Assembly (NCBI GenBank): GCA_944391815.1
Contig: CALXUV010000028.1
Span: 44,240-108,239, forward strand
Source: an uncultured Clostridia bacterium
GTDB lineage: Bacteria; Bacillota; Clostridia; Oscillospirales; CAG-272
DNA: 64,000 bases
Direction of reading: 5' to 3'
The translations under genes and the position numbers were made by a program. Positions 1-64,000 of this stretch are shown in pieces. Numbering within the stretch: position 1 is the first letter of the stretch; every line of letters begins with the position of its first letter. The notes under the pieces are model-generated. The model had not been told where the DNA came from. It saw nothing but the letters and a program-made list of their open reading frames with translations, and searched no databases.

Positions 1-163
1 TAGCGGGCGGTTCGTTTTCAAGTGGCATTCTGCCTTTGAAAAGTTCGGGATTTTCGCTGTCAATTTCCGAAAAAAGAGATTTGTTTTCGGAAAAAGGATT
101 TGTTTTCTTTACGTCTTTTTCTTTATTGTCAGCAAATCCGGAGCCTTCATTCTGAAAATTCAT
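1..163 (-). CDS. hypothetical acidic protein, 5' part only (gene runs off window start)
   Basis: ATG at 161-163 on minus strand preceded by AGGAAAGGAAGG RBS; translation MNFQNEGSGFADNKEKDVKK... stays open to position 1; not in ORF track because truncated. Confidence 0.3.
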   Translation of the reverse strand, partial: MNFQNEGSGFADNKEKDVKKTNPFSENKSLFSEIDSENPELFKGRMPLENEPPA

Positions 164-352
164 CTGTTGACCTTCCTTTCCTGAAAGTATAGGCAGTGAG
201 TTTTTGAGAAAATTATCGTTTTTTTCCGATAACAGAACATTTTTACTTTATCACATAACGGTTTTGATTTAAAGTGGCTGTGATACCTTTGCGTAAACGG
301 CAGAAAACAGCTGAAACCGTACTTGCCTTTCTAAAACAAATGAAGTCGGAAA

Positions 353-1330
353 TCAGACGGTTGGTTTCGGCAGATAGGCAAGGAGTGTTTTCAGTTTATT
401 GTGTTTTATACTCTGGATAAGGTGAGGAAGCTCGTTTTCAAATACCTTGGTGTGATATTCCATGTTTTCCGAAGGAAGTCTTGAAAAAGCTGACGACAGA
501 ATTTTCTGGAGTTCTTCCGGCGTGTAATCCTCAAGAAGCGCTTCTGCGTTGCGGACGTCATCCTCGCTGAGAAGAACGTGAGTATTTCCGGGCATCAGGA
601 ACTGACAGATTATTGCGCATCTGAGTACCGGGATATAAAGGTTGCCGATATTGCTTTCCATTTCATTTGCTCTCATCATTTCAAATCCGATGAGAGTTTT
701 GACTTCTTCGCTGTCGTAGCACCTGCAAAACAGATTTTCCGCAAGGAGGTTGGTCAGGTATTTTTTCAGCCTTACGACTCCGGAACCTCTGGGATTCAAT
801 GCGGTTTTGTATCTCGGAATGACGGGGTTTCTGTGGGCGCCGAATCTGATGCTGTAAGTTTTTGAGAAAGCACGGATATCCTCGTCAAGAGCTTTGTTGT
901 AATCCTCGCTCCCGCCGGGAAGTCTGTTCTGCTTGTTTTTGAACATAAGCGCAGTACAGTCAGCCATTACACGTTTAAGAGAAGCTCCTCCGGAATCGTA
1001 AAGGAATTTCACGGTTTTTTCCTTTACTTCTTCAAGTGCTTTTTCGGGGTTTTTGAGAGAAATGAGATAAGCGTCAATATTGTAAAGAAGTGAAGAAAGC
1101 AGCTCGTTTGCCTTGTCATTTGAAAGTGAAGAGCTTTTGCCCTCGGTGAATTCGTCAATGACAAATGCAAGCCCGTCAAAGATTTTGGATTTAAGAGCTG
1201 TTTCCTCGTTTTCGTCAATAACGCCGATTCGTACGGCTTCGCGAAGCAAGGAAAGCGTATAATCAGTGCTGCTTGCTTTGAATCTGCTTGTTATGTCACT
1301 GATGTTCTTGTAGTTTTGTAACTGGTTCAT
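353..1330 (-). CDS. hypothetical protein (325 aa), no recognisable motif
   Basis: Long ORF in ORF track; tandem with neighbouring minus-strand ORFs. Confidence 0.5.
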   Translation of the reverse strand: MNQLQNYKNISDITSRFKASSTDYTLSLLREAVRIGVIDENEETALKSKIFDGLAFVIDEFTEGKSSSLSNDKANELLSSLLYNIDAYLISLKNPEKALEEVKEKTVKFLYDSGGASLKRVMADCTALMFKNKQNRLPGGSEDYNKALDEDIRAFSKTYSIRFGAHRNPVIPRYKTALNPRGSGVVRLKKYLTNLLAENLFCRCYDSEEVKTLIGFEMMRANEMESNIGNLYIPVLRCAIICQFLMPGNTHVLLSEDDVRNAEALLEDYTPEELQKILSSAFSRLPSENMEYHTKVFENELPHLIQSIKHNKLKTLLAYLPKPTV

Positions 1331-1378
1331 TTTGTTCCTTTCGTGTTGGGGCAGACCGACAATGGAAATGCTGGTACA

Positions 1379-1837
1379 TTACTTTGTACTGCGGTTGTAG
1401 AATGCGATAAATTCATCAAATGCGACAGACGAATAAATACGGGAGACGTCACCGCCCGCATCATTTTCAAAGACGTCCTTCAGAAAAGAAATCACGGTTT
1501 CGTCATCTGCCTTGTCAAAGGTTTCCGACTTTATGGTGTAGAAACATTCAAGCAGACCTTCGATAACGTCCTTGAAATTCTGAGGACTGATGTATCCGCT
1601 GTCGCAAAACTCCTCAATAATTCTCTTTACGGCACCGATTCCGACCTCAATTCTTTCGGTTTCCGAAAGCAGTTCCGACCGGCTTTCCGCAATTTCCTTG
1701 CAATCGTCTGGGGACAGCACAAGACCGTATTCTTCGGTTTTTTCATTCAGAGCGGAAATTTCTTTGGCAACATAACGGTTCTGAATATCGCTGAGCAAGC
1801 CACCTGTGAATATCGACAGATAATCTGGCATGAACAT
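1379..1837 (-). CDS. hypothetical protein; ORF track extends to 1897 with TTG, but ATG at 1837 with AAAGGAG RBS is the likelier start
   Basis: ORF 1379..1897; internal MFMPDYLSIF start preceded by aaaggagcg. Confidence 0.5.
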   Translation of the reverse strand: MFMPDYLSIFTGGLLSDIQNRYVAKEISALNEKTEEYGLVLSPDDCKEIAESRSELLSETERIEVGIGAVKRIIEEFCDSGYISPQNFKDVIEGLLECFYTIKSETFDKADDETVISFLKDVFENDAGGDVSRIYSSVAFDEFIAFYNRSTK

Positions 1838-1890
1838 CGCTCCTTTCGGCAGTCGTAACGGATAAAAGTCCGGCGATTTTTTAAAATCTC

Positions 1891-1919
1891 TTGACAAAAC
1901 AAACGCATTGTGCTAATAT
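1891..1919 (+). promoter_or_regulatory. sigma-70-like promoter for thrS leader (TTGACA-17-TAATAT)
   Basis: ttgacaaaacaaacgcattgtgctaatat. Confidence 0.4.
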
Positions 1920-1924
1920 AGTAA

Positions 1925-2285
1925 TGCTCCGGAGTATAGCTGTTGCAAGACAGTGTTACATTTACTTAATTATACAACAGAAGGCTCGAAAAGTCAATAA
2001 TATTTTGATAATTTATATGATAATAAATTGAACCTGAAAGCTGTAAGACGGGGACTTTGAGAATAAGCCGGAAAAGCAATGCGCAGAATAACAGAGAGAA
2101 GCGCAGATAAAATCTGCTGAAAGCGCTTCAGATGCGTTTTTTTCGGTACCGCCTCAACGACAAACCGAATATCAAGAGTTAAAGACTCGGGTGGAACCGT
2201 GTGAAGTCGTCCTTTGCACCCCGACAAAGCGTTGGGGGAACAGGGCGATTTTGTTTTCCCTGATAAACCTATAGAAACGGAGGAA
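1925..2285 (+). promoter_or_regulatory. T-box leader (tRNA-sensing riboswitch) upstream of thrS
   Basis: T-box core-like cgGGTGGaACCGtG at about 2188-2201 followed by hairpin and T-rich run; about 370-nt leader between promoter and thrS; ThrRS is classically T-box controlled in Firmicutes. Confidence 0.5.
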
Positions 2286-2291
2286 AAAGAA

Positions 2292-4178
2292 ATGAGCAGT
2301 GCATACGAAAAATTGAAAAGTGCGGGAATGATCGACAGAAGTGTGATAGCCTGTACGGTGAACGGAAAGGTGAGCGACCTTACAACCGAGGTAGCGGAAG
2401 ACGACGATGTAAAATCGCTGACTTTTGAGGATGAGGAAGGAAAAAAGGTTTTCTGGCATACGGCGTCACACATTCTTGCGCAGGCGGTAAAAAACATTTA
2501 TCCCGACGCAAAACTTACGATAGGTCCGTCGACCGACAGAGGATTTTATTACGATATTGACAGAGAAAAGCCCTTTACAAACGATGAAATATCGGTGCTC
2601 GAAGCTGAAATGGGCAGAATAGTGAAAGCCGATCACAAAATAGAAAAGTTTACCCTTGACCGCGCTTCGGCAAAGAAGCTGATGGAAGAAAAAGACGAGC
2701 CGTACAAACTTCTTCTCATAGACAGAATACCTGAAGGCGAAGAGATAAGTTTTTACAGGCAGGGTGATTTTACAGACCTGTGCGCAGGACCCCATCTTTA
2801 CAGTACGGGTGCGGTGAAAGCATTCAAAATACTGCAGATAACGGGAGCATACTGGGAGGGAGACTCCAAAAACAAAATGCTTCAGAGGATATACGGGGTT
2901 GCGTTCCCGAAGAAAGAGATGCTTGCCGAGCATCTTGCCAAACTTGAGGAAGCGAAAAAAAGAGATCATAACAAACTCGGAAGAGAGCTTGAACTTTTCA
3001 CAACGGTTGACATAATCGGGCAAGGACTGCCGGTACTTCTGCCGAAAGGTGCAAAAATAGTACAGATACTTCAGCGATTTGTCGAGGACGAGGAAGAAAA
3101 GAGAGGCTGGCTCCTTACCAAAACGCCGTTTATGGCTAAGCGGGAGCTGTATAAACTTTCCGGACACTGGGATCACTATCTTGACGGAATGTTCGTTCTC
3201 GGAGATCCGAGCGATGAAACCAAAGAGTGCTTTGCTTTAAGACCTATGACTTGTCCGTTCCAGTATCAGGCATATCTCAGCAAAGCCAGATCTTACAGGG
3301 ATCTGCCTCTGAGATACAATGAAACCTCAACGCTTTTCAGAAATGAAGACAGCGGTGAAATGCACGGACTTATAAGGGTACGTCAGTTTACAATATCCGA
3401 AGGACACCTTATATGCCTTCCGAGCCAGCTGGAACAGGAATTCAAGGGTTGCCTTGAGCTTGCAATATACATGCTGAAGACGGTAGGACTTTATGATGAT
3501 GTGTCTTACAGATTTTCGCAGTGGGATCCGTCAGACAGGGAAAAGTATATCGGAACAGAGGAGCAGTGGAACGAGGCTCAGATGGCGATGAAAAATATCC
3601 TCGAACACCTCGGTATTCCTTACAAAATCGGAGTAGGAGAGGCGGCGTTTTACGGTCCGAAGCTCGACATACAGATAAAGAACGTCTACGGAAAAGAAGA
3701 TACGCTGATAACCATTCAGATAGACCAGATGCTGGCGGAAAAATTCGGCATGGAATATACGGATACCGACGGACAGAAGAAGAATCCTTATATCATTCAC
3801 AGGACGTCACTCGGATGCTATGAGCGCACACTTGCCCTTCTTATCGAAAAATATGCAGGAGCGTTCCCGCTCTGGCTTTCGCCAAATCAGGTGACAGTAA
3901 TACCGGTTTCCAATAATTTCGACGAATATTCGGAAAAAATATACCGCATGCTGAGAGATAAGGGCATACGATGCGAGCTTGATAATCGCAACGAGAAGAT
4001 CGGTTACAGAATCAGGGAAGCGAAAATGTCAAAAGTTCCGTATATGGTAATTCTCGGAGAAAAGGAACAAAATGAAGGCACGGTAACGGTAAGAAACAGA
4101 CAGGATGAGAGCGTTACCATGACGTTTGACGAATTTGCGGCAAAACTTGAAAAGGAAATCGCAGATAAGGTAAGATAG
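2292..4178 (+). CDS. thrS: threonyl-tRNA synthetase
   Basis: TGS/second-additional/class II core/anticodon-binding order; protein MSSAYEKLKSAGMIDRSVIACTVNGKV...; RBS GGAGGAAAAAG before ATG 2292 (ORF track starts earlier at 2214 inside leader). Confidence 0.95.
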   Translation: MSSAYEKLKSAGMIDRSVIACTVNGKVSDLTTEVAEDDDVKSLTFEDEEGKKVFWHTASHILAQAVKNIYPDAKLTIGPSTDRGFYYDIDREKPFTNDEISVLEAEMGRIVKADHKIEKFTLDRASAKKLMEEKDEPYKLLLIDRIPEGEEISFYRQGDFTDLCAGPHLYSTGAVKAFKILQITGAYWEGDSKNKMLQRIYGVAFPKKEMLAEHLAKLEEAKKRDHNKLGRELELFTTVDIIGQGLPVLLPKGAKIVQILQRFVEDEEEKRGWLLTKTPFMAKRELYKLSGHWDHYLDGMFVLGDPSDETKECFALRPMTCPFQYQAYLSKARSYRDLPLRYNETSTLFRNEDSGEMHGLIRVRQFTISEGHLICLPSQLEQEFKGCLELAIYMLKTVGLYDDVSYRFSQWDPSDREKYIGTEEQWNEAQMAMKNILEHLGIPYKIGVGEAAFYGPKLDIQIKNVYGKEDTLITIQIDQMLAEKFGMEYTDTDGQKKNPYIIHRTSLGCYERTLALLIEKYAGAFPLWLSPNQVTVIPVSNNFDEYSEKIYRMLRDKGIRCELDNRNEKIGYRIREAKMSKVPYMVILGEKEQNEGTVTVRNRQDESVTMTFDEFAAKLEKEIADKVR

Positions 4179-4215
4179 TTTTCTGCTGAATCTGATATAC
4201 GAGGAAACAGTATTA

Positions 4216-4302
4216 TGAATACCCCGACAATAGTAACCGAACGCCTGATTTTGAGGAAATTCACGGAGCAAGATTTATACGAAAACCATTTCATTGAAGA
4301 AG
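4216..4302 (+). pseudogene. remnant N-terminus of a GNAT/RimJ-like acetyltransferase (about 28 codons then stop)
   Basis: MNTPTIVTERLILRKFTEQDLYENHFIEEV* matches the conserved ERLxLRxFTExD start of RimJ/RimL-type GNATs; no full-length continuation. Confidence 0.4.
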
Positions 4303-4444
4303 TGTGATATGTAGCTCTGTGGCCGGTAAAATTGTCAGACTCGCTTAACGGTCAGATGCTCCGGGATCCACTGCGCTTATTCCTATCAATGTTCACAGGC
4401 AAGAATAAAAGATAAATTTATTGCCGCAACTCAGCGGCACACTT

Positions 4445-4480
4445 AGCAGTAGGTCAGAAGATGACTTACTGCTTTTTTAT
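4445..4480 (+). terminator. rho-independent terminator downstream of thrS
   Basis: agcagta...tactgct stem then TTTTTTAT. Confidence 0.5.
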
Positions 4481-4521
4481 TCGTTAAAAAGCGGCAGACA
4501 GGCACACAGCGGCTTCCGTAC

Positions 4522-4550
4522 TTGACAATAATCCGCTGTTATGATATTAT
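4522..4550 (+). promoter_or_regulatory. sigma-70-like promoter (TTGACA-17-TATTAT)
   Basis: ttgacaataatccgctgttatgatattat. Confidence 0.4.
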
Positions 4551-4566
4551 GTAGGGGTTATAAGAA

Positions 4567-5640
4567 ATGAAAGGCATTCATGATATGAAATATCTTTTTT
4601 TTGACATAGAATGTGCTAACTGCGAGGGCGGAAACGGAAAAATCTGCAGTTTCGGATACGTAAAAACAGACGAAAAGTTTCGTGTTCTTGAAAACCGTGA
4701 CATAATTATCAACCCAAGGTCTGAATTCAGACTTCAAAACTTTTCGTCAAAAAAATATATTGAGCTTGCCTATCCCGAATCGGAATTTCTGTCAGCTGAA
4801 GATTTCAGGGAACATTACCCGGAAATAAAGGATATTCTGAAAGAAGAGGAACTTCTGATATTCGGTTACGCCGTTGAAAACGATGCAGGTTTTTTGAGGT
4901 CGGAGTTTGAGAGATACAGACTTGAATGTGTTAATTTCCGCTTCTACGATGTTCAGAGACTCTACTGTAAAAGCGTAGGCAAACCGCTTACGCAGATGTG
5001 TTCACTTTCCGATGCCTGTTTTGAGGCAGGGATAGAAACGAGCTGTGTATGTCATAAGAGCAGTGATGATGCTTTTCTGACGATGAAACTTCTTGAAAAA
5101 ATCACAGAGGTCAAGGGAAAGAGCGTGCCGGAACTTCTCGGTGAAACCGACAGAATCAGCGGAACTCTTGAAAACGGGGAAATATACGCCGAATACTTTA
5201 AAAACAGGAATTTTATCAAGCCCGGAGAAGAAAATTTAATAAGGGGAAAAAACAAAGACGATTATAAAAATTTTCTGAGAAGGCTGGCGCTGCGAAGCTA
5301 TAAGCAAAAAGCTACTTTTTCCGGAATTTACGAACACAGACATTTCAAAGAAATGGTTGTTCTTGTCAGTATGCTTGCCGAGAGAGGGATAGGGTATACG
5401 GACAAGGCGTCAGATGCCGACATATATATAAGGAAGCCGCAGAATGCTCCCGGGATATGCTCAAAAGAAGAATATGTAAAAGAGCTCAATCTCCGCAAAA
5501 ATGCCACAAGAAAAATAGAAATAATGTGGTTTGGCAGCATGCTGAGGACACTCGGACTTACTCCCGCGCTGCTAAAAGAAAAAGCCGAGGATTACGAAAG
5601 GATATTAACGGAAGTAAAAAATGAAACACTGCCTGTCTGA
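4567..5640 (+). CDS. DEDDh-type 3'-5' exonuclease domain protein (DnaQ-like)
   Basis: Exo motifs FFDIE (I), GYAVENDAGF (II), HKSSDDAFLTMKLL (III, H-x4-D). Confidence 0.7.
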   Translation: MKGIHDMKYLFFDIECANCEGGNGKICSFGYVKTDEKFRVLENRDIIINPRSEFRLQNFSSKKYIELAYPESEFLSAEDFREHYPEIKDILKEEELLIFGYAVENDAGFLRSEFERYRLECVNFRFYDVQRLYCKSVGKPLTQMCSLSDACFEAGIETSCVCHKSSDDAFLTMKLLEKITEVKGKSVPELLGETDRISGTLENGEIYAEYFKNRNFIKPGEENLIRGKNKDDYKNFLRRLALRSYKQKATFSGIYEHRHFKEMVVLVSMLAERGIGYTDKASDADIYIRKPQNAPGICSKEEYVKELNLRKNATRKIEIMWFGSMLRTLGLTPALLKEKAEDYERILTEVKNETLPV

Positions 5641-6397
5641 AGAGGAAGAATTGCTGATAAAAAAAGCCGTCGACAAGATGCGTCTCAGCGAAAAAAGATA
5701 TTCTTTGACCTGCACCGGTTTTTTAAATGAAACAGAACAGGCTTTGCTGATGGAATATTTTAGTGACAATGACGGCTTGACTATGGCGTTTGAAGGAGGC
5801 TACCCGGATGCAGACAGAAAAGTACTGCTTTTTTTCCCTGTATACACCGAGTTTTCTCCCGATGAAGTAATTTCGGCAGTAAGATGCTCATATTATAAAG
5901 AGTATAAACTCAGTCACCGTGATTTTCTCGGCGCAGTGCTGGCACTCGGACTTGAAAGATCGGCTGTCGGCGATATAATTGTCAACGACGGTGAAAAATA
6001 TACCGATATTGTAGTAAAAAAAGAAGTACTGCCTTTTGTTGCCGAAAATCTCGTCAAGGCAGGAAGGGCTGCGCTGAAAACAGAAGAAATTTCTCTCGGA
6101 GAGCTCAGACGTATTGACGATGACAGGGTTATAACAAGAGAAACAGTCGCATCACTGAGAACTGACGCCGTTATCTCTGCAGCACTCGGAATATCCCGCG
6201 AAAAATCTGCTGAAGCGGTAAGAAGCGGTAAGGTTTTCGTTAACCGTAAAAACGTGACAGAAACCGATAAAATATTGGATGACGGCAGCCTTGTGAATGT
6301 GGTAGGATACGGCAAATTTATTTTGCATGTGACCGACAGCGTAAGCAGAAAAGGACGTACTGTCATAGAAATAGAAAAATGGGGAAATTCCGGATAA
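5621..6397 (+). CDS. ylmH: YlmH-like S4-domain RNA-binding protein
   Basis: C-terminal S4 motif RTDAVISAALGISREKSAEAVRSGKVFVNRKNV; overlaps upstream gene by 20 nt. Confidence 0.7.
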   Translation: MKHCLSEEEELLIKKAVDKMRLSEKRYSLTCTGFLNETEQALLMEYFSDNDGLTMAFEGGYPDADRKVLLFFPVYTEFSPDEVISAVRCSYYKEYKLSHRDFLGAVLALGLERSAVGDIIVNDGEKYTDIVVKKEVLPFVAENLVKAGRAALKTEEISLGELRRIDDDRVITRETVASLRTDAVISAALGISREKSAEAVRSGKVFVNRKNVTETDKILDDGSLVNVVGYGKFILHVTDSVSRKGRTVIEIEKWGNSG

Positions 6398-6467
6398 AAT
6401 TGTGACCGAATTAATGACAGGTTTTTAAGTATAGTTAACGCAGTAATGTATTTTTTTGTTTGGGTAC

Positions 6468-6496
6468 TTGATTTATTTCGGATAGTGTGGTATAAT
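6468..6496 (+). promoter_or_regulatory. sigma-70-like promoter (TTGATT-17-TATAAT)
   Basis: ttgatttatttcggatagtgtggtataat. Confidence 0.4.
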
Positions 6497-6554
6497 ATGA
6501 CGGGTTTTGGCGGAATTTGTGATTAAAGGATGAAAAGAAAACCGGAGAGAATAC

Positions 6555-7211
6555 ATGAAATTTAAACACTCTTTTTTTGTGGGTGAAGAAAACAGAATCA
6601 AAATATTCGGAGTCGATTTTGTTAATCTGTATTTTGTCGGAATAATTTTTGCTCAGTTCGGCTGGACTGCGGAAAATGTCGCCAGAATAATAACACTCGG
6701 AATATTCGACTGCAGATTTCATCTGCTCCCTTTTATATCGCCGTATATGCTTATAGCGTTTGCTTTTCATATATTTTTCAGAGATTCTGACAATATAACT
6801 TTTTTCGGTAAGAAATTATTCAGAAAGCGTACATTTTTTACCGTAGCTGCGGAAAATGCGCTGTGCCTTCTCATGATATGCACGGCTGTGTTTTTAGGCG
6901 AATTGATTGTGGGAAATATGTGGGAAATCTGCTTTGGCGTTCAGCTTTGGAACTATTCCGAACAACCTTTTCACGTTACTCAGTACGCAGGACTTATACC
7001 GACGCTTGGATATGGAATCGGCGCCTTTCTGATTTTCAAACTCATATATAATCCGCTTATGAAATCAGTAAGCAAAGAAATAAGCTATAAAGTAGTTAAA
7101 ACAACTGATCTGACGCTCGGAGCATTTATACTTATCGATACCTTAATAATGATAATTCAGATAATGGTATTCGGAAATCCTCCGATCTATTGGGTGGTAA
7201 GAATATGGTAA
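6555..7211 (+). CDS. polytopic membrane protein, unknown function
   Basis: 5-6 hydrophobic helices in 218 aa; overlaps next gene by 22 nt. Confidence 0.55.
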   Translation: MKFKHSFFVGEENRIKIFGVDFVNLYFVGIIFAQFGWTAENVARIITLGIFDCRFHLLPFISPYMLIAFAFHIFFRDSDNITFFGKKLFRKRTFFTVAAENALCLLMICTAVFLGELIVGNMWEICFGVQLWNYSEQPFHVTQYAGLIPTLGYGIGAFLIFKLIYNPLMKSVSKEISYKVVKTTDLTLGAFILIDTLIMIIQIMVFGNPPIYWVVRIW

Positions 7212-7810
7212 ATTACTTGGAAAGAGGTAAAATCTACCTCGTTATTTCACAAACCGGAACCATACTTTCGAGAATAGTCAAAACGGTTACCGGAGATAAA
7301 TACAATCACGTTTCAATTGCACTTGACAACCGTCTTGAAAATATGTATTCATTCGGCAGAACAAATCCTTATAATCCGGTGCACGGCGGATTTGTCAGAG
7401 AGTCAAGGGACAGCGGAACTTTCAGAAGATTCATCAACACCGAAGCAATGATAGTGGAAGTGTCACTTGATATGGATCAGTACAGAAAGATCACCGAGGA
7501 ACTGAGACGTATGTACCTTATGAAGGAAAGATACCATTACAATTACATGGGGCTTGTAATGGCTATGTTCGGAAAGCAACGGTGTAAGGAAAACTGTTAT
7601 TACTGTTCGGAGTTTGTTTACCGTATCCTCAAAAAGCATGGAATAGAACTTGCCGGCGGTGAAAGAAAGGTAGTAAAACCGATAAATCTTGCCGAAGTTG
7701 AGGGCGGTAAAAAAATTTATGAGGGCAGACTTCAGGACTTCAACAGATACAGTTACGGCATTGTGATAAAAAACGGACTTTTTCTTACAAATCCGAAGCG
7801 TTCAAACTGA
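7190..7810 (+). CDS. YiiX/DUF830-like permuted papain-fold (NlpC/P60 superfamily) protein; true start probably 7205
   Basis: KYNHVSIAL ... YYCSEFVYRIL arrangement resembles the permuted Cys/His papain-like hydrolases. Confidence 0.4.
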   Translation: MGGKNMVNYLERGKIYLVISQTGTILSRIVKTVTGDKYNHVSIALDNRLENMYSFGRTNPYNPVHGGFVRESRDSGTFRRFINTEAMIVEVSLDMDQYRKITEELRRMYLMKERYHYNYMGLVMAMFGKQRCKENCYYCSEFVYRILKKHGIELAGGERKVVKPINLAEVEGGKKIYEGRLQDFNRYSYGIVIKNGLFLTNPKRSN

Positions 7811-7943
7811 ACATCCGGAGATTTTCATTAAAACCCGCACTTTTTGGATATTCAGAGAAAAAGTTCAGGACTCTCAGCGGTATATTGATTTAAGTAAGAT
7901 GCGCAGTATCTGAGTTCTTTCATATAAGAAAAGGAGAGGAAAA

Positions 7944-8604
7944 ATGAAGCACATAAGCGAGATACAGATAAGAGATCCGTTTATAGTGCATAAGTATAAA
8001 GGCAGATATTATATGTTTGCCACCTTCTACGGAAACGGAAAAAGGGGAAGTCAGATACTTGTTTCAGATATGATCGACGGAAAATACGTACCTTATTCGG
8101 AAGGAACTATAATACCGGAAAACTGGTTTTCGCCTGACGCGACATTTTATGTGGAGGACGGTATACCGTACACTGTATTCTGTCACGAATGGGTGCAGGC
8201 GGTTGACGGCGAGGTGGTCCTTCAAAGGCTTTCCGATGATCTTAGAAAACCGGTAGGAGAGCCCACTGTGCTTTTCAAAGCTACCGATGCCGGGTGGCCT
8301 CAGCAGATTTCCGGCGATAAGCATACCGGATATGTCACTGACGGTCCGTTTCTTTTCAAGAAGAAGGACGAGCTTGTTATGCTTTGGTCGAGCTTTTAAA
8401 AAGGTAAATATGCTATAACAGCGGCAAGGTCAAAAGGCGGAATAAAAGGTCCCTGGAAGCAGGAAGAGGTTCCGATGTTCCGGGACGACTGCGGACACGG
8501 AATGCTGTTCCGCACATATGACGGAAAACTTATGCTTTCGGTACATTCACCAAACAAAAGTCCACTTGAAAGAGCCTGTTTCAAGGATGTTACCGATAAA
8601 ATCT
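7944..8604 (+). pseudogene. GH43-like glycoside hydrolase interrupted by in-frame TAA at 8397-8399
   Basis: MKHISEIQIRDPFIV... reads ...LVMLWSSF*KGKYAITAARSKGGIKGPWKQEEVPMFRDDCGHGMLFRTYDGKLMLSVHSPNK... in the same frame across the stop to 8604. Confidence 0.55.
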
Positions 8605-8712
8605 GAGCTTGAAGCGCATTAAATTTTCATCCCGGTAAAGCGGTGGCAAACCCCGTTTTATCCGGGATTTTTTTGTTTTATTTTTCAAAAACGCAAAAAA
8701 TTCAATTTTTAC

Positions 8713-8741
8713 TTGACAAAAACGCATTGCTGTGGTATAAT
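8713..8741 (+). promoter_or_regulatory. sigma-70 promoter for pheST leader (TTGACA-17-TATAAT)
   Basis: ttgacaaaaacgcattgctgtggtataat. Confidence 0.55.
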
Positions 8742-8744
8742 AAC

Positions 8745-9030
8745 TTAAAAATCAAATTTCTGACTGCGATTATGTGTAAGTACCGGATTCAGTAAACTTG
8801 TCAGAGACGGAAAATCATCGGCTGAAAGTTTTCCGAAGGTCTGTTCCCGGGAATTTCAGCATATGAGTCTCCGCCGGAAAGCGTTACGCATAAGACGGAT
8901 GTAACCGCTGCATTAAAGCGGAAAAAGAGCAAAGATCTCTGTCTTTGAAATAGGGTGGTACCGCGGATGTTTTCCGTCCCTTTTCGGCAGGGGTTATTTT
9001 TTTATTCTTCGCAGATAAGCGAGAAAGGAA
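8745..9030 (+). promoter_or_regulatory. T-box leader upstream of pheS-pheT
   Basis: Canonical T-box AGGGTGGTACCGCGG at 8952-8966 followed by hairpin and TTATTTTTTTATT. Confidence 0.75.
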
Positions 9031-9035
9031 ACGTT

Positions 9036-10034
9036 ATGAAAAACCATATTGAGAAGGTAAGGGAAGAGCTGCAAAGCAATCTTGTCAAAGTCACGGCAAC
9101 GGACGGTCTGAATGTGATCGAGACATCGTTCAAAAAGATTTTAAAAGAGCTTTTCGGCGAAATGAAGAATCTTCCGTCTGAAGAAAAACGTGATGCGGGT
9201 AAGCTGATAAACGATCTCAAAAACGAATTTGAAGAAAAATTCAAAAGCATGAGAGAAAAAATAGCGCAGGGAGAAAAGACGGAAACCTGCATTGATATGA
9301 GCATTGCTTCCCCGGAATTTGTAAGAGGAAAGATTCATCCTCTCATAAGAGTCGGAAAAATGATGGAAGACGTTTATAAGGAAATGGGATTTTCAATTGC
9401 CTACGGTCCGGAAATCGAAAACGACAAGCATAACTATGAAATGCTGAATATGCCGTACTATCACCCGGCAAGAGATATGCAGGATACATTTTATCTTGAA
9501 TATCCGAATGTGCTTTTAAGATCACATACCTCATGCGTGCAGATAAGATATATGCTTGAACACAAACCTCCGTTTATGATAATTTCGCCCGGAGTTGTAT
9601 ACCGTGTAGACGAAATAGATCCGCAGCATACACCCTGCTTTTATCAGGTCGAAGGACTGGTTGTGGGCGAGGGAATAAACCTTGCAAACCTCAAATGGGC
9701 TATGACGGAAAGTGCGCAGAGAATCTTCGGAAGTGATCTTCAGGTCAGATTTTCTCCGTGTTACTATCCTTATACCGAACCGAGTGCCGCTGTTGACATG
9801 AGCTGTATAATGTGCGGAGGAAAAGGCTGCCGTACATGTAAGGGCACGGGCTGGATGAGGGTTGCGGGTGCCGGAATGGTGCATCCGAACGTATTCGAAG
9901 GAGTCGGATATTCCCGTGACACGCAGGGATTTGCCTTCGGATGGGGACTGAACAGACTGCCGATGCTGTACTATAAAATAGCAGAAATGCGCAAACTGTT
10001 CGAAAACGAGATAACCCTTTGGGAACAGATATAA
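9036..10034 (+). CDS. pheS: phenylalanyl-tRNA synthetase alpha subunit
   Basis: MKNHIEKVREELQ...; class II core FRPSYFPFTEPS-like YYPYTEPSAAVDM; start after T-box (ORF track start 8955 is inside leader). Confidence 0.93.
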   Translation: MKNHIEKVREELQSNLVKVTATDGLNVIETSFKKILKELFGEMKNLPSEEKRDAGKLINDLKNEFEEKFKSMREKIAQGEKTETCIDMSIASPEFVRGKIHPLIRVGKMMEDVYKEMGFSIAYGPEIENDKHNYEMLNMPYYHPARDMQDTFYLEYPNVLLRSHTSCVQIRYMLEHKPPFMIISPGVVYRVDEIDPQHTPCFYQVEGLVVGEGINLANLKWAMTESAQRIFGSDLQVRFSPCYYPYTEPSAAVDMSCIMCGGKGCRTCKGTGWMRVAGAGMVHPNVFEGVGYSRDTQGFAFGWGLNRLPMLYYKIAEMRKLFENEITLWEQI

Positions 10035-10051
10035 GTTAAGGAGGTGTAAAG

Positions 10052-12139
10052 ATGTTCAGATTTCCTTACAGTACCCTGAAAAGTATCAGCGATACCGAAA
10101 TCAGCTATGAATCGCTTCTTGAATGGCTCAGATATCAGGGATTTGAGATAGCATCAATCGAAAAAACCGATGACGGCGATACTCTCATAGAAATTGAGGT
10201 AAAAGCAAACCGTCCGGATATGCTTTCGGTGGAGGGTGTACTCCGTGAAGTTTATATATCACAGAAAATTCCGGCACCCAAAACTCTTGACGCCGATCTG
10301 AAACTCAGTTTCTCACCGGACAATAATCTTTCACACAAAATCCGCATTCTTTCAAAAGATGTGCACAGATACTGCGGAATAGAGATAACCGGAATCGACA
10401 ATACGGTAAAGACTCCTGACTATATTACCGATGTGCTGACTAAACTCGGCATACCGAGTATAAGTCCGGTGGTTGATATCAGTAACTACGTCCTTGTGCT
10501 TACAGGTCAGCCAAGCCACATATTTGATACCGATAAGCTGAGCGGCGATATCAGAGTAGAAAATATTGCAGAAGAGCAGACAATTTCAACTCTTAACGGA
10601 ACCGATGTGAAATTTCCGGCGGGAGCGCTGATAATTTCTGATGATGAAAAGCCGGTATGTGCCGCGGGAATGATAGGCTCACCAAACGCCGAGATCACTC
10701 CGGAGACAAAGAACGTTATAATCGAGTGCGCAAATTTCGACCACATAATCATACGCACCACTTCAAAGAAGACTCACGTGTCCACAATGGCGTCGTACAG
10801 ATATGAGAGGGGAGTCGATACCGAACTTTGCTACCGCGGTGCGAGAATTCTGGCAAAAATGATAGCCGATATTTGCGGAGGTAAGGTAAATACCAAAGCA
10901 TACTGCTACCGTGATACGGAATATAAGCCCCAGGTACTGACTCTGACAACCGAAAGAACAAATGCCCTGCTCGGAACAGAACTTTATCCCGATGAAATAG
11001 CTGACATGCTCAAACGCTGCTATTTCGATGTCAAGGTTATAGACGGAACGGCAATGGAAGTCAAAGTACCGTCATTCCGTCTGGATATAGAAATAGACGC
11101 CGATCTTATCGAGGAAGTGGGAAGAATTTACGGTTACCATAACATAAAGCCGCAACCCATAAAGCTTTATGCGCCTTATATCGAAAACAAAATCAACAAA
11201 AACGCCAACCTTCTGAGAAATGCAATGGTGGGATACGGTTTTGTTGAAGTGTTGACTTACGGCTTCATCCCGGCTGACGCAATGAAAACGCTTGCTGTTC
11301 CGGAGACATCGCCTTACTACGGCGATGTGCAGATACTCAATCCCCTTGCTTCGTGGTATCAGCTTATGCGTCCGAATATGGCATATAACCTTATACAAAC
11401 GGCAATCAACAATATGTCTGCGACTCGCAGTAATATAAAGATATTTGAGCTCGGAAAGACGTTCGGTAAGAAAGATGCCTCTGCAACGGGATATGAAAAT
11501 TATTTTGAAAAGAACATGTTTGCGTTGCTTCTTACCGGAACAAAAATACCGAAGGGCTTCGGAGTTTCAAAGGAAATCAAGTACAGCATTTACGATGCAG
11601 TCGCACTGGTAAAGAATCTCCTTTCGGAATATACAACCGATCTTCGTATCAGCAATAATGACGGTTTCGGAATATTTGAGCCCGGAGCGGGAGCAGAAAT
11701 CACCGCAGGTGGAAAGCATATAGGAATTGTGGGTAAAATTTCGCCCGAGGTATTATCCGGATTTGAAAACGGAAAACTCGCAAAGGACGATGTTTTCTAT
11801 GCGGAATTCTGCTACGAAAATCTCGGAGAGGTAAAGAAATCAATTTCATACCAGTCAAGTTTCCCGTCAGTGGTTCGTGAGTACAACTTTGTTGTAAAGA
11901 ACGGAATACATTTCCAGGATTACAAGGATTTGATAACTTCTGCATCACCGTTTGTGATTTCGGTAAACCCCGTAGATGTTTATTTCGGTACAGGCGTCGA
12001 AAAAGGCTTTTCATCCGTACTGATAAGCGTGGAATACAACGCAGTTACAAGAACGCTTGCGGCAGAGGAAATAGAGGCAGCCGAACATATATTCAAAATG
12101 AAACTCAGTGAAAAGTTCGGCATTGTTCTGAAATCATGA
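10052..12139 (+). CDS. pheT: phenylalanyl-tRNA synthetase beta subunit
   Basis: Immediately downstream of pheS with GGAGG RBS; B3/4 and B5 region similarity, 695 aa. Confidence 0.9.
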   Translation: MFRFPYSTLKSISDTEISYESLLEWLRYQGFEIASIEKTDDGDTLIEIEVKANRPDMLSVEGVLREVYISQKIPAPKTLDADLKLSFSPDNNLSHKIRILSKDVHRYCGIEITGIDNTVKTPDYITDVLTKLGIPSISPVVDISNYVLVLTGQPSHIFDTDKLSGDIRVENIAEEQTISTLNGTDVKFPAGALIISDDEKPVCAAGMIGSPNAEITPETKNVIIECANFDHIIIRTTSKKTHVSTMASYRYERGVDTELCYRGARILAKMIADICGGKVNTKAYCYRDTEYKPQVLTLTTERTNALLGTELYPDEIADMLKRCYFDVKVIDGTAMEVKVPSFRLDIEIDADLIEEVGRIYGYHNIKPQPIKLYAPYIENKINKNANLLRNAMVGYGFVEVLTYGFIPADAMKTLAVPETSPYYGDVQILNPLASWYQLMRPNMAYNLIQTAINNMSATRSNIKIFELGKTFGKKDASATGYENYFEKNMFALLLTGTKIPKGFGVSKEIKYSIYDAVALVKNLLSEYTTDLRISNNDGFGIFEPGAGAEITAGGKHIGIVGKISPEVLSGFENGKLAKDDVFYAEFCYENLGEVKKSISYQSSFPSVVREYNFVVKNGIHFQDYKDLITSASPFVISVNPVDVYFGTGVEKGFSSVLISVEYNAVTRTLAAEEIEAAEHIFKMKLSEKFGIVLKS

Positions 12140-12251
12140 CATTCAGATTTCAGTCAATATTAAAAATGTGTAAATCTTTTTGATTTCAGTGGAAATTTTT
12201 TCTTGTATGTGTTATAATAATTCTGTTAAAAAACATGGAGGAATTTTAAAT

Positions 12252-14882
12252 ATGAAAAAGTACGTATATCTTTTTTCGGAAGGTAACGCCTCAATGCGTG
12301 AACTTCTCGGAGGAAAAGGCGCTAACCTTGCAGAAATGACCAACCTCGGACTGCCGGTACCGCAGGGCTTCACCATAACTACCGAAGCCTGCACGCAGTA
12401 TTATGAAGACGGCAGGCAGATAAACAGCGAGATTCAGGCTCAGATAATGGAGTATATTGACAAGATGGAACAGATCACCGGAAAGAAATTCGGAGATCTT
12501 GAAAATCCGCTCCTCGTTTCTGTTCGTTCAGGAGCCCGTGCTTCAATGCCCGGAATGATGGATACCATACTTAACCTCGGTCTCAATGAGCAGGTTGCAC
12601 AGGTTATGGCTGAAAAGTCCGGAAACCCCCGCTGGGCTTGGGACTGTTACAGAAGATTTATCCAGATGTACTCCGATGTTGTTATGGAAGTCGGTAAAAA
12701 GTATTTTGAACAGCTCATAGACAAGATGAAAGAGGAAAAAGGCGTAACCCAGGACGTAGAGCTCACTGCTGATGACCTCAAAGAGCTTGCCAATCAGTTC
12801 AAAGCTGAATACAAGGCAAAGATAGGTGCTGATTTTCCCACAGATCCTAAGGAACAGCTTTTCGGAGCAATCAAAGCGGTATTCCGCAGCTGGGATAACC
12901 CCCGTGCAAACATTTACCGTCGTGATAACGATATACCGTACTCCTGGGGAACCGCTGTCAACGTACAGATGATGGCATTCGGAAATATGGGCGAAACATC
13001 CGGAACCGGAGTTGCTTTCACCCGTGATCCCGCAACCGGCGAAAAGAAGCTCATGGGAGAATTCCTTATGAACGCTCAGGGTGAAGACGTTGTTGCCGGA
13101 GTACGTACTCCTCAGAAAATAGATGAGATGGCAAAAGTTATGCCTGAGGTGTTTGAGCAGTTCAAAAAGATCTGCACAACCCTTGAAAACCATTACCACG
13201 ATATGCAGGATATGGAGTTCACGATAGAAGACAAGAAACTCTATATGCTCCAGACACGTAACGGTAAAAGAACAGCGAAAGCGGCTCTTAAAATAGCATG
13301 CGACCTCGTTGACGAAGGAATGATTACCGAAGAGCAGGCAGTGCTGATGATCGATCCCAGAAACCTTGATACGCTCCTTCATCCGCAGTTTGATGCAAAA
13401 GCGCTCAAAGCCGCAACTCCGCTTGCAAAAGCACTTGCAGCATCTCCCGGAGCTGCTGCCGGACAGGTTGTATTTACGGCTGAAGACGCAAAAGCATGGA
13501 AGGAAGCCGGAAAGAAAGTTGTTCTTGTAAGACTTGAAACCTCCCCCGAAGATATTGAAGGAATGAAAGCCGCACAGGGAATTCTTACTGTTCGCGGCGG
13601 CATGACTTCTCACGCAGCGGTTGTTGCGCGCGGAATGGGAACCTGCTGTGTTTCCGGATGCTCAGCCATAAACATGGATGAGGAAAACAAAGTGTTTACA
13701 CTTGCCGGAAAGACATTCCATGAAGGTGACTGCATTTCCATTGACGGTTCAACAGGTAACGTTTACGAAGGAATTATTCCGACCGTTGACGCTCAGATAG
13801 CCGGTGAATTTGAACGCATAATGTCTTTGGCAGACAAATTCCGTAAGCTCCAGGTCAGAACCAACTCTGATACCCCGAAAGATGCGCAGAAAGCACGTCA
13901 GCTCGGAGCTGAGGGAATAGGTCTCTGCCGTACAGAACACATGTTCTTTGAGGGCGACAGAATAGATGCGTTCAGAGAAATGATCTGCGCCGACACAGTT
14001 GAGGAAAGAGAAACGGCACTCAATAAGATACTTCCGATGCAGCAGGGAGACTTTGAAAAACTCTATGAAGCTCTCGAAGGCAATCCGGTAACCATAAGAT
14101 TCCTTGATCCGCCGCTTCACGAGTTCCTTCCCACGGAAGAAGCCGATATTGAAAAACTTGCAACCAGCCAGGGTAAGACTGTAGAGCAGATCAAGGCGAT
14201 AATAGCGTCTCTGCATGAAGCAAACCCGATGATGGGACATCGCGGATGCCGTCTGACGGTAACTTATCCCGAAATAGCGAAGATGCAGACCAGAGCGGTA
14301 ATCCGTGCGGCTATAAATGTACAGAAAGCTCATGCCGGATGGAAGATAGTGCCTGAAATAATGATACCGCTGGTAGGTGAAGTTAAAGAGCTGAAGTTCG
14401 TAAAAGATGTTGTTGTTGCTACTGCTGATGAGGAGATTAAGCTTGCGGGCTCAGATCTCAGTTATGAAGTCGGAACAATGATAGAAATTCCCCGTGCGGC
14501 TATAACAGCTGATAAGATTGCTGAAGAAGCCGAATTCTTCTGCTTCGGAACAAACGACCTTACCCAGATGACATACGGATTCAGCCGTGATGATGCCGGA
14601 AAATTCCTTGATTCTTATTACGATGCCAAAATATTTGAAAACGATCCGTTTGCGAAGATTGACCAGGAAGGCGTTGGTAAGCTGATGGAAATTGCGTGCA
14701 CGCTCGGAAGGAAAGTACGTCCGGAAATGCACATCGGAATCTGTGGAGAACACGGAGGAGATCCTACATCAGTTGAGTTCTGCCATAAACTCGGACTCAC
14801 TTATGTATCTTGCTCGCCGTTCAGAGTACCGATAGCACGTCTTGCCGCAGCACAGGCTAACATCAAGAATCCCAGAAAGTAA
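12252..14882 (+). CDS. ppdK: pyruvate, phosphate dikinase
   Basis: MKKYVYLFSEGNASMRELLGGKGANLAEM; phospho-His region GGMTSHAAVVARGMG; PEP-utilising C-terminus; RBS GGAGGAA. Confidence 0.95.
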   Translation: MKKYVYLFSEGNASMRELLGGKGANLAEMTNLGLPVPQGFTITTEACTQYYEDGRQINSEIQAQIMEYIDKMEQITGKKFGDLENPLLVSVRSGARASMPGMMDTILNLGLNEQVAQVMAEKSGNPRWAWDCYRRFIQMYSDVVMEVGKKYFEQLIDKMKEEKGVTQDVELTADDLKELANQFKAEYKAKIGADFPTDPKEQLFGAIKAVFRSWDNPRANIYRRDNDIPYSWGTAVNVQMMAFGNMGETSGTGVAFTRDPATGEKKLMGEFLMNAQGEDVVAGVRTPQKIDEMAKVMPEVFEQFKKICTTLENHYHDMQDMEFTIEDKKLYMLQTRNGKRTAKAALKIACDLVDEGMITEEQAVLMIDPRNLDTLLHPQFDAKALKAATPLAKALAASPGAAAGQVVFTAEDAKAWKEAGKKVVLVRLETSPEDIEGMKAAQGILTVRGGMTSHAAVVARGMGTCCVSGCSAINMDEENKVFTLAGKTFHEGDCISIDGSTGNVYEGIIPTVDAQIAGEFERIMSLADKFRKLQVRTNSDTPKDAQKARQLGAEGIGLCRTEHMFFEGDRIDAFREMICADTVEERETALNKILPMQQGDFEKLYEALEGNPVTIRFLDPPLHEFLPTEEADIEKLATSQGKTVEQIKAIIASLHEANPMMGHRGCRLTVTYPEIAKMQTRAVIRAAINVQKAHAGWKIVPEIMIPLVGEVKELKFVKDVVVATADEEIKLAGSDLSYEVGTMIEIPRAAITADKIAEEAEFFCFGTNDLTQMTYGFSRDDAGKFLDSYYDAKIFENDPFAKIDQEGVGKLMEIACTLGRKVRPEMHIGICGEHGGDPTSVEFCHKLGLTYVSCSPFRVPIARLAAAQANIKNPRK

Positions 14883-14970
14883 TTAAAAGTATAAACTTAC
14901 AATTAGATAAATAAGGCTTAAAGCTAATCGTAAAAGGCATTGCACAGTAAAGATGCGCATAAAACGCTGT

Positions 14971-14999
14971 TTCACAAATTAACGGTTTTTAGGTATAAT
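14971..14999 (+). promoter_or_regulatory. sigma-70-like promoter (TTCACA-17-TATAAT) 90 nt after ppdK
   Basis: ttcacaaattaacggtttttaggtataat. Confidence 0.35.
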
Positions 15000-15025
15000 T
15001 TTCAGTGAAAATCCTTTTTGAAAGT

Positions 15026-15066
15026 AAACAAGGGAGAAACGTTTGAGTTTCTCCCTTGTTTTTATT
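15026..15066 (+). terminator. strong rho-independent terminator (15-bp perfect stem + T run)
   Basis: aaacaagggagaaac gtttga gtttctcccttgttt TTTATT. Confidence 0.7.
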
Positions 15067-15243
15067 AACTATTTATTTTTCTGAACCGGAAAATTGATTT
15101 AAAATCCGATAAAAAACAGAGTAACAAAGAAAACACGCGTCGGGGGAATAAACGTATAGCGAACAAAATGACAAGGAAAAAGCGTGCATAAAAATTTGCC
15201 GGGACGCATAATATTGAAAAAAAGATAGTGAGGAAAATACGCA

Positions 15244-15732
15244 ATGTTCGTTTATTCTGTTAAAGCAAGTACGCTGAAATTTTTGGCATCGGCTCTGGCG
15301 GCAGTAGCGATATTTGTATGCCTTGCGGTTTTTATTCCGACACAGGGTACGGTAGCGGTATTTGCCGATGACGGTAAAATAGTATACACCGAGGCAAAAA
15401 CAAATGAAGGAAGAGTCAATTTTTTGAATCAGTTCGGTTGGCAGGTAGACAGCACTCCTGTTCAGGAAGCAAAAGTAACGGTTCCGAGTGAGTTTGATAC
15501 AGTGTTTGCAGGTTACAACGAACTTCAGAAGATGCAGGGGCTTGATCTGTCAAAATACAAGCGTAAAGAAGTCACAAGATACACATATAAGGTAACCAAT
15601 TATCCTGACTATTCCGGAACGGTTTACGCCAATCTGATAATTTACCGCGGTAGAGTAATCGGCGGAGATATCTGCACTGAGAGCAGTGACGGATTCATTC
15701 ACGGCTTTTCAAAAAATGTCCGTCTCGGATAA
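15244..15732 (+). CDS. DUF4830-like secreted/membrane-anchored protein (typical spoVB neighbour)
   Basis: N-terminal hydrophobic anchor; 4-nt-class spacing to spoVB-like gene. Confidence 0.55.
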   Translation: MFVYSVKASTLKFLASALAAVAIFVCLAVFIPTQGTVAVFADDGKIVYTEAKTNEGRVNFLNQFGWQVDSTPVQEAKVTVPSEFDTVFAGYNELQKMQGLDLSKYKRKEVTRYTYKVTNYPDYSGTVYANLIIYRGRVIGGDICTESSDGFIHGFSKNVRLG

Positions 15733-15751
15733 ATGAAAGGAACGGTCGGAT

Positions 15752-17269
15752 TTGCGTACTGTTAGAGATTTCATCAAAGACGGACTTATGCTGACGGTTA
15801 CAGCCCTGATTCTCAGAACTGCCGGAGTGTATTTTTCCGCAAGACTTTCAATAATTGCCGGCGAAGCGGTAATGGGGCTGTATACACAGATAATGAGCGT
15901 TTACGCATTTGCAGTAACCGCTTCTTCTGCCGGAATCAATCTTGCGGCAACCAGAATAATTTCCGAGTGCTACGGCAGTAAAAGCTATGAAAAACTGGAC
16001 TGTGCACTCCGTTCCTGTATAAAATACTGTCTTAAAGCAGGACTTATCGTAGCAGCTTTAATGTTCCTTACCGCACCGTTTACGGGAAGTGTACTGCTAA
16101 GAGACGCAAGAACTGTGCCGTCGCTCAGGGCACTTGCATTTGCGTTACCTTTTATATCGGTATCCAATGCATTTCACGGTTATTTCAGCGGAACACGCAG
16201 AATACCGCCGAGTGCCGCAACTTCACTTTTTGAACAATTCATAAGAATATCAAGCACAATACTTGCTCTTACCATCTTTAAAACGTCGGATGTCCAGACT
16301 CTTTGTCTTGTACTGGTAGTCTGCAATGCTTCCTCGGAAGCTCTTTCATGCTTTACGCTGTCCGCATTCTATCTGCACTATCGTAAAAAATTCCCATGCG
16401 GGAAATATGATATATCAAAAATAAGAAAACGGTTTCTCGGTATAACTGTACCGATAGCTGTAAGCGCCCTTATACGTTCGGCGTTGACTACATCCGAACA
16501 TATTCTGATACCAATCGGACTCAAAGCCTACGGACTTAACTCTGAAAAAGCTCTGGCTGAATACGGGATAGTTTCAGGAATGGTACTTCCGATACTTTTG
16601 TATCCGATGGCGTTGCTTACATCGTTTGCTTCAATAACCATTGCAGAGCTTTCGGCAAGGGTATCGGCAGGCGACAGCAAATCAAATATAAGGCTGACTG
16701 TTGAAAAAGGTATAACATTTGCTATCATATACGGCATTGGCGCGGCTGCAGTAATCGGTTGTTTTTCAGACAGTCTCGCTTTGGCGATATACAAAAACAG
16801 GGAGGCGGGTGAGTTTATCCGCTTACTTGCTCCGCTCATTTTTTTCATGTATCTCGACCATATATCAGACGGAATGCTCAAAGGGCTTGATAAGCAGAAT
16901 TACGTCATGAAAGTAAATATCATAGATGCGGCATTAAGTGTACTGTTCGCGGCAGTGCTTATTCCGAGATACGGAATATACGGATTTGTGGCGTCGCTGT
17001 ATATATGCGAATTTTTCAACTGCATATGCAGTTTCGGAAGAATATTTTTACTTGTGCGTCCAAGACTAAGTATACTGCTTACTTTTTTTATACCGGTTGC
17101 CTCAGCACTCATAGCGGTACATTTTTCAAGTTACGTATCAAATCTCAGTATTTATTCGACAGTATCGCTGATACTTTTAGCCACGGCGGTATATATTCTG
17201 CTTCTTAAAATTACCGGAGTGCTTAATATATTCGGAAAAAATCAGGTATCAGATGCAGTCAAAGCATAG
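15752..17269 (+). CDS. spoVB: MOP-superfamily polysaccharide/lipid II flippase, SpoVB-like (TTG start per ORF track; start uncertain)
   Basis: 14-TM profile, 505 aa, conserved flippase layout. Confidence 0.7.
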   Translation: MRTVRDFIKDGLMLTVTALILRTAGVYFSARLSIIAGEAVMGLYTQIMSVYAFAVTASSAGINLAATRIISECYGSKSYEKLDCALRSCIKYCLKAGLIVAALMFLTAPFTGSVLLRDARTVPSLRALAFALPFISVSNAFHGYFSGTRRIPPSAATSLFEQFIRISSTILALTIFKTSDVQTLCLVLVVCNASSEALSCFTLSAFYLHYRKKFPCGKYDISKIRKRFLGITVPIAVSALIRSALTTSEHILIPIGLKAYGLNSEKALAEYGIVSGMVLPILLYPMALLTSFASITIAELSARVSAGDSKSNIRLTVEKGITFAIIYGIGAAAVIGCFSDSLALAIYKNREAGEFIRLLAPLIFFMYLDHISDGMLKGLDKQNYVMKVNIIDAALSVLFAAVLIPRYGIYGFVASLYICEFFNCICSFGRIFLLVRPRLSILLTFFIPVASALIAVHFSSYVSNLSIYSTVSLILLATAVYILLLKITGVLNIFGKNQVSDAVKA

Positions 17270-18273
17270 GCAGAATATATCATAAGAGAATCGGCAAATG
17301 AGTTGTTGCCGGCACAAACCAACGAAAGATATTCTTTACCGTCCCTGAAGAATATGACTGCTGCCCAATTATCGGTACGCCCGCCTGCAACCTTGCCGCC
17401 GATTATTCCGTCACTTTTCGCCTGACTTTCCGTGCAGTAGTTTTCAAAAAAGTTGTTTTTGACAACAAGAGAAATGCTTTCGTTCTGACCGTAACCTATA
17501 ATCAGCATTTCGTTTGAACAAAAAATGTTTTTCAGCAGTGGGTCCTTCATTACGTATTTTATGATAACTGCAATATCGTAAGCCGAGGTATACGAAGATG
17601 ATCTACCGTCTCCGGTACAGTCACTGAAATACGTGGAGGTTAAACCCAGCTCTTTACATTTGTTATTCATTTCTGCGACAAATGCCTGTTCACTGCCGCT
17701 TATATGCACTGCAAGGGTATAAGCAAATGAGGCACCGTCCTGGTAAAAAAGACATTTCAGGATTTCGCTTATTTTCATTCTTTTTCCTATCGGCATTATT
17801 TCGGATGAATCGGAGTATCCGGGTTTTGCGGCGGCTGAAGCAGGGCAAACAGCGTCATCGCTCAGAAGAATTTTTTCTTTGCTGACAGCATCTGACACTG
17901 TAAGGGCTACCATAAATATAGTGGCTTGTCCGGCAGGAATTTTTCCGGAAAGATTTTTCTGAGCCATAATTTTACTGTCAGTCAGATTGCAAAGTACTGC
18001 GCTTTTGCCGTTTACGAGACTCAGAACTTCGGCGGCTTCCGAAAAATCAAATTCACTGCTTTGAGTATCTTGAGTATTACTGCCGTCGTTGGTTTCTGTT
18101 GTAGGACTGTTATTTTCCGTGTTGTTTTCGTCGCTGTTGCCGCCGGTTTGTTCATCATCGAATGCTGCGTAAACTCTGATGAAGCTGAACGTGATAACTA
18201 CTGCGAGAAGTCCTGCAATAACACGTGCGGTGACCGACGGAGATTTACCGTAAATTATCTTTTTTAAATTCAT
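17242..18273 (-). CDS. secreted D-Ala-D-Ala carboxypeptidase (S11/PBP5)-like protein, apparently lacking the catalytic SxxK
   Basis: Signal anchor then low-complexity linker then PBP5-like domain; expected S-x-x-K position reads QATIF. Confidence 0.5.
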   Translation of the reverse strand: MNLKKIIYGKSPSVTARVIAGLLAVVITFSFIRVYAAFDDEQTGGNSDENNTENNSPTTETNDGSNTQDTQSSEFDFSEAAEVLSLVNGKSAVLCNLTDSKIMAQKNLSGKIPAGQATIFMVALTVSDAVSKEKILLSDDAVCPASAAAKPGYSDSSEIMPIGKRMKISEILKCLFYQDGASFAYTLAVHISGSEQAFVAEMNNKCKELGLTSTYFSDCTGDGRSSSYTSAYDIAVIIKYVMKDPLLKNIFCSNEMLIIGYGQNESISLVVKNNFFENYCTESQAKSDGIIGGKVAGGRTDNWAAVIFFRDGKEYLSLVCAGNNSFADSLMIYSAYALTASDT

Positions 18274-18434
18274 GTGCTAACCTTTCTTTCGATATAGTTT
18301 TCTGTATTTTTATCGGTTTTTTTGTCAAAATTCCCGAAAATTACCGAACGCCCCGGTTGCCCGGAGCGTTCATTTAATGATATGTGATATTGATTTGTTA
18401 TTCGGATAAACTTTTTTCAGCTTAAATTCCGCAA

Positions 18435-19460
18435 TCAACCTTCACCGTCAGAAGACTTTTTTATAACAGGTCTTACAGAAGAAAGAGGATTTTCATTCAT
18501 TGCGTTTTTCATACTTTCATTGCTTACATGAGTATATATCTGAGTTGTGTTCAGCTGTTCGTGACCGAGTATGTCTTTAAGTACTCTGACATCCACCTTT
18601 CCTGACCTGTACATAAGAGTAGCGGCAGTGTGTCTGAGTTTGTGGGTTGAGTAATGCTTGTTTCCCAGCCCTGATTTTTCCAGATATTTTTTTACCAGCC
18701 ACTGTACGGTTTTTTTGCTTATCCTGTTATGCTGGCGAGTGCTGATAAAAAGAGCATTTTTATCCTTTATCTGATCATCTGCATTCCTGACCGGAAGGTA
18801 AGCGAGCAGAGCCTCTTTACAGGCGGCGTTTAGATAGACCATTCTTTCCTTTGAGCCTTTTCCGAGGACACGGACGCTCTCAAATTCCCTGTCAAAATCT
18901 GAAAGATTAAGTCCGACAAGCTCGGAAAGACGCATACCGCAGTTTAAAAACAAAGTCAGTATAGCGGTGTCTCTTTCTCTTGAAGCTGATGAAAAATCTT
19001 CACTTACAGTTTTAAGCAGCAGCAGCGATTCTTCAAGTGAGAGAAATTTAGGAAGCGGATTTCTTCCCGAAGGAGCGTCAATATCCTTGGCGGGGTTGTC
19101 CTTAAGCTGGCGGGTAGTTACGGTAAGATATTTGAAGAAAGATTTTATTGAAGTAAGTTTTCTTGCTCTTGCGCCGGCTTTGTTGCCCCTTTTGTCGGCA
19201 ACGTAAGAAAGAAAGGAATAGATATGTTCCGGTCTTACGCCTGACAGAAACGTTGCATCTATTTTTGAAATATCTACGTTTATGTAGTCCTCAGGTTCAG
19301 TGGAAAGCCCGTCGGCTTTTGCCTTTATATAGCAAAGAAAAAGGATTATATCGTTCTGATATTGTTCAACGGTTCTGGACGCCCGGTTTTTTATAACCCG
19401 CATATACTGCGAATATTCCATCAAGACATCAGGAGGGGCGCACCTGAGGTTTTTATACAT
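18435..19460 (-). CDS. tyrosine site-specific recombinase, XerD/XerC family
   Basis: C-terminal catalytic RHxxR...LGHEQLNTTQIYTHV motif block. Confidence 0.85.
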   Translation of the reverse strand: MYKNLRCAPPDVLMEYSQYMRVIKNRASRTVEQYQNDIILFLCYIKAKADGLSTEPEDYINVDISKIDATFLSGVRPEHIYSFLSYVADKRGNKAGARARKLTSIKSFFKYLTVTTRQLKDNPAKDIDAPSGRNPLPKFLSLEESLLLLKTVSEDFSSASRERDTAILTLFLNCGMRLSELVGLNLSDFDREFESVRVLGKGSKERMVYLNAACKEALLAYLPVRNADDQIKDKNALFISTRQHNRISKKTVQWLVKKYLEKSGLGNKHYSTHKLRHTAATLMYRSGKVDVRVLKDILGHEQLNTTQIYTHVSNESMKNAMNENPLSSVRPVIKKSSDGEG

Positions 19461-20397
19461 TCACATCCTTCTTTCCGTAATCTGCATACAATTCAAGAGA
19501 ACATTTGTCAATGTATTCGGCAACTCTCTTTTTGGCGTCAGCTTCGGTTTCACCTTCCGATTTTCTGATTTCAAGGTAACTGAATTTTCCGTTTTCGTCA
19601 GGTGTTAAAAAGGTTCTGCCTTTTTCATCAACTTTTCCGATACCGTTTCCGATAACATTAAAGAAGTCTTTGACGCCCTCGATCGCATACACCAGAGTCG
19701 CCGGATCCCATGAATGTCTGCCTTTATTTCCGCAAAATACCGAAAAAACAGTTGACAGACAGTTTTCATTTCCGTATTTTTCAGTAATCGGAATGCCTGT
19801 TATCATGTCTTCACCCGCCTCGTACGGAAGCGTCACAACAGGTACAGGAGAATCTTCTATAACTTTTTTTGCTGCGGCAATATCACAGACAACATTCCAT
19901 TCCGCATGTCTGTGTCCTTCGCTGTTTTCCTTGAAAGCGCCTGCCATAAGAACAATTTTTTCACATTTTGTCCGGACAAGCTCCATGCCGCTCATTCCGG
20001 ATATTTCATCCGGTCCGCTTTCAAGAAGAGCCGATATATTCGTGAGAGGTCCTATTGCGCAAATAACGCATTTTTCGGTTTCGGTAAGTGCCTTACGCAG
20101 AATTTTTGCAGCCGGCGGATAGATGATTTTAGGGCATTTTATTTTTAAAATTTCAGCTGTTTTTACGCAGTACATATCATCGCATGACGGTCCGCCAACC
20201 ATTGAACCGACAGGAGGTAACTCCTCACTCTGTTCATCAAACATCCTTTTGATAAGCGGAATACCGAGAGGAGTTTTTTGAGAATGAGTGATTGCGAGTA
20301 TATTTACGCCGAATTTTTTCTTTGCGAGTAAAAGATAGGCGAGAGCCATGATATCGTCGCTGTCAGAACCAACATCAGTGTCAAGGATTATATCCAT
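19453..20397 (-). CDS. inosine-uridine preferring nucleoside hydrolase
   Basis: MDIILDTDVGSDSDDIMALAYLL aspartate cluster; internal Met start with RBS (ORF track extends to 20463). Confidence 0.85.
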   Translation of the reverse strand: MDIILDTDVGSDSDDIMALAYLLLAKKKFGVNILAITHSQKTPLGIPLIKRMFDEQSEELPPVGSMVGGPSCDDMYCVKTAEILKIKCPKIIYPPAAKILRKALTETEKCVICAIGPLTNISALLESGPDEISGMSGMELVRTKCEKIVLMAGAFKENSEGHRHAEWNVVCDIAAAKKVIEDSPVPVVTLPYEAGEDMITGIPITEKYGNENCLSTVFSVFCGNKGRHSWDPATLVYAIEGVKDFFNVIGNGIGKVDEKGRTFLTPDENGKFSYLEIRKSEGETEADAKKRVAEYIDKCSLELYADYGKKDVNV

Positions 20398-20652
20398 TTT
20401 GTTTTCCTCCCGAATTTTCAAAACTAAACGTATTATAACATAAAAAAACTGTAAATGCAACAATTATTTGTCGTAAAAAATCGAAGTAATCCGTCAGAAA
20501 TTTATTTTTGCTTGAAACAGGTTGTTTACTTGTCAGTACAAATTGAAAACTTTAAGGTTGCAGCAAAATAAAACTTCTGATATCTTTAAAATAATTTGTT
20601 AAGACCTTATTTTTCTGAAAAAGAATGAAAGAAAACAATTGACGCAAAATAA

Positions 20653-20681
20653 TTGACAAAGTATTGATTCTGTGATATAAT
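20653..20681 (+). promoter_or_regulatory. sigma-70 promoter (TTGACA-17-TATAAT)
   Basis: ttgacaaagtattgattctgtgatataat. Confidence 0.45.
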
Positions 20682-20737
20682 TAAGCGGTTTGAAAAAACA
20701 GGATTGCCCGACCGGGCTTTTAGGAAAGGAATTTATT

Positions 20738-21010
20738 ATGAAGGCTAACGGAAGATTTTTCGGTGTGATGTTTATATTCAATCTGATATGCGGAACTCTC
20801 GGCTTTTTGATACTTTGGGGAATCAGGGCACTGACAGACAATTCACCTGTCGGGATAGTCGTTTTCGGAGTAATAGCCGCTGTGTTTGCCGCTTATGTGA
20901 ACTTTTTCATCGTAAAAAAATCCAAACTTAAAACCTTGTATTTTTTGTACGGTACTTTTGTTAACTTGATTTTTCTGGCAGTGTTTACAGCATTGACAAT
21001 GATTTTCTGA
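20738..21010 (+). CDS. small two-helix membrane protein
   Basis: MKANGRFFGVMFIFNLICGTLGFL...; RBS AGGAAAGGA. Confidence 0.5.
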   Translation: MKANGRFFGVMFIFNLICGTLGFLILWGIRALTDNSPVGIVVFGVIAAVFAAYVNFFIVKKSKLKTLYFLYGTFVNLIFLAVFTALTMIF

Positions 21011-21142
21011 AATCTTTACTGCTTACATTGAGATCATTCTCATCATGAGGTAACTGATTTTAATAAGGTTTCCGGTTTTCATAACAATAGGGATCAGGAT
21101 TTCTTACGGAAAAATCGTTATTTACCATAAGTATATATAAAA

Positions 21143-21183
21143 ATCACCCGTCATCATTTCCGGATGGCGAGTGATTTTTTTGT
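21143..21183. terminator. bidirectional hairpin terminator (A-run / stem / T-run)
   Basis: atcacccgtcatc...gatggcgagtgat TTTTTTTG. Confidence 0.5.
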
Positions 21184-21337
21184 TTATTTGAAGAGTAAAA
21201 CGAGCGGATTTTCAGTTTTTCTCAGCCCGTTTTTAAGTGGACAGCTGATTTTGTCCACAGAGTGATGCCGAAAATTCCTGTTGCAAAACAAACGGTTTTC
21301 AATCAGATGTAAACCGCTGAAATTCGGTATGCTGAAT

Positions 21338-24300
21338 TTATTCTGAACGAAGGGCTTCAACGGGATCTTTATTTGCGGCAAGTTTTGAAGGAATAAGTCC
21401 CGCAATCAGAGTAAGCAGCATACTTATAACTACGAGAATGATTCCGCCGAGAACCGGCAATGCCGCAAGCCCCGAGATACCGGAAAAAATACTGATTATT
21501 ATTGAAATCGGAATGTTCAGAATAACTGTGACCATGATTCCGATAAATCCGGAAGCAAATCCGATTATCAGAGTTTCGGCGTTAAACACCCTTGAAATAT
21601 CACGTTTGGAAGCGCCCAGTGCACGCAGAATACCTATTTCCTTTGTGCGCTCAAGTACTGAAATATAGGTTATAATACCTATCATAATTGAAGACACTAC
21701 GAGTGAAATCGAAACAAATGCAATGAGTACATAAGTGATGGCGTTTATGATAGTTGTAACGCTTGACATTATAAGTCCGAAGTAATCGGTATAAGAAATC
21801 ACATCGGCTTCGTCTGTCTGAGCGGCATTATAATCTGCAATAATATCGGCAATCATCTCTTTTTCTTCGAAACTGCCGGCGTAAATTGAAATATAACTGG
21901 GGTCGCTTTTGTCAACAATTCCGATCATTTTGTAGTTTTCCTGCAGAGTAGTGGGAGATTCGACCGGAACGTATTCATCATAAAACTCTGACAGTCTGCT
22001 CTCGTATATTCCGCTTTCAATTGCCAGATCGAAAGCCTCAGCAAGCTTTTGATTCTTGCTTTCCTCGCTTTGAGAAGCGGCTTTTTGTGAAGCGTAAATG
22101 CTTTTTGCCTCGGTTGTGATCAGTGAATCGAAAATTTCAGATATCTTGTCACTGCTCATTCCGTTTACCTCTGAGGTAATTACATCGGTCGGAAGGTCGG
22201 TAATTTCGGAATAATATGAGATGATGTAAGATTTCTTAAAATCGTCATCGGTGAAAGCCGAAATAACAAGGTAATAGTTTACGCATGGTCCGGAAGATTT
22301 TCCGTAAGCTGAAAGGATGTTGTTAAGAAGTCCGAGAATTTCCGCGTCGGTCATTTCGTCAATGTCTATATTGAAATTTCCGCCCTCGGTACTTACCATT
22401 TGTGAAGCGATAATTCTTACAATTCCCGGGTTTATCTGATAGAGCATGTTGATAATAAGCGTGGATTTTTCCGCATCGAGTTCGGTTGCAGAAGGAGTAT
22501 TTATCACTGCGTCGACGTATTTTCCGGCTTCAGAGGAGAAATTTTCTCTGACGGTATTCAGGGCAAAATCATAAATATACTGATATAGCTGATCTCTGGT
22601 AAACGTTTCAAAATAAATGTTTGCGAGATCTTCGTTGCCTTCGCCTGCATACTCGATTACTATGCGCATCAGCTCTTCTCGTGTTGAATCGGGGGTTACG
22701 CCGATACCGCTGAGGTACAGCTCGGTTTGAGCTATAACATCATCCTCGTTCGGAGTAGTAAGGATTGACTTGTAAATTTCAGCCTTTTGGGATGTGCTTG
22801 CGGTGCTGAGATACGAGACAAAAGCACTGGCTTTCTGTTCATCGGAAAGAGTGCTGTCGTTTCCGGAGGAAAAGGGAAGTCCGGTAAAAACATCTTTCGT
22901 TGTATCGGCAAGCTGTTCTTTGACGATTTCCGAATTTCCGGTTTGCTCTATGAGGTAGTCGGTGAGAGCCGAAGTATAGATGAGCGTTCCGGAAAGTGCG
23001 CCTGATGTTGAATCCGGGTTTTGTTTGATAACTCCGACGACATTAAGTTCAAGACCGTTTGCGATAACTCCGCTGAGTTCTGTTTTTGTTCCGTCTTTAC
23101 GGAGATCGATCCACTGTCCGTCTTTCTTGATGTAGTAATCGCTTGACGGTATTATTTTATATTTTATGCCGAGCAGTTCGTCGTACGTATATGAGGTTTT
23201 AATATCAGTACTGATATCCTGACCGTTCATTGCTCCGATCGCAAGTGAGAGCATCTGATCCGAGCTTATAAGTCCGAGACTGTACAGGGATATATCGCTT
23301 ATCATGTTGTCTGATGAAACCAGAACGACGATTTCGTTTTTTGCGGTAGGCCATTTACCTGCGACAAGCTGATACTGCTGCTCGATCATTTCGTGCATGA
23401 GTTTGTCGGAACCTTCACTTGGCGGGAGCATTTCTTCCCAGACGTTATATCCTGCCATGCTTCCGGACATCAGGCTTGCGTTGCTGTCGCTGAGTCCCAT
23501 ACCGATTGCCATATTTTTGAAAAGCTCCTGAATATCAGACTTGTAGTAATTATTCTTTTCGTCGGATAGATAAGCATTTATTTCGACACCGTAACCGTAT
23601 CTGATGATCTGACTCAGATCTTTTATGTCGCTGTTGCCTTTTTCAATGAATTCCATGAATTTTTTCAGATTGTTTGTGTTCACCTGAGGATTTAACATGT
23701 TTTTCATCAGGTCATAAGACACAGTACTCATGTATACAGTGTCCGGCTGTGGATTTTCCGGTTTTTTTGATCCGCCCATAAAAGTCGAAATCAGTGCAGA
23801 AATGTCCGCTTCTTCTTTGTTAAGAACTATCGGGTATGATGAAAGCGTTTCTCTTTGGATACGGGCAATATACGCATTTATACCGTTTGAAAGAGAAAGT
23901 ATAAGAGCAATACCGATAATACCTATGCTTCCGGCAAATGAAGTCAGAATTGTTCTTGCTTTTTTGGTCATCAGGTTGTTGAGGGAAAGGGAAAGCGCAG
24001 TAAGGAAAGACATAGACGGCTTTCTTTTTTCTTTTTTGCTCACCGCAGTAACATCTTCACTTCTGCCCTGACTGATGATTTCCGAAACCTCTTTTTCCTC
24101 ATCTTCCTGTGAGAAAGGATTTGTATCTCCCACAATGTGACCGTCTTTGAGTCTGATTATGCGGTCGGAATACTTTTCGGCGAGTTCAGGGTTATGAGTA
24201 ACCATAATTATCAGCTTATCTTTGGAGATATCCTTAAGTATTTCCATAATCTGAACCGAAGTATCAGTGTCAAGAGCTCCCGTTGGTTCATCGGCAAGCA

Positions 24301-24787
24301 GGATTTCCGGATCATTGATAAGCGCACGTGCAATAGCTACACGTTGCATCTGACCGCCGGACATCTGACTGGGTTTTTTGTGAAGCTGATCACCGAGTCC
24401 GACTTTTCTGAGTACCTCTTCGGCTCTTTTTCTGCGTTCGGCTTTTGATATTCCGGAAAGCGTCAGAGAAAGCTCAACGTTTGACAGGACTGTCTGATGA
24501 GGAATCAGGTTATAGCTTTGAAAAACAAAACCGATGGAATGATTACGGTAGGCATCCCAGTCTGAGGCCTTGTATTTCACGGTAGAAACGCCCTTTATTC
24601 TGAGATCTCCTGAAGTATATCTGTCAAGACCGCCGATTATGTTCAGAAGAGTGGTTTTTCCGCAACCGGAGTGACCGAGCACAGAGACAAATTCGTTTTT
24701 TCTGAAACAGAGAGAAATATTGTCAAGGGCTTTGACAACAGTGTCGCCGCTTACGTATTCTTTTACAATATTGCTGAGAGTTAACAT
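21338..24787 (-). CDS. fused ABC ATPase / MacB-FtsX-type permease with about 650-aa extracytoplasmic domain (1149 aa)
   Basis: Walker A GHSGCGKTT, LSGGQ-type signature MSGGQMQRVAIARAL, Walker B LLADEPTGALD, then TM, large ectodomain, C-terminal FtsX 3-TM bundle. Confidence 0.85.
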   Translation of the reverse strand: MLTLSNIVKEYVSGDTVVKALDNISLCFRKNEFVSVLGHSGCGKTTLLNIIGGLDRYTSGDLRIKGVSTVKYKASDWDAYRNHSIGFVFQSYNLIPHQTVLSNVELSLTLSGISKAERRKRAEEVLRKVGLGDQLHKKPSQMSGGQMQRVAIARALINDPEILLADEPTGALDTDTSVQIMEILKDISKDKLIIMVTHNPELAEKYSDRIIRLKDGHIVGDTNPFSQEDEEKEVSEIISQGRSEDVTAVSKKEKRKPSMSFLTALSLSLNNLMTKKARTILTSFAGSIGIIGIALILSLSNGINAYIARIQRETLSSYPIVLNKEEADISALISTFMGGSKKPENPQPDTVYMSTVSYDLMKNMLNPQVNTNNLKKFMEFIEKGNSDIKDLSQIIRYGYGVEINAYLSDEKNNYYKSDIQELFKNMAIGMGLSDSNASLMSGSMAGYNVWEEMLPPSEGSDKLMHEMIEQQYQLVAGKWPTAKNEIVVLVSSDNMISDISLYSLGLISSDQMLSLAIGAMNGQDISTDIKTSYTYDELLGIKYKIIPSSDYYIKKDGQWIDLRKDGTKTELSGVIANGLELNVVGVIKQNPDSTSGALSGTLIYTSALTDYLIEQTGNSEIVKEQLADTTKDVFTGLPFSSGNDSTLSDEQKASAFVSYLSTASTSQKAEIYKSILTTPNEDDVIAQTELYLSGIGVTPDSTREELMRIVIEYAGEGNEDLANIYFETFTRDQLYQYIYDFALNTVRENFSSEAGKYVDAVINTPSATELDAEKSTLIINMLYQINPGIVRIIASQMVSTEGGNFNIDIDEMTDAEILGLLNNILSAYGKSSGPCVNYYLVISAFTDDDFKKSYIISYYSEITDLPTDVITSEVNGMSSDKISEIFDSLITTEAKSIYASQKAASQSEESKNQKLAEAFDLAIESGIYESRLSEFYDEYVPVESPTTLQENYKMIGIVDKSDPSYISIYAGSFEEKEMIADIIADYNAAQTDEADVISYTDYFGLIMSSVTTIINAITYVLIAFVSISLVVSSIMIGIITYISVLERTKEIGILRALGASKRDISRVFNAETLIIGFASGFIGIMVTVILNIPISIIISIFSGISGLAALPVLGGIILVVISMLLTLIAGLIPSKLAANKDPVEALRSE

Positions 24788-24950
24788 ATTTGATCCTTTC
24801 GTATGGAGCTTGGCATATATTTACAAACACCATTTGAGTATACCACAATAATTTTAATATGAAAAAAATATTATAGAACAATGCGTAAACTTTTTTTATC
24901 AAATATATAATTTTCCGGAAATATAAAAACTCCGTAAAAGCCGGAAGCGT

Positions 24951-25244
24951 TTAATTTGCAGCTTTTTTTGCATTTTTTATATCTTCGATGATAAGTTTGA
25001 TGTGTGCGGTTTCGGTTTCAGAAAGACCGTTTACGTCAATTGTCCGGGAACAGTCAAATTCGAGCAGATAATCGCAGGAAACCTTGAAAAATCCGGCTAT
25101 TTTTACAAGCATTTCAATTGAAGGCTGAACGTTGTCGTTTTCCCAATTTGAAACACACTGTTTGCTGACGCCAAGCTCACTTGCAAGTTTTACCTGGCTT
25201 ATCCCGTATGAAATTCTCAGTTTTTTTATCATTTCGCAAAGCAT
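24951..25244 (-). CDS. XRE-family helix-turn-helix regulator
   Basis: ISQVKLASELGVSKQCVSNWEND HTH; AAAGGGG RBS before MLCEM start. Confidence 0.75.
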   Translation of the reverse strand: MLCEMIKKLRISYGISQVKLASELGVSKQCVSNWENDNVQPSIEMLVKIAGFFKVSCDYLLEFDCSRTIDVNGLSETETAHIKLIIEDIKNAKKAAN

Positions 25245-25296
25245 TACCGTTACCCCTTTAAAAGACAATTTTTACTATATTATTGTAACAATTTAC

Positions 25297-25325
25297 TTGA
25301 CATAGTAAAAATACTATGGTATACT
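25297..25325 (+). promoter_or_regulatory. sigma-70 promoter (TTGACA-17-TATACT) for TM2/DUF2752 pair
   Basis: ttgacatagtaaaaatactatggtatact. Confidence 0.4.
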
Positions 25326-25375
25326 TATTATTGACTGAAGTTATCTTTATAACCGGAAAAAGGAGAGTAGTTTAA

Positions 25376-25711
25376 ATGCAACAACAGATGGTATATGCGT
25401 TCTTAAATGAAAATTTCAAAAAATTTCCCAAGAATAAATTGCAGGTTATTGAACAAAAACTTTACATGCTGCCTGATGATAAATACGAAGTTCTACGTTC
25501 GGTAAAACTACTTAAACCGGGACATGTAACCTTATTTTCCGTTTTTTTGGGAATGTTCGGCGTTGACAGATTTGTTTTAGGGGATATCGGGCTCGGTGTA
25601 CTTAAACTGATTACTCACGGATTTTGCGGAATACTGTACATAATCGACTGGTTTTTGGTCTCCAAAGCAGCAAAAGAAAAAAATTTCAGAGAAATAATGT
25701 TGATAAATTAA
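25376..25711 (+). CDS. TM2-domain membrane protein
   Basis: GVDRFVLGDIGLGVLKL motif. Confidence 0.65.
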   Translation: MQQQMVYAFLNENFKKFPKNKLQVIEQKLYMLPDDKYEVLRSVKLLKPGHVTLFSVFLGMFGVDRFVLGDIGLGVLKLITHGFCGILYIIDWFLVSKAAKEKNFREIMLIN

Positions 25712-26056
25712 ATGAAAAAATATATTGTTCCGGTAGCAGCCCACGCTTTGTTTATTACGTTTGCCTTGACGGTACTGTTTTTTGGTTTCTGGGAATGCCC
25801 GTTTTTGAAACTGACAGGATTACCTTGCCCCACATGCGGAGTTTTGCGTGCTTTGAAAAGCCTTTTAATCGGGGACGTTTACGGATATTTTGAATATAAT
25901 TTCTTTGCGATTCCGCTTGTATTTACATTTCTTGCAGCCGTTCACTATGGTAAATTCAGGAAAAAGAAAATACCGAGGTTATTAATTGTGCTGACGGCAA
26001 CAGCGAATTTTGTTTTTTATTCGACAAGAATTTTTGTTGCTTTCGATATTTGGTGA
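25712..26056 (+). CDS. DUF2752-like membrane protein
   Basis: CPTCGVLRAL motif; stop/start abutting previous gene. Confidence 0.6.
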   Translation: MKKYIVPVAAHALFITFALTVLFFGFWECPFLKLTGLPCPTCGVLRALKSLLIGDVYGYFEYNFFAIPLVFTFLAAVHYGKFRKKKIPRLLIVLTATANFVFYSTRIFVAFDIW

Positions 26057-26184
26057 TAGAAACCTGACGGGGTTGTTATTAATCCATAAAAACATATATC
26101 CGGTTTGATAAGAATTCTGATAACACTTTAAATTAATAAGTAATGCCGTTTTTGCTGTACGTCTGCGCAGCAAGTCAGGAAAAA

Positions 26185-26240
26185 TAAATAAAAAATCGGT
26201 AAAGCCTGCTTAAAGCAAAAACTTTACCGGTTTTTTATGT
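26185..26240. terminator. bidirectional terminator after serA
   Basis: tcggtaaag...ctttaccgg flanked by A and T runs. Confidence 0.6.
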
Positions 26241-26283
26241 TTTTAAAATTGTAAGCAATAGTTAAAATTTCTGAAGATCAAAT

Positions 26284-27420
26284 TCAGAGAACAATAACTC
26301 TTATTACTCCGTTTACTGCTTTGATTTTTTCTGCGTCAACATCACCCGTAACATCGTAAACCGCATAAACGTAATCGCCCTTTGTTGCGCTACCCGACGC
26401 TGCTACACCGCTTACCGCTTTGGTTATTTCAGCTACGTCAGCGTTTTTGGCGAGAACGCAAACTCTTTTGTCAGTTGTTCTCGGCATTTTGAAATTAGGA
26501 TAGTTAACAGAATTTACAATGTTTCCGTTTTCAAGGTAGTCGATGGTCTGATTTGCCGCCATGACAGCACAGTTATCCTCTGATTCTTCCGTTGAAGCTC
26601 CGAGGTGAGGTACTGCGATAATTTTATCGCTTGCTCCGATGATTCCGACAGTGGGGAAGTCAACAACATATTTGGCAACCTTTCCGTTTTCAATAGCGGC
26701 TATCATTTCGCTCTCAATCACAAGATCCGCTCTTGAGAAGTTGAGAACTTTCACACCATCTTTCATAGAAGCAAGAGTTGCGGCGTTTATCATACCTTTT
26801 GTCTGAGGAGTTGCGGGAACATGAAGGGTTATGTAATCAGCACTGCGATAAATTTCATCGTAGCTTGAAGCTATCTTGACTTCCGGTGAAAGCATTTTTG
26901 CGGCGGCTTCCGAAAGATAAGGATCGCATCCTATTACCGTCATTCCGAGCGAACAAGCAACGTTTGCAACCAGTCTTCCGATAGCGCCGAGTCCGATTAC
27001 GCCGAGGGTTTTACCCATTATCTCGCATCCGGCAAACTGAGCTTTTCCTTTTTCCACTTTTTTTGCCGCTTCCTCGTCGCCTTTAAGTGTTTTTACCCAC
27101 TCAACTCCGCCGATTATATCTCTGGAAGCGAGGAGCAGGGCAGCAATCACTATCTCTTTTACGCCGTTGGCGTTAGCTCCGGGGGTATTGAAAACTACTA
27201 TTCCGCTGTCAGCGCATCTGTCAAGCGGAATATTGTTAACACCGGCTCCCGCTCTTGCAATGCTTTTAAGAGAAGCGGGGAAAGCAGTTTCGTGAAGCAC
27301 CGCAGAACGAACCAGTATAGCATCTGCGTTTTCGACGTTTTCACCTACGGTGTATTTTGCGGCGTCGAATTTATCGGTGCCGACTTTGGCTATTTTGTTC
27401 ATTAACTGTATGTTATACAT
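26284..27420 (-). CDS. serA: D-3-phosphoglycerate dehydrogenase
   Basis: 2-hydroxyacid DH NAD fold GLGAIGRLVA plus C-terminal regulatory domain; follows serC. Confidence 0.88.
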   Translation of the reverse strand: MYNIQLMNKIAKVGTDKFDAAKYTVGENVENADAILVRSAVLHETAFPASLKSIARAGAGVNNIPLDRCADSGIVVFNTPGANANGVKEIVIAALLLASRDIIGGVEWVKTLKGDEEAAKKVEKGKAQFAGCEIMGKTLGVIGLGAIGRLVANVACSLGMTVIGCDPYLSEAAAKMLSPEVKIASSYDEIYRSADYITLHVPATPQTKGMINAATLASMKDGVKVLNFSRADLVIESEMIAAIENGKVAKYVVDFPTVGIIGASDKIIAVPHLGASTEESEDNCAVMAANQTIDYLENGNIVNSVNYPNFKMPRTTDKRVCVLAKNADVAEITKAVSGVAASGSATKGDYVYAVYDVTGDVDAEKIKAVNGVIRVIVL

Positions 27421-27441
27421 AAATGCCTCCGTAACTTAAAC

Positions 27442-28533
27442 TCAGTTTTTGGGATTGTTCTTTGCGAATTCTTTCATGAACTCAACAAGTTTTACCACGC
27501 CTTCATAAGGCATCGCGTTATAAATAGAAGCTCTCATTCCTCCGACACTTCTGTGACCTTTGAGGTTTACGAGACCTGCCTTTGCGGCTTCGGACGGGAA
27601 TTTCTTATCGAGTTCATCGACACCGGTAACGAATGTTACGTTCATCATAGAACGGCAATCTTTGATTACGGGTGCGATGTAATAATCCTGGCTGTCAAGA
27701 TAATCGTAAAGATATGCGGCTTTTTTTACGTTCATTTCTTTCATCTTTTCAAGTCCGCCGAGTCCCAGAATCCACTGATACACAAGTCCTGCCATGTAAA
27801 TTGAATAGCAGGGAGGAGTATTGTACATTGAACCGTTTTCAGCCATAAGCTTCCAGTCGAGCATTGAAGGCATATCAGGCTTACCGTATTCAAGAAGGTC
27901 TTCTCTCACTATTACGAGTGTGACACCGGCAGGAGCCATGTTTTTCTGAGCACCGGCATAGATTACGCCGAATTTGCTTACGTCGACCGGCTCGGATATT
28001 ATGCAGGAAGACATGTCGGCAACCAGCGGGATATCACCTGTATCAGGTATGTAGTTGTATTTGGTACCGTAGATGGTGTTGTTGAAGCAGATATGAACAT
28101 AGGAAGCGTCAGGAGAAATCATATCCTTTGTAACAACGGGGATACGGTCGAAATTCGTGTCCTTTGACGTAGCTATGCATTTGACGTCAAAGCCGAGACG
28201 CTGAGCCTCTTTGAAAGCTTTGCCTGAGAACTGACCGGAAACGACATAATCGGCTTTTCCGGTTCTTCCGATGAGGTTAAGCGGTACAGCCGCAAACTGT
28301 GTTGACGCACCTCCCTGTAAAAACAGCACTTTGTAGTTATCCGGTATAGCCATAAGCTCGCGGATTGATTTTTCGGCTGACTGAATAATTCCCTCGTATA
28401 CGGATGAGCGATGACTCATCTCCATAACCGACATGCCGCTTCCGTTATAATCCATCATTTCGGAAGCTGCTTTTTCAAGTACCGGAACAGGAAGCATAGA
28501 GGGTCCTGCCGAAAAGTTAAAAACTCTGCTCAT
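27442..28533 (-). CDS. serC: phosphoserine aminotransferase
   Basis: MSRVFNFSAGPSMLP... class V aminotransferase. Confidence 0.92.
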   Translation of the reverse strand: MSRVFNFSAGPSMLPVPVLEKAASEMMDYNGSGMSVMEMSHRSSVYEGIIQSAEKSIRELMAIPDNYKVLFLQGGASTQFAAVPLNLIGRTGKADYVVSGQFSGKAFKEAQRLGFDVKCIATSKDTNFDRIPVVTKDMISPDASYVHICFNNTIYGTKYNYIPDTGDIPLVADMSSCIISEPVDVSKFGVIYAGAQKNMAPAGVTLVIVREDLLEYGKPDMPSMLDWKLMAENGSMYNTPPCYSIYMAGLVYQWILGLGGLEKMKEMNVKKAAYLYDYLDSQDYYIAPVIKDCRSMMNVTFVTGVDELDKKFPSEAAKAGLVNLKGHRSVGGMRASIYNAMPYEGVVKLVEFMKEFAKNNPKN

Positions 28534-28764
28534 TTTTTACCAACCTTTCTGCGTCAAACGCTTGCTTATAATTAACGGAAGCCCCGCTCTGAGCGGCGCG
28601 GGTCAGAATTTCCGTACGTGCGTAACACACATATAACGTTATTATAAACCTTTTGGTTTTATTCGTCAAGTGTTTTTTGCAAATTTATTCGGCTAAATTA
28701 AGCTCCGGTCAACAAGCCGATCCAAGGAAAAGTAATACGGGCGTTATTGTTAACGGTTTCTGAC

Positions 28765-28793
28765 TTGAAAAAACGACTTTTCTCTGATATACT
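28765..28793 (+). promoter_or_regulatory. sigma-70-like promoter (TTGAAA-17-TATACT) at head of long WYL-gene leader
   Basis: ttgaaaaaacgacttttctctgatatact. Confidence 0.4.
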
Positions 28794-29165
28794 GAATTTA
28801 TGAAAAGATCTTTTTAACAACAAACAGATGTTGGAAAATCCTGATTAATACACCGACGTTAAGTAGCTGTACTTTTGCGGGAAGAATGGGAAAACCAATT
28901 AATCGTGCTAATATATACCTGAAGGTCAGAATGGCTTTAAATAGCTGAAATCCTGAATGTAAACAAAAAGGACTAGTTGATGGACATCTGAAAAGTTATT
29001 ATAATGTTGAATAAGTTAAAACCTGAACTTCACGTAAACACAGAGGAAACTACTTATATCTGAAAAGTCTGACGTGTTTTACAAACAATAGAAATCTGAA
29101 CGTCAAATATATATACCGGAGAACCGGTAACTGAATTCTGATAACAACGAAACTGTTTCGGAGGA
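28790..29165 (+). repeat. array of about 10 degenerate ~37-bp periods each beginning (A/T)NCTGAA
   Basis: CTGA occurs about 13 times in 380 bp versus an expected 1.5; phasing 36-39 bp. Confidence 0.6.
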
Positions 29166-29170
29166 AAAAT

Positions 29171-30256
29171 ATGGAAGAAAAAAAGCCGGCTGTACTTATG
29201 GTGCTTGATACACTTATAAAGTATTCTTCACATACAAAAAGGCTGACTCAGAGTGAAATTATTGAGCTGATCAGTAAGGACTGCGGAAATGCGCCTGACA
29301 GAAAAACAGTCAGAAATGCTCTGGAATTACTTGCGGAAAGCAGACTTAAGATCGGGTATACAGAAACAGACCACGCCGGCAAGAAAATAAAAAGTCAGTG
29401 GTACTACAAAGGGAAAGTGAGTCCGGAAAGTGCGCTGATAATTGCCGGGGCTTTGCTTTGCGGCAACAGCCCTGACTTGCAGGACGCAGAAAGAATTCTG
29501 GGTGAGCTCGGTTTTGACTTAAACGAAATATCGGAATGGACTGAACTTTTTTCCCGTGATGAAATAACCGAAGAAATAAATGTGGCTGCTGCCGGAAATA
29601 TATCAGTTATCGCCAAGGCGTGCGCAGATAACAAAATGATAAGATTTTCCGTTCTTGATTACCGCACCCCATCTGGAGAGCGTCGTTTTCTGACCGATTC
29701 TTCCGGCAGTGTTTTGCGATATCTCGTAAAGCCTTTAAAAATCGTCAGCAGACGTAACCGGCTTTGTTTGCTGAGTGAAATCGGCGACAGCGGATACATA
29801 CGATACTTTCCTCTCGATAAAATATCAAGTCCGGAAATAACCGGAATTGACAATCGAAAACAAAATAATATGTATCGCAAAAATGAGGAAATCAGGGAAA
29901 CACATAAACGGGAAAAGATAGTCATTTTGGTCGATTCGTCGGTTACGGGTGAGGTCTTTGACTGTTTCGGAACGCAAAATACAGAACTGTTATGCAAATA
30001 CGGCGAAAAAAGCGAGCTTGTAGTCAGGGCTGAGTTTAAAGAAGTTTTGACTTTTGTTCTCGGAAAGGGAAGCGTAGCAGAGCTTATTTCTCCGACAAAA
30101 TACAGAAGACTTGCGGCAAGGGAATTAAAAAAAGCGTACGGAAAATATCTTACGGGCAAAAAGTACACGGGGTATCTGTCATCATTTTTTGTCGTCGGGA
30201 TATTTTCCGGAATATTCTGTCGGGCTGCATCCGAAATGATTTCTGAAGGCTCTTGA
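29171..30256 (+). CDS. HTH-WYL-domain transcriptional regulator
   Basis: N-terminal wHTH; WYL core NRLCLLSEIGDSGYIRYFPLDKI (FRLDRI-like); 3' end overlaps convergent araC-type gene. Confidence 0.6.
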   Translation: MEEKKPAVLMVLDTLIKYSSHTKRLTQSEIIELISKDCGNAPDRKTVRNALELLAESRLKIGYTETDHAGKKIKSQWYYKGKVSPESALIIAGALLCGNSPDLQDAERILGELGFDLNEISEWTELFSRDEITEEINVAAAGNISVIAKACADNKMIRFSVLDYRTPSGERRFLTDSSGSVLRYLVKPLKIVSRRNRLCLLSEIGDSGYIRYFPLDKISSPEITGIDNRKQNNMYRKNEEIRETHKREKIVILVDSSVTGEVFDCFGTQNTELLCKYGEKSELVVRAEFKEVLTFVLGKGSVAELISPTKYRRLAARELKKAYGKYLTGKKYTGYLSSFFVVGIFSGIFCRAASEMISEGS

Positions 30257-30988
30257 AAATGAAAATACGTCAGGATAACCCACTGAATTTGCCGTTACCG
30301 TGACATCGCATTTATGCTTTATAAGCAGTTCGGCTGCCCTTTGCATACGAAAGTCGGAAAGATACTTTCCGGGAGATTTTCCGGTGGATCTCCGGAACAG
30401 TTCGCTGAAATAGCTGCGGTTGAGATGGAGCTTTTCTGAAATTCCGTTCACAGTCAGTCCGTTCTGATACTCCGAGTTTATAACGGCAATCGCTTTTTCC
30501 ACGTAGTTATTTTCGTCTGAAATGTCCGAAGGCTTTTCCATAAGGAGCCCGAGAATCTGCCAGATCACGCCTGTCAGATAATATTCATATCCGCCGACCG
30601 ACATATCAGTCTTGTTTTCGTAAAATGCGTCCAAAAACTGTTTTCTGCAATTGCTTTTTTTTACGATATCCGAGCTTGTCAGTTTTTCAGGCAAAGAAAT
30701 TTCCGTTCTGAACCCTATCCAGATGTATTCCCACGGGTCTTCAGCGCTTGCCTCGTAATAAGTAATTTCATAAGGACGTATAACGAAAATATCATCCTCT
30801 GAAAGCTGGAAAGTGCCTCTTTTGGTTGAGAAAAAACCGCTACCTGAAACAACAAAATGCAAAAGCCAGTAGTCGCGTATGGCAGGTCCGTAAGCATGAG
30901 AAGGAATGCACTTCTGATAGCCGCAAATGACCGGACTGATAGGTTTTAACCGGTTTTTCAACACTGTTCTGTTATACATTTCATTCAT
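30182..30988 (-). CDS. AraC-family transcriptional regulator (cupin sensor + HTH)
   Basis: C-terminal AraC HTH; divergent from GH4 gene. Confidence 0.85.
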   Translation of the reverse strand: MNEMYNRTVLKNRLKPISPVICGYQKCIPSHAYGPAIRDYWLLHFVVSGSGFFSTKRGTFQLSEDDIFVIRPYEITYYEASAEDPWEYIWIGFRTEISLPEKLTSSDIVKKSNCRKQFLDAFYENKTDMSVGGYEYYLTGVIWQILGLLMEKPSDISDENNYVEKAIAVINSEYQNGLTVNGISEKLHLNRSYFSELFRRSTGKSPGKYLSDFRMQRAAELLIKHKCDVTVTANSVGYPDVFSFSRAFRNHFGCSPTEYSGKYPDDKK

Positions 30989-31156
30989 AAAAAACTCCTT
31001 TAAGCGGAATATCGGCAAACAGTATTTTAAAACAATATACAACAAATTGCAATTGTTATTTGTAAAATTTTCTGATATATTTTAAACATGAGCCTGTAGG
31101 GCTTTGCATAAACCGAAAACAAATAAATCACCATAAGTCAAGAAAGGAAACAAAAC

Positions 31157-32482
31157 ATGGGAAAAATAACATTTATGGGAGCCGGAAGTACGGTATTTGC
31201 AAAAAACGTACTCGGTGACTCGATGCTGTCACCTGCACTCTGCGATTTTGAAATAGCACTGTATGATATTGACGGCGAGAGACTTGAAGAATCGTACACA
31301 ATGGTAACGTTGCTGAACAAAAACATCAACGAAGGTCGCGCAAAGATCACGAAATACCTCGGCGTTGAAAACCGTAAAGATGCACTCAGAAACGCTGATT
31401 TCGTTGTCGATGCGATCCAGGTCGGCGGATATGAACCGTCAACGGTAATAGATTTTGAAATTCCGAAGAAATACGGCCTTCGCCAGACGATAGCCGATAC
31501 TCTCGGCATAGGCGGAATATTCCGTGCGCTCAGAACCATCCCTGTTCTTGCCGATTTTGCAAAAGATATGGAAGAAGTATGTCCGAATGCTTATTTCCTT
31601 AACTATACGAACCCTATGGCGATGCTTTCCGGCTTTATGCAGAGATATACAAATGTAAAAACAGTCGGACTTTGTCACAGCGTTCAGGTTTGCTCTCGCA
31701 GTCTTCTTAAAGCGCTTGACATACCTTTCAAAGAACCCATAAGAGAGAAAATCGCCGGAATAAACCATATGGCATGGCTTCTTGAACTTCAGGATGCTGA
31801 CGGTACGGATCTCTATCCTGAAATCAGAAAACGTGCGATAGCAGAACTTGAAAAGATGCCGGAAAGTCAGTGCAAGGATCTTGTGCGTTACGAGTACATA
31901 CGTCGTCTCGGCTATTATTGCACAGAATCAAGCGAACATAACTCCGAATACAACAATCTGTTCATCAAATCCAAATATCCGGAGCTTATAGAACGCTACA
32001 ATATTCCGCTTGACGAATATCCTCGCCGCTGTGTAAATCAGATAGCAAAATGGAAGCACGACAAGGAAGAGTATCTGAACGGAAATATTTCGCACACACG
32101 TTCGCACGAGTACGCTTCAAGAATTATGGAAGCAATAGTTACCGACGTGCCGTATAAGATCGGTGGAAACGTTATAAACAACGGACTTATAACCAATCTT
32201 CCTCGTGAAGCCTGCGTTGAGGTTCCTTGTCTTGTCAACCGCTTCGGTATTCAGCCGACAGTTGTGGGTGCGCTTCCGATTCAGTGTGCGGCGATGAATA
32301 TGACAAACATAAACGTTCAGTTGCTGACAATAGAAGCTGCGGTAACCCGCAAGAAAGACGCCATATATCAGGCGGCAATGCTTGATCCTCACACATCGTC
32401 AGAACTTTCAATAGACGACATCGTAAAGATGTGCGACGAACTTATCGAAGCCCACGGTGATTACCTCCCCAAGTATAACTGA
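31157..32482 (+). CDS. GH4 family NAD/Mn-dependent alpha-glucosidase/alpha-galactosidase
   Basis: MGKITFMGAGSTVFAKNVL Rossmann start; GH4 length and CHS motif. Confidence 0.85.
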   Translation: MGKITFMGAGSTVFAKNVLGDSMLSPALCDFEIALYDIDGERLEESYTMVTLLNKNINEGRAKITKYLGVENRKDALRNADFVVDAIQVGGYEPSTVIDFEIPKKYGLRQTIADTLGIGGIFRALRTIPVLADFAKDMEEVCPNAYFLNYTNPMAMLSGFMQRYTNVKTVGLCHSVQVCSRSLLKALDIPFKEPIREKIAGINHMAWLLELQDADGTDLYPEIRKRAIAELEKMPESQCKDLVRYEYIRRLGYYCTESSEHNSEYNNLFIKSKYPELIERYNIPLDEYPRRCVNQIAKWKHDKEEYLNGNISHTRSHEYASRIMEAIVTDVPYKIGGNVINNGLITNLPREACVEVPCLVNRFGIQPTVVGALPIQCAAMNMTNINVQLLTIEAAVTRKKDAIYQAAMLDPHTSSELSIDDIVKMCDELIEAHGDYLPKYN

Positions 32483-32619
32483 TATCCACACTATTTGCTG
32501 TGCAAATCCTCAGAAAATATCAGAGAAAATTAATTCAGTTGTTGATCATTTTGAGTTATTTCAGTTTTCGGGTGCGATCGTAACTTTTTATTTACCCAAT
32601 TATAATTTAATAATCTTAC

Positions 32620-32656
32620 AATCCGGGCTTTTTCAGTCCGGATTGTTTTGGTTTTT
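32620..32656 (+). terminator. rho-independent terminator
   Basis: aatccgg gctttttcagt ccggatt GTTTTGGTTTTT. Confidence 0.6.
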
Positions 32657-32965
32657 GAAATTCTTGTAAAAACTATGTTGAAATTGAGTTTGTAAAATAA
32701 ATTCATTTGTAAAAAACTAAAAAACAGGTAAAAAAAAGAGGTAAAAATGAAACTTGACAGATCTATTCGGAACAATATTAAGCTGAAAATCAGAATATAA
32801 ATCAGAGCAAGTAAATAAAATCGTAAGTAGCCTGAAAGACTTAAACTTATAAATTAACACAAAAATAACAAAAAACATATACGCTTAACTTACATTTAAC
32901 GTATAATATGTTGAAAGAACAGGGAGAAAATGTTAGAATAACGTGAAAACAAGAGCGGAGGGTGT

Positions 32966-34036
32966 ATGAAAGTCGGAATTTTAACGAGCGGAGGAGACTG
33001 CTCAGGTCTTAATGCGGTAATACGTTCAATAGGGCTTACCCTGATGAACAATGTGAAAAATGTTGAAATATTGGGAATTCCTGAAGGGTACGGCGGGCTT
33101 ATCCGAGGTGAAAGTTACCGTCTTGAAAGAAATGATTTTGAAGGAATTCTCGGGCTCGGGGGTACGATTCTCGGGACTTCCAGACAGCCGTTCAAAAAAA
33201 TGACTGTGGCGGAAGAGAACGGAACAACAAGACTCGAAAAAATGTGCCGTAACTACCGCAAAATGGGGCTTGACTGTCTTTTTACCCTCGGCGGAGCCGG
33301 AACACATAAGACTGCGGCGCTGCTTTGCATGGAGGGTTGCAACGTTATAGGTCTCCCGAAAACAATTGACAATGATATTTTCGGCACAGATGTCACATTC
33401 GGATTTCAGAGTGCAGTTGAGGTCGCAACGGAAAGTATAGACCGGATTTATACAACGGCGGCGAGCCACAGGCGAACCATGCTTGTCGAAGTGATGGGCA
33501 ACAAAGCCGGATGGCTTACACTTCATTCGGGTATTGCTTCCGGAGCCGACGCAATACTTTTACCGGAAATACCGTATGAGCCTGACGAACTGTGCGAGCT
33601 AATCGAAAAAAGGCAGAAAGACAGCAGATCCTGTACAATAATAGCGATTGCCGAAGGAGCTCTTCCCAAAAGTGAGGTCAAGCTGAAAAAAGAAGAAAGA
33701 AGATTTGTAAGAACCGAACGGGGCGAAACTACCGGCACACAGCATCTTGCGGAAATTCTTCAGGCAAATACCGGCGTCGAAACGAGGGTTTCGGTACTTG
33801 GGTATCTTCAAAGAGGCGGCACCCCTTGCGCCTTTGACAGACTTCTTTCGACAAGACTCGGAGGATTTGCGGCACTCCAGGCAGCAAACGGCAATTTCGG
33901 GGTAACGGTTGCGGTAAACGGAGAGCGTATAGTTTACAACGCTCTTGCCGATATTGCGGGAAAATACAAGTATGTTGATCCCAAGGGAAAATTGGTGCGT
34001 CTCGGCAGACTTACCGGAATTTCTTTCGGAGACTGA
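32966..34036 (+). CDS. pfkA: 6-phosphofructokinase (PfkA family), atypical GGAGT in place of GGDGS
   Basis: MKVGILTSGGDCSGLNAV, TIDNDIFGTD catalytic block, LQRGG. Confidence 0.88.
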   Translation: MKVGILTSGGDCSGLNAVIRSIGLTLMNNVKNVEILGIPEGYGGLIRGESYRLERNDFEGILGLGGTILGTSRQPFKKMTVAEENGTTRLEKMCRNYRKMGLDCLFTLGGAGTHKTAALLCMEGCNVIGLPKTIDNDIFGTDVTFGFQSAVEVATESIDRIYTTAASHRRTMLVEVMGNKAGWLTLHSGIASGADAILLPEIPYEPDELCELIEKRQKDSRSCTIIAIAEGALPKSEVKLKKEERRFVRTERGETTGTQHLAEILQANTGVETRVSVLGYLQRGGTPCAFDRLLSTRLGGFAALQAANGNFGVTVAVNGERIVYNALADIAGKYKYVDPKGKLVRLGRLTGISFGD

Positions 34037-34113
34037 AACGGATATTTTGGAGCATCTGACAAAACCATTTCGTAAAAATCAAAGCAAAGAAAAAGTTCAG
34101 AGGAGGATATTTT

Positions 34114-35286
34114 ATGAAAATAGCAGTTATTGATATAAGTTCAAGCGGTCTTTCTATGACAGTGGCTGAAGCAGGTAAAAGAAAAACAGAAATTTGTCTT
34201 AAGGAAAGGCTGTCCCTTTGCCTTCCGCATTATACTGACGGAGGAAAACTGTCGGATCTGGGTATCGAAAAGCTGACTTCCGGACTTGTAAATCTGAAAG
34301 ATAAATGTGTGGGACTCGGAGTGGAGATAAGCTATCTGATTTCAACGGCTGCACTGCGTTATCTTGAAAACTGTGATCAGATAAGCCAGCGTGTTTATGA
34401 GGCAACCGGCTTTCCGATTAATTTTATCGATGGAAAAACCGAGGCATACTGCGACTATGTTGCCAACCGATATTACTCATCACTGCCGCAGGCAGTCCTG
34501 ATGGATCTCGGAGGCAAAAGTATTGAAATATGCGATCTTTCTAAAAATAGAAAACAGGATATGCTATATCTTGATTTCGGGCTTCTTGACCTTCACCGTA
34601 AATTTGTAAATAAAATACTTCCGAGCGACGAAGAATCGGAAAAAATGCGTAAATATCTGAAAAAACAGTTTTCGGAAGCAGAGCTTCCGGGAAAAGGCAC
34701 TTATCTTTCAGCGGTTGTTGTAGGCGCAACGGGAAAAGCAGTCTACGACATATATGCGGACTATACAGATGTTCCTGTCGAAGAAAACGGAATGACAATT
34801 GAATACGATAAATTCAGAAAAATGGTAAAGCATTTGCTTTCGGGAAAAGACAGAACAAAACTGATCCTTAAACACGCCCCGGAAAAGCTTTATCTCATAG
34901 TACCGGCGGCGATAACAATGAAAGCTCTGTTCAAAAGATTCGGCGTCGAACATATCGTGGTAAGCGACAGCGGGGTAAAAGAGGGATATCTGTACCTTGT
35001 TCTGCATACCAAGGAAAAAGGTGTCTGCTACGATTACCGTACCGGAAAAGTAAACGAATCTCCCTTTGAAAAAGAAGAAACCGAAGTAAAAGCGGAGGCA
35101 AGGCGGAGAAGACGGTCATCCCGTTCCGTTGAGAATTCTGTGAAAGCAGACGGAAACGAGCAGGAAAATTTCGTTTCCGACACTGCTGAAAGCGGTCAGC
35201 AGAATTCTGTAAAAGAAAGTGAATTTATTTCTGAAAACACCGTAACAGATACGGTAACTAATGCCGATACTGAATCGGAAAAATGA
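34114..35286 (+). CDS. ppx: Ppx/GppA-family exopolyphosphatase with acidic low-complexity tail
   Basis: MKIAVIDISSSGLSMTV actin-like fold; upstream of ppk. Confidence 0.75.
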   Translation: MKIAVIDISSSGLSMTVAEAGKRKTEICLKERLSLCLPHYTDGGKLSDLGIEKLTSGLVNLKDKCVGLGVEISYLISTAALRYLENCDQISQRVYEATGFPINFIDGKTEAYCDYVANRYYSSLPQAVLMDLGGKSIEICDLSKNRKQDMLYLDFGLLDLHRKFVNKILPSDEESEKMRKYLKKQFSEAELPGKGTYLSAVVVGATGKAVYDIYADYTDVPVEENGMTIEYDKFRKMVKHLLSGKDRTKLILKHAPEKLYLIVPAAITMKALFKRFGVEHIVVSDSGVKEGYLYLVLHTKEKGVCYDYRTGKVNESPFEKEETEVKAEARRRRRSSRSVENSVKADGNEQENFVSDTAESGQQNSVKESEFISENTVTDTVTNADTESEK

Positions 35287-35458
35287 AATTCGTTTTTATT
35301 CCGATTTAACCCGAAAATGAGATAAAGAGCAGAAGCGGTTTTATTTTGCTCCCAAAAAGCCATCCGTACGGATGGAAGCGTAGTTAACAGGCAGATTATT
35401 ACTTTTGTATCAAACGGAATTTATCAACCGCTCAAAACACTTCAAAGCGAGGAAAAAG

Positions 35459-37540
35459 ATGAAAGAAGCAGTTATCAGCGACCGTATCGGAAAACGGTTC
35501 AGAAAAGGCATATATATGAATCGGGAATACAGTTGGCTGTTGTTCAATAAGCGAGTGCTTGAGCAGTCGCAGGATCTGACCAACCCGATTCTTGAACGTT
35601 GCAGATTCATATCGATATTTACTTCAAACCTCGATGAGTTTTTCATGGTTAGAGTCGGTAGTCTCTGGAACGAAATGCTCACATCGCCGGACGAAAAGGA
35701 AAATAAAACAGACCTTACAGCATCTGAGCAGCTTGAAGGAATTTGTGATTATGTAAGGAAACTTTATCCTATCAGAACCAGATATTATTCAAGGCTACGT
35801 AAAGAGCTTTCTCTTCACGGAATAAAGATAATGACCGATACGGATCTGACCGGCAGACAGAAAGAAATTTGCGAGCGGATATTTACAGACTCGGTACTGC
35901 CGCTTCTGTCGCCGCTTGTACTTGACGCCAAACATCCGCTTATGCAGTTTGAAAACAAGCAGGAATATATGCTGTACGAGCTTGAAAAAGAGGGCAGACG
36001 TATGGTGGGTGTCATGAAAGTACATCCGGGTCTTGACAGAATTTACAGGATAGGAGAGGGAAAGAAAGTCCGTCTTATGCCTCTTGAAGAAATGATACGC
36101 GCATTCGGTGACAAAGCCTTTACCGGTTATGATGTCAAGGATAAACTTTATCTGCGGGTTACAAGAAACGCGGATTTTGACACTCAGATTGACGATACAG
36201 ACCTTGAACATGACTATCCCGAGCAAATGAAACAGAAGGTTGATTCGAGGGCAACTCAGTGTGCGGTAAGACTTGAAACGGACAGAGAGGATTCAAAGCT
36301 GCTTGAGTTCGCAAAGAAACTTTTGCATCTGCCGTCAAAATTCTGTTTTGTTTCCCCGAATTTTTTCAGGTATAATTTTCTGGGAAATCTTGCTGGATAT
36401 ATTCCTGATGAACAAAAAGCCGATATGCTTTACAAACCTTTTTCGGGAGCTGAAGTGTTTACCGGAAGTTCGGTTATAGATGAGATTTTCCGGCGTGATC
36501 TGTTTTTGTCATACCCTTACGACAGCATGAGCACGCTTGTTAAGCTCCTTGAGGAATGTACGGTCGACGACCGTGTGCAGTCTGTACAGATAACCATATA
36601 CCGTCTTGCAAGTCATTCAAGGATAGCCGAACTGCTTTGCAAAGCGAGTGAAAACGGAAAACAGGTAACTGTTGTCATTGAGTTAAGCGCAAGGTTTGAT
36701 GAAGAGAATAATATGTACTTTGCCGATAAACTTAAAAATGCCGGATGCACGATTATTTACGGCATGGGAAATTACAAAGTACATTCAAAAATTCTGTCTG
36801 TTGTGCTCAAGGAAAAAGACAACATAAAATATATAACTCATCTCGGCACCGGAAATTACAATGAGTCAACAAGCAAGCAGTATACGGACTTGAACATACT
36901 TACCTCAGACCGTCTGATCGGTGAGGACGCTGTGGCGTTTTTTCAGAATATTGCCATTGCAAATACTGATTTCAGTTACGAAAGACTTCTCGTTGCTCCT
37001 AAGACCCTTAAGTCGGGAATTATAGCGCTTATTGATGAGGAAACGGAAAAAGCCAAACGCGGTCAGAATGCTGTGATTCTCGCAAAGATGAACAGCCTGA
37101 CTGATAAGGAAATGATCGATAAGTTTGCTGAGGCGAGCGAAGCGGGGGTGCAAATTACCCTAATTGTACGAGGTATATGTTGCCTTGTTCCCGGAATTGA
37201 AGGAAAAACGGATAACATTAAGATAATAAGTATTGTCGGAAGATTTCTCGAGCATTCAAGAGTTTACGTTTTCGGAGAGGGAAGCGAACGTAAAATGTAT
37301 ATATCGAGTGCGGATCTTATGACGAGAAATGTAAGCAAGAGAGTTGAAATAGCGGCGCCGGTGCTTGATGCCGAAATAGCCGACAGAATTTATGACGATT
37401 TGCAGACAATGCTGACCGATAACGTAAAGGCGTCAAAGCTTTGCAGTGACGGTAAGTACAGACGTGTGGAAACTCTCGGAGAAATGGTTGATGCCCAGCA
37501 GCAGTTCATTATAGAGGCAACTGAAGAAGCTGCTCTGTAA
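35459..37540 (+). CDS. ppk: polyphosphate kinase 1
   Basis: NREYSWLLFNKRVLEQ, FISIFTSNLDEFFMVRV, two PLD-like HKD regions; RBS AGGAAAAAG before ATG 35459. Confidence 0.92.
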   Translation: MKEAVISDRIGKRFRKGIYMNREYSWLLFNKRVLEQSQDLTNPILERCRFISIFTSNLDEFFMVRVGSLWNEMLTSPDEKENKTDLTASEQLEGICDYVRKLYPIRTRYYSRLRKELSLHGIKIMTDTDLTGRQKEICERIFTDSVLPLLSPLVLDAKHPLMQFENKQEYMLYELEKEGRRMVGVMKVHPGLDRIYRIGEGKKVRLMPLEEMIRAFGDKAFTGYDVKDKLYLRVTRNADFDTQIDDTDLEHDYPEQMKQKVDSRATQCAVRLETDREDSKLLEFAKKLLHLPSKFCFVSPNFFRYNFLGNLAGYIPDEQKADMLYKPFSGAEVFTGSSVIDEIFRRDLFLSYPYDSMSTLVKLLEECTVDDRVQSVQITIYRLASHSRIAELLCKASENGKQVTVVIELSARFDEENNMYFADKLKNAGCTIIYGMGNYKVHSKILSVVLKEKDNIKYITHLGTGNYNESTSKQYTDLNILTSDRLIGEDAVAFFQNIAIANTDFSYERLLVAPKTLKSGIIALIDEETEKAKRGQNAVILAKMNSLTDKEMIDKFAEASEAGVQITLIVRGICCLVPGIEGKTDNIKIISIVGRFLEHSRVYVFGEGSERKMYISSADLMTRNVSKRVEIAAPVLDAEIADRIYDDLQTMLTDNVKASKLCSDGKYRRVETLGEMVDAQQQFIIEATEEAAL

Positions 37541-37624
37541 AATTCATGTTTTGGTCAGATGCGGTTTCGGTTTTGTATGTATGACTATGTGAAAATATAC
37601 TTTAATTCGTTACTGAAAATTTAT

Positions 37625-37674
37625 GGGCTTACTCAGATGCAGATTTCAAGCATTTTAGTAAGCCCGTTTTGATT
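37625..37674 (+). terminator. rho-independent terminator after ppk
   Basis: gggcttact...agtaagccc GTTTTGATT. Confidence 0.65.
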
Positions 37675-38136
37675 AATAAGCAGATTTGAATGGTAGTTAA
37701 AAATATAAGTAAATAGCATAATGATACCTTACGCCATATGTTTAAGTCTGATTTTTTTGGCAAGTGGTGTGCGGAAAGCGAGGTTTTGTAAGTTACAGAA
37801 TAATATCGACATAAAGCGGAAAAAGGTCTGAAAACTTATCAAAATAAATCGGAGCGTGGCGTTTGAAACGCAGCACGGTTGGATTATTTTTCCCGAAAAC
37901 TATGATATGGTAAATTGTTTCGCTGAAGTTACCCGGTTCATCGTGCGAAAATCCGGACGAAAAGCAGAAATGGTGTCCACGGGTTTCGTCAGGTGGTTCT
38001 TCGGACAGATCGTGCGCTTCAATCCATCCTCGTTTGAGTGCGGCTTTGAGGCAGGGGCTTTCCATCACATCGTTAAAATCATTTTTTCACTGGTTGTTAG
38101 ATGCGATTCTCATAATAAATAAAAGTTATTGTTAAT

Positions 38137-39253
38137 TTATCCGCTGAGACAATTGTCGTGAGAGGGATTTTCGGTAAGCAGTTTTTTATAGGAAAAATCT
38201 ATTGCCGCAGCACCTGACGGAGCTGTGATAAGGATAGCGGTAACTGCAACGCTCAAAACTATCTGACCGCAGGGAACTCCCATTGAAAGCGGAACGGAAC
38301 CGATCGCCGCCTGAACGGTTGCGCAAGTATGCAAGTGCGCAGAACAAACATTCTTTTGCGGAAAAACCTGACCTGAAAGTACATATAAACACGCCGACCG
38401 ATCGGATAAATAAAGCCAAAAATATCAGTATAAGCACTTTTATTCCGGATTTTGCGGCATAGGAAACGTCTACCGAGGCTCCGACCAACACAAAAAGCAG
38501 TATTTCGGCTGGAAGCCACAGTCGTGAAAATTTTTCGGAAAGGCGGTCCGCTACCGTCTCTTTTTTGTTTTTAATAATGACAGCCATTGAGATAACCGCA
38601 ATAAGACCGGAAAAAGGTATTATTTTTGAAGTTATGAATTCTTCGGCTCCGGTAAAAAGAAAAGCCATAGCCATGAGTATAGTGACTTTTATGCTGTCAC
38701 GTATATGAATTTTTGAAAAAAGTGCAGCCAGAACGGCACCGAAAGCAACTCCGATGAGTACACCGCTGAAAACGGAAATAGGTACACTCAGCAAATAAAT
38801 GAATGAAAAACTGCCTCCCGTTTCCATTCCGAGGAATGATGTAAACATTACGATTACATAAACGTCGTCAAGAGAAGCACCGGCGAGAATCATCTGAGGA
38901 ATGTTTTTATCTGTCCCGTAATTTTTTTCTGTAAGTGAAACCATTTTAGGTACGACCACTGCCGGTGAAACCGCACCAAGAACTGCACCGAGAACAGCAG
39001 ACTCTGTAAAACTGAGCGAAAGAAGAGGGAGAGCCGGCAGGATAACGGCGACTATTTCAAAAGACGCCGGCAGAAATGACATCAGCAGAGACGGCCTGCC
39101 GATTTTTTTCAGATCGCAAAATCTGAGAGAAAGTCCAGCCTTGATAAGGATAATTATCAGAGCTATCTTGCGCAGTTCAGCTGAAATTCCCAAAAGCGCA
39201 GGATCCAAAATATTCAGAACATAGGGACCGCATAATATTCCGGTAAGCAGCAT
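38137..39253 (-). pseudogene. CPA1-type Na+/H+ (cation:proton) antiporter, frameshifted near 38330 and N-terminally short
   Basis: ORF 38186..39253 is antiporter-like for about 290 aa then turns to non-membrane text, while overlapping ORF 38137..38334 in another frame continues the hydrophobic sequence; upstream in-frame stop a few codons before the start. Confidence 0.55.
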
Positions 39254-39567
39254 CCCGACAAGTTTAGGAATATGTATTTTTCTGAAAAATAAAAGCAGAA
39301 ATCAAACCGAGCAAAAATACAGTTCCGAGAGAAAAAAATCATAAAATTCCTTTCCGAGGAACAAAAAAGCCAATGTCCCCCTGCAACAAAAAATGCAGAA
39401 GTCATCAGCTTAAAAAGCGGTTCCGGTTACACACCGAGGGAGAACTTCATTCCCTGTATTCAGTTAAGTGTTACTAATAATATATAGCGTCCAAAGTTAA
39501 GTCTTAAAATCTGTTAAAATCCACTTACGGCGTTATTGTAGCACAGAAACCGTAATTTGTCAATAAC

Positions 39568-39616
39568 TGCGTAAATAAAACTTGATTTTTCATGCGTAAA
39601 TAAAACTTGATTTTTC
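39568..39616. repeat. perfect 24-bp tandem duplication (TGCGTAAATAAAACTTGATTTTTC x2, 1-nt spacer)
   Basis: read directly. Confidence 0.85.
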
Positions 39617-40142
39617 TGATTTTCTCAAAAAACATTTCTGTAATATTAGTATGCTTGAATTTTAATTGAAAAGTTTTTTGCAACTGCTTTAGCTCATTAA
39701 TGTTTAAGACTTTTCTACGCTGTTTTATAAAGCTATTTGTATAAAATTCTAATGATTTTATGTATCTTACAAAGTAAAAAACTGCCAATGTTGACAATGG
39801 AGTAATAATATGTTATAATTTGGTTGCAAAGTATCGGTTTTGTCGATTAAATTTTCTGCAAGTTAAATTTCTCCGAGGTTTCAGGAGTGGCTAAAAAATT
39901 TCACGCAAAATCAAAACGGCAAATATGTAATATAATATCAGTAGTTTACAGTAAAGCAAATATCAGTATTGTCTTATAAGTAAAAAAAATTTTAATCAGA
40001 ATCAGGTTTCAGTTCTTATTTCCGGTTAAGCTTAGTAATTTTATTATAACTTAAAAATCTTATTTTCTTTAAATTGAAAATAACGGAACAGCGCCGTTGT
40101 CAACAAATTGATTAAAATGAGTTAGTAAAGGAGAAAGCTGAA

Positions 40143-41267
40143 ATGAAAAAACGTTTTTACGCAAAACTTTTGCTTGTGTTATTCTGTTTAATGTCACTGA
40201 ACATATTTCTGCCGATTCCGGTAAATGCCGATACCGGCCCGAAACCTTCCGTTGTGATAAATTTCAACGGTCTGACAGATAAAATCTGTTACGGAACTTT
40301 ACTTTCATCTACATCGAGTACCGGTCCTTCTTCTGCATGGAACGGAGAGGAAAGCAGTGCGATACATAACGAAAACGAGCGTTATGAATATGTAGACTAC
40401 GGATACGACATATGGAAAGCATTCGTTGATTATAAAGATGAGGACGGGTATTATTTTCTTCAGGAAGCATGGAATGTCAGCGAAACGAAAAGTTTAAGCT
40501 GGACATATTACCCTCCTCAGAAATTTAAAATACTGCTTTATTTTCCCGAAACCAATACTTACGCCGTCAGTGGAATTTGTGAAAGATATGCATTTGATAC
40601 CTATTATACTGTTGACGTTGATGAAGCTGCAATAACGGCAACAAATTACGATCAGACAAACAGCACAGATGCAAGGCTTGATGCTTTCAGAAGTTACAAT
40701 TTTAGCAGAGAAGCCATATCTTTGATTATAAGAATATGCATTACTATTGTTATAGAAATTGTTATTGCCTTGCTGTTTGGAATAAATAAATTTAAACAGA
40801 TACTTACAATACTATGCGTTAATCTGATCACTCAAATACTACTGAACCTGAGCCTTAATACACTTAGTTACAGAACCTATTATATAACCTATATTTTGCT
40901 TTATATAATCATTGAATTGCTGATAATTGCTATCGAAGCAGCTGTCTACTGCAAAGTGTTTAAAGTAATCGCTGAATCTGAAACACCTAAACTTAAACTG
41001 AACATAAAAACTGCCGATGAAGATCTGCAAATTAATGTTGGCGAGCAACCGTTTTGTAAAACAGAAAATGGGCAGTTTTGCATGGTAAATCTTAAAGGTT
41101 CTGACTCTGAAGAAAAAACTGAGATAAAGCTGTCAGGTGCGCTTTTATCGAAAATTTTTGATAAAAGAAATTCAAACCTCAAATATATAATTTACGCATT
41201 TCTTGCAAACGCAATATCATTTGTGTTTGGTCTTGGTTTGTATCTTTATATTCCTCAGCTTTTTTAA
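40143..41267 (+). CDS. secreted/membrane protein: signal peptide, about 190-aa ectodomain, 3 TM, loop, C-terminal TM
   Basis: MKKRFYAKLLLVLFCLMSLNIFLPIPVNA; AAAGGAG RBS. Confidence 0.55.
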   Translation: MKKRFYAKLLLVLFCLMSLNIFLPIPVNADTGPKPSVVINFNGLTDKICYGTLLSSTSSTGPSSAWNGEESSAIHNENERYEYVDYGYDIWKAFVDYKDEDGYYFLQEAWNVSETKSLSWTYYPPQKFKILLYFPETNTYAVSGICERYAFDTYYTVDVDEAAITATNYDQTNSTDARLDAFRSYNFSREAISLIIRICITIVIEIVIALLFGINKFKQILTILCVNLITQILLNLSLNTLSYRTYYITYILLYIIIELLIIAIEAAVYCKVFKVIAESETPKLKLNIKTADEDLQINVGEQPFCKTENGQFCMVNLKGSDSEEKTEIKLSGALLSKIFDKRNSNLKYIIYAFLANAISFVFGLGLYLYIPQLF

Positions 41268-41556
41268 AGTAAGACAAGTTTAATTTGCCTTAAGAAATCA
41301 GGAGTAATGAGGCAAAATAACAGTAGCATGAATTTGTACCGAAAACTAAGTTAAAAAGGAATTTGAAAACCGGTAGCAGTTATTAAACTAACCGAAAGTT
41401 GTTGGAATTTAAAACTGATTTGAAATTTATTGTTGTTTTTTATGCGTGATTGATGTCAGGTTGTGAAACTTAAACGAAGCAAGGCGTTGCAGAGTAAATT
41501 ATTAAGTTTGATTTTCGATATATTAAAAAATCCGGAAAAGTCCGAGGTTACAGATA

Positions 41557-42378
41557 ATGAAAGCTCTGATTGATTTTCTTAAAGTTACAGATGATAAAAT
41601 TTATCGAAGGTATGTAACTGTTGAGCGCAATATCAAGGCGGCAAGTAACTCTTTTTACGACTCATACCTTGACCTGCTTGAAGAATTTCTGAAAGTTGTT
41701 GCTGCTGAGTTCGATATTTCTCTGGAAATGCGTGAAACCTGCGGCGGAATATTGAAAAAAAGTTGCATACATTCTTTATTTACCGAAAAGTTTGGTCTTG
41801 ACGAATACACATACGGCAAAATGCAGGACTACACTTTGAAGGTTAACGGACACAAGCACAAAAACGAAAAACTTGTTTCGGAAGAAATAGTAAACAAGTA
41901 TATGAATGTCTTTTTACGTTCCGTGTCTGCTTTTGCATCATATAAGGGGTTATCATCCTGCGGACCGGATGAATTCGATTTTTCCGGAATTTTCGGTGAA
42001 TACCATAAAGAAAACAGTATCCTTAAAAAAGAGATGACAGAACTAAGAAGAGAACTTGGTGAAGCAGTTGAGGCGCATAGGCTTAAGCAAAGTGATGTTG
42101 ATCTTTACAAAAATCTTTTGTCACAGGCTGAAATAGAGAAGCTTAATCTCGATGAACAAAATTATGAGCTCCAAAAACAGATAAGCAAACTCAAAGACAT
42201 TAAACTCAGCTCAATGGAAGAAAAACTTAACAAGACGATCGAGCTTCTGCACGAACTGACCGCACAGGTGGTGGAGAACAGGGCAATTTCCTATGCAGTC
42301 GGAGATACCATCTGCGGCAGGAAGCTTTTTGAATCATATGTTGAACGTGCGAAAGGAGATCTGAAACATGAACGGTAA
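41557..42378 (+). CDS. cytoplasmic coiled-coil protein, unknown function
   Basis: heptad-rich C-half; start of next gene overlaps (ATGA-type coupling). Confidence 0.55.
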   Translation: MKALIDFLKVTDDKIYRRYVTVERNIKAASNSFYDSYLDLLEEFLKVVAAEFDISLEMRETCGGILKKSCIHSLFTEKFGLDEYTYGKMQDYTLKVNGHKHKNEKLVSEEIVNKYMNVFLRSVSAFASYKGLSSCGPDEFDFSGIFGEYHKENSILKKEMTELRRELGEAVEAHRLKQSDVDLYKNLLSQAEIEKLNLDEQNYELQKQISKLKDIKLSSMEEKLNKTIELLHELTAQVVENRAISYAVGDTICGRKLFESYVERAKGDLKHER

Positions 42379-43168
42379 TCTGTTTGACAGATTAGACAGC
42401 CTTTCGAGAGGACAAGAGCAAGGAAACGAAAAACTCGATGAAATTTTGTCGGAAATCCGTCAAATGAACAATGCGGATTCAGCTCCGCAGAGTATAAGGC
42501 AACCGACAAAGGCGGAAGTTTACCAGACTATTATGCAGTTTGTTTTCCGGGCGGAAAAAACTGTCCATTTCAACGGAAGCAATTTGTATTTCAAGTCTGA
42601 GAAAAAAGCGACTGTTATTACGGGTCTTATTATGATTCTTGTCGGAATACTGTCTGCTTTTTCCGCTATTTTTAATTTCGGAATGTACAGCACCTGTACT
42701 TTTATAGAAAATATTTGGATCGTTTGTGTTATTTCATTGCTTTTCAAAATCGGCCGTACGCCTTATATTTTTGATCCGATTCTTTATGCGGACAGTATTC
42801 CGATGAAAAAGAATTATGATATGTACGGACTTCCGGAATTTTGCGGTTCGCTCAGGTTCAAATACAGATTTATAAAAATTCTGGCGTCAATAAGCGCCGT
42901 ACTCAATGTAGTTGTCGGTTTTGAGCCGGATTTATCTTTTTTTCCGTTTTTGTTCATGACAGTGTCAGAGCTGATTTTTGTTTGTTTTTCGTTTTATTTT
43001 GCAAAAAAAGCCGCTGCATTTTTCAAAATGTACGACGCAATTTATCTCAGCGGCTTCAATAATAAAGGAACAGAAAGAATAACTTTGGTAAAAGTCAGGG
43101 ATATAGATTCCCTTTACACCTACAATGAATACCAAAAAAGTTTTCTTTGCGAAGAAAATCAGCGATAA
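42368..43168 (+). CDS. 4-TM membrane protein, unknown function
   Basis: translationally coupled to 41557 gene. Confidence 0.55.
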   Translation: MNGNLFDRLDSLSRGQEQGNEKLDEILSEIRQMNNADSAPQSIRQPTKAEVYQTIMQFVFRAEKTVHFNGSNLYFKSEKKATVITGLIMILVGILSAFSAIFNFGMYSTCTFIENIWIVCVISLLFKIGRTPYIFDPILYADSIPMKKNYDMYGLPEFCGSLRFKYRFIKILASISAVLNVVVGFEPDLSFFPFLFMTVSELIFVCFSFYFAKKAAAFFKMYDAIYLSGFNNKGTERITLVKVRDIDSLYTYNEYQKSFLCEENQR

Positions 43169-43540
43169 ATTATTTTATGTAATATCGGCACCGCGGATAA
43201 TGTTTAAGTGCCTGTTTACTTAATTATCTTATGTACACTATGTGAAAAATCTATCAAGTTAAAGCTGGCGTATACCCGTGAATTTATTTTAATGCCGTTT
43301 GTTTATTCAAACGGTATTTTTTTGTTTTGTCAGTCGTGGCATTTTATTTATCAGAGGTATTGTCAATATAAGTTAAATCGAGATTTTTATTGTTGTGTTT
43401 GTTGGATTAATATATACAATTTGCTATTAACAAAGATATATTGGACAGTTTAATTTTTATTACATGTTTGTCTTGTGCTGAATCTCAGTAAAAATAAAAT
43501 GTATTAACTGATAAAAACAATGATCTGTTTTTCTTATTTT

Positions 43541-43577
43541 ACAAAAAAATCCACCCTTTCACTGGGAAAGGATGGAT
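43541..43577 (-). terminator. terminator of XRE gene (hairpin overlapping stop, T-run on minus)
   Basis: tccaccctttc actgg gaaaggatgga with A9 on plus. Confidence 0.5.
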
Positions 43578-43780
43578 AAAACATCTACATCAAAGAAATC
43601 CGCAATTTGTTCAACGGTATCAAGATTTTTGATACCGTTTTTTATCCAGCGCCGTACGGTACGGACATCCGTTCCGAACACGAAAGCAAAGTTTTCCTGC
43701 GTGGCATAAGCGGAGCTCTTGATAAGACGTTTCAGATTTGCCCCGGCAGTTTTGCTTGGGCATTCTTTTTTTTGTTCCAT
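43559..43780 (-). CDS. small XRE-family HTH protein
   Basis: QENFAFVFGTDVRTVRRWIKNG HTH; minus-strand TTGACA-16-TATAAT promoter at about 43850-43880. Confidence 0.7.
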   Translation of the reverse strand: MEQKKECPSKTAGANLKRLIKSSAYATQENFAFVFGTDVRTVRRWIKNGIKNLDTVEQIADFFDVDVLSILSQ

Positions 43781-44309
43781 AACAGCAACCCTCCTTTGCT
43801 TAGCCGAGGCTTTGCTCCGGAAAATTACGCTGTCGGAACTGACTACATTATACCCGATTTACTGAATTTGTCAACCCACCCATCAAAAACAGTAATGAAA
43901 TCATAAACTTATGAAAATGAATCGGTATAATCCTGATTTTAAATATTAATGTTAATGTTTTTCAATAAATTAAACATAGATAGCAGCATTTTAACGCAAT
44001 GATTTGAAATTTTCAGCTGAAATCAGTACGTTAAATGAAAGGCAGTAAGGATTTATCAATTACAAATGCGTATTTTGAATTTAAATATCTGATGTTTATT
44101 GCTAAATAAAAAATCACTCCCTATCAGAAAAGACGACGGCTGACTTGGTTGTACTGATCTTGAAATCGGTGATTATTTTAAAACTTTACTAAGTTCCTTA
44201 GAAAGTTTTGACTGAAACATTTTGTTGCTGTATTTGCTGTAATTCCGACGATTACATTAATAAAAACGTTTGTAATAGGTTTAAAGAAGTGAACAGATAT
44301 AATGCATTT

Positions 44310-44798
44310 TCAAAGTGTTTCCGATACCGCTCGGCAGTAAAATTCCGTCGGACCGGAAGCCGTTTTTTCATAAAATGTTATAGCACGACGGTTTTATTTA
44401 AGAACCCAAAGAGAAACCCCTGAAAATCCCCGTTTTATTATTTCTTTTTTTGCCCAATCAATTGCTTTTTGACCGAACCCTTTTCCGATGTAGTCGGGAT
44501 CAAGGTAAAGATCGCCGATTTCACAGAAGTCAGTATCTTTTTTATCATCTCCCGGACGGTCTATGCCGACAAATCCGATTATCTGATTTTCAAAAACAAT
44601 AACGTATTGATTACATTTGTTGTTATTTAGCAGTGCGCTCCACATTCCGGCTCTTTTTTCATTATGAGAATCAATGATATTTTTCGGGACGATTTTGCTG
44701 TAAGCAAAATTCCATGACTTTATGTGGATTTTTGCACAAGTCAAAGCATCGTCAGGCGTAGCAAGACGGATATAAAAGCTTTCATTAGGATCGTTCAT
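44310..44798 (-). pseudogene. GNAT N-acetyltransferase interrupted by in-frame TAA (44394-44396)
   Basis: ...GFSGVSLWVLK*NRRAITFYEKTASGPTEFY...; conserved GNAT N-RA-FYEK block lies after the stop in the same frame. Confidence 0.55.
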
Positions 44799-47090
44799 TT
44801 GAATTGCTCCTTAAATTAATCTAATTGTGAATCGCAAATTTTATTGCATTTTTATGCTTAAATGCCAAACATGTTGTATTGATTTTTTCCGAGAGATTGT
44901 ATTTAACCTTAAAAACGATGTCGGATAACAAGCACGGATGAAGGTGCTTTTTATGATTGCGATAGCTCGACAAGTGTAGTAGTACCTGACAGTGTAACAA
45001 ATATGCCCTTTCATAACAGGTGCCATTGTCTGCGTTTGTTTCTATGCTTTTAATATATTAACATTTGTAACATATCTCAAGTATCAACACTTTAGTTTAT
45101 GAAACATGCCTACACGCAACCGCTTTCTGTCTGTTTCTTATATTCATTACCACGAAGAAATATATAAAAACATTAAATTTAATCTACATTCGCACAAACG
45201 ATTTTATAAAAACCTTGTGCTGCAGCACAAGAAAAAAATTCTTGAACGGTGTACACTCCCGATGTTTTAAATGTCAACAAGTTATTGTGATGCATTATTG
45301 CGTTCAGTAACTTCTTTTTACTACTTTAAAATATGGCTGTCTGTTTACTATTTTTGGCATATATACTTCACCTGTATAATTCAATTACATCTACACATTT
45401 CATTTTCGGAATATCACCTGATGTTATAGTCTTCTCATTATTGTCCATATAGGTTTGCTTCTTAATATATATCCATTCTTTCATTTCAGCTTATAGTTTG
45501 CGGTATATATTGTCTGCCTTGTTTTAATATTTTTCGGTAAGCCATAATAATATCACTGCTTCTGCAATAGATAAATTCTCATTTACAGACTTGTAAGGTA
45601 TACTGCGAAAGCTGCCAACGTTTCTATAAAAACTGAAAAAAGGTGATACAGAATACTCGTTTGAGTCTACGGTATCGCCTTTTTCGCTTATATAGAACTT
45701 CTGTCAGGTTTGATTATTATTATATTGTGTGAGGACATTTAATGTTGACAGGCTACGGTTTGGACACTTTCATTTATTTTGCGCAAATTCTATTTTCAGA
45801 AAATGAATTTGTGTGCCGGATCTCTTTGCGATTTAGTGGCTGAGCTCTGTTTGCATATCTTTGAACATCTATCGTAAGAACAATAATCTGAATATCGTGT
45901 TTACCGGACTTCTGACGCGGCTTCAATCAATTAATTCATTCATTCATACACACGTTTAATCCCTCTCATTTGCCGGAAAATATTGTAGTTTTGTTCAGAT
46001 AATCGTGGAACAGACTTAATGTCTGCGAATGAACCAAAGACTTTCATTCTGTGTAATATCTCACGATTAAAACTTCAGATGACATTGTTTGTGTGGAGCC
46101 CCGACATCTTTAATATAGCTCGGTATAGACATCGATATTCTGCTGATCCCAGATATTTTAATGAGTTTGCAACTTTAACGGAACAGCTTGAACATGGACT
46201 TGAGCGACGCTGTAAAAATATGCGAATCATCCCGAAACGTGTAAGCGAAAACCTCGGAGACTGAGGGGGCTCTTTGAATGCTATGCCAAAAAATACTGAT
46301 ATCGTATCTCTGTGAATATTTTTGCGGAGTCAATAACACCATTGAGCAAAGGATAAGGGATCGAAAAGCTTACTGAATTCCATGCGCCGAACGGCAAAGG
46401 GAACTGAGCGTGATTATCTAAAGATACAAATCAAAGTGATAAATGCTGATATTTAAAAGTCAGAAAAGAGGAAATTCTGTGCCGGAATATCGCTTTTCGG
46501 AGCGCCGGCATAGAGTAAGCAGTTCCCCTGATTGAAATGTCTGACAGACAAAAAATAAAACCGAAGAAAATTAAGAATAACTCCGCATTATAACAAACAT
46601 TTGCTGAAATCAAGAATATAATTGATAAAAATTGTTGAGTGCAATTAGGAAGAATGAATATTGGCAAGTCGAATTGGAATTACTGTTCAAAAGAAACTCC
46701 TGATTCGGTTCTTTGAATTTTACTGAAAAATTATAGATCTGACATTAAAGATGAATCTTAAAAAAACTAAAAATATTCAGAAAACCTCGATTTGCACTTG
46801 GAAATTCGGGACTTTTGTGGTATAATGTAATTCAGTGAATTATAACATCGAGTAGTAAGATCGTTTAAGCGGAAAAACATGACTGCCATTTATGAAAAAC
46901 TTTTGAAAATCTTTATTGGCAGCGACATGAAGAAAAATTACTACGCGAATCTTGCATATGAATAACTTTACAATCTTCAAAATGAGCAAGGGCATAAATG
47001 TCACAACAGGTTACCTTTGCAAAATCTGCAAAGGACCTAGAGAACGGTCTGAAAATTACTCGTCACTCAATCAGAAAGGAGTTTAAGCTG

Positions 47091-48143
47091 ATGGCACGAG
47101 GATATATCAGAAAGCCATCGTTTGGCAAAATAGTTGGTGCTTACCGTTCGCAATGGAAACGCTTTTGGCTACGACTCTTTACATTTGGAGCTTACGGAAG
47201 CAAGGGCATGGGTTGGTGGCGAAATCCTAAGAAAGCAACTTATAACCGGTGGTACAATCGCACATCAATAAGTTTATACAAAATGTTTGGCTGCAAACCT
47301 TCTTTTGCAGTGTGCTTCATTGCGTGCTTGTTTGCCTCTGTATTCAGCATAGTTGTGGCACCGGTCGATGCAGCCAAAGCCGGAGTGAAAGCACACAAAA
47401 TAAAAAAGGCGCAAAAGGAGCGAGCAGCATTAACAGGAACATCGTCCGTAACATCAGCTTCTGATTCGGAAACAGCAACAGCAAGAACCGGTGACAGCAG
47501 TTCTGAGTATCATTCCGAATCCGATTCAACGCCGCAAACTTCTTCAGCCACTCATACACCACCTAAAAACATTAACAATAAAACGTTATCAGCGGTACGA
47601 TCCTCAAATTCGGTTTCAACAGCCACTAAAATCAAAAAGACCACAGAAAAGAAAATAGTAGCTACTGCTTACACGGCTCCAACGGCTGAACATGGAAAAG
47701 AAGAAACACTTTATTATTCTTACACATACTGCCCATCATTTGAACCCGAACCCAACGCGCCGGAAGCCGCTGAAACAGAACCCCTTAAAGAGCCGGACCA
47801 GAACACGCCGAAATCTACGCCAAAGCACGAAAGTGATCAATACATTTGCAAGAGAATGATAATTGAAGGCTCGTTTAATTGTGATTCTGCTGTTCTCGCA
47901 AAGTTAGAGATCGGCACTTATTTTGACCTTGAAACAGAACCCGACAATCCTAATGATAAGGATGCTGTAAAATTACTGTATAAAGGTGAGAAGATCGGTT
48001 ACATTGCCAAGGCAGACAAGCTGTTGTTTGTGACTTCTCTCAAGTTAAAGAGGAATATTTACGGTGTTATAACCAATGTTATTACAGAAGGTAATTTCAC
48101 AAAATACGAATACGAAACATGGTTTGATAATTCAAAAAAATAA
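47091..48143 (+). CDS. membrane-anchored protein with S/T-rich linker and C-terminal HIRAN domain
   Basis: TM FAVCFIACLFASVFSIVVAPV; C-terminal EPDNPNDKDAVKLLYKGEKIGYIAKADKLLFVTSL matches HIRAN; AAGGAG RBS before ATG 47091 (ORF track from 46998). Confidence 0.6.
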   Translation: MARGYIRKPSFGKIVGAYRSQWKRFWLRLFTFGAYGSKGMGWWRNPKKATYNRWYNRTSISLYKMFGCKPSFAVCFIACLFASVFSIVVAPVDAAKAGVKAHKIKKAQKERAALTGTSSVTSASDSETATARTGDSSSEYHSESDSTPQTSSATHTPPKNINNKTLSAVRSSNSVSTATKIKKTTEKKIVATAYTAPTAEHGKEETLYYSYTYCPSFEPEPNAPEAAETEPLKEPDQNTPKSTPKHESDQYICKRMIIEGSFNCDSAVLAKLEIGTYFDLETEPDNPNDKDAVKLLYKGEKIGYIAKADKLLFVTSLKLKRNIYGVITNVITEGNFTKYEYETWFDNSKK

Positions 48144-48477
48144 TATTATTCACCCAGTATTTCGGAGCAATATGCAAAGAAAAATGGCTGAGTGAAAAGC
48201 TTTTTACAAAGCGAAAGTGTGAACTTATTGCTATATGAAAATTTGAGCATGGATAATGTTATGGAATTCACTTTTTTCACCCCGCATTGAAGTATTTAAT
48301 TGCTCTGCGTAGTTTGAATTTTACGTATTACAGCTTTCTTGAATACAAAATTTCCATCGGCAATATTAAGTCTAACGGAAAAACTACTTGATTTTTTCTC
48401 TGAATGGCGAGTATTTATTCGGCTATTTTGTAGATTGTTTAACTTTCCTGTGTGGTTAGATTAACAATTCAGTTAGT

Positions 48478-48507
48478 AAATGTTATATAAATAAATGTTA
48501 TATAAAT
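48478..48507. repeat. 2 x 15-bp tandem repeat AATGTTATATAAATA
   Basis: read directly. Confidence 0.8.
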
Positions 48508-48623
48508 AAAGAGACCCTCGATACTTTCCGGTAAAAAGCTGTCGCTTTTTCAGGCTGTCTTACTTGACAGCCGATTTTTCTTTTCGTCTAAGTTAAAGAC
48601 TTTGTCGCGTGTAATATAAACGG

Positions 48624-48652
48624 TTGAAAAAGGATGAAATTTATGGTATATT
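48624..48652 (+). promoter_or_regulatory. sigma-70 promoter (TTGAAA-17-TATATT)
   Basis: ttgaaaaaggatgaaatttatggtatatt. Confidence 0.45.
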
Positions 48653-48679
48653 AAAAATATCTTAAATCAGGAGATAAAT

Positions 48680-49732
48680 ATGCTTACCTATACGTACATA
48701 TCAAAAGGAAAATTCGGTTTGGTTGAGAAACCGAAGCCACAGATACATAACGAGAAGGATGCTGTTGTGAAAATGACGCTTGCGAGCATTTGCATGAGTG
48801 ATCTGCACATCAAGCACGGCAGCGTACCGAGAGCTGTACCCGGAATCACTGTCGGTCATGAGATGGTCGGAATTGTCGAGAGTGTGGGGGCGGATGTGAA
48901 AACGGTCAAACCCGGTGACAGAGTTACGGTCAATGTTGAGACGTACTGCGGAGATTGCTTTTTCTGCAAGAAAGGCTTTGTCAACAACTGCACGGATAAG
49001 AATGGCGGATGGGCGCTTGGTTGCCGCATTGACGGCGGGCAGGCCGAATATGTGCGTGTACCGTATGCCGATCAAGGTCTTGATCTTATTCCCGAAAATG
49101 TGTCGGACGAACAAGCGCTGTTGGTGGGCGATGTTCTTGCCACGGGTTACTGGGCGGCGAAGATTTCGGAGATCAGCGAGGACGATACCGTCCTCATCAT
49201 CGGTGCCGGACCGACCGGAATTTGTACACTGTTGTGTGCAAAACTGCATCATCCAAAGCGAATTATCGTTTGTGAGAGCGACGAGTACAGACGACAGTTT
49301 GTTAAGTTGCACTATCCCGATGTGCTTGTGACCTTGCCCGAAAATGTCCATGAGTTTGTGAAAGAGAACAGCGACCACGGCGGTGCTGATGTTGTGCTCG
49401 AGGTGGCAGGTGCTAAGGAAACCTTTCGCATGGCGTGGGAATGCGCAAGACCGAATGCAATAGTCACAATCGTTGCTCTCTACGACGAGCCACAGACCTT
49501 GCCATTGCCCGATATGTACGGCAAAAATCTGATCTTCAAGACCGGCGGTGTTGACGGTTGCAATTGCAGGGATATACTCGACCTCATCGCCAAGGGAAAG
49601 ATCGATACGACTCCGCTGATTACGCACACATTCAGCCTTGCCGATATTGATTCGGCGTATGAGCTGTTTGAGAACAGACGGGATAATGTAATTAAGGTGG
49701 CAGTAAAAAACGATACTAAATCAATATTTTAA
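48680..49732 (+). CDS. zinc-dependent alcohol dehydrogenase (MDR family), GC-rich relative to surroundings
   Basis: GHEMVGIVESVG Zn site, CGDCFFCKKG structural Zn, GAGPTG Rossmann. Confidence 0.9.
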   Translation: MLTYTYISKGKFGLVEKPKPQIHNEKDAVVKMTLASICMSDLHIKHGSVPRAVPGITVGHEMVGIVESVGADVKTVKPGDRVTVNVETYCGDCFFCKKGFVNNCTDKNGGWALGCRIDGGQAEYVRVPYADQGLDLIPENVSDEQALLVGDVLATGYWAAKISEISEDDTVLIIGAGPTGICTLLCAKLHHPKRIIVCESDEYRRQFVKLHYPDVLVTLPENVHEFVKENSDHGGADVVLEVAGAKETFRMAWECARPNAIVTIVALYDEPQTLPLPDMYGKNLIFKTGGVDGCNCRDILDLIAKGKIDTTPLITHTFSLADIDSAYELFENRRDNVIKVAVKNDTKSIF

Positions 49733-50329
49733 GGAAAGAACAAATCAGATGGTGCAATTACAAAAAAGTAAAAATTGAACAAATAACTAAAGTGATATAA
49801 TTTTTGTGGTAACATTTTTTGAATGTTAATTCCGGACAGTAGATGTAAAGCAATTGCGAAAGCGATATTGATACAATTTTTTAAATTGCAGAAAAGTAGT
49901 AAAAAGATTATCACCGGCGATAGAGTAAGGTTAGCATATTGGCGTATAATTGAAAAAACACTGTATTTGGAGAATTTTTGCGTACTTCTGCTGGATTTAA
50001 CAAAAAGCAAAATAATAATCACAATGGGATTTTCAGATATATTTTTACTGAATGCACATGTCTTTCGCAAGTCGATCTTGTTAGTTAAAAAAATATTTGA
50101 TTAATAAAAGCCTACCCAAAAAGTTTTACATTAAAAAACAATGGCTTGTTTGTCTGAATATTATTTTGCACTCAGCTTAAGATTTGTTTGAAAATCGAAC
50201 TTTTTGCGAGCTAATGAAATTGTAATATCAATTCATACTTCGATTTGTTTATATCGCTGATTGAGAGTTAATGATTTTGTTCAAGTTAACAAAAATTGAA
50301 CGATTTTGAGACTGGTTAAGTACAATTTG

Positions 50330-50358
50330 TTGACAAGTTTATATGTGTGTGCTACAAT
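50330..50358 (+). promoter_or_regulatory. near-consensus sigma-70 promoter (TTGACA-17-TACAAT)
   Basis: ttgacaagtttatatgtgtgtgctacaat. Confidence 0.6.
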
Positions 50359-50393
50359 GTGCTTAATAAGTTTTAAAGATTGGAGCGTTCATT

Positions 50394-53300
50394 ATGAAAA
50401 TACGTACTAGACTCTTATCTTTTCTGATGGCTTTCATCATAGTATTAGGAGGTTTATACTTACCGGCAATATCCGCATCCCCTGAAGAGGCGACATTGAC
50501 GATAACACCCGAAAACGGTACTCCTACTTCTTCTAACGGAACGTACAACGAAATGCACGCAAAACTGGCAACTGAACTCAACAAGAATCCGACAGTGAAA
50601 ACTGAGTTCGTGTTAAAGCTAAACTCGTCAGCAAGTTACTCAACCTGGAAACAGCTCAACGGCAATACAAACTGTTACGTTACGGTTGACCTCAATGGTT
50701 TTACTCTGGATGTAACAAATCTGAAAAACAACATTTATACTCTTGCTGCGCCTATAACCTTTACGGTTGACGGTGCCGACGAAGACGGAAATCGCGGTTT
50801 GATAATTAACGACGGAAAATGCGGAGCAATAGTTTTTGCAAAGGGTGGAATAGATCCGGCTATAAATGTTACTGTTCAGAATCTTGAAATGTACTACACA
50901 AAAATGGATCAGGCGTATGAGTTCAGCACGGATAAATATCCTGATCAGCCAATGTGTAATGTCGGAGCCGGTGACCTTACGGTCAGAAATGTAAAAATGA
51001 CATTTACGGGTGAAAACGCAGTTTCCGGTGATCCGATCAACAAACCTATTTCAAAAATGACCACAAGAATGATCCAGTTTTCCGGCGGAGGTTTTCTCAC
51101 TGTCGATAGCTGTGAATTTTACGATACAAACACCAAAGGCATACAAGTCCGCGTTTTTGATATAACGAGCAGCTCTGCACTTATCGAAAATTCAACAGTT
51201 AACGCTTATATGCCGTTCTGGAATAACAAGGGAAGTATACAGGTATATAACTGCGATATCACTTCAAAATTTGCTACGACACAGGGCAACGGTACCTGTA
51301 TTTTCAACACCACTATAACAGCCGATAACGGTAATATCGGCGATCCGTCCGCCTCTCATCACCAGCTTCATTTTATGCCGAGCCCGGAAGGTGATAACAT
51401 AATTTACACTTCAGCTGACAAGCTGAACGGCTGCGTTTTACCTGATGGTTGGCAATTTGTGAAGACAGCAGAAGGAAAATTTGTAATGCAGCCGGATGAC
51501 TCTCTTGAGGCAACTCTTGTAACATCCGTATACAAGGGAAAGGCAAGCTACGCAACCGGTAGTGCTGATTCTTTGTTGAATAACCTGAAAAATATTTCAG
51601 GTGTCACAACTGATACCGTTTATACATTAACTCTTTACAAAAACGCCTCACTATCAACAGCAAAAACGATAACGGGAAATCCATATACTTCGGTAATAAT
51701 TGACCTTAACGGTTTTGACCTTGATGTAAGTAAAATTGCAAATAACATCTTCACCATATACGGTGCTGCATCATCCAGTACGGTTGGGGGAATTAATTTC
51801 ACAATAGATGGCGCAGACCAGACAAATACCCGGCGCAGTAAAGTCACATCAACAGCTATTGCAGGAGGACTTGTATATCCCCGAAATGAAACCCGGAACA
51901 CTGACACTGTTGTTATGGTAAAAAATCTTGAAATGTATTATACAAATCTCTCACAGGGATTTTGCGATACGACATCAATGTATCCGAACCAACCGATGTT
52001 TAATCTCCCTAAAGGTGACGTTACCCTGCAGAACGTAAAGATGACCTATACCGGAGAAGATGCAATCGCTGTTGAGGGTTCCAAAGGCTCGCCAAGCGGT
52101 TATATCAGTGATATGTCCACCCCGTTCATTAACTTCGGTGGAAAAACGCTTACAATAGATGGTTGTGAATTTACCGATATCAACACGAAAAACATACGTA
52201 CAAGAATCCTCGCTGTCAGCGGCAACGCAAAGGTATATGTAAATAACTCTTCTTTGACTGCGTACCTTCCGATAATAGCAAATGAAGGAACAACGGTGTT
52301 TATTTCAAACAGCACGCTTACAGCGAAAAGCAGAGCTTTGGATGGAACAAGTTTTGTATTCGACTCGCAAGCCGACATGTATGTAACTGACAGTGTTATG
52401 GTTGCTCCTGACAGGCTTGCCACTTCAGGCACGACTAATCTCCACTTTGTTTATGGAGAGGGTCTGAACCGTATAGAAAGTACCGGTCTTGAGAACATAG
52501 GGTTCAAAAGCGATTTTTCTCAGGTTGGCTACTATTTTTCCACTTATGCGGACGGCATTTACATGATGTTTGAGGATACGGAAGTCGGCGCAACGCTTGC
52601 AGTTTATGCTGATGGTAAGTTACCTGAGTTCTTTACCGGCTCCTTCAATGAAATGTACGCAAAACTTAATGTCAAACCAGCTGTAAAAACCAAGTACGTT
52701 CTTATTCTGAACCAAGACGTCGTGTATACATTCGCATCAGTGGATACAAACTCCAACGCTACAATTTTTATCGATTTCAATGGACATACGTTCAGCGCAT
52801 CCGGTAGCAACAACATTTTCCAGATTACCGGTAACTATCATCTGACAATCGACGGAAAAGACAGGGACGGAAATATAAGCGAAGTCATTTGCACAGGCAC
52901 TGCCGGTTCTCTTGTTTATCCTAGAGCCAATAACGGTCTGAATGAAAACAGCGTAATAGTCATAAGTAATCTGAAAATGACATACACAAACCTTTCTCAG
53001 GCGTTTTCCAATTCCTCTCCTTACAATAATCAGCAGATCTTCCACATACCTGCCGGTCATATCACTTTCAACAATGTCGATATGACTTATACAGGTGAAG
53101 ATGCTACAACAACAGATGAAGTAAATAAACCTCTTACCAAAATGGTAACAGACCTTGTCCGGATATACGGAAACGCAACTGCTGTATTCAATAACTGTTC
53201 AATAAGAGATGTTAACACAAAATATATTCCGGCAAAATGCCTGGTGGTAAACGGTAACGCCGAAGTTGTTGTTAACGATTGTGATATCAGCGGTGGTTAC

Positions 53301-55217
53301 ACAGTATCTTCGGCAACATCCGGCAGTGTCAAAATAAACAACAGCAGAATCACATCCTCTGTTGTCGCTTATTCCGGTAGTAACATTGTTGTTACTGACT
53401 CTGTAACAGATGTAAGAGCCGGCGCACTGAGTGACAATACGCCTACCAAATTTATGTACGGCAGCGGCAAAAATGAAATTATCACGGCAGATGGTAGTAA
53501 ACCTGCCGGTAGCATCAGCGTAGAAGAAGGTTATTACCTTGTAAGACAATCTGAAAAGAAATATATTATATCCGATGGTGAAGGATACTCAACTGTAGAG
53601 CTTCCTGCAATTTTCCGGAACGGAATGGTTTTCCAGAGAAACGAGCCTATAAATGTATTCGGTACATGCTCAACCAACAATGCAGTTATTTCAGTAAAAC
53701 TCGGAGATATAATAAAACAAGCTATAGTTTCCGATGGAAGCTGGATGGTATCCTTTGATCCATTGGAAGCAACTTACGGACTGACTCTGACTGTAACTCA
53801 ATCCGATGTCAATGAATACTCCGAGCCGATTTCAATTACCGATATAGCGGTCGGTGAGGTCTGGGTGGTAAGCGGTCAGAGCAATGCCGAGTTCGAAACA
53901 TATAAAATGGAAGACTATCAGGAATACCTCGAAAACGCTGATAACTTCAATAATATCAGGGCTTTCATTGCCGACCATAATACATCGACGCAGAAATCGT
54001 CAGGTTCCGGAGTCTGGGTGAAAGTCAACTCAAACACGCTTGATAAAAACAACAGTCTGACGAAAGGTGATATCCCGGCTATTGCGTATGTCATGGCAAC
54101 AAAGCTCGCAACCGAGTTCGGTAGAGAAGTACCAGTGGCAATTATCAACGCTTCGTACAACGGAACAAGCATAAGAAGCTGGATTTCTCCGGAATTTTAT
54201 CCGGAGGAGTCTGAACGTTACAGTCCGGAAGAACTTGACGTTTACAACAGCTATAAGTCATTTTATGAGGCAAACGGAAGATATCCTTCTTCATCAGCCG
54301 AATCGGAATACTATACCGGCAATTTCAAAAATCTCACCTGCGGAAACTACTTCGGAATGCTGTCGTTTATGGAAGGATACAGCATAAAAGGTGTACTCTG
54401 GTATCAGGGATGCGGCGATTCTGACTTCGGCGATGGATATTACACGTATCTGGAAGCTTTGAAGAAAACAATGCGAAGTACTTTCGGTAATGATGAACTT
54501 CCTATACTGGTTGTTCAGTTGCACGCAAGCTACTGGGCGGGTTGCGATATATTGGCGTCTCAGAGTAAATCAGCTTCGGATGACAAAAACTGCTATCTTG
54601 TTTCGACCTTTAACGAAGGTACTCCGTTCAAACAAGCTGACTATGATCCGGATGCAAACTACAATGCCCATGTTTTCACACATCCATCAAGAAAATCTCC
54701 GGTTGGACAGCGTGCCGCCGACATTGCTCTGAAAAACATATATGGTCTCGAAGAATATGAAAATTCCGGCGAACCGATGGTTCAGAAAGTGACGGTAAGC
54801 GGTGACACTCTTGTACTTACGTTCAACCAGGAACTTTGCACTGAATACGATGTAGCTCCGACAGGATTTGAGATCGCCGGCAGTGACGGCGTGTTCTATA
54901 AGGCAAACGCGGTGCTTTCCGGCAACGTGATCACACTTAATGCCGATGAAGTTCCGGAACCCGTTACGGTGCGGTATGCTTTCGGTGACGCTCAGATTCT
55001 TCTCGAAGACGGCACAATCGTCCCGTTCAATGAGTCAATATCCGACAACAGTACATTTACTTTTACAGGTACTACAATAGTTGCTCCGGATGGAACATAT
55101 ATCTTTACACCTGATAACCCCATTGTTATAAAAACCGGTTTTGGCGGCAATCTTTACGGGATATCAGGACACGCTGTGGCGATTTTCAAACTTGACGCAG
55201 GATTTGTGGCTGCCTAA
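50394..55217 (+). CDS. giant secreted protein: signal peptide, three ~330-aa beta-helix-like repeats, C-terminal SASA/SGNH sialate-O-acetylesterase-like domain
   Basis: Repeats share NLEMYYT(N/K)..., (N)VKMTYTGEDA, DGCEF(T/Y)D.NTK; C-terminus VWVVSGQSNAEF (GQSN esterase motif). Confidence 0.8.
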   Translation: MKIRTRLLSFLMAFIIVLGGLYLPAISASPEEATLTITPENGTPTSSNGTYNEMHAKLATELNKNPTVKTEFVLKLNSSASYSTWKQLNGNTNCYVTVDLNGFTLDVTNLKNNIYTLAAPITFTVDGADEDGNRGLIINDGKCGAIVFAKGGIDPAINVTVQNLEMYYTKMDQAYEFSTDKYPDQPMCNVGAGDLTVRNVKMTFTGENAVSGDPINKPISKMTTRMIQFSGGGFLTVDSCEFYDTNTKGIQVRVFDITSSSALIENSTVNAYMPFWNNKGSIQVYNCDITSKFATTQGNGTCIFNTTITADNGNIGDPSASHHQLHFMPSPEGDNIIYTSADKLNGCVLPDGWQFVKTAEGKFVMQPDDSLEATLVTSVYKGKASYATGSADSLLNNLKNISGVTTDTVYTLTLYKNASLSTAKTITGNPYTSVIIDLNGFDLDVSKIANNIFTIYGAASSSTVGGINFTIDGADQTNTRRSKVTSTAIAGGLVYPRNETRNTDTVVMVKNLEMYYTNLSQGFCDTTSMYPNQPMFNLPKGDVTLQNVKMTYTGEDAIAVEGSKGSPSGYISDMSTPFINFGGKTLTIDGCEFTDINTKNIRTRILAVSGNAKVYVNNSSLTAYLPIIANEGTTVFISNSTLTAKSRALDGTSFVFDSQADMYVTDSVMVAPDRLATSGTTNLHFVYGEGLNRIESTGLENIGFKSDFSQVGYYFSTYADGIYMMFEDTEVGATLAVYADGKLPEFFTGSFNEMYAKLNVKPAVKTKYVLILNQDVVYTFASVDTNSNATIFIDFNGHTFSASGSNNIFQITGNYHLTIDGKDRDGNISEVICTGTAGSLVYPRANNGLNENSVIVISNLKMTYTNLSQAFSNSSPYNNQQIFHIPAGHITFNNVDMTYTGEDATTTDEVNKPLTKMVTDLVRIYGNATAVFNNCSIRDVNTKYIPAKCLVVNGNAEVVVNDCDISGGYTVSSATSGSVKINNSRITSSVVAYSGSNIVVTDSVTDVRAGALSDNTPTKFMYGSGKNEIITADGSKPAGSISVEEGYYLVRQSEKKYIISDGEGYSTVELPAIFRNGMVFQRNEPINVFGTCSTNNAVISVKLGDIIKQAIVSDGSWMVSFDPLEATYGLTLTVTQSDVNEYSEPISITDIAVGEVWVVSGQSNAEFETYKMEDYQEYLENADNFNNIRAFIADHNTSTQKSSGSGVWVKVNSNTLDKNNSLTKGDIPAIAYVMATKLATEFGREVPVAIINASYNGTSIRSWISPEFYPEESERYSPEELDVYNSYKSFYEANGRYPSSSAESEYYTGNFKNLTCGNYFGMLSFMEGYSIKGVLWYQGCGDSDFGDGYYTYLEALKKTMRSTFGNDELPILVVQLHASYWAGCDILASQSKSASDDKNCYLVSTFNEGTPFKQADYDPDANYNAHVFTHPSRKSPVGQRAADIALKNIYGLEEYENSGEPMVQKVTVSGDTLVLTFNQELCTEYDVAPTGFEIAGSDGVFYKANAVLSGNVITLNADEVPEPVTVRYAFGDAQILLEDGTIVPFNESISDNSTFTFTGTTIVAPDGTYIFTPDNPIVIKTGFGGNLYGISGHAVAIFKLDAGFVAA

Positions 55218-55309
55218 TCACAATCGCGGTTTTATTCACGTAAATGTTTAAGAAACCGACAGCTACCAAACTTTTAACATTAAGCTTTTCAGGTGAACGG
55301 AGATATGAT

Positions 55310-58300
55310 ATGAAAAAATTTCTGATACTGACTTTTACTATTATTCTTATCGTTACCCTTTCATTTATGGTTGTATCCTGCAATAACAATGATGACGAAA
55401 ATATTTACAATGAAAATGAAGGAAACGATTCATCGGATAAACCCGGTGAAAACAACGGGACCGATCCTAATGAAGCCCCCAATGACTGGGAAAACGATCA
55501 AGCCGGAAATGATTCCGGTGAAGGAAATCAGAACGAAGGCGATGCTTCCGGAAATGAACAAAATCCCGGAAGCGAGCAAAACCCCGGCGATGAAGAAGGC
55601 GATGGCAATCACGGAAGCTCTGAGGTTGATGAAGGAACACCGGATGGTGATCAGGAAAAAATTGATGCAGACGACTTGAAAAATGTAAGCTTTACCGGAA
55701 AAACAGTTGAATACACCGGAATGCCGCAGAGTATTGTGGTAAACACTACGCTGTTGCCTGAAGGAGTCAGTGTAACTTACCAAGGTAACGGAAGAACAAA
55801 TGCCGGAGTTTATACTGTCAGAGCCAAATTCTACTTTAAAGGTGAATATATCTCCGGGGCAGACAAAACCGCTGTTTTAAAAATCAATAAGGCGACTCTC
55901 AAACTGCCTCCTGAAGCTTTTTCAGATGCGATTTTCGATTTTGACGGACAGAATCATAGTATCACAATTGATGAAACCTTAATTAAACAAGGCTTTACAG
56001 TCAGCTATGAGGGAAATAATGTATATAGCATAGGAAAACACATTGTTAAAGCTGTTTTTAAAGTCAAAGATCCAGCAAATTACGAAGTTCCCGCACCTAT
56101 TACCGCAATTTTGACAATTAACCCCGGAAATTACGCTACTGAGGACCTGATTTATCAACTTAACGGCAATTCCTATGAAATTGTGGGTTATACCGGAAGT
56201 GACAAATCGGTCATAATCCCCTCTACATACGACGGTAAACCTGTAACATCTATAGCTTCGGAAGCATTCAAAGATAATAGATATATAACGTATGTTTATC
56301 TGCCGGAAACTGTAACCAATATCGGCAACAATGCCTTTAAAAATTGCTATTCTCTTGAAATATTTAATTTTGCAAAAGTACAGGTGATTGGACAGAACGC
56401 ATTTGAAAATACAAATATCAAAAAAATATCTTTGCCGGATACACTTATTTCCATCGGAAAAAGTGCTTTCAGAAACGTAAATGTCGTAAGTTTCACGCTA
56501 CCGTTTATCGGCGGCAGCGCAGACTCGTCCAACAGATATCTTGGTTTCATTTTCGGTGCGCCAAGTCATATCGCAAACTCCACTTATGTACCGTCAACAC
56601 TTGGCAGCGTCACGTTGTCTGATGCATGCGGTGAAATAGCCCCTAATGCATTTTACGGTTGCAGCAGTATCAGTGAGATCATTATTGGTGAAAACATTTC
56701 AAAAATAGGAAACGGCGCTTTTTACAAATGCACAGGGCTTAGATACATTTACCTTCCTTCATCTGTAACAAATATCCCGGCAAATGTAGCTTATATTAAT
56801 TCACCGTTCAACGGTTGTTCTGAAAAACTTTTTGTGGTTCTCGAAGGTGATATACCGGATGGATATAACAGTTATTGGAATTATATTTCCGAGTCCGAAA
56901 AGGCTTTGATTATAAAAAACGAAAGTTTTAACGACTATCTTACCAATAGAGATTCTTACGAGGATGAAGATATGAGTGAGACGGGACTTGAGGCAATTTA
57001 TCTTAACGGTGTTGCTCTGAGCGGTTTCAGCACTGCAAAACTCAACTACACCTCAGTTATGGATATTAATACGGGATATGGAACGTTAACCTATAAAACC
57101 CTCTCTCGTGTAGCTGCGGTAGAAATAACAGAAACAGAGAAAACTTTATCGTCAGTAACTGTTCGTATCAAAGTAACCGGAGGAGATCGCATCAGCGTAA
57201 CGGAATATTACATAACATTCAATGTTTCCGGCACACTCAACTCTTCAGGAAACGAAATCGTCAATAAAAACGGAACAGATGCTACCGTAACATATGTCAT
57301 AGATGACGGTGATCAGAAAACCGGTTCATTTGCCGCCGAAATGCTCGGAAAATACAGTTACCTCAATCTGAGTTTTGCTATTCCGACCAAAAATTTTGTT
57401 ACATTCAATACTGAGGAGACAGATAACGGCAAATTGCAGTACGTAATGGATGGCGACAGATATACATACACTGTCAAAAACGATGCAGTTACTTTCTGGA
57501 AAAATATACTCGACAATGCTGACGGCAGGGCTGAGATCGTCAATCATACCGATTCGCACGCATACTGGGGTCAGAATGACGACGGGGGAACGTTTACATA
57601 CGTAGACAACAACAACAACATAAAAACCGCAACGATGCCTATCGGAAGCAGTACAAAGGAAATGTACGGCGCCAATCAGGTAATTGAAGAGCTTTTTCCC
57701 AGTTACCTTTACCCCTCGATGAGCACCACAACATTCATTAATGCCGGAATAGGGGTGAAAATGGGAACTGTTACCATTGACGGAATAGTTTATCCATCAT
57801 ATTATGCTTTCTTCAAAAATGTTATAAATAAGGCTTATGCAGACGGTGAGATACTCGGAATGCGGTCAACTTTTATAGTACAGGATACTACTGGTTCAGC
57901 AAGCAAAGTCATACTTCCCGAAAATTTCAAAACAGCTGATCAGCGTCTGAATATTCCGGCGTTTATGGTTAAAGACGGACCGGGAGACAATTCCGGTAAC
58001 GGAATTGAAAACTGGACAGCTTATATTGATCACGCTATTGATCAGAATGGTTGGGCTTGCTTCTGTATTCACAACATTAGGGATGATCAGACAACGGGGC
58101 ATTACATCACAACTGCAAATGCAGACGCTCTTTTTGGATACACGGAAGATAAAAATGTATGGGTTGCCTCGATAAATGACGCTACGAAATATTATAGAGA
58201 ATGGTCAACTGCAAAACTCTCGACTGTATACCAAGGAGAAACAATCAAAGTCACACTCACAGACGGCGAAGACAACGAAATATGCGATATGGCTTTGACT

Positions 58301-58450
58301 GTGAAGATCTATACACCGGTGACGTGGGATAAGGCTATGTATAACGACACTGTGATTGATGTACATGAGGAATCAAACGGAAGACGTTATGTCCTTGTGG
58401 ATATCATTCCGGACAGCGGTGTGACTGAAATTACAGGTATTTGTGGTTAA
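55310..58450 (+). CDS. secreted protein: acidic low-complexity region, BspA-type leucine-rich repeats, C-terminal CE4 (NodB) polysaccharide deacetylase-like domain
   Basis: Signal MKKFLILTFTIILIVTLSFMVVSC; LRR units IGNNAFKNCYSLEIFNF...; CE4 motifs YVIDDGD and NHTDSHAYW. Confidence 0.75.
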   Translation: MKKFLILTFTIILIVTLSFMVVSCNNNDDENIYNENEGNDSSDKPGENNGTDPNEAPNDWENDQAGNDSGEGNQNEGDASGNEQNPGSEQNPGDEEGDGNHGSSEVDEGTPDGDQEKIDADDLKNVSFTGKTVEYTGMPQSIVVNTTLLPEGVSVTYQGNGRTNAGVYTVRAKFYFKGEYISGADKTAVLKINKATLKLPPEAFSDAIFDFDGQNHSITIDETLIKQGFTVSYEGNNVYSIGKHIVKAVFKVKDPANYEVPAPITAILTINPGNYATEDLIYQLNGNSYEIVGYTGSDKSVIIPSTYDGKPVTSIASEAFKDNRYITYVYLPETVTNIGNNAFKNCYSLEIFNFAKVQVIGQNAFENTNIKKISLPDTLISIGKSAFRNVNVVSFTLPFIGGSADSSNRYLGFIFGAPSHIANSTYVPSTLGSVTLSDACGEIAPNAFYGCSSISEIIIGENISKIGNGAFYKCTGLRYIYLPSSVTNIPANVAYINSPFNGCSEKLFVVLEGDIPDGYNSYWNYISESEKALIIKNESFNDYLTNRDSYEDEDMSETGLEAIYLNGVALSGFSTAKLNYTSVMDINTGYGTLTYKTLSRVAAVEITETEKTLSSVTVRIKVTGGDRISVTEYYITFNVSGTLNSSGNEIVNKNGTDATVTYVIDDGDQKTGSFAAEMLGKYSYLNLSFAIPTKNFVTFNTEETDNGKLQYVMDGDRYTYTVKNDAVTFWKNILDNADGRAEIVNHTDSHAYWGQNDDGGTFTYVDNNNNIKTATMPIGSSTKEMYGANQVIEELFPSYLYPSMSTTTFINAGIGVKMGTVTIDGIVYPSYYAFFKNVINKAYADGEILGMRSTFIVQDTTGSASKVILPENFKTADQRLNIPAFMVKDGPGDNSGNGIENWTAYIDHAIDQNGWACFCIHNIRDDQTTGHYITTANADALFGYTEDKNVWVASINDATKYYREWSTAKLSTVYQGETIKVTLTDGEDNEICDMALTVKIYTPVTWDKAMYNDTVIDVHEESNGRRYVLVDIIPDSGVTEITGICG

Positions 58451-58501
58451 TAATTTAGGACAGAGAACTGATATATAATAAATAAAATCCATATAATCAA
58501 A

Positions 58502-58552
58502 ACGGTCATTAACAAAAGCAAACTCAGCATTTGTTAATGACCGTCTTTTTTG
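58502..58552 (+). terminator. rho-independent terminator (15-bp stem)
   Basis: acggtcattaacaaa...tttgttaatgaccgt CTTTTTTG. Confidence 0.75.
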
Positions 58553-59349
58553 TCTTATAAAAAAGAAAATATTATGACAATAAAAATGGTGTATGGCACG
58601 AATGTGCAAAGAGCGTTCCGCCGGTCAGAAGGAGTTGAACGTCCCTTGAAGTGAGTTGTGAGATAATTAATCTGCAATTTTTCCGCATTTTCATTTCAGG
58701 CGATCTGTAATGAAGGTTTATAATCGCTAAAATTAATGCGATTTTGATTATAACACGATAAAATTTGCTCGGATGTAGTGATATGTTAGTTCACTGAGCA
58801 TAACTTTTTCGATGCGAGCTTTGCAGTTATCAGGAAAAAGTTCGGATTATTTGAATTTGGTATACCATGGTAATAGTTTTTTTATGACAATTGAAAAATG
58901 TGGTCAATGACTTTGAAAACAGGGAAAATAGCCCTGTTTTAATGGCTTTTTATTTTAACCATCCGTTGTTTTGTAACTATTAATCATACTGTTGTCATCT
59001 GCTAAAATTGCCTTTCCGCACTATTTCGTAATAATACTTGATTTTTGACATATTTTGTATTAAAATAAATATGTATTATTGAATCTATCAGGATTACAAA
59101 GAAATACAATAATTGAATCAAATTCCTTAACGTTGGACTTTAAGCTTAAAGATACATCCTGAAATTTTTTTGAGCATTCGTTGCAGCTGACGGTATCTGA
59201 CACGCATATCACATGATGAGTTTCATTAGATTTCGATGATTCCGCCCAACGCATCAATACATTTTTCAATTCCTTGTAAACTGAGCTTTGAGGCAACAAA
59301 GGAAAAGCATAAAAACAGAATTAAACAAAACTTACAGAAAGGAGTGTGA

Positions 59350-60609
59350 ATGATGTCCTCATATAGCGAGCTTATTAAGAACTTTGAAAAAATCAGAGCA
59401 TATATGCGCGATTTCTACGTTTATGGTTTCAAGAGTCGTGACGACTTTAAGTCCAAAAGTGCGCGTTCTTATGATGACGAGCGCCGACGTATTGAAAGCT
59501 GGCTTGGCGATAATATGAGTTTTGTTCGCACCCCGGAAGGTAAAAACGTTTTTATTTCCATTGACAGCCGAACTATACGGCACAATCCGCTTTACAAAGC
59601 TTGGAAAGCAAAGAGCTTTACCGACGGTGATATCACATTGCATTTCATTATCTTTGACATTCTTCATGATCCGGCTGTTAAACGCACTGTTTCTGAGTTG
59701 CTCGCAGAGATCGATGAGAAATATCTGTCAGACTTTGAAAGCCCTATGATGTTCGACGAATCTACCGTTCGCAAAAAGCTTAGGGAATACTGCGAAGCCG
59801 GAATTATCGTGGCAGAAAAAGAAGGACGAAAGGCATATTATCGCAGAGCTGATTCCACCGATATTTCCGACCTTAACGATGTTCTTCATTATTTTTCGGA
59901 GGTTGCTCCTTGCGGTGTGATCGGATCGTTTATACTCGATAAAGAGGAATCAGACACAGATTCGTTTACCTTTAAGCATCATTACATAACCTGTGCAATC
60001 GACAGCGGTGTTCTGGCAGCCTTATTTACAGCTATGCGGGAAAAGCGGGCGGTGACAATATCCAATATGAGCCGCCTTAAAGACTTGCCAAGACTAAATC
60101 GAATTGTCCCGCTTCGCGTGTTCATAAGCGTACAAAGCGGCAGACAGCATTTATTAGCGTATCTTCCTGAATACAATTCATTCCATTCCTACCGTGTGGA
60201 TTACTTATCAAACGTAAAGTTAGAAGAACCGACTCCTCGCTTTGACGAACTTCGCGCGGAGCTTGACAGAATGCAAGGCAAGATGTGGGGAGTGAGCGTC
60301 AAACGTAATAAATGGGGCGTAGACCACCTTGAACACGTGGAATTTACCGTCAAAGTGAAAGACAATGAGGAATATATCGTGGGGCGCCTTGAACGCGAAA
60401 AAAGAGTCGGAACGGTCGAAAAACTTGACGATAATACATATCGTTTTTCTGCAGATGTTTACGATTCAAGCGAGATGATACCTTGGATAAGAACATTTAT
60501 CTGCCGTATAGTAAAAATGAACTTTTCCAATCGCAGTGTAGGGAACAGATTCAAAAAGGATTTGGAAGTTATGTATCGGATGTACAATGTAGAGGAGGTG
60601 AGCGAATGA
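59350..60609 (+). CDS. WYL-domain protein A (N-terminal extra domain, wHTH, WYL, C-terminal extension)
   Basis: wHTH-like STVRKKLREYCEAGIIVAEKEGRKAYY; WYL core GRQHLLAYLPEYNSFHSYRVDYL. Confidence 0.6.
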   Translation: MMSSYSELIKNFEKIRAYMRDFYVYGFKSRDDFKSKSARSYDDERRRIESWLGDNMSFVRTPEGKNVFISIDSRTIRHNPLYKAWKAKSFTDGDITLHFIIFDILHDPAVKRTVSELLAEIDEKYLSDFESPMMFDESTVRKKLREYCEAGIIVAEKEGRKAYYRRADSTDISDLNDVLHYFSEVAPCGVIGSFILDKEESDTDSFTFKHHYITCAIDSGVLAALFTAMREKRAVTISNMSRLKDLPRLNRIVPLRVFISVQSGRQHLLAYLPEYNSFHSYRVDYLSNVKLEEPTPRFDELRAELDRMQGKMWGVSVKRNKWGVDHLEHVEFTVKVKDNEEYIVGRLEREKRVGTVEKLDDNTYRFSADVYDSSEMIPWIRTFICRIVKMNFSNRSVGNRFKKDLEVMYRMYNVEEVSE

Positions 60610-61517
60610 TATTCAGAGAGCTTTACTCCGCATATTACAATACGGTTGCCGCTATTATTTCGAGCATCATTGACGGTGAGCACTCTGAAAAGGAACTGCA
60701 AAAAATAGTAGCTGACCGTGCATTCGGTGAGAGTGTGTTGGTGATCCTACCTTCACTCAAAACTGAGAAATGGCAGCTTGTGCATCCCGATATGACCACC
60801 TCACTTGAACACAAGCCAACTATGCCGCTGACCACTCTTCAAAAGCAGTGGCTGAAAGCGATTTCGCTTGATCCGCGCGTAAAATTATTTGGTGTGAAAT
60901 TTCCCGATCTTGAGGAAGCAGAACCTCTTTTCACCTCTGCGGATTATCACGTTTGCGATAAATACGGTGACGGAGATCCGTTTGAGGATGAAGAATACAT
61001 AAGACATTTTCGAATCATTTTAGAGGCTATACGGAAAGGTTCTCAGATCAAGTTCGAAATGGTCAACCGTAAGGGCAACATGATGTTCGTGAGATGTCGT
61101 CCCGTGCGACTTGAGTACTCGGAAAAAGACGATAAGTTCAGAGTGATCACAGCGGGATGTCGTGCTGTTTCAACTGTTAACCTTGCCAATATAAGATTCT
61201 GTGCGCATTATACCGGAGAAAGACAGTCGGTTGGAGAGGAAAAAGCGGTAATATACGACACTGTCACCGTGAAGATTCGCGACGAGCGAAACGCAATGGA
61301 GCGATTCATGCTCCATTTTGCCCATTTTGAAAAGCAAGCCGAAAAACTTGACAGAAAAAATTATTTCGTGAAAATTAAATATGCGCACGATGATGAATCA
61401 GAAATGGTGATAAGGATCCTTTCATTCGGACCGATGGTAGAGGTTACCGGATCAGAGTCCTTCAAAAAATTAATCATCGAAAAGCTGAAAGAACAGTTAA
61501 ACTACGGATTAAAATAG
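60606..61517 (+). CDS. WYL-like domain protein B, translationally coupled to A (ATGA overlap)
   Basis: DDKFRVITAGCRAVSTVNLANIRF core; no obvious HTH. Confidence 0.45.
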   Translation: MIFRELYSAYYNTVAAIISSIIDGEHSEKELQKIVADRAFGESVLVILPSLKTEKWQLVHPDMTTSLEHKPTMPLTTLQKQWLKAISLDPRVKLFGVKFPDLEEAEPLFTSADYHVCDKYGDGDPFEDEEYIRHFRIILEAIRKGSQIKFEMVNRKGNMMFVRCRPVRLEYSEKDDKFRVITAGCRAVSTVNLANIRFCAHYTGERQSVGEEKAVIYDTVTVKIRDERNAMERFMLHFAHFEKQAEKLDRKNYFVKIKYAHDDESEMVIRILSFGPMVEVTGSESFKKLIIEKLKEQLNYGLK

Positions 61518-61520
61518 CAA

Positions 61521-61548
61521 AAAGCTCTCATTTGAGGGCTTTTTTATT
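61521..61548 (+). terminator. rho-independent terminator after WYL pair
   Basis: agctctc attt gagggct TTTTTTATT. Confidence 0.6.
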
Positions 61549-61694
61549 GTTTTCGCAGATTTTTTTCCGTGAAAAAAAGTGAATTGAATGGTAAAATATG
61601 CTTGCAAGGTTACTTCAAGCGAGTGTTTGAGTCAATCCTTCACAGCGGTGCACGAGGATATTCCAAAGTGTATGCCGGAAGAACTTTTGCACTT

Positions 61695-61742
61695 TGAGCC
61701 TTTCAAGCTCGTTATTCGCGGGTTCAAATCCCGCCGTATGCA
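61695..61742 (+). ncRNA. tRNA-Glu(UUC)-like 3' half: anticodon arm, variable loop, T arm, acceptor 3' strand; no 5' half
   Basis: tgagc CTTTCAA gctcg / ttattc / gcggg TTCAAAT cccgc / cgtatgc a. Confidence 0.45.
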
Positions 61743-62004
61743 ATTACAGCATATCGCCGGTGGTATGGATTTGTCCTTCGGGACGCAAAAAACGGTACCC
61801 GGAAGCATGCTTTCGGGTGCGAGAACGTTTTTATTCTGACATCAGTTATCATTCGGCAAAGAGAGAAATGCGTCTGCAGATTTCTCGGCGCAATGCAAAA
61901 GCAAGCCCTGCCTGTTGATGGATACCGTGCTATCCAAATTGGTGCCAAAAGGAATCTTTCCGCACCATGCCGGAAACACTTAAATCTTCAGCCGCTGCTT
62001 TTGC

Positions 62005-62670
62005 ATGAGTGATAACGGGATCAAACCAATTATGATTGGAGTGATAATAATGCTTTTCTTCTTCAAATCAAAAAGAAATCAACTGTTATCAAAGCTTATA
62101 AAAGCATTTCCAAAAGAATATAGATCAGATGTTGAAGCAGTTTGCAATACCTTGACACTAAAAAGCAAGGCATACAGTGGCGCATTGTATAGTGATGAAA
62201 CAACCGAATGGAGCTTACTCTCGGGTGAGAAAATAGAGATTCCATATCGTGTTTATTTAAGTGACAAATTGATTTTTCAAAACAAACTTACGGCGCAGCA
62301 ACAAGTGATCTACCATTGCATTTTTTCAAGAAGCTATGATGGATACGTCCGTCAAAAGCATATAGAAGCTTTGCTTGATTCTGATACGCCGGAATGGGCA
62401 ATGCCGTATATCGTAAAGATTTGCGACGAATATGTAAAAGAAATTTTGGATACTGTCTATCAAAAATTGAAAGCAAGAAATTGTGAAAGATATAAAGCGC
62501 TTTGCCAGCTGAATTTTGATTATTTCAAATTAGGTCATTGCCGCATGATCAGCTATTGGAATGAATATTACCGATACGATTGTTACAAATACAAAGAGTA
62601 TCTCGGAAAAAAACTTTACGGCGAGTGCTTTGGTTATAATAAGACCGGACAAAAATCTATTCAATTCTGA
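62005..62670 (+). CDS. Cys-rich protein with N-terminal membrane anchor, unknown function
   Basis: MIGVIIMLFFF anchor; 9 Cys in C-half. Confidence 0.45.
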   Translation: MSDNGIKPIMIGVIIMLFFFKSKRNQLLSKLIKAFPKEYRSDVEAVCNTLTLKSKAYSGALYSDETTEWSLLSGEKIEIPYRVYLSDKLIFQNKLTAQQQVIYHCIFSRSYDGYVRQKHIEALLDSDTPEWAMPYIVKICDEYVKEILDTVYQKLKARNCERYKALCQLNFDYFKLGHCRMISYWNEYYRYDCYKYKEYLGKKLYGECFGYNKTGQKSIQF

Positions 62671-62687
62671 AGAAAGGTTTACATACT

Positions 62688-63791
62688 ATGAAAAAAATGA
62701 TTATCAATGAAAATCAGAAGGGTTTTCTCTTCAAAAACGGAAAGTATATCAAATTGCTCGACGCGGGCAAATATCACCTGTTTGGAGGCAGGGATATTGA
62801 GATTTCCAATCTGGAACAGCCTATCGTGTGCAGCAAGTGCTCTCTTGAAACCTTGCTTGCAGACAAAGCAGTTGTCGATCAAGTTGCAGTCGTTGAAGTA
62901 GGCGACGAGGAGCTTGCTCTCCACTATGTAAACGGTAAGTTTTCAGATGTTCTTCCTCAAGGAAAATACGCTTTCTGGTCTACTTTGTACCAGCACGAAT
63001 TTAAAATCGTGGACATTTCAACTCCCACAGTTGACGAATCCATTCCCGAGTACATTTTCTCCAAGATTTCTCAGCTTTACTACATCAAAATCGAGGTTGC
63101 AGAATATCAGAAAGCAAGACTCTATTTTGGTCAAAAGCTTGAGCGGATTTTGGATGCGGGCACCTACTATTTCTGGAAAACATCTACGAAGGTAGACGTA
63201 AGCTTTGTTGACACCCGTTTGACACAAATGGATATCACGGGTCAGGAGATCCTTACAGCGGATAAGGTTTCTCTTCGTATAAACTTTGTCTGCAACTACC
63301 GTGTGACCGACTATGTCAAGATTCTGACTGAGATCGACGATTTCGCAGAGCAAATGCACGTGGCGGCACAGCTTGCCCTGCGCGAATATGTCGGTAAATA
63401 CAAGTTAGATGAAATCCTTGAAAACAAGGCACAAATGTCCGAGTTTATATTCGCCAAGCTGAAGTCAAAAGAAAAGGAGCTGTTCGTAGAAATCACTGAT
63501 GCCGGCGTCAAGGATATCATCCTGCCCGGCGAAATCCGCGAGATAATGAATACCGTTCTTGTCGCAGAAAAGCGTGCACAGGCAAACGTTATTACCCGTC
63601 GTGAAGAGGTTGCATCCACACGCTCCTTGCTGAATACAGCAAAGCTGATGGATGAAAACCAAACCCTTTACACGCTCAAAGAGCTGGAATACGTTGAGCG
63701 CATTTGCGAGAACGTAGGCAACATCTCCTTGAACGGTAACGGCAACATTCTGGGTCAGCTAACAACAATCTTAAACGGTAACAACGCCTAA
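62688..63791 (+). CDS. SPFH/band-7 (stomatin/HflC-like) protein without TM segment, N-terminal triple (L)DAGxYxFW repeat
   Basis: Band-7 core DITGQEILTADKVSLRINFVCNYRV ... ILPGEIREIMNTVLVAEKRAQANVI. Confidence 0.8.
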   Translation: MKKMIINENQKGFLFKNGKYIKLLDAGKYHLFGGRDIEISNLEQPIVCSKCSLETLLADKAVVDQVAVVEVGDEELALHYVNGKFSDVLPQGKYAFWSTLYQHEFKIVDISTPTVDESIPEYIFSKISQLYYIKIEVAEYQKARLYFGQKLERILDAGTYYFWKTSTKVDVSFVDTRLTQMDITGQEILTADKVSLRINFVCNYRVTDYVKILTEIDDFAEQMHVAAQLALREYVGKYKLDEILENKAQMSEFIFAKLKSKEKELFVEITDAGVKDIILPGEIREIMNTVLVAEKRAQANVITRREEVASTRSLLNTAKLMDENQTLYTLKELEYVERICENVGNISLNGNGNILGQLTTILNGNNA

Positions 63792-63799
63792 GTCCTTCA

Positions 63800-63849
63800 T
63801 GCGGTCGGGCGCGTTGTAACCATATAACTACAATTTATGCCCGACCGCA
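63800..63849. promoter_or_regulatory. 11-bp perfect inverted repeat with nested 5-bp IR, 20 nt upstream of rtcB RBS
   Basis: tgcggtcgggc ...28 nt... gcccgaccgca; no T-run. Confidence 0.4.
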
Positions 63850-63869
63850 CACCATGAAAGGAGAAAGAC

Positions 63870-64000
63870 ATGATAGAGATTATAGGAACTTTTAACACCG
63901 CAAAGTGCTTCGCCTCGACCCTTGAGGACGGTGCGCGTGAGCAGATCAAGGCGGTATGCGATACCGAGGCGTTCGCGTCCTCGAAGATAAGAATTATGCC
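63870..64000 (+). CDS. rtcB: RtcB-family RNA 3'-phosphate ligase, N-terminal 43 codons (runs off window)
   Basis: MIEIIGTFNTAKCFASTLEDGAREQIKAVCDTEAFASSKIRIMP matches the Firmicutes RtcB start ending in the IRIMPD(x)H metal motif. Confidence 0.7.
   Translation, partial: MIEIIGTFNTAKCFASTLEDGAREQIKAVCDTEAFASSKIRIM

Follow-up and report, generated by a model that had tools for sequence, protein, structure and literature searches.

A probable WYL-regulated RtcB operon with an SPFH protein and a structured ~420-nt RNA in Oscillospirales

The 64,000-nt stretch of DNA analyzed in this study (the window) ends in a gene cluster that is probably an RtcB-centred RNA-repair operon controlled by a dedicated pair of WYL regulators. 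The cluster is conserved in gut Clostridia, and its order (WYL-A, WYL-B, RNA, SPFH, RtcB) is shared by about 80 species-level genomes of Oscillospirales. The following features were distinguished:

59350..60609, + strand: WYL regulator A (419 aa; Pfam WYL above cut-off, winged-helix HTH matches sub-threshold), with an N-terminal extension, a winged-helix segment (~100-175), WYL (221-290) and a weak WCX (330-383)
60606..61517, + strand: WYL regulator B (WYL-WCX, 303 aa; PADLOC WYL, WCX in orthologues, Foldseek)
61519..61544, + strand: intrinsic terminator of the WYL operon (11-bp stem, then a T-run)
61552..61572, + strand: near-invariant 21-nt motif TTCGCAGaTTTTTTTCCGTGA, candidate site of the WYL pair, overlapping the -35
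61569..61597, + strand: promoter (consensus scan) with a weak -35 GTGAAA, a 17-nt spacer and an extended -10 TGgTAAAAT (61589-61597)
61604..61830, + strand: RNA 5' domain (alignment A1, covariation, MFE fold)
61604-08/61686-90, + strand: RNA helix P1 (tested by covariation)
61648-53/61668-73, + strand: RNA hairpin with apical GGA/UCC
61695-61711, + strand: RNA anticodon-like hairpin, loop CUUUCAA
61736-61754, + strand: RNA acceptor-like stem-loop
61757-61768, + strand: RNA D-like stem-loop
61773-61784, + strand: RNA tetraloop hairpin
61846..62015, + strand: RNA 3' domain (covariation), nested and multi-helix, with the invariant GGAUACCG
61846-54/62007-15, + strand: outer helix of the RNA 3' domain
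62005..62670, + strand: protein C, an optional small protein (N-terminal hydrophobic segment, 8 Cys in 221 aa)
62688..63791, + strand: protein D, SPFH/stomatin-like and lacking a TM segment (PF01145, 1.7e-29; PDB stomatin matches)
63800..63849, + strand: intercistronic hairpin (11-bp arms 63800-63810/63839-63849, 28-nt loop)
63870..64000, + strand: rtcB (RNA 3'-phosphate/5'-OH ligase), truncated where the window ends (tblastn vs relatives)

Comparison of gene neighbourhoods revealed that the WYL pair lies upstream of the SPFH gene in 51 of the 54 genomes with enough sequence (three have no adjacent pair), that the RNA is present at the locus in 72-74 of 74 species-level genomes, and that RtcB follows SPFH in 54 of 62 (not directly in the other 8). 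In some relatives these genes are followed by a PF10127 "RlaP" nucleotidyltransferase, and in sister modules carrying the same motif SPFH is replaced by DUF2828. The initial annotation had suggested a WYL pair in the role that RtcR has in proteobacteria, over RtcB, SPFH and a tRNA-like RNA; this reading gains strong support from comparative genomics (synteny, motif), while the repeat proposed as operator is not a likely one and the RNA is more than a plain tRNA-like piece.

Profile searches recovered both of the overlapping WYL-family genes that had been annotated. Protein A matched Pfam WYL with 27.5 bits (cut-off 21.8), WYL was matched by all 28 tested orthologues, and residues ~100-175 gave consistent, though sub-threshold, winged-helix matches (PaaX, ArsR/SmtB, the C-terminal part of Csa3 and PDB ArsR proteins). 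The window's own protein B had no match to Pfam WYL; it was recognized by the PADLOC WYL profile (2e-8), and WCX was matched by 22/29 of its orthologues. Its predicted structure is of low confidence (pLDDT 54), with a top 31 of PDB matches consisting only of WYL transcription factors and, at the head of the Foldseek search with this model, DriD, PafBC, CapW and BrxR. No HTH was detected in protein B, in line with the initial annotation, which saw a winged helix in A only. The ATG of gene B overlaps the stop codon of gene A (ATGA) and is preceded by the Shine-Dalgarno sequence GAGGAGG; judging from this overlap, B is translationally coupled to A. A PafBC-like A/B heteromer is an analogy only, because B has no detectable HTH, its model is poor and A and B align weakly (E = 0.014).

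The WYL operon ends, as annotated, in an intrinsic terminator. Just 3' of the pair lies a conserved promoter with an extended -10, whose -35 is overlapped by a 21-nt motif that hardly varies, TTCGCAGCTTTTTTTCCGTGA. This motif occurs once in the window, with no copy upstream of gene A. The -10 is kept across 75 loci, a pattern for the 19-nt core of the motif (allowing one N) matches in 72 of the 80 genome loci, the distance from motif end to -10 is 20 nt in 165/188 sites, and the motif is invariant where the flanks diverge completely. Within a set of 121 independent motif-bearing contigs (120 metagenomic and one from IMG/VR), it lies 3' of the protein B gene in 73/86 metagenomic sites and precedes SPFH, RtcB or DUF2828 in 65/74 sites. 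In metagenomes it is placed between the WYL pair and either the SPFH module or a tRNA-like-RNA/RtcB/DUF2828 module, which supports WYL control of RNA-repair operons. Even where gene order is rearranged, the motif marks RNA-repair genes: everything found 3' of it is an RNA-repair component (RtcB, SPFH, DUF2828, RlaP or tRNA-like RNAs), and none of about 190 sites was associated with a DNA-repair gene. Two motif promoters are present at L067, L072, L077 and L157, the second copy preceding RtcB or DUF2828; at L021 the second copy, again before RtcB or DUF2828, is exact and the main-promoter copy carries one mismatch.

The non-coding stretch that follows was described as a GC-rich 300 bp with a tRNA-like T arm. 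Its GC content (48% vs 33-40% in the flanks) and its T arm (GCGGGTTCAAATCCCGC at 61718-61734, a perfect tRNA T arm) agree with this description; the size does not, as the conserved RNA comprises ~420 nt and reaches the SPFH ribosome-binding site. This T arm was the sole signal of the Rfam scan of the stretch (a tmRNA T-arm fragment); no Rfam family, Y RNA families included, matched either RNA domain above chance level. The 5' domain has 90.8% of cells paired in alignment A1 (27-52% when slid) and compensatory changes in 23 pairs, and its hairpins are recovered in the MFE fold (z = -3.1). Its T, acceptor-like and D-like stem-loops follow one another in the order of YrlA; for an element far larger than the tRNA-like piece initially annotated, a YrlA-like (permuted) fold, and not a plain cloverleaf, appears best supported. 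Two partners are available to the strand 3' of the T arm: one downstream (5/6 pairs compensatory) and one upstream, the G/U-rich GUGUAUG, which would give a 7-bp tRNA-type acceptor stem (91% paired, 59 sequences); GUGUAUG also has an alternative partner of its own (99.7% of cells paired). The 3' domain (170 nt) shows very strong covariation, with compensatory changes in 39 of 43 pairs, 92.6% pairing (~40% when slid) and a covariation score of 0.52 (0.10-0.14 when slid). It is present in 72/74 genomes and confined to SPFH-type modules. The T-arm region is fixed in place in 74/74 genomes, the G·U pairs of the RNA are compatible with the + strand only, the -10 lies at a constant ~445-500 nt from the SPFH ATG, and no terminator was found between RNA and SPFH.

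The start codon of gene C lies inside the outer helix of the RNA. Annotated as a membrane-anchored Cys-rich protein, its product is indeed hydrophobic near the N-terminus and contains 8 Cys; its Cys-richness is modest and it is an optional insertion, with homologues in only 13 of 80 genome loci and no family match. Protein D (69-93% identity across 80 loci) was correctly described as an SPFH protein without a TM segment (none by hydropathy; maximum KD19 = 1.10) and with N-terminal repeats: an extension of ~150 aa bears L-D-A-G-x-Y-x-F-W in two strict copies and one variant. The 11-bp inverted repeat noted between SPFH and rtcB is present, and had been suggested as the target of the A/B complex. 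It is a poor operator candidate, being an intercistronic RNA hairpin kept with compensatory changes in a close subgroup only and absent where the SPFH-rtcB spacer measures just 18-35 nt. The annotation of rtcB at the window end holds, since tblastn gives 53-98% identity between the 43 residues encoded inside the window and the N-termini of relatives' ORFs, of which the full-length ones checked (L072 and L076, the latter a locus of the cultured Ruthenibacterium lactatiformans) match PF01139 RtcB.

These data can be combined into the following model. A and B would be encoded on a single coupled transcript and probably function jointly, like PafB and PafC, with the winged helix of A supplying the DNA-binding domain. 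We infer that the complex binds the 21-nt motif over the weak -35 and, once its WYL domains have captured a single-stranded nucleic-acid damage product, activates (rather than represses) the extended -10 promoter, by analogy with DriD and PafBC, which act from the -35 region. The favoured ligand would be RNA fragments, as for RtcR, with ssDNA as the main alternative. Transcription starting near 61604 would yield the ~420-nt RNA followed by SPFH and RtcB (with protein C before SPFH in some strains). Both RNA domains, together with a soluble SPFH oligomer, may form an RNA-protein scaffold or decoy that presents or protects cleaved tRNA-like substrates so that RtcB can reseal them.

The ligand is the point on which a competing view deserves most weight. 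Sensing of ssDNA by the WYL pair, as by PafBC, DriD and CapW, which would make the module part of a response to DNA damage or phage induction, is possible though somewhat doubtful. The closest structural matches of the protein B model are all WYL factors, and those with a known ligand (DriD and CapW, according to PDB titles) bind ssDNA, not RNA; a study of Salmonella reports induction of the rtc operon in the SOS response (PMC9879122). However, only RNA-repair components were found behind the motif, with no DNA-repair gene among about 190 sites. WYL1 of Cas13d systems, which is among the matches of the B model (PDB 6oaw), binds RNA. It is improbable that the motif is no WYL site at all, but a terminator remnant plus a specialised promoter element (a T-tract, UP-like or another factor's target), with WYL adjacency as a linkage effect. 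In 117/191 sites its 5' half also serves as the 3' arm of the terminator that ends the WYL operon, so its conservation could be partly terminator-related, yet it is invariant in the 74 sites without that arm (the window among them), its CCGTGA 3' half lies outside any hairpin, and second copies away from WYL genes always stand before RNA-repair genes.

As the RNA borders directly on the SPFH ribosome-binding site, it could also act in cis and not as a cofactor. In such a leader (riboswitch-like or a tRNA-mimic sensor), translation or stability of the SPFH-rtcB message would depend on refolding of the RNA, or on cleavage and religation of its tRNA-like module, and the WYL pair would add a layer of transcriptional control. 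The invariable position of the RNA directly 5' of SPFH, its fixed length, the lack of a terminator before the ribosome-binding site, the restriction of the 3' domain to SPFH-type modules and the alternative pairings after the T arm are consistent with a mainly cis-acting role, as is a conserved ACCUU beside the Shine-Dalgarno sequence that can pair with the RNA 5' end. We nevertheless regard this role as unlikely, if far from negligible: the acceptor-type pairing shows one-sided changes only and is disrupted or missing in L018, L068, L024 and L056, the pairing of ACCUU barely exceeds shuffled controls (5.17 vs 4.74 ± 0.13), neither a terminator/antiterminator pair nor a convincing Shine-Dalgarno-sequestering helix was found in the RNA, and in strains with gene C the RNA lies ~680 nt from SPFH. 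That the T-arm region is a functionless, decaying tRNA gene or integration-site remnant would fit the failure of ARAGORN and of the Rfam tRNA model to call this region in the window. This reading has a vanishingly small probability and is refuted by covariation and synteny, as the T arm and flanking stems stay intact through compensatory changes in about 60 species, at a position fixed in 74/74 genomes.

Compared with known systems, the preferred reading of a WYL-controlled RNA-repair operon combines elements of several. Like RtcR-RtcBA (E. coli, Salmonella), it pairs an RtcB operon with an adjacent, dedicated ligand-sensing regulator whose expected signal is damaged RNA; unlike it, the locus lacks both a CARF/AAA+/sigma-54 activator and RtcA, has a sigma-70-type promoter with an extended -10, and relies on WYL as sensor domains. 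PafBC, DriD, CapW and BrxR are likewise HTH-WYL-WCX type proteins, and the adjacent gene pair resembles pafB-pafC. The overlap of the candidate site with a poor -35 fits activator-RNA polymerase complexes, and the PDB matches include DriD and PafBC with RNA polymerase as transcription activators. In contrast, sequence similarity is very low (no PDB matches by sequence), B has no detectable HTH, A carries a ~100-aa N-terminal extension, and the targets belong to RNA repair instead of DNA repair or phage defence. With Rsr(Ro60)-YrlA/Y RNA-RtcB loci the cluster shares a tRNA-mimicking RNA co-located with RtcB, a circularly permuted tRNA layout (T stem-loop, closed acceptor-like stem-loop, D stem-loop) and, in sister modules, DUF2828 in place of SPFH. 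It differs in the absence of a Ro60/TROVE gene and of any above-chance Rfam match, and in an RNA that is fused to the mRNA leader and has a separate anticodon-like hairpin before the T arm and a large extra 3' domain.

The closest relatives are Band-7/SPFH systems with a tRNA-like RNA ("b7a-tRNA") and RtcB, predicted by Burroughs & Aravind 2016 (NAR 44:8525), in which, according to the summary in bioRxiv 10.1101/312249, such RNAs are presumed to play a part in RNA ligation; later papers of the same group cite this prediction for WYL factors as sensors of cyclic-ended RNA and regulators of RNA repair. The combination, initially annotated as not known to be characterised, was therefore anticipated, and no experimental test of a system of this kind was found in the literature. 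As far as these sources describe such systems, the likeness extends to an SPFH protein without TM segments beside RtcB, a tRNA-like RNA beside the SPFH gene and RlaP following in some relatives. The present locus appears to differ in its WYL pair (the Pseudomonas SPFH gene is part of an rtcR locus), in the length of its RNA (~420 nt), in the additional 3' domain with its strong covariation, and in that the window RNA is not callable as a cloverleaf. Because both parts had been predicted in 2016, the cluster is a well-defined member of an already predicted kind, to which the size of the RNA and its 3' domain may be new additions.

Scanning species-representative genomes with the SPFH protein yielded 80 loci, nearly all of them in gut metagenome-assembled genomes of the Oscillospirales/Clostridia, together with Ruthenibacterium lactatiformans. 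Synteny was counted only in loci with enough sequence on the relevant side. The neighbourhood WYL-WYL-SPFH-RtcB, whose conservation the initial annotation had named as a check, is kept: 51 of 54 loci have a WYL pair upstream in the same orientation, and rtcB follows the SPFH gene in 54 of 62, at a distance of no more than 700 nt. The 5' part of the noncoding RNA region was found in 74/74 loci and the 3' part in 72/74. The observation made from the sequence is real and coherent, and it can now be defined better than by the sequence-only reading; its gene calls in the window were borne out by the ORF listing and profile searches. The cluster comprises the following features.

Features of the cluster (positions in the window)
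59350-60609, + strand: protein A, Pfam WYL domain, winged-helix-type matches at residues ~100-175
60606-61517, + strand: protein B, PADLOC WYL profile match, WCX domain in orthologues
61519-61544, + strand: terminator of the WYL operon, directly after gene B
61552-61572, + strand: motif, candidate operator, overlapping a weak -35 element
61589-61597, + strand: extended -10 element TGgTAAAAT, conserved across loci
61846-62015, + strand: RNA 3' domain, 43 predicted pairs, 39 of them with compensatory changes
62005-62670, + strand: protein C, N-terminal hydrophobic stretch, 8 Cys
62688-63791, + strand: protein D, SPFH (PF01145, 1.7e-29), stomatin-like, without TM segment
63800-63849, + strand: inverted repeat, conserved with compensatory changes in a close subgroup
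63870-64000, + strand: rtcB, 43 visible residues, homologous to PF01139 ORFs in relatives

The window ends within rtcB, and the identity of this gene rests on homology to full-length ORFs matching PF01139 in relatives, whose N-termini the 43 visible residues match. It is followed by unrelated genes in the closest relative and by the PF10127 'RNA repair pathway' nucleotidyltransferase (RlaP) in more distant ones. In loci L020, L024, L027, L030, L050, L063 and L065, the SPFH gene precedes a HIRAN-domain protein, a calcineurin-like phosphoesterase or unknowns, not rtcB. Locus L077 (2595-3881 and 4903-7270) is rearranged, with the WYL pair and a motif promoter straight before rtcB and no RNA there, and then a second motif promoter followed by the RNA, C and SPFH. 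Protein D is a TM-less SPFH protein with N-terminal DAGxYxFW repeats, as initially described, and has stomatin matches in the PDB; an exact-sequence look-up with it gave no match. Profile searches with protein C gave no family match, and its homologues occur in only 13/80 loci, hence it is regarded as an optional insertion; its start codon falls within the outer helices of the RNA 3' domain. Contig L081, 99% identical to the window, ends before the SPFH gene. Outside the conserved module, the upstream neighbour (55244-58450), also present on L081, is a 1068-aa BspA-type leucine-rich-repeat surface protein (PF13306). Elsewhere, the window carries a T-box leader (8757-8984, + strand; RF00230, 93.5 bits) and a fluoride riboswitch (39389-39463, - strand; RF01734, 49.2 bits).

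The assignment of A and B to the WYL family was confirmed. Protein A matches Pfam WYL above the curated cut-off, WYL was also matched by 28/28 tested orthologues, and residues ~100-175 of A give concordant sub-threshold winged-helix matches (PaaX, ArsR/SmtB, Csa3 C-terminus). The sequence of protein B itself has no Pfam WYL match, and it was recognized by the PADLOC WYL profile (2e-8) and by Foldseek, in which the top 31 PDB matches of its low-confidence AlphaFold model (pLDDT 54) are WYL transcription factors only, including DriD, PafBC, CapW, BrxR and a Cas13d-associated WYL protein. The low confidence of this model results from a shallow alignment (≥81% identity), and the model was relied on for family-level matches only. 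No HTH was detectable in the sequence of B, and the model is too poor to judge this point. Pfam WCX was matched by 22/29 B orthologues (best E = 5e-9) and 6/28 A orthologues, and the window's own A and B score below the cut-off; a predicted WCX domain is thus present at the family level. Searching the PDB by sequence, whether with A and B or with their family profiles, gave nothing useful. The alignment of A with B is weak (E = 0.014) and spans the WYL-WCX part. Translational coupling of the two genes stood, as the B start codon lies inside the A stop codon (ATGA) with a GAGGAGG site ahead, and the expected intrinsic terminator was located directly after B. A hetero-oligomer of A and B is putative, being suggested by the ATGA overlap and the constant adjacency.

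Alignment of the region 3' of gene B revealed a 21-bp motif, TTCGCAGCTTTTTTTCCGTGA, which is essentially unchanged in 75 loci, where the flanks are unalignable and the proteins are down to ~50% identical. Its 19-nt core pattern (one N allowed) was found in 72/80 loci, and in the window it occurs once, with one mismatch. The final bases of the motif form the weak -35 element GTGAAA, and the conserved extended -10 follows, separated from the motif end by 20 nt in 165/188 sites; this promoter is sigma-70-like. In 117/191 sites the 5' half of the motif doubles as the 3' arm of the WYL-operon terminator, and it is equally invariant in the 74 sites without a terminator arm, the window among them. 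A metagenome scan with the exact 20-mer retrieved at least 120 further contigs, and 121 motif contigs (120 from metagenomes and one from a separate scan of IMG/VR) were analysed. Across hundreds of contigs, the candidate operator is invariant. Among the matches listed for the 121 contigs, the motif lies no more than 700 nt after gene B in 73/86 sites, and the first downstream genes encode SPFH, RtcB or DUF2828 proteins in 65/74 sites. Some loci (L067, L072, L077, L157 and L021) have two motif promoters each, the second copy standing ahead of RtcB or DUF2828; L021 combines an exact second copy with a main-promoter copy that has one mismatch. This pattern fits a regulator site with a small regulon, and the case for WYL control of the RNA-repair genes rests mainly on it; we infer that A/B binds the motif.

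The WYL regulator and the motif are common to two module types. The first, found in the window, consists of the structured RNA, optional C, SPFH, RtcB and optional RlaP. The second (loci L083-L202, e.g. L155 5732-9041 and L083 4686-7773) has 150-630 nt of noncoding sequence followed by genes for RtcB and a DUF2828/DUF7788 protein, either of which may come first, and is devoid of SPFH and of the RNA 3' domain. In the one locus of the second type that was checked (L155, 5978-6040), the noncoding part contains a tRNA-like element (Rfam tRNA model, 48 bits; anticodon loop CUCAUAA). The DUF2828 protein had no PDB sequence match. In some loci with an SPFH module (L072 12335-14882, L067 5118-7621, L021 7335-9402), the second motif promoter comes with another tRNA-like RNA, of more canonical form, and stands ahead of DUF2828, as well as ahead of RlaP in L067 and L072; for the RNA at L072 12672-12744, ARAGORN gives an odd 4-nt anticodon. 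The sole viral-collection match to the motif, L082 (IMGVR_UViG_3300045988_016381, 7684-12985), comprises the WYL pair, motif, RNA 5' part, RtcB and DUF2828, and this contig may be phage or host flank.

The initial annotation had described a 300-bp stretch with a tRNA-like T arm. This T arm is upheld by compensatory changes, but the element is an RNA of ~420 nt. Nearly all loci that lack gene C have ~445-500 nt between the -10 and the SPFH start codon, conservation extends up to the SPFH ribosome-binding site, and no terminator was found between the RNA and SPFH; therefore the RNA is most simply taken as co-transcribed with SPFH-rtcB or as its leader. In the 3' domain, 92.6% of cells are paired versus 35-42% with the partners slid, the covariation score is 0.52 versus 0.10-0.14, and 0/500 shuffles reach the observed values; frequent G·U pairs are compatible with the + strand only. 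A single-sequence fold recovers the covariation-supported helices (MFE -138.9 kcal/mol, z = -3.1). Rfam searches of the window's intergenic region returned nothing but an 18-nt T-arm fragment, and relaxed searches with this region and one divergent relative gave no family match. At the 5' end of the RNA, AAGGU (61606-61610) may pair with ACCUU just 5' of the SPFH Shine-Dalgarno sequence in loci without gene C; a few variants look compensatory, but the score is only just above shuffled controls, so this 5'-3' closing helix is weakly supported.

The structure of the 5' domain was derived from an alignment of 59 sequences, in which 90.8% of cells are paired versus 27-52% with the partners slid; in 23 pairs, both partners have changed. 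It is composed of the following elements.

Elements of the RNA 5' domain
61604-08 / 61686-90, + strand: closing helix GCAAG/YUUGC, from the alignment
+ strand: hairpin GGUGCAC/GUGUAUG, apical stem alternating between GGA/UCC and GGC/GCC
61695-61711, + strand: anticodon-like hairpin with a 7-nt loop, from the alignment
+ strand: T arm, alternating between GCGGG/CCCGC, GUGGG/CCCAC and GCAGG/CCUGC
+ strand: closed acceptor-like stem-loop, 5/6 pairs with compensatory changes
+ strand: D-like stem-loop with conserved GG
+ strand: tetraloop hairpin, from the alignment

The anticodon-like loop is usually CUGUCAA (GUC, Asp-like), in the window CUUUCAA, and GUG, GUU, GUA and UUC variants are found at homologous sites. 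Loop and T arm resemble tRNA-Asp, which may hint at the origin of the RNA or at the tRNAs that it mimics. Many long-type relatives (e.g. L032 9620-9700, L072 9638-9704) have a 60-100-nt insertion ahead of the main T arm holding a second T-arm-like hairpin (GGGGTTCAACTCCCC) with a weak mascRNA-like Rfam match.

Two folds of this domain compete. A G/U-rich strand (61668-74) can pair with 61735-41 as in a tRNA acceptor, and through this pairing ARAGORN reports a 'tRNA' with varying anticodons at the homologous site in 6 relatives. The pairing is kept in 91% of cells with one-sided changes only, and several relatives break it but keep the local hairpin; in the window, neither ARAGORN nor the Rfam tRNA model finds a tRNA, and the element lacks a D arm and would need 3 G·U pairs to form the acceptor. 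A canonical tRNA gene and a plain cloverleaf as the main fold were therefore rejected. The fold of local hairpins, which is YrlA-like, is the better supported of the two, with the cloverleaf-like pairing as a possible second state. A switch between them would be central to the reading of the ~420-nt RNA as an undescribed class of large structured, damage-sensing leader: the cloverleaf-like form would pair 61668-74 with 61735-41, the YrlA-like form would consist of two local hairpins, and anticodon-nuclease cleavage, RNase P/Z processing or RtcB resealing would make SPFH-RtcB expression responsive to the condition of the cell's tRNA pool, with the SPFH-specific 3' domain as a protein- or ligand-binding platform. 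We consider this reading unlikely. The inverted repeat at 63800-63849, initially proposed as a site for the regulator, did not hold as an operator, since it is kept in a close subgroup only and the SPFH-rtcB spacer is just 18-35 nt in many relatives; no T-run follows it, and it is read as a probable intercistronic RNA hairpin for processing or stability.

The reading that we favour, and regard as somewhat probable, is that A/B, by binding to the motif, activates the promoter (repression being the other option) when its WYL domains have taken up a single-stranded damage product, either RNA fragments or ssDNA. The transcript would then yield the tRNA-mimic RNA, SPFH and RtcB, which would together reseal cleaved RNAs, the RNA serving either as a trans-acting partner of SPFH or as a cis-acting sensing leader. 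The system occurs widely among Oscillospirales of the human and ruminant gut, and at least one carrier, R. lactatiformans, is cultured. To our knowledge, bacterial RtcB systems beyond the proteobacterial RtcR paradigm are essentially unstudied. With its two-gene WYL regulator, 21-bp candidate operator, predicted promoter and covariation-supported RNA without an Rfam match, the family is a well-defined test case for what WYL domains sense when guarding RNA-repair genes, for the role of tRNA mimics for RtcB and for the reason why a soluble SPFH protein would be involved.

The literature searched yielded no experimental work on WYL-RtcB or SPFH-RtcB systems, no rtcB-associated RNA motif or riboswitch and no test of the SPFH/tRNA-like-RNA partnership later than 2018. 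To this extent the view that the combination is uncharacterized stands; as a prediction it already exists. According to the YrlA structure preprint (bioRxiv 10.1101/312249, 2018), which summarizes Burroughs & Aravind 2016 (NAR 44:8525), RtcB is encoded in some bacteria beside a protein of the Band-7 type and a predicted RNA, the 'band 7-associated tRNA', resembling a real tRNA and described there as lacking experimental validation and as possibly interchangeable in function with YrlA/Ro60. In later papers, the Aravind group refers to the 2016 work for WYL factors as sensors of cyclic-ended RNA and regulators of RNA-repair pathways, and a 2026 paper reports an SPFH gene within the Pseudomonas rtcR-rtcB-rtcA locus. 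The band 7-associated tRNA has no Rfam family.

The window cluster shares with the predicted arrangement an RtcB gene, an adjoining Band-7/SPFH gene and a tRNA-like RNA next to the latter, and since this set and WYL control were already predicted, as far as the citing papers convey, it is a member of the predicted kind. With YrlA, a circularly permuted tRNA mimic according to the paper on its structure, it shares the succession of T, closed acceptor-like and D stem-loops, and the likeness is limited to that order; Rfam searches at or below the gathering score gave no Y RNA/YrlA match and nothing but the T-arm fragment. It differs from the Ro60/Rsr-Y RNA module, as no TROVE match was found among the neighbours examined. 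It also differs from RtcR-RtcBA in that the neighbouring regulator genes are those of the WYL pair, with a sigma-70-like promoter, whereas RtcR is a sigma-54-dependent CARF-AAA+-HTH protein, and in that rtcB is followed in relatives by unrelated genes, RlaP or DUF2828, never by RtcA. Compared with the 2016 prediction as known through citing papers, the operator-like motif, the common control of SPFH-type and DUF2828-type modules, and the whole length and fold of the RNA, chiefly its 3' domain, may be new.

Follow-up and report, generated by a model that had tools for sequence, protein, structure and literature searches.

A large conserved RNA with a permuted tRNA-like module precedes the slipin gene of an RtcB RNA-repair operon

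Introduction

What is the role of a sequence that reads as the 3' half of a tRNA-Glu and is located just in front of a set of RNA-repair genes? Such a sequence was noticed in a 64,000-nucleotide stretch of DNA from an uncultured Clostridia bacterium (the whole stretch is called the window below), in a region with a GC content of 0.48, the neighbouring blocks having values of 0.34-0.44. The preliminary description of this region offered two readings, namely a duplicated tRNA 3' end that marks the boundary of an integrase-mediated insertion, or a noncoding RNA (ncRNA) that uses a tRNA-like module and is placed before genes for an SPFH protein and the RNA ligase RtcB. To our knowledge, RtcB-dependent repair in bacteria is poorly understood, both with respect to its natural substrates and to its scaffold partners (Ro60/Y RNA, Band-7). 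The analysis presented here shows that positions 61604-62013 of the + strand specify a conserved, multi-domain structured RNA of approximately 410 nt, which is probably a partner of the slipin (SPFH) protein encoded downstream and not an insertion scar.

Gene order and promoter

The RNA, its promoter and the adjoining genes are all located on the + strand. The RNA is preceded by two adjoining regulator genes (59350-61517; Pfam WYL, E = 3e-6), of which WYL1 (59350-60609) specifies a winged HTH and a WYL domain and WYL2 extends from about 60606 to 61517. Sequence searches of the PDB with WYL1 and WYL2 returned nothing informative. A terminator scan revealed an intrinsic terminator with an 11-bp stem and a T run immediately after WYL2 (61519-61544), which sets the RNA apart as a transcription unit of its own. 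The region of the RNA itself is crossed only by short overlapping ORFs, as had been described before. The first gene that follows it in the window, p206 (62038-62670, including the RBS), encodes a conserved protein for which no match was obtained in Pfam, NCBIfam or PDB; its start was placed at 62050 because homologues span 93% of the ORF. The next gene (62688-63791) specifies a soluble slipin of the SPFH (Band-7) type with an N-terminal beta-rich module (Pfam Band_7, E = 1.7e-29). It is followed by the start of rtcB (63870-64000), of which only this first portion lies within the window and which was recognized from its translation; the full-length orthologues of homologous loci match Pfam RtcB. 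Judged from this arrangement, the RNA would be the leader of a p206-slipin(SPFH)-RtcB RNA-repair operon downstream of a WYL-type regulator pair.

A near-invariant box of 20 nt, TTCGCAGATTTTTTTCCGTG, is present at 61552-61571, where it overlaps the -35 position, and is kept in all aligned loci. It occurs once in the 64-kb window. A search with the box pattern yielded 120 metagenome stretches, nearly all adjoining a WYL pair and/or RtcB, and in most loci the WYL regulator pair lies upstream of the box, which is presumed to be the operator of WYL1/WYL2. Among viral contigs the box was found in only three, none of which carries the RNA. An extended -10 sequence, TGgTAAAAT, was identified at 61589-61597 by a promoter scan, and the spacing between the box and a TAnnnT motif is constant among 31 homologues. 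The promoter-like sequence that had been pointed out earlier is thus indeed there, reading GTGAAA-17-TAAAAT with an extended TG and ending at 61597. Transcription from this promoter, in which the box takes the place of the -35 sequence, is predicted to start near 61604, and the p206-slipin-rtcB transcript would thus begin with the RNA.

Extent, conservation and covariation of the RNA

The features listed in the preliminary description go far beyond what chance would produce. The entire intergenic region is conserved at the nucleotide level across dozens of loci (nhmmer E-values from 1e-17 to 1e-109), and the position of the element, between the WYL pair and the slipin/RtcB genes, is constant in approximately 35 unrelated contigs. 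The RNA was also found in a named species, Subdoligranulum variabile (record OY725857.1), at about 4550-4970 of locus L203. The 290 nt flagged in the preliminary description, and the ncRNA of roughly 240 nt proposed there as the whole element, fall short of the actual size, as the RNA runs from about 61604 to 62013.

Covariation in homologous intergenic regions, which had been put forward as a check, proved to be strong in 31 distinct sequences. RNAalifold gave 58-66 pairs, with compensatory changes in 42-44 of these. When a 78-pair model comprising approximately 14 covarying helices was evaluated on the 31 distinct homologues, 88.6% of the cells were paired, against 36.6-45.4% with the partners slid, and double (compensatory) changes were observed in 61 of the 78 modelled pairs. 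The covariation score was 0.46; it was 0.09-0.13 with slid partners, and the observed value was reached by none of 500 shuffles. The MFE z-score of the RNA is -3.7. Because of the presence of invariant U-G and G-U pairs, the RNA can be assigned to the + strand. A crude helix scan also brought up two long-range pairings, one between GCGGUG in the 5' domain and UACCGU in the 3' domain and the other between UUUUGC and GCAAAA. Both were rejected because their mismatches are uncompensated in L010, L006, L018, L011 and L019, while the competing helices P2 and P1 are backed by compensatory changes.

A scan of the window with Rfam 15 at the gathering thresholds returned only a T-box (8757-8984) and a fluoride riboswitch, both located elsewhere. 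E-value scans of the RNA region and of the S. variabile locus gave only terminator-like noise and a match of the T loop to tmRNA.

A permuted tRNA mimic between two conserved domains

The 5' domain (61604-61690) consists of the long-range helix P1 (GCAAG 61604-61608 / TTTGC 61686-61690), which is 94.7% paired and shows compensatory changes in four of its five pairs, and which encloses the hairpin Pa (GTG 61623-61625 / CAC 61641-61643) and P2 (61647-61676). The latter is formed by GGUGCAC and GUGU-AU-GCC and is capped by GGA-UAU-UCC. It is 100% paired, and at its pair 106-123 there are 16 sequences with GC and 15 with AU.

Between the 5' domain and the 3' rod, positions 61695-61768 make up a circularly permuted tRNA mimic. 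It begins with an anticodon-like hairpin and a variable linker, continues with the T arm and the closed acceptor stem, and ends with a D-like hairpin, the loop of which contains GG; the spacing of these elements is tRNA-like. The anticodon-arm-like hairpin TGAGC-CTTTCAA-GCTCG (61695-61711) has a 7-nt loop, CUUUCAA, of the pattern YU-NNN-R-N. In 13 of the 31 homologues such a hairpin lies 5-9 nt upstream of the T stem, and in others it is absent or replaced; three of its four stem pairs covary, and the central triplet varies among homologues (GTC, TAC, GTT, TTT, TTC, TAT). The linker UUAUUC (61712-61717), read from the sequence, has with its 6 nt the length of a tRNA variable loop and measures 5-9 nt in homologues. 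The T arm GCGGG-UUCAAAU-CCCGC (61718-61734), with a canonical T loop, is 96.8% paired, with compensatory changes in four of five pairs. It is the one element that gave a match, to the tmRNA T arm, and forms the core of the model CM R1. The acceptor-like stem (61735-61756) is closed and has 7 bp, a bulged U and a 7-nt loop; compensatory changes were seen in six of the seven pairs, and the stems of homologues, of 7-8 bp, have wholly different sequences. The D-arm-like hairpin CCG-GUGGUA-UGG (61757-61768) shows compensatory changes in all three pairs, and the GG of its loop is kept in every variant, which makes it a candidate partner of the T loop in a tRNA elbow. That the stems covary and that the "anticodon" differs between homologues indicates a selected RNA structure and not a scar.

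The anticodon-like hairpin, the 6-nt linker, the T arm and the CGTATGC+A stretch (61735-61742) had all been read correctly from the sequence in the preliminary description, and so had the three hairpins that follow, cgtatgc/gcata(t)cg (61735-61756), GTCC-TTCG-GGAC (61773-61784) and ACCCGG...CGGGT (within 61791-61829). It had also been foreseen that a tRNA search would find no full tRNA, and ARAGORN indeed called no tRNA gene in the window. A 5' acceptor strand and a D-like arm, described there as lacking upstream, do exist, but downstream of the T arm; the first of the three further hairpins is the closed acceptor stem. There is no canonical cloverleaf because the partner strand of the acceptor lies downstream and closes the stem into a hairpin. 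ARAGORN did report a tRNA-Leu in the homologous RNA of L005; this is not a real tRNA gene and stems from an optional insert with a second T arm.

Two hairpins separate the mimic from the 3' rod. Px, GUCC-UUCG-GGAC (61773-61784), is 88% paired, with compensatory changes in three of four pairs. Py, AACGGUACCCGG...CGGGUGCGAGAACGUU followed by a U run at 61828-61833 (61791-61833 in total), is seen in MFE folds. A hairpin is present at the Py position in most homologues. The T run noted earlier exists, but it is not part of a conserved terminator since it occurs in only about nine of the 31 homologues, mainly close relatives; the possibility that Py and its U run form a terminator dividing two RNAs was rejected.

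The 3' rod domain (61848-62013) has a length of about 165 nt, and its helices 9-14 show compensatory changes in 37 of 41 pairs. It is made up of Po (AUCAUU 61848-61853 / AGUGAU 62008-62013), the hairpin Ph (61854-61891), P10 (61893-61902 / 61997-62006) and P11-P14. Among its internal loops, GGAUACCG (61920-61927), GCCAAAAG...CUUUCCGC (61944-61963), CUNAA (approximately 61979-61983) and CAGCCGC (61989-61995) are conserved. The model of the rod, CM R2, scores 106.7 bits at 61893-62008 and matches slipin loci only. In a divergent slipin locus, L098, P2 and the 3' rod are kept and the T arm, the acceptor hairpin and the D-like hairpin are all absent, from which it follows that the tRNA mimicry is dispensable.

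Linkage of the RNA to slipin

Co-occurrence was scored in a sample of 93 box sites, each followed by 1.7 kb of sequence or more. Slipin and the RNA were both present in 29 of these and both absent in the other 64, without a single discordant site. The link between the two persists without p206 and in the order RNA-slipin-p206 (L051, L063). The same box followed by rtcB was found without the RNA in L012-L017, L081, L090 and others. As operons with the box and rtcB that do not contain slipin also lack the RNA, slipin is the decisive link and not rtcB as such. The RNA is regarded as a probable slipin partner because it was found only where the RNA-repair operon also encodes slipin. The earlier idea of an ncRNA with a tRNA-like module before an SPFH-rtcB operon was therefore right in kind and in need of revision as to size, completeness of the module, and the gene to which the RNA is linked. 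Shared inheritance of a single cassette might account for some of the co-occurrence. The rearranged gene orders speak against this, but the loci are phylogenetically related.

The best structural matches to an AF2 model of the slipin were stomatin, HflK/C, prohibitin and erlin, proteins that form cages or rings. Major vault protein was a more distant and much weaker match than stomatin/HflK. The N-terminal module modelled alone reached a pLDDT of 34. A homologue search with the SPFH protein returned close relatives only; the distant slipin operons discussed below were drawn from plasmid and E. coli collections.

Comparison with known RNAs

The closest known RNAs are the predicted b7a-tRNA and YrlA. 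According to the account in 10.1101/312249, a role for Band-7 proteins with a "tRNA-like molecule" was proposed by analogy with Ro60 and Y RNA, b7a-tRNA being a predicted, unvalidated Band-7-associated tRNA-like ncRNA next to RtcB (Burroughs and Aravind 2016). As far as that account goes, the two RNAs have in common that a tRNA-like ncRNA lies beside a Band-7/SPFH gene and RtcB in a repair operon and is the proposed cognate RNA of a Band-7 scaffold. The b7a-tRNA is characterized there as "strongly resembling an authentic tRNA" (10.1101/312249); the window RNA does contain a T arm, an anticodon-like arm, a 7-bp acceptor-like stem and a GG-loop hairpin, but these are permuted and give no ARAGORN call. 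Compared by description only, the window RNA further differs from b7a-tRNA in its size of about 410 nt and in its two additional conserved domains (P1/P2 and the 3' rod), which outlast the tRNA module in L098. A b7a-tRNA family is not present in Rfam.

YrlA has the order V-T-AS-D with a closed acceptor (Chen et al. 2014, PMC4201824; Wang et al. 2018, 10.1101/312249). The same order of a stem-loop before the T arm, the T arm, a closed acceptor-like stem and a D arm is seen in the window RNA, in which nucleotides of the T and D loops could likewise form a tRNA elbow, and both RNAs are encoded within RtcB repair operons. Unlike YrlA, the window RNA has no match to the Ro-binding motif GNCGAAN0-1G in a regex search; the matches in three of the 31 homologues are scattered at non-equivalent positions and are due to chance. 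It also lacks a terminal helix that brings its two ends together and encloses the tRNA module, its D-like loop is shorter (6-8 nt), and it is some 3-4 times as long as YrlA. YrlA is encoded within about 4 kb of an Rsr/TROVE gene on the same strand, but no such gene was found in the window, which ends inside rtcB, by tblastn with a DUF2828 protein that we take to be TROVE-like. A DUF2828 gene is present in only two slipin loci (L004 and L030), as a separate cassette. In L089, the same box is followed by cloverleaf tRNA-like RNAs, a DUF2828 protein, RtcB and RlaP.

In the enterobacterial rtcR-slipin-RlaP operons of E. coli and Citrobacter freundii, slipin is immediately preceded by a conserved but unannotated leader with a length of about 300 nt. 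Its T arm, closed hairpin and GG-containing loop succeed one another as in the window RNA, and the slipins of these operons and of the window are members of one subfamily, with 33% identity across 93% of the protein. CM R1 gave weak matches to this leader (19 bits, E = 0.012 in E. coli L201; 13 bits, E = 0.5 in Citrobacter). At the sequence level the resemblance does not extend beyond the T arm region. A counterpart of the 3' rod was not detected by CM R2, and a sigma-54/RtcR promoter takes the place of the WYL box. About 30% of the complete genomes of E. coli have a related leader in front of slipin.

T-boxes resemble the window RNA in being long structured 5' leaders of Firmicutes that deal with tRNA, and an unrelated one is present in the window itself, as mentioned above. 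However, a T-box binds tRNA and does not mimic it, its terminator/antiterminator switch is absent from the window RNA, and the Rfam T-box model does not match here. Vault RNA and major vault protein are an analogy only, the slipin cage and its RNA binding being hypothetical in the present case.

Proposed function and alternative explanations

The RNA may be the cognate partner of the soluble slipin encoded just downstream. Once released from the leader, it would bind an oligomeric slipin scaffold via P2 and the 3' rod, which constitute the conserved core, and the tRNA-like elbow might recruit tRNA-recognising factors or position damaged tRNA or rRNA for RtcB. Such a role agrees with that put forward for Band-7 and its tRNA-like molecule (Burroughs and Aravind 2016, as cited in 10.1101/312249). 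Taken as a whole, this explanation, in which the RNA serves as a slipin-bound scaffold or cofactor for RtcB repair, is in our estimate just on the probable side. A bolder version would be that of a hitherto undescribed class of bacterial ncRNAs with a large size (about 400 nt) and a complex fold, in which P2 and the 3' rod dock on a soluble, cage-forming slipin and the exchangeable tRNA mimic is a bait or handle. Together with RtcB these would make up a vault- or Ro-like repair particle that is switched on by WYL regulators sensing RNA damage; we consider it unlikely that all of this will hold.

The RNA could also act only as a 5' UTR since no separate terminator lies between it and the first ORF. 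As a cis-acting leader of the riboswitch or T-box-like kind it would respond to a signal, for example a small molecule, tRNA fragments or tRNA that is damaged or uncharged, and adjust the slipin operon at the level of transcription or translation, without any action in trans. Large conserved leaders with multiple helices are typical of riboswitches and T-boxes, and the RNA is of this build. In close relatives the U run after Py could attenuate transcription, and AUCAUU could pair with an AGUGAU that overlaps the RBS. Neither feature is general, however: the former has the narrow distribution given above and the latter, rejected as an alternative pairing, is confined to the window and its nearest relatives. 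Among the 31 sequences no conserved expression platform, be it a terminator or an RBS-sequestering helix, follows the 3' domain, and no Rfam riboswitch or leader family matches. Moreover, rtcB operons with the same promoter occur without the RNA, which tracks slipin even when a gene intervenes. A role in cis alone thus has a rather small chance of being correct.

Another idea is that of a decoy or sentinel substrate, the exposed anticodon-like loop of which would be cut by incoming ribotoxins (anticodon nucleases), protecting tRNAs or signalling damage, and would be resealed by RtcB. The YU-NNN-RN pattern of the loop and the RtcB repair context fit this idea, and the triplets GUC, GUU, UUU, UUC and UAC include anticodons that are targeted by known anticodon nucleases. 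Yet the anticodon-like hairpin is absent in more than half of the homologues, L098 is devoid of the entire module, and the invariant P2 and 3' rod and the exclusive link with slipin would be left unexplained. The precedent of YrlA points both ways: competitive inhibition of an anticodon nuclease has been raised as a possible role (Hughes et al. 2020, PMC7790460), but YrlA was not cleaved in Salmonella by the nuclease studied (PMC7790460). All in all, a decoy function seems quite improbable. The chance that an integrase-mediated insertion has left the sequence behind, as a duplicated tRNA 3' end (attL/attR) or a tRNA pseudogene in decay, is negligible. The stretch from the T arm to the acceptor does resemble a tRNA 3' half, and the DNA to its left is somewhat AT-rich, but the 64-kb window contains neither a tRNA nor a second copy of the 25-mer, and the element occupies the same position between the same flanking genes in about 35 loci of different species. 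All helices are kept by compensatory changes, the acceptor-like stem is closed by a partner strand of its own, and the flanking 300 nt covary as well. The first of the two readings in the preliminary description is refuted by this combination of covariation and positional conservation.

Significance

Large structured RNAs are rare in bacteria, and those that have been studied have repeatedly revealed new biology. An RNA associated with Band-7 proteins has hitherto been a bioinformatic prediction only. The locus described here supplies a concrete model of such an RNA, with boundaries, some 14 helices that show covariation, a tRNA mimic in permuted order and a conserved core that is not tRNA-like, none of which is represented in Rfam. 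It leads to a testable RNP hypothesis, that of an RNA partner for a soluble SPFH protein, and related unannotated RNAs appear to be widespread.

Genomic context and promoter

The regulator genes WYL1 (59350-60609, with a Pfam WYL match) and the adjoining WYL2 (approximately 60606-61517) are followed by an intrinsic terminator (61519-61544), the RNA, and an operon with the gene order p206-slipin-rtcB, all on the forward strand. The conserved 206-aa protein p206 is encoded at 62050-62670, with 62050 as the true start because its homologues span 93 % of the ORF. The p206 family, which is widespread in both Bacilli and Clostridia and for the most part encoded away from RtcB operons, has invariant H, C, R, K, and E residues, for instance in IYHCIFSRSxDGYVRQKHIEALL (alignment A1); no match to p206 was found in Pfam, NCBIfam, or PDB. 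The slipin gene (62688-63791) specifies a soluble SPFH/Band-7 protein, and rtcB, of which full-length orthologues match Pfam RtcB, begins at 63870. Between the slipin stop and the rtcB start, a 10-bp GC-rich hairpin GCGGTCGGGC...GCCCGACCGC with a 28-nt loop is present (63801-63848).

The alignment of homologous loci opens with a nearly invariant 20-nt box, TTCGCAGCTTTTTTTCCGTG, followed at a constant distance by a -10 element, TGnTAnnnT, and then by approximately 400 nt of helices with compensatory changes. In the window, the box (TTCGCAGNTTTTTTTCCGTG, 61552-61571) stands in place of the -35 region, and the extended -10 element ends at 61597, in keeping with the promoter-like element that the preliminary description had proposed upstream. 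In most loci the box is located after the WYL1-WYL2 pair and before an RtcB operon, an arrangement shared by more than 100 contigs from metagenomes and genomes (L001-L200); some loci have a further box before WYL1 or a divergent arrangement. The box appears to be the operator of a WYL activator with two subunits, possibly a functional counterpart of RtcR. No copy of the box was found in the spacer before WYL1 (58450-59350; ~900 nt, GC 0.30-0.34), an AT-rich stretch preceded by the gene of a 1068-aa BspA-type leucine-rich-repeat surface protein (55244-58450).

Conservation and secondary structure of the RNA

Alignment of p206 was used to collect 80 genomic loci, in at least 16 of which the stretch 61545-62049 is conserved at the nucleotide level (nhmmer, E 1e-17 to 1e-109); the element is thus much larger than had been flagged earlier. 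Scanning metagenomes for the box pattern added 120 loci, and 31 distinct full-length RNA sequences from both sets constitute alignment A3. The RNA also occurs in a named species, Subdoligranulum variabile (L203). The GC content of the region is 0.48, versus 0.34-0.44 in the neighbouring blocks, and only short overlapping ORFs cross it, as had been noted before.

RNAalifold predicted 58-66 pairs in alignments A2 and A3, of which 42-44 show compensatory changes. The model was then completed by eye with P1, Pa, the outer acceptor pairs, the D-like hairpin, Px, and Po, and comprises 78 pairs in 14 helices. In A3, standard pairing occurs in 88.6 % of cells under this model versus 36.6-45.4 % when the partners are slid by 1-3 columns, with covariation scores of 0.46 and 0.09-0.13, respectively. 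Changes on both sides were seen in 61 of the 78 pairs, and none of 500 shuffles attained any of the observed measures. Invariant U-G and G-U pairs identify the forward strand as the RNA strand, and the MFE z-score of 61604-62003 is -3.7.

P1 (61604-61608 with 61686-61690) has its 5' end at the expected transcription start, 7 nt past the -10 element, and encloses Pa (61623-61625 with 61641-61643) and P2 (61647-61676). Then follow an anticodon-like hairpin (61695-61711, loop CTTTCAA), a 6-nt linker, a textbook T arm (61718-61734), a closed acceptor-like stem (61735-61756), a D-like hairpin (61757-61768), Px (61773-61784), the hairpin Py (61791-61829), and a T run (61828-61833). The anticodon-arm-like hairpin, T arm, CGTATGC+A, three hairpins, and T run of the preliminary description were all found where it had placed them. 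The 3' rod, comprising Po, Ph, and P10-P14 (61848-62013), has the conserved internal loops GGAUACCG, GCCAAAAG...CUUUCCGC, CUNAA, and CAGCCGC and ends approximately 35 nt before the RBS.

Rfam 15 at gathering thresholds gave nothing in the RNA region, and an E-value scan returned just the T loop against tmRNA and terminator-like noise at approximately 61519-61544. ARAGORN found no tRNA in the window, as anticipated. The RNA is therefore no tRNA gene, T-box, tmRNA, or Rfam 15 family. Two other parts of the window reach the Rfam gathering level: a T-box leader (8757-8984, forward strand, 93.5 bits) and a fluoride riboswitch (39389-39463, reverse strand, 49.2 bits).

A circularly permuted tRNA mimic

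The preliminary description was correct in that upstream there is neither a 5' acceptor strand nor a D arm; both are located downstream of the T arm. The partner of CGTATGC, GCATA(T)CG, lies 3' of it and turns the acceptor stem into a closed hairpin; directly 3' follows the D-like hairpin, whose loop of 6-8 nt always contains GG (CCR-GYGGUU-YGG). The order anticodon arm, variable loop, T arm, closed acceptor, and D arm is that of a tRNA opened at around position 26, so the tRNA-like module is complete but circularly permuted. In homologues the stem sequences are wholly different while pairing is kept. The anticodon-like loop of 7 nt (YU-NNN-RN) is placed 5-9 nt before the T stem, a spacing equal to the length of a tRNA variable loop; its central triplet varies (GTC, TAC, GTT, TTT, TTC, TAT), and three of the four stem pairs of the hairpin covary.

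Among the 31 sequences, 13 have the anticodon-like hairpin immediately before the T stem. An optional insert containing another T-arm-like hairpin, GGGG-UUCAACU-CCCC, is present in ten of the sequences and accounts for a spurious ARAGORN call of tRNA-Leu in L005. The element order in L063 is D-anticodon-T. In the divergent slipin locus L098 (RNA at 4586-5034 in box-forward orientation, the reverse complement of the stored sequence), P2 and the 3' rod are kept (GGATACCG...CTGAAG...GGCCGC), and other hairpins replace the T arm, acceptor hairpin, and D-like hairpin, none of which was found there. From L098 and the module variants it follows that P2 and the 3' rod are the invariant core of the RNA family, of which the tRNA mimic is a frequent, exchangeable module.

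The YrlA RNAs, which are bacterial Y RNAs, have a tRNA-like domain in the order V-T-AS-D, a circularly permuted tRNA with closed acceptor stem (PMC4201824; 10.1101/312249). The likeness to YrlA suggested earlier holds for this architecture and order, but two features that define YrlA are absent: the RNA of the window does not contain the Ro motif GNCGAAN0-1G, and the window, which ends inside rtcB, has no Rsr/TROVE gene near it.

Linkage to slipin

The proteins of the window (tblastn) and both RNA halves (nhmmer) were mapped on 200 loci, and box sites were counted only when followed by at least 1.7 kb of sequence (n = 93). Slipin and RNA are both present in 29 sites and both absent from 64, with no discordant site; the RNA is seen only where a slipin gene comes after the box. 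The linkage persists without p206 (RNA-slipin-RtcB) and in the order RNA-slipin-p206-RtcB (L051, L063). The RNA was not found in loci with box and rtcB that lack slipin (L012-L017, L081, L090, and others). Covariance models of T-AS-D-Px (R1) and of the 3' rod (R2) gave nothing significant in p206-only loci of Bacilli and other taxa, and R2 matched all Clostridia slipin loci in the search set and nothing besides. It is very probable that selection maintains this structured RNA and that it is tied to slipin. In box-regulated operons without the RNA, a 155-aa protein without family match (L013 6065-6532; also L012, L014, L016, L017, L019, and L020) replaces or joins slipin before rtcB.

The AF2 model of slipin has a mean pLDDT of 78, and above 90 across the N-terminal β-rich 120 residues. 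In structure it matches best stomatin, HflK/C, prohibitin, erlin, and QmcA, all of which form rings or cages, and more distantly major vault protein. In P0121, a slipin homologue of 638 aa, the N-terminal β-rich module of ~133 aa occurs three times before the SPFH domain, which recalls the repeat-shoulder layout of major vault protein.

Sister cassettes

A gene for a DUF2828/DUF7788 protein, probably TROVE-like plus vWA, comes after the box in 33 of the 64 slipin-less sites (33/93 box sites) and is followed by RtcB and an RlaP nucleotidyltransferase. Cloverleaf tRNA-like RNAs, for which ARAGORN calls show odd anticodon loops (L089 and others), lie between box and gene. The cassette of L089 (51-3321) was also found in L115, L140, L143, L166, L178, L196, and L110, with one or two cloverleaf RNAs called tRNA-Met(cat) or undetermined by ARAGORN and with the acceptor GGCACCA/TGGTGCC. 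Between box and rtcB in L081 (4740-4900) are stem-loop repeats with the motif AAGGCACNGACAGCAG...CAGTGCCTTG, resembling stems that flank the L089 RNAs; they may represent small RNAs similar to Y RNAs.

Enterobacteria have a conserved leader of ~300 nt (L201 4680-5000, E. coli STEC639; L202 4680-4995, Citrobacter freundii) downstream of an RtcR/sigma-54 promoter; it is followed by genes for a slipin from the same subfamily and for RlaP. Besides a T arm (TGGGTTCGATTCCCA), the leader holds a closed hairpin and a loop that contains GG; R1 matches its E. coli position weakly (19 bits, E = 0.012), and R2 gave no match in it. The locus occurs in 1629 of 5426 complete E. coli genomes, where RNA annotation is absent. 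The sister cassettes match a "syntax" ascribed to Burroughs & Aravind (2016), in which scaffold proteins (Ro/TROVE or Band-7) are paired with a cognate RNA beside an RNA ligase.

Possible function

Of the two original readings, a structured ncRNA is upheld by the covariation in A3, which supports the 14-helix model. The other, an att scar left by integration, is contradicted by that covariation, by positional conservation, and by the absence of a tRNA and a second copy from the window, and can practically be dismissed. A cis-acting sensor leader is the most plausible of the rivals yet rather unlikely: the same promoter and regulators drive RtcB operons without the RNA, the RNA follows the slipin gene even across an intervening gene, and no conserved terminator or RBS-sequestering helix was found 3' of it. 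These three points argue for a partner of slipin rather than a generic cis leader. A decoy or sentinel substrate for anticodon nucleases ranks between the two and is improbable.

We lean slightly towards an RNP scaffold of RNA and slipin. The RNA would be freed from the operon leader and bind oligomeric slipin via P2 and the 3' rod, and its tRNA-like elbow might recruit tRNA-recognising factors or align damaged tRNA or rRNA for RtcB. An independent hint of joint slipin/RtcB action comes from Anabaena PCC 7120, in which the repressor TrcR co-regulates rtcB and the slipin-family operon alr0739-alr0740 in translational stress (PMC10272220).

[quoted passage not shown] It is large, multi-domain, and slipin-associated, contains a permuted tRNA mimic, and is a new form of a kind already predicted. 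While the 2016 prediction came first, this sizeable unannotated RNA class makes the Band-7/RtcB question experimentally tractable.
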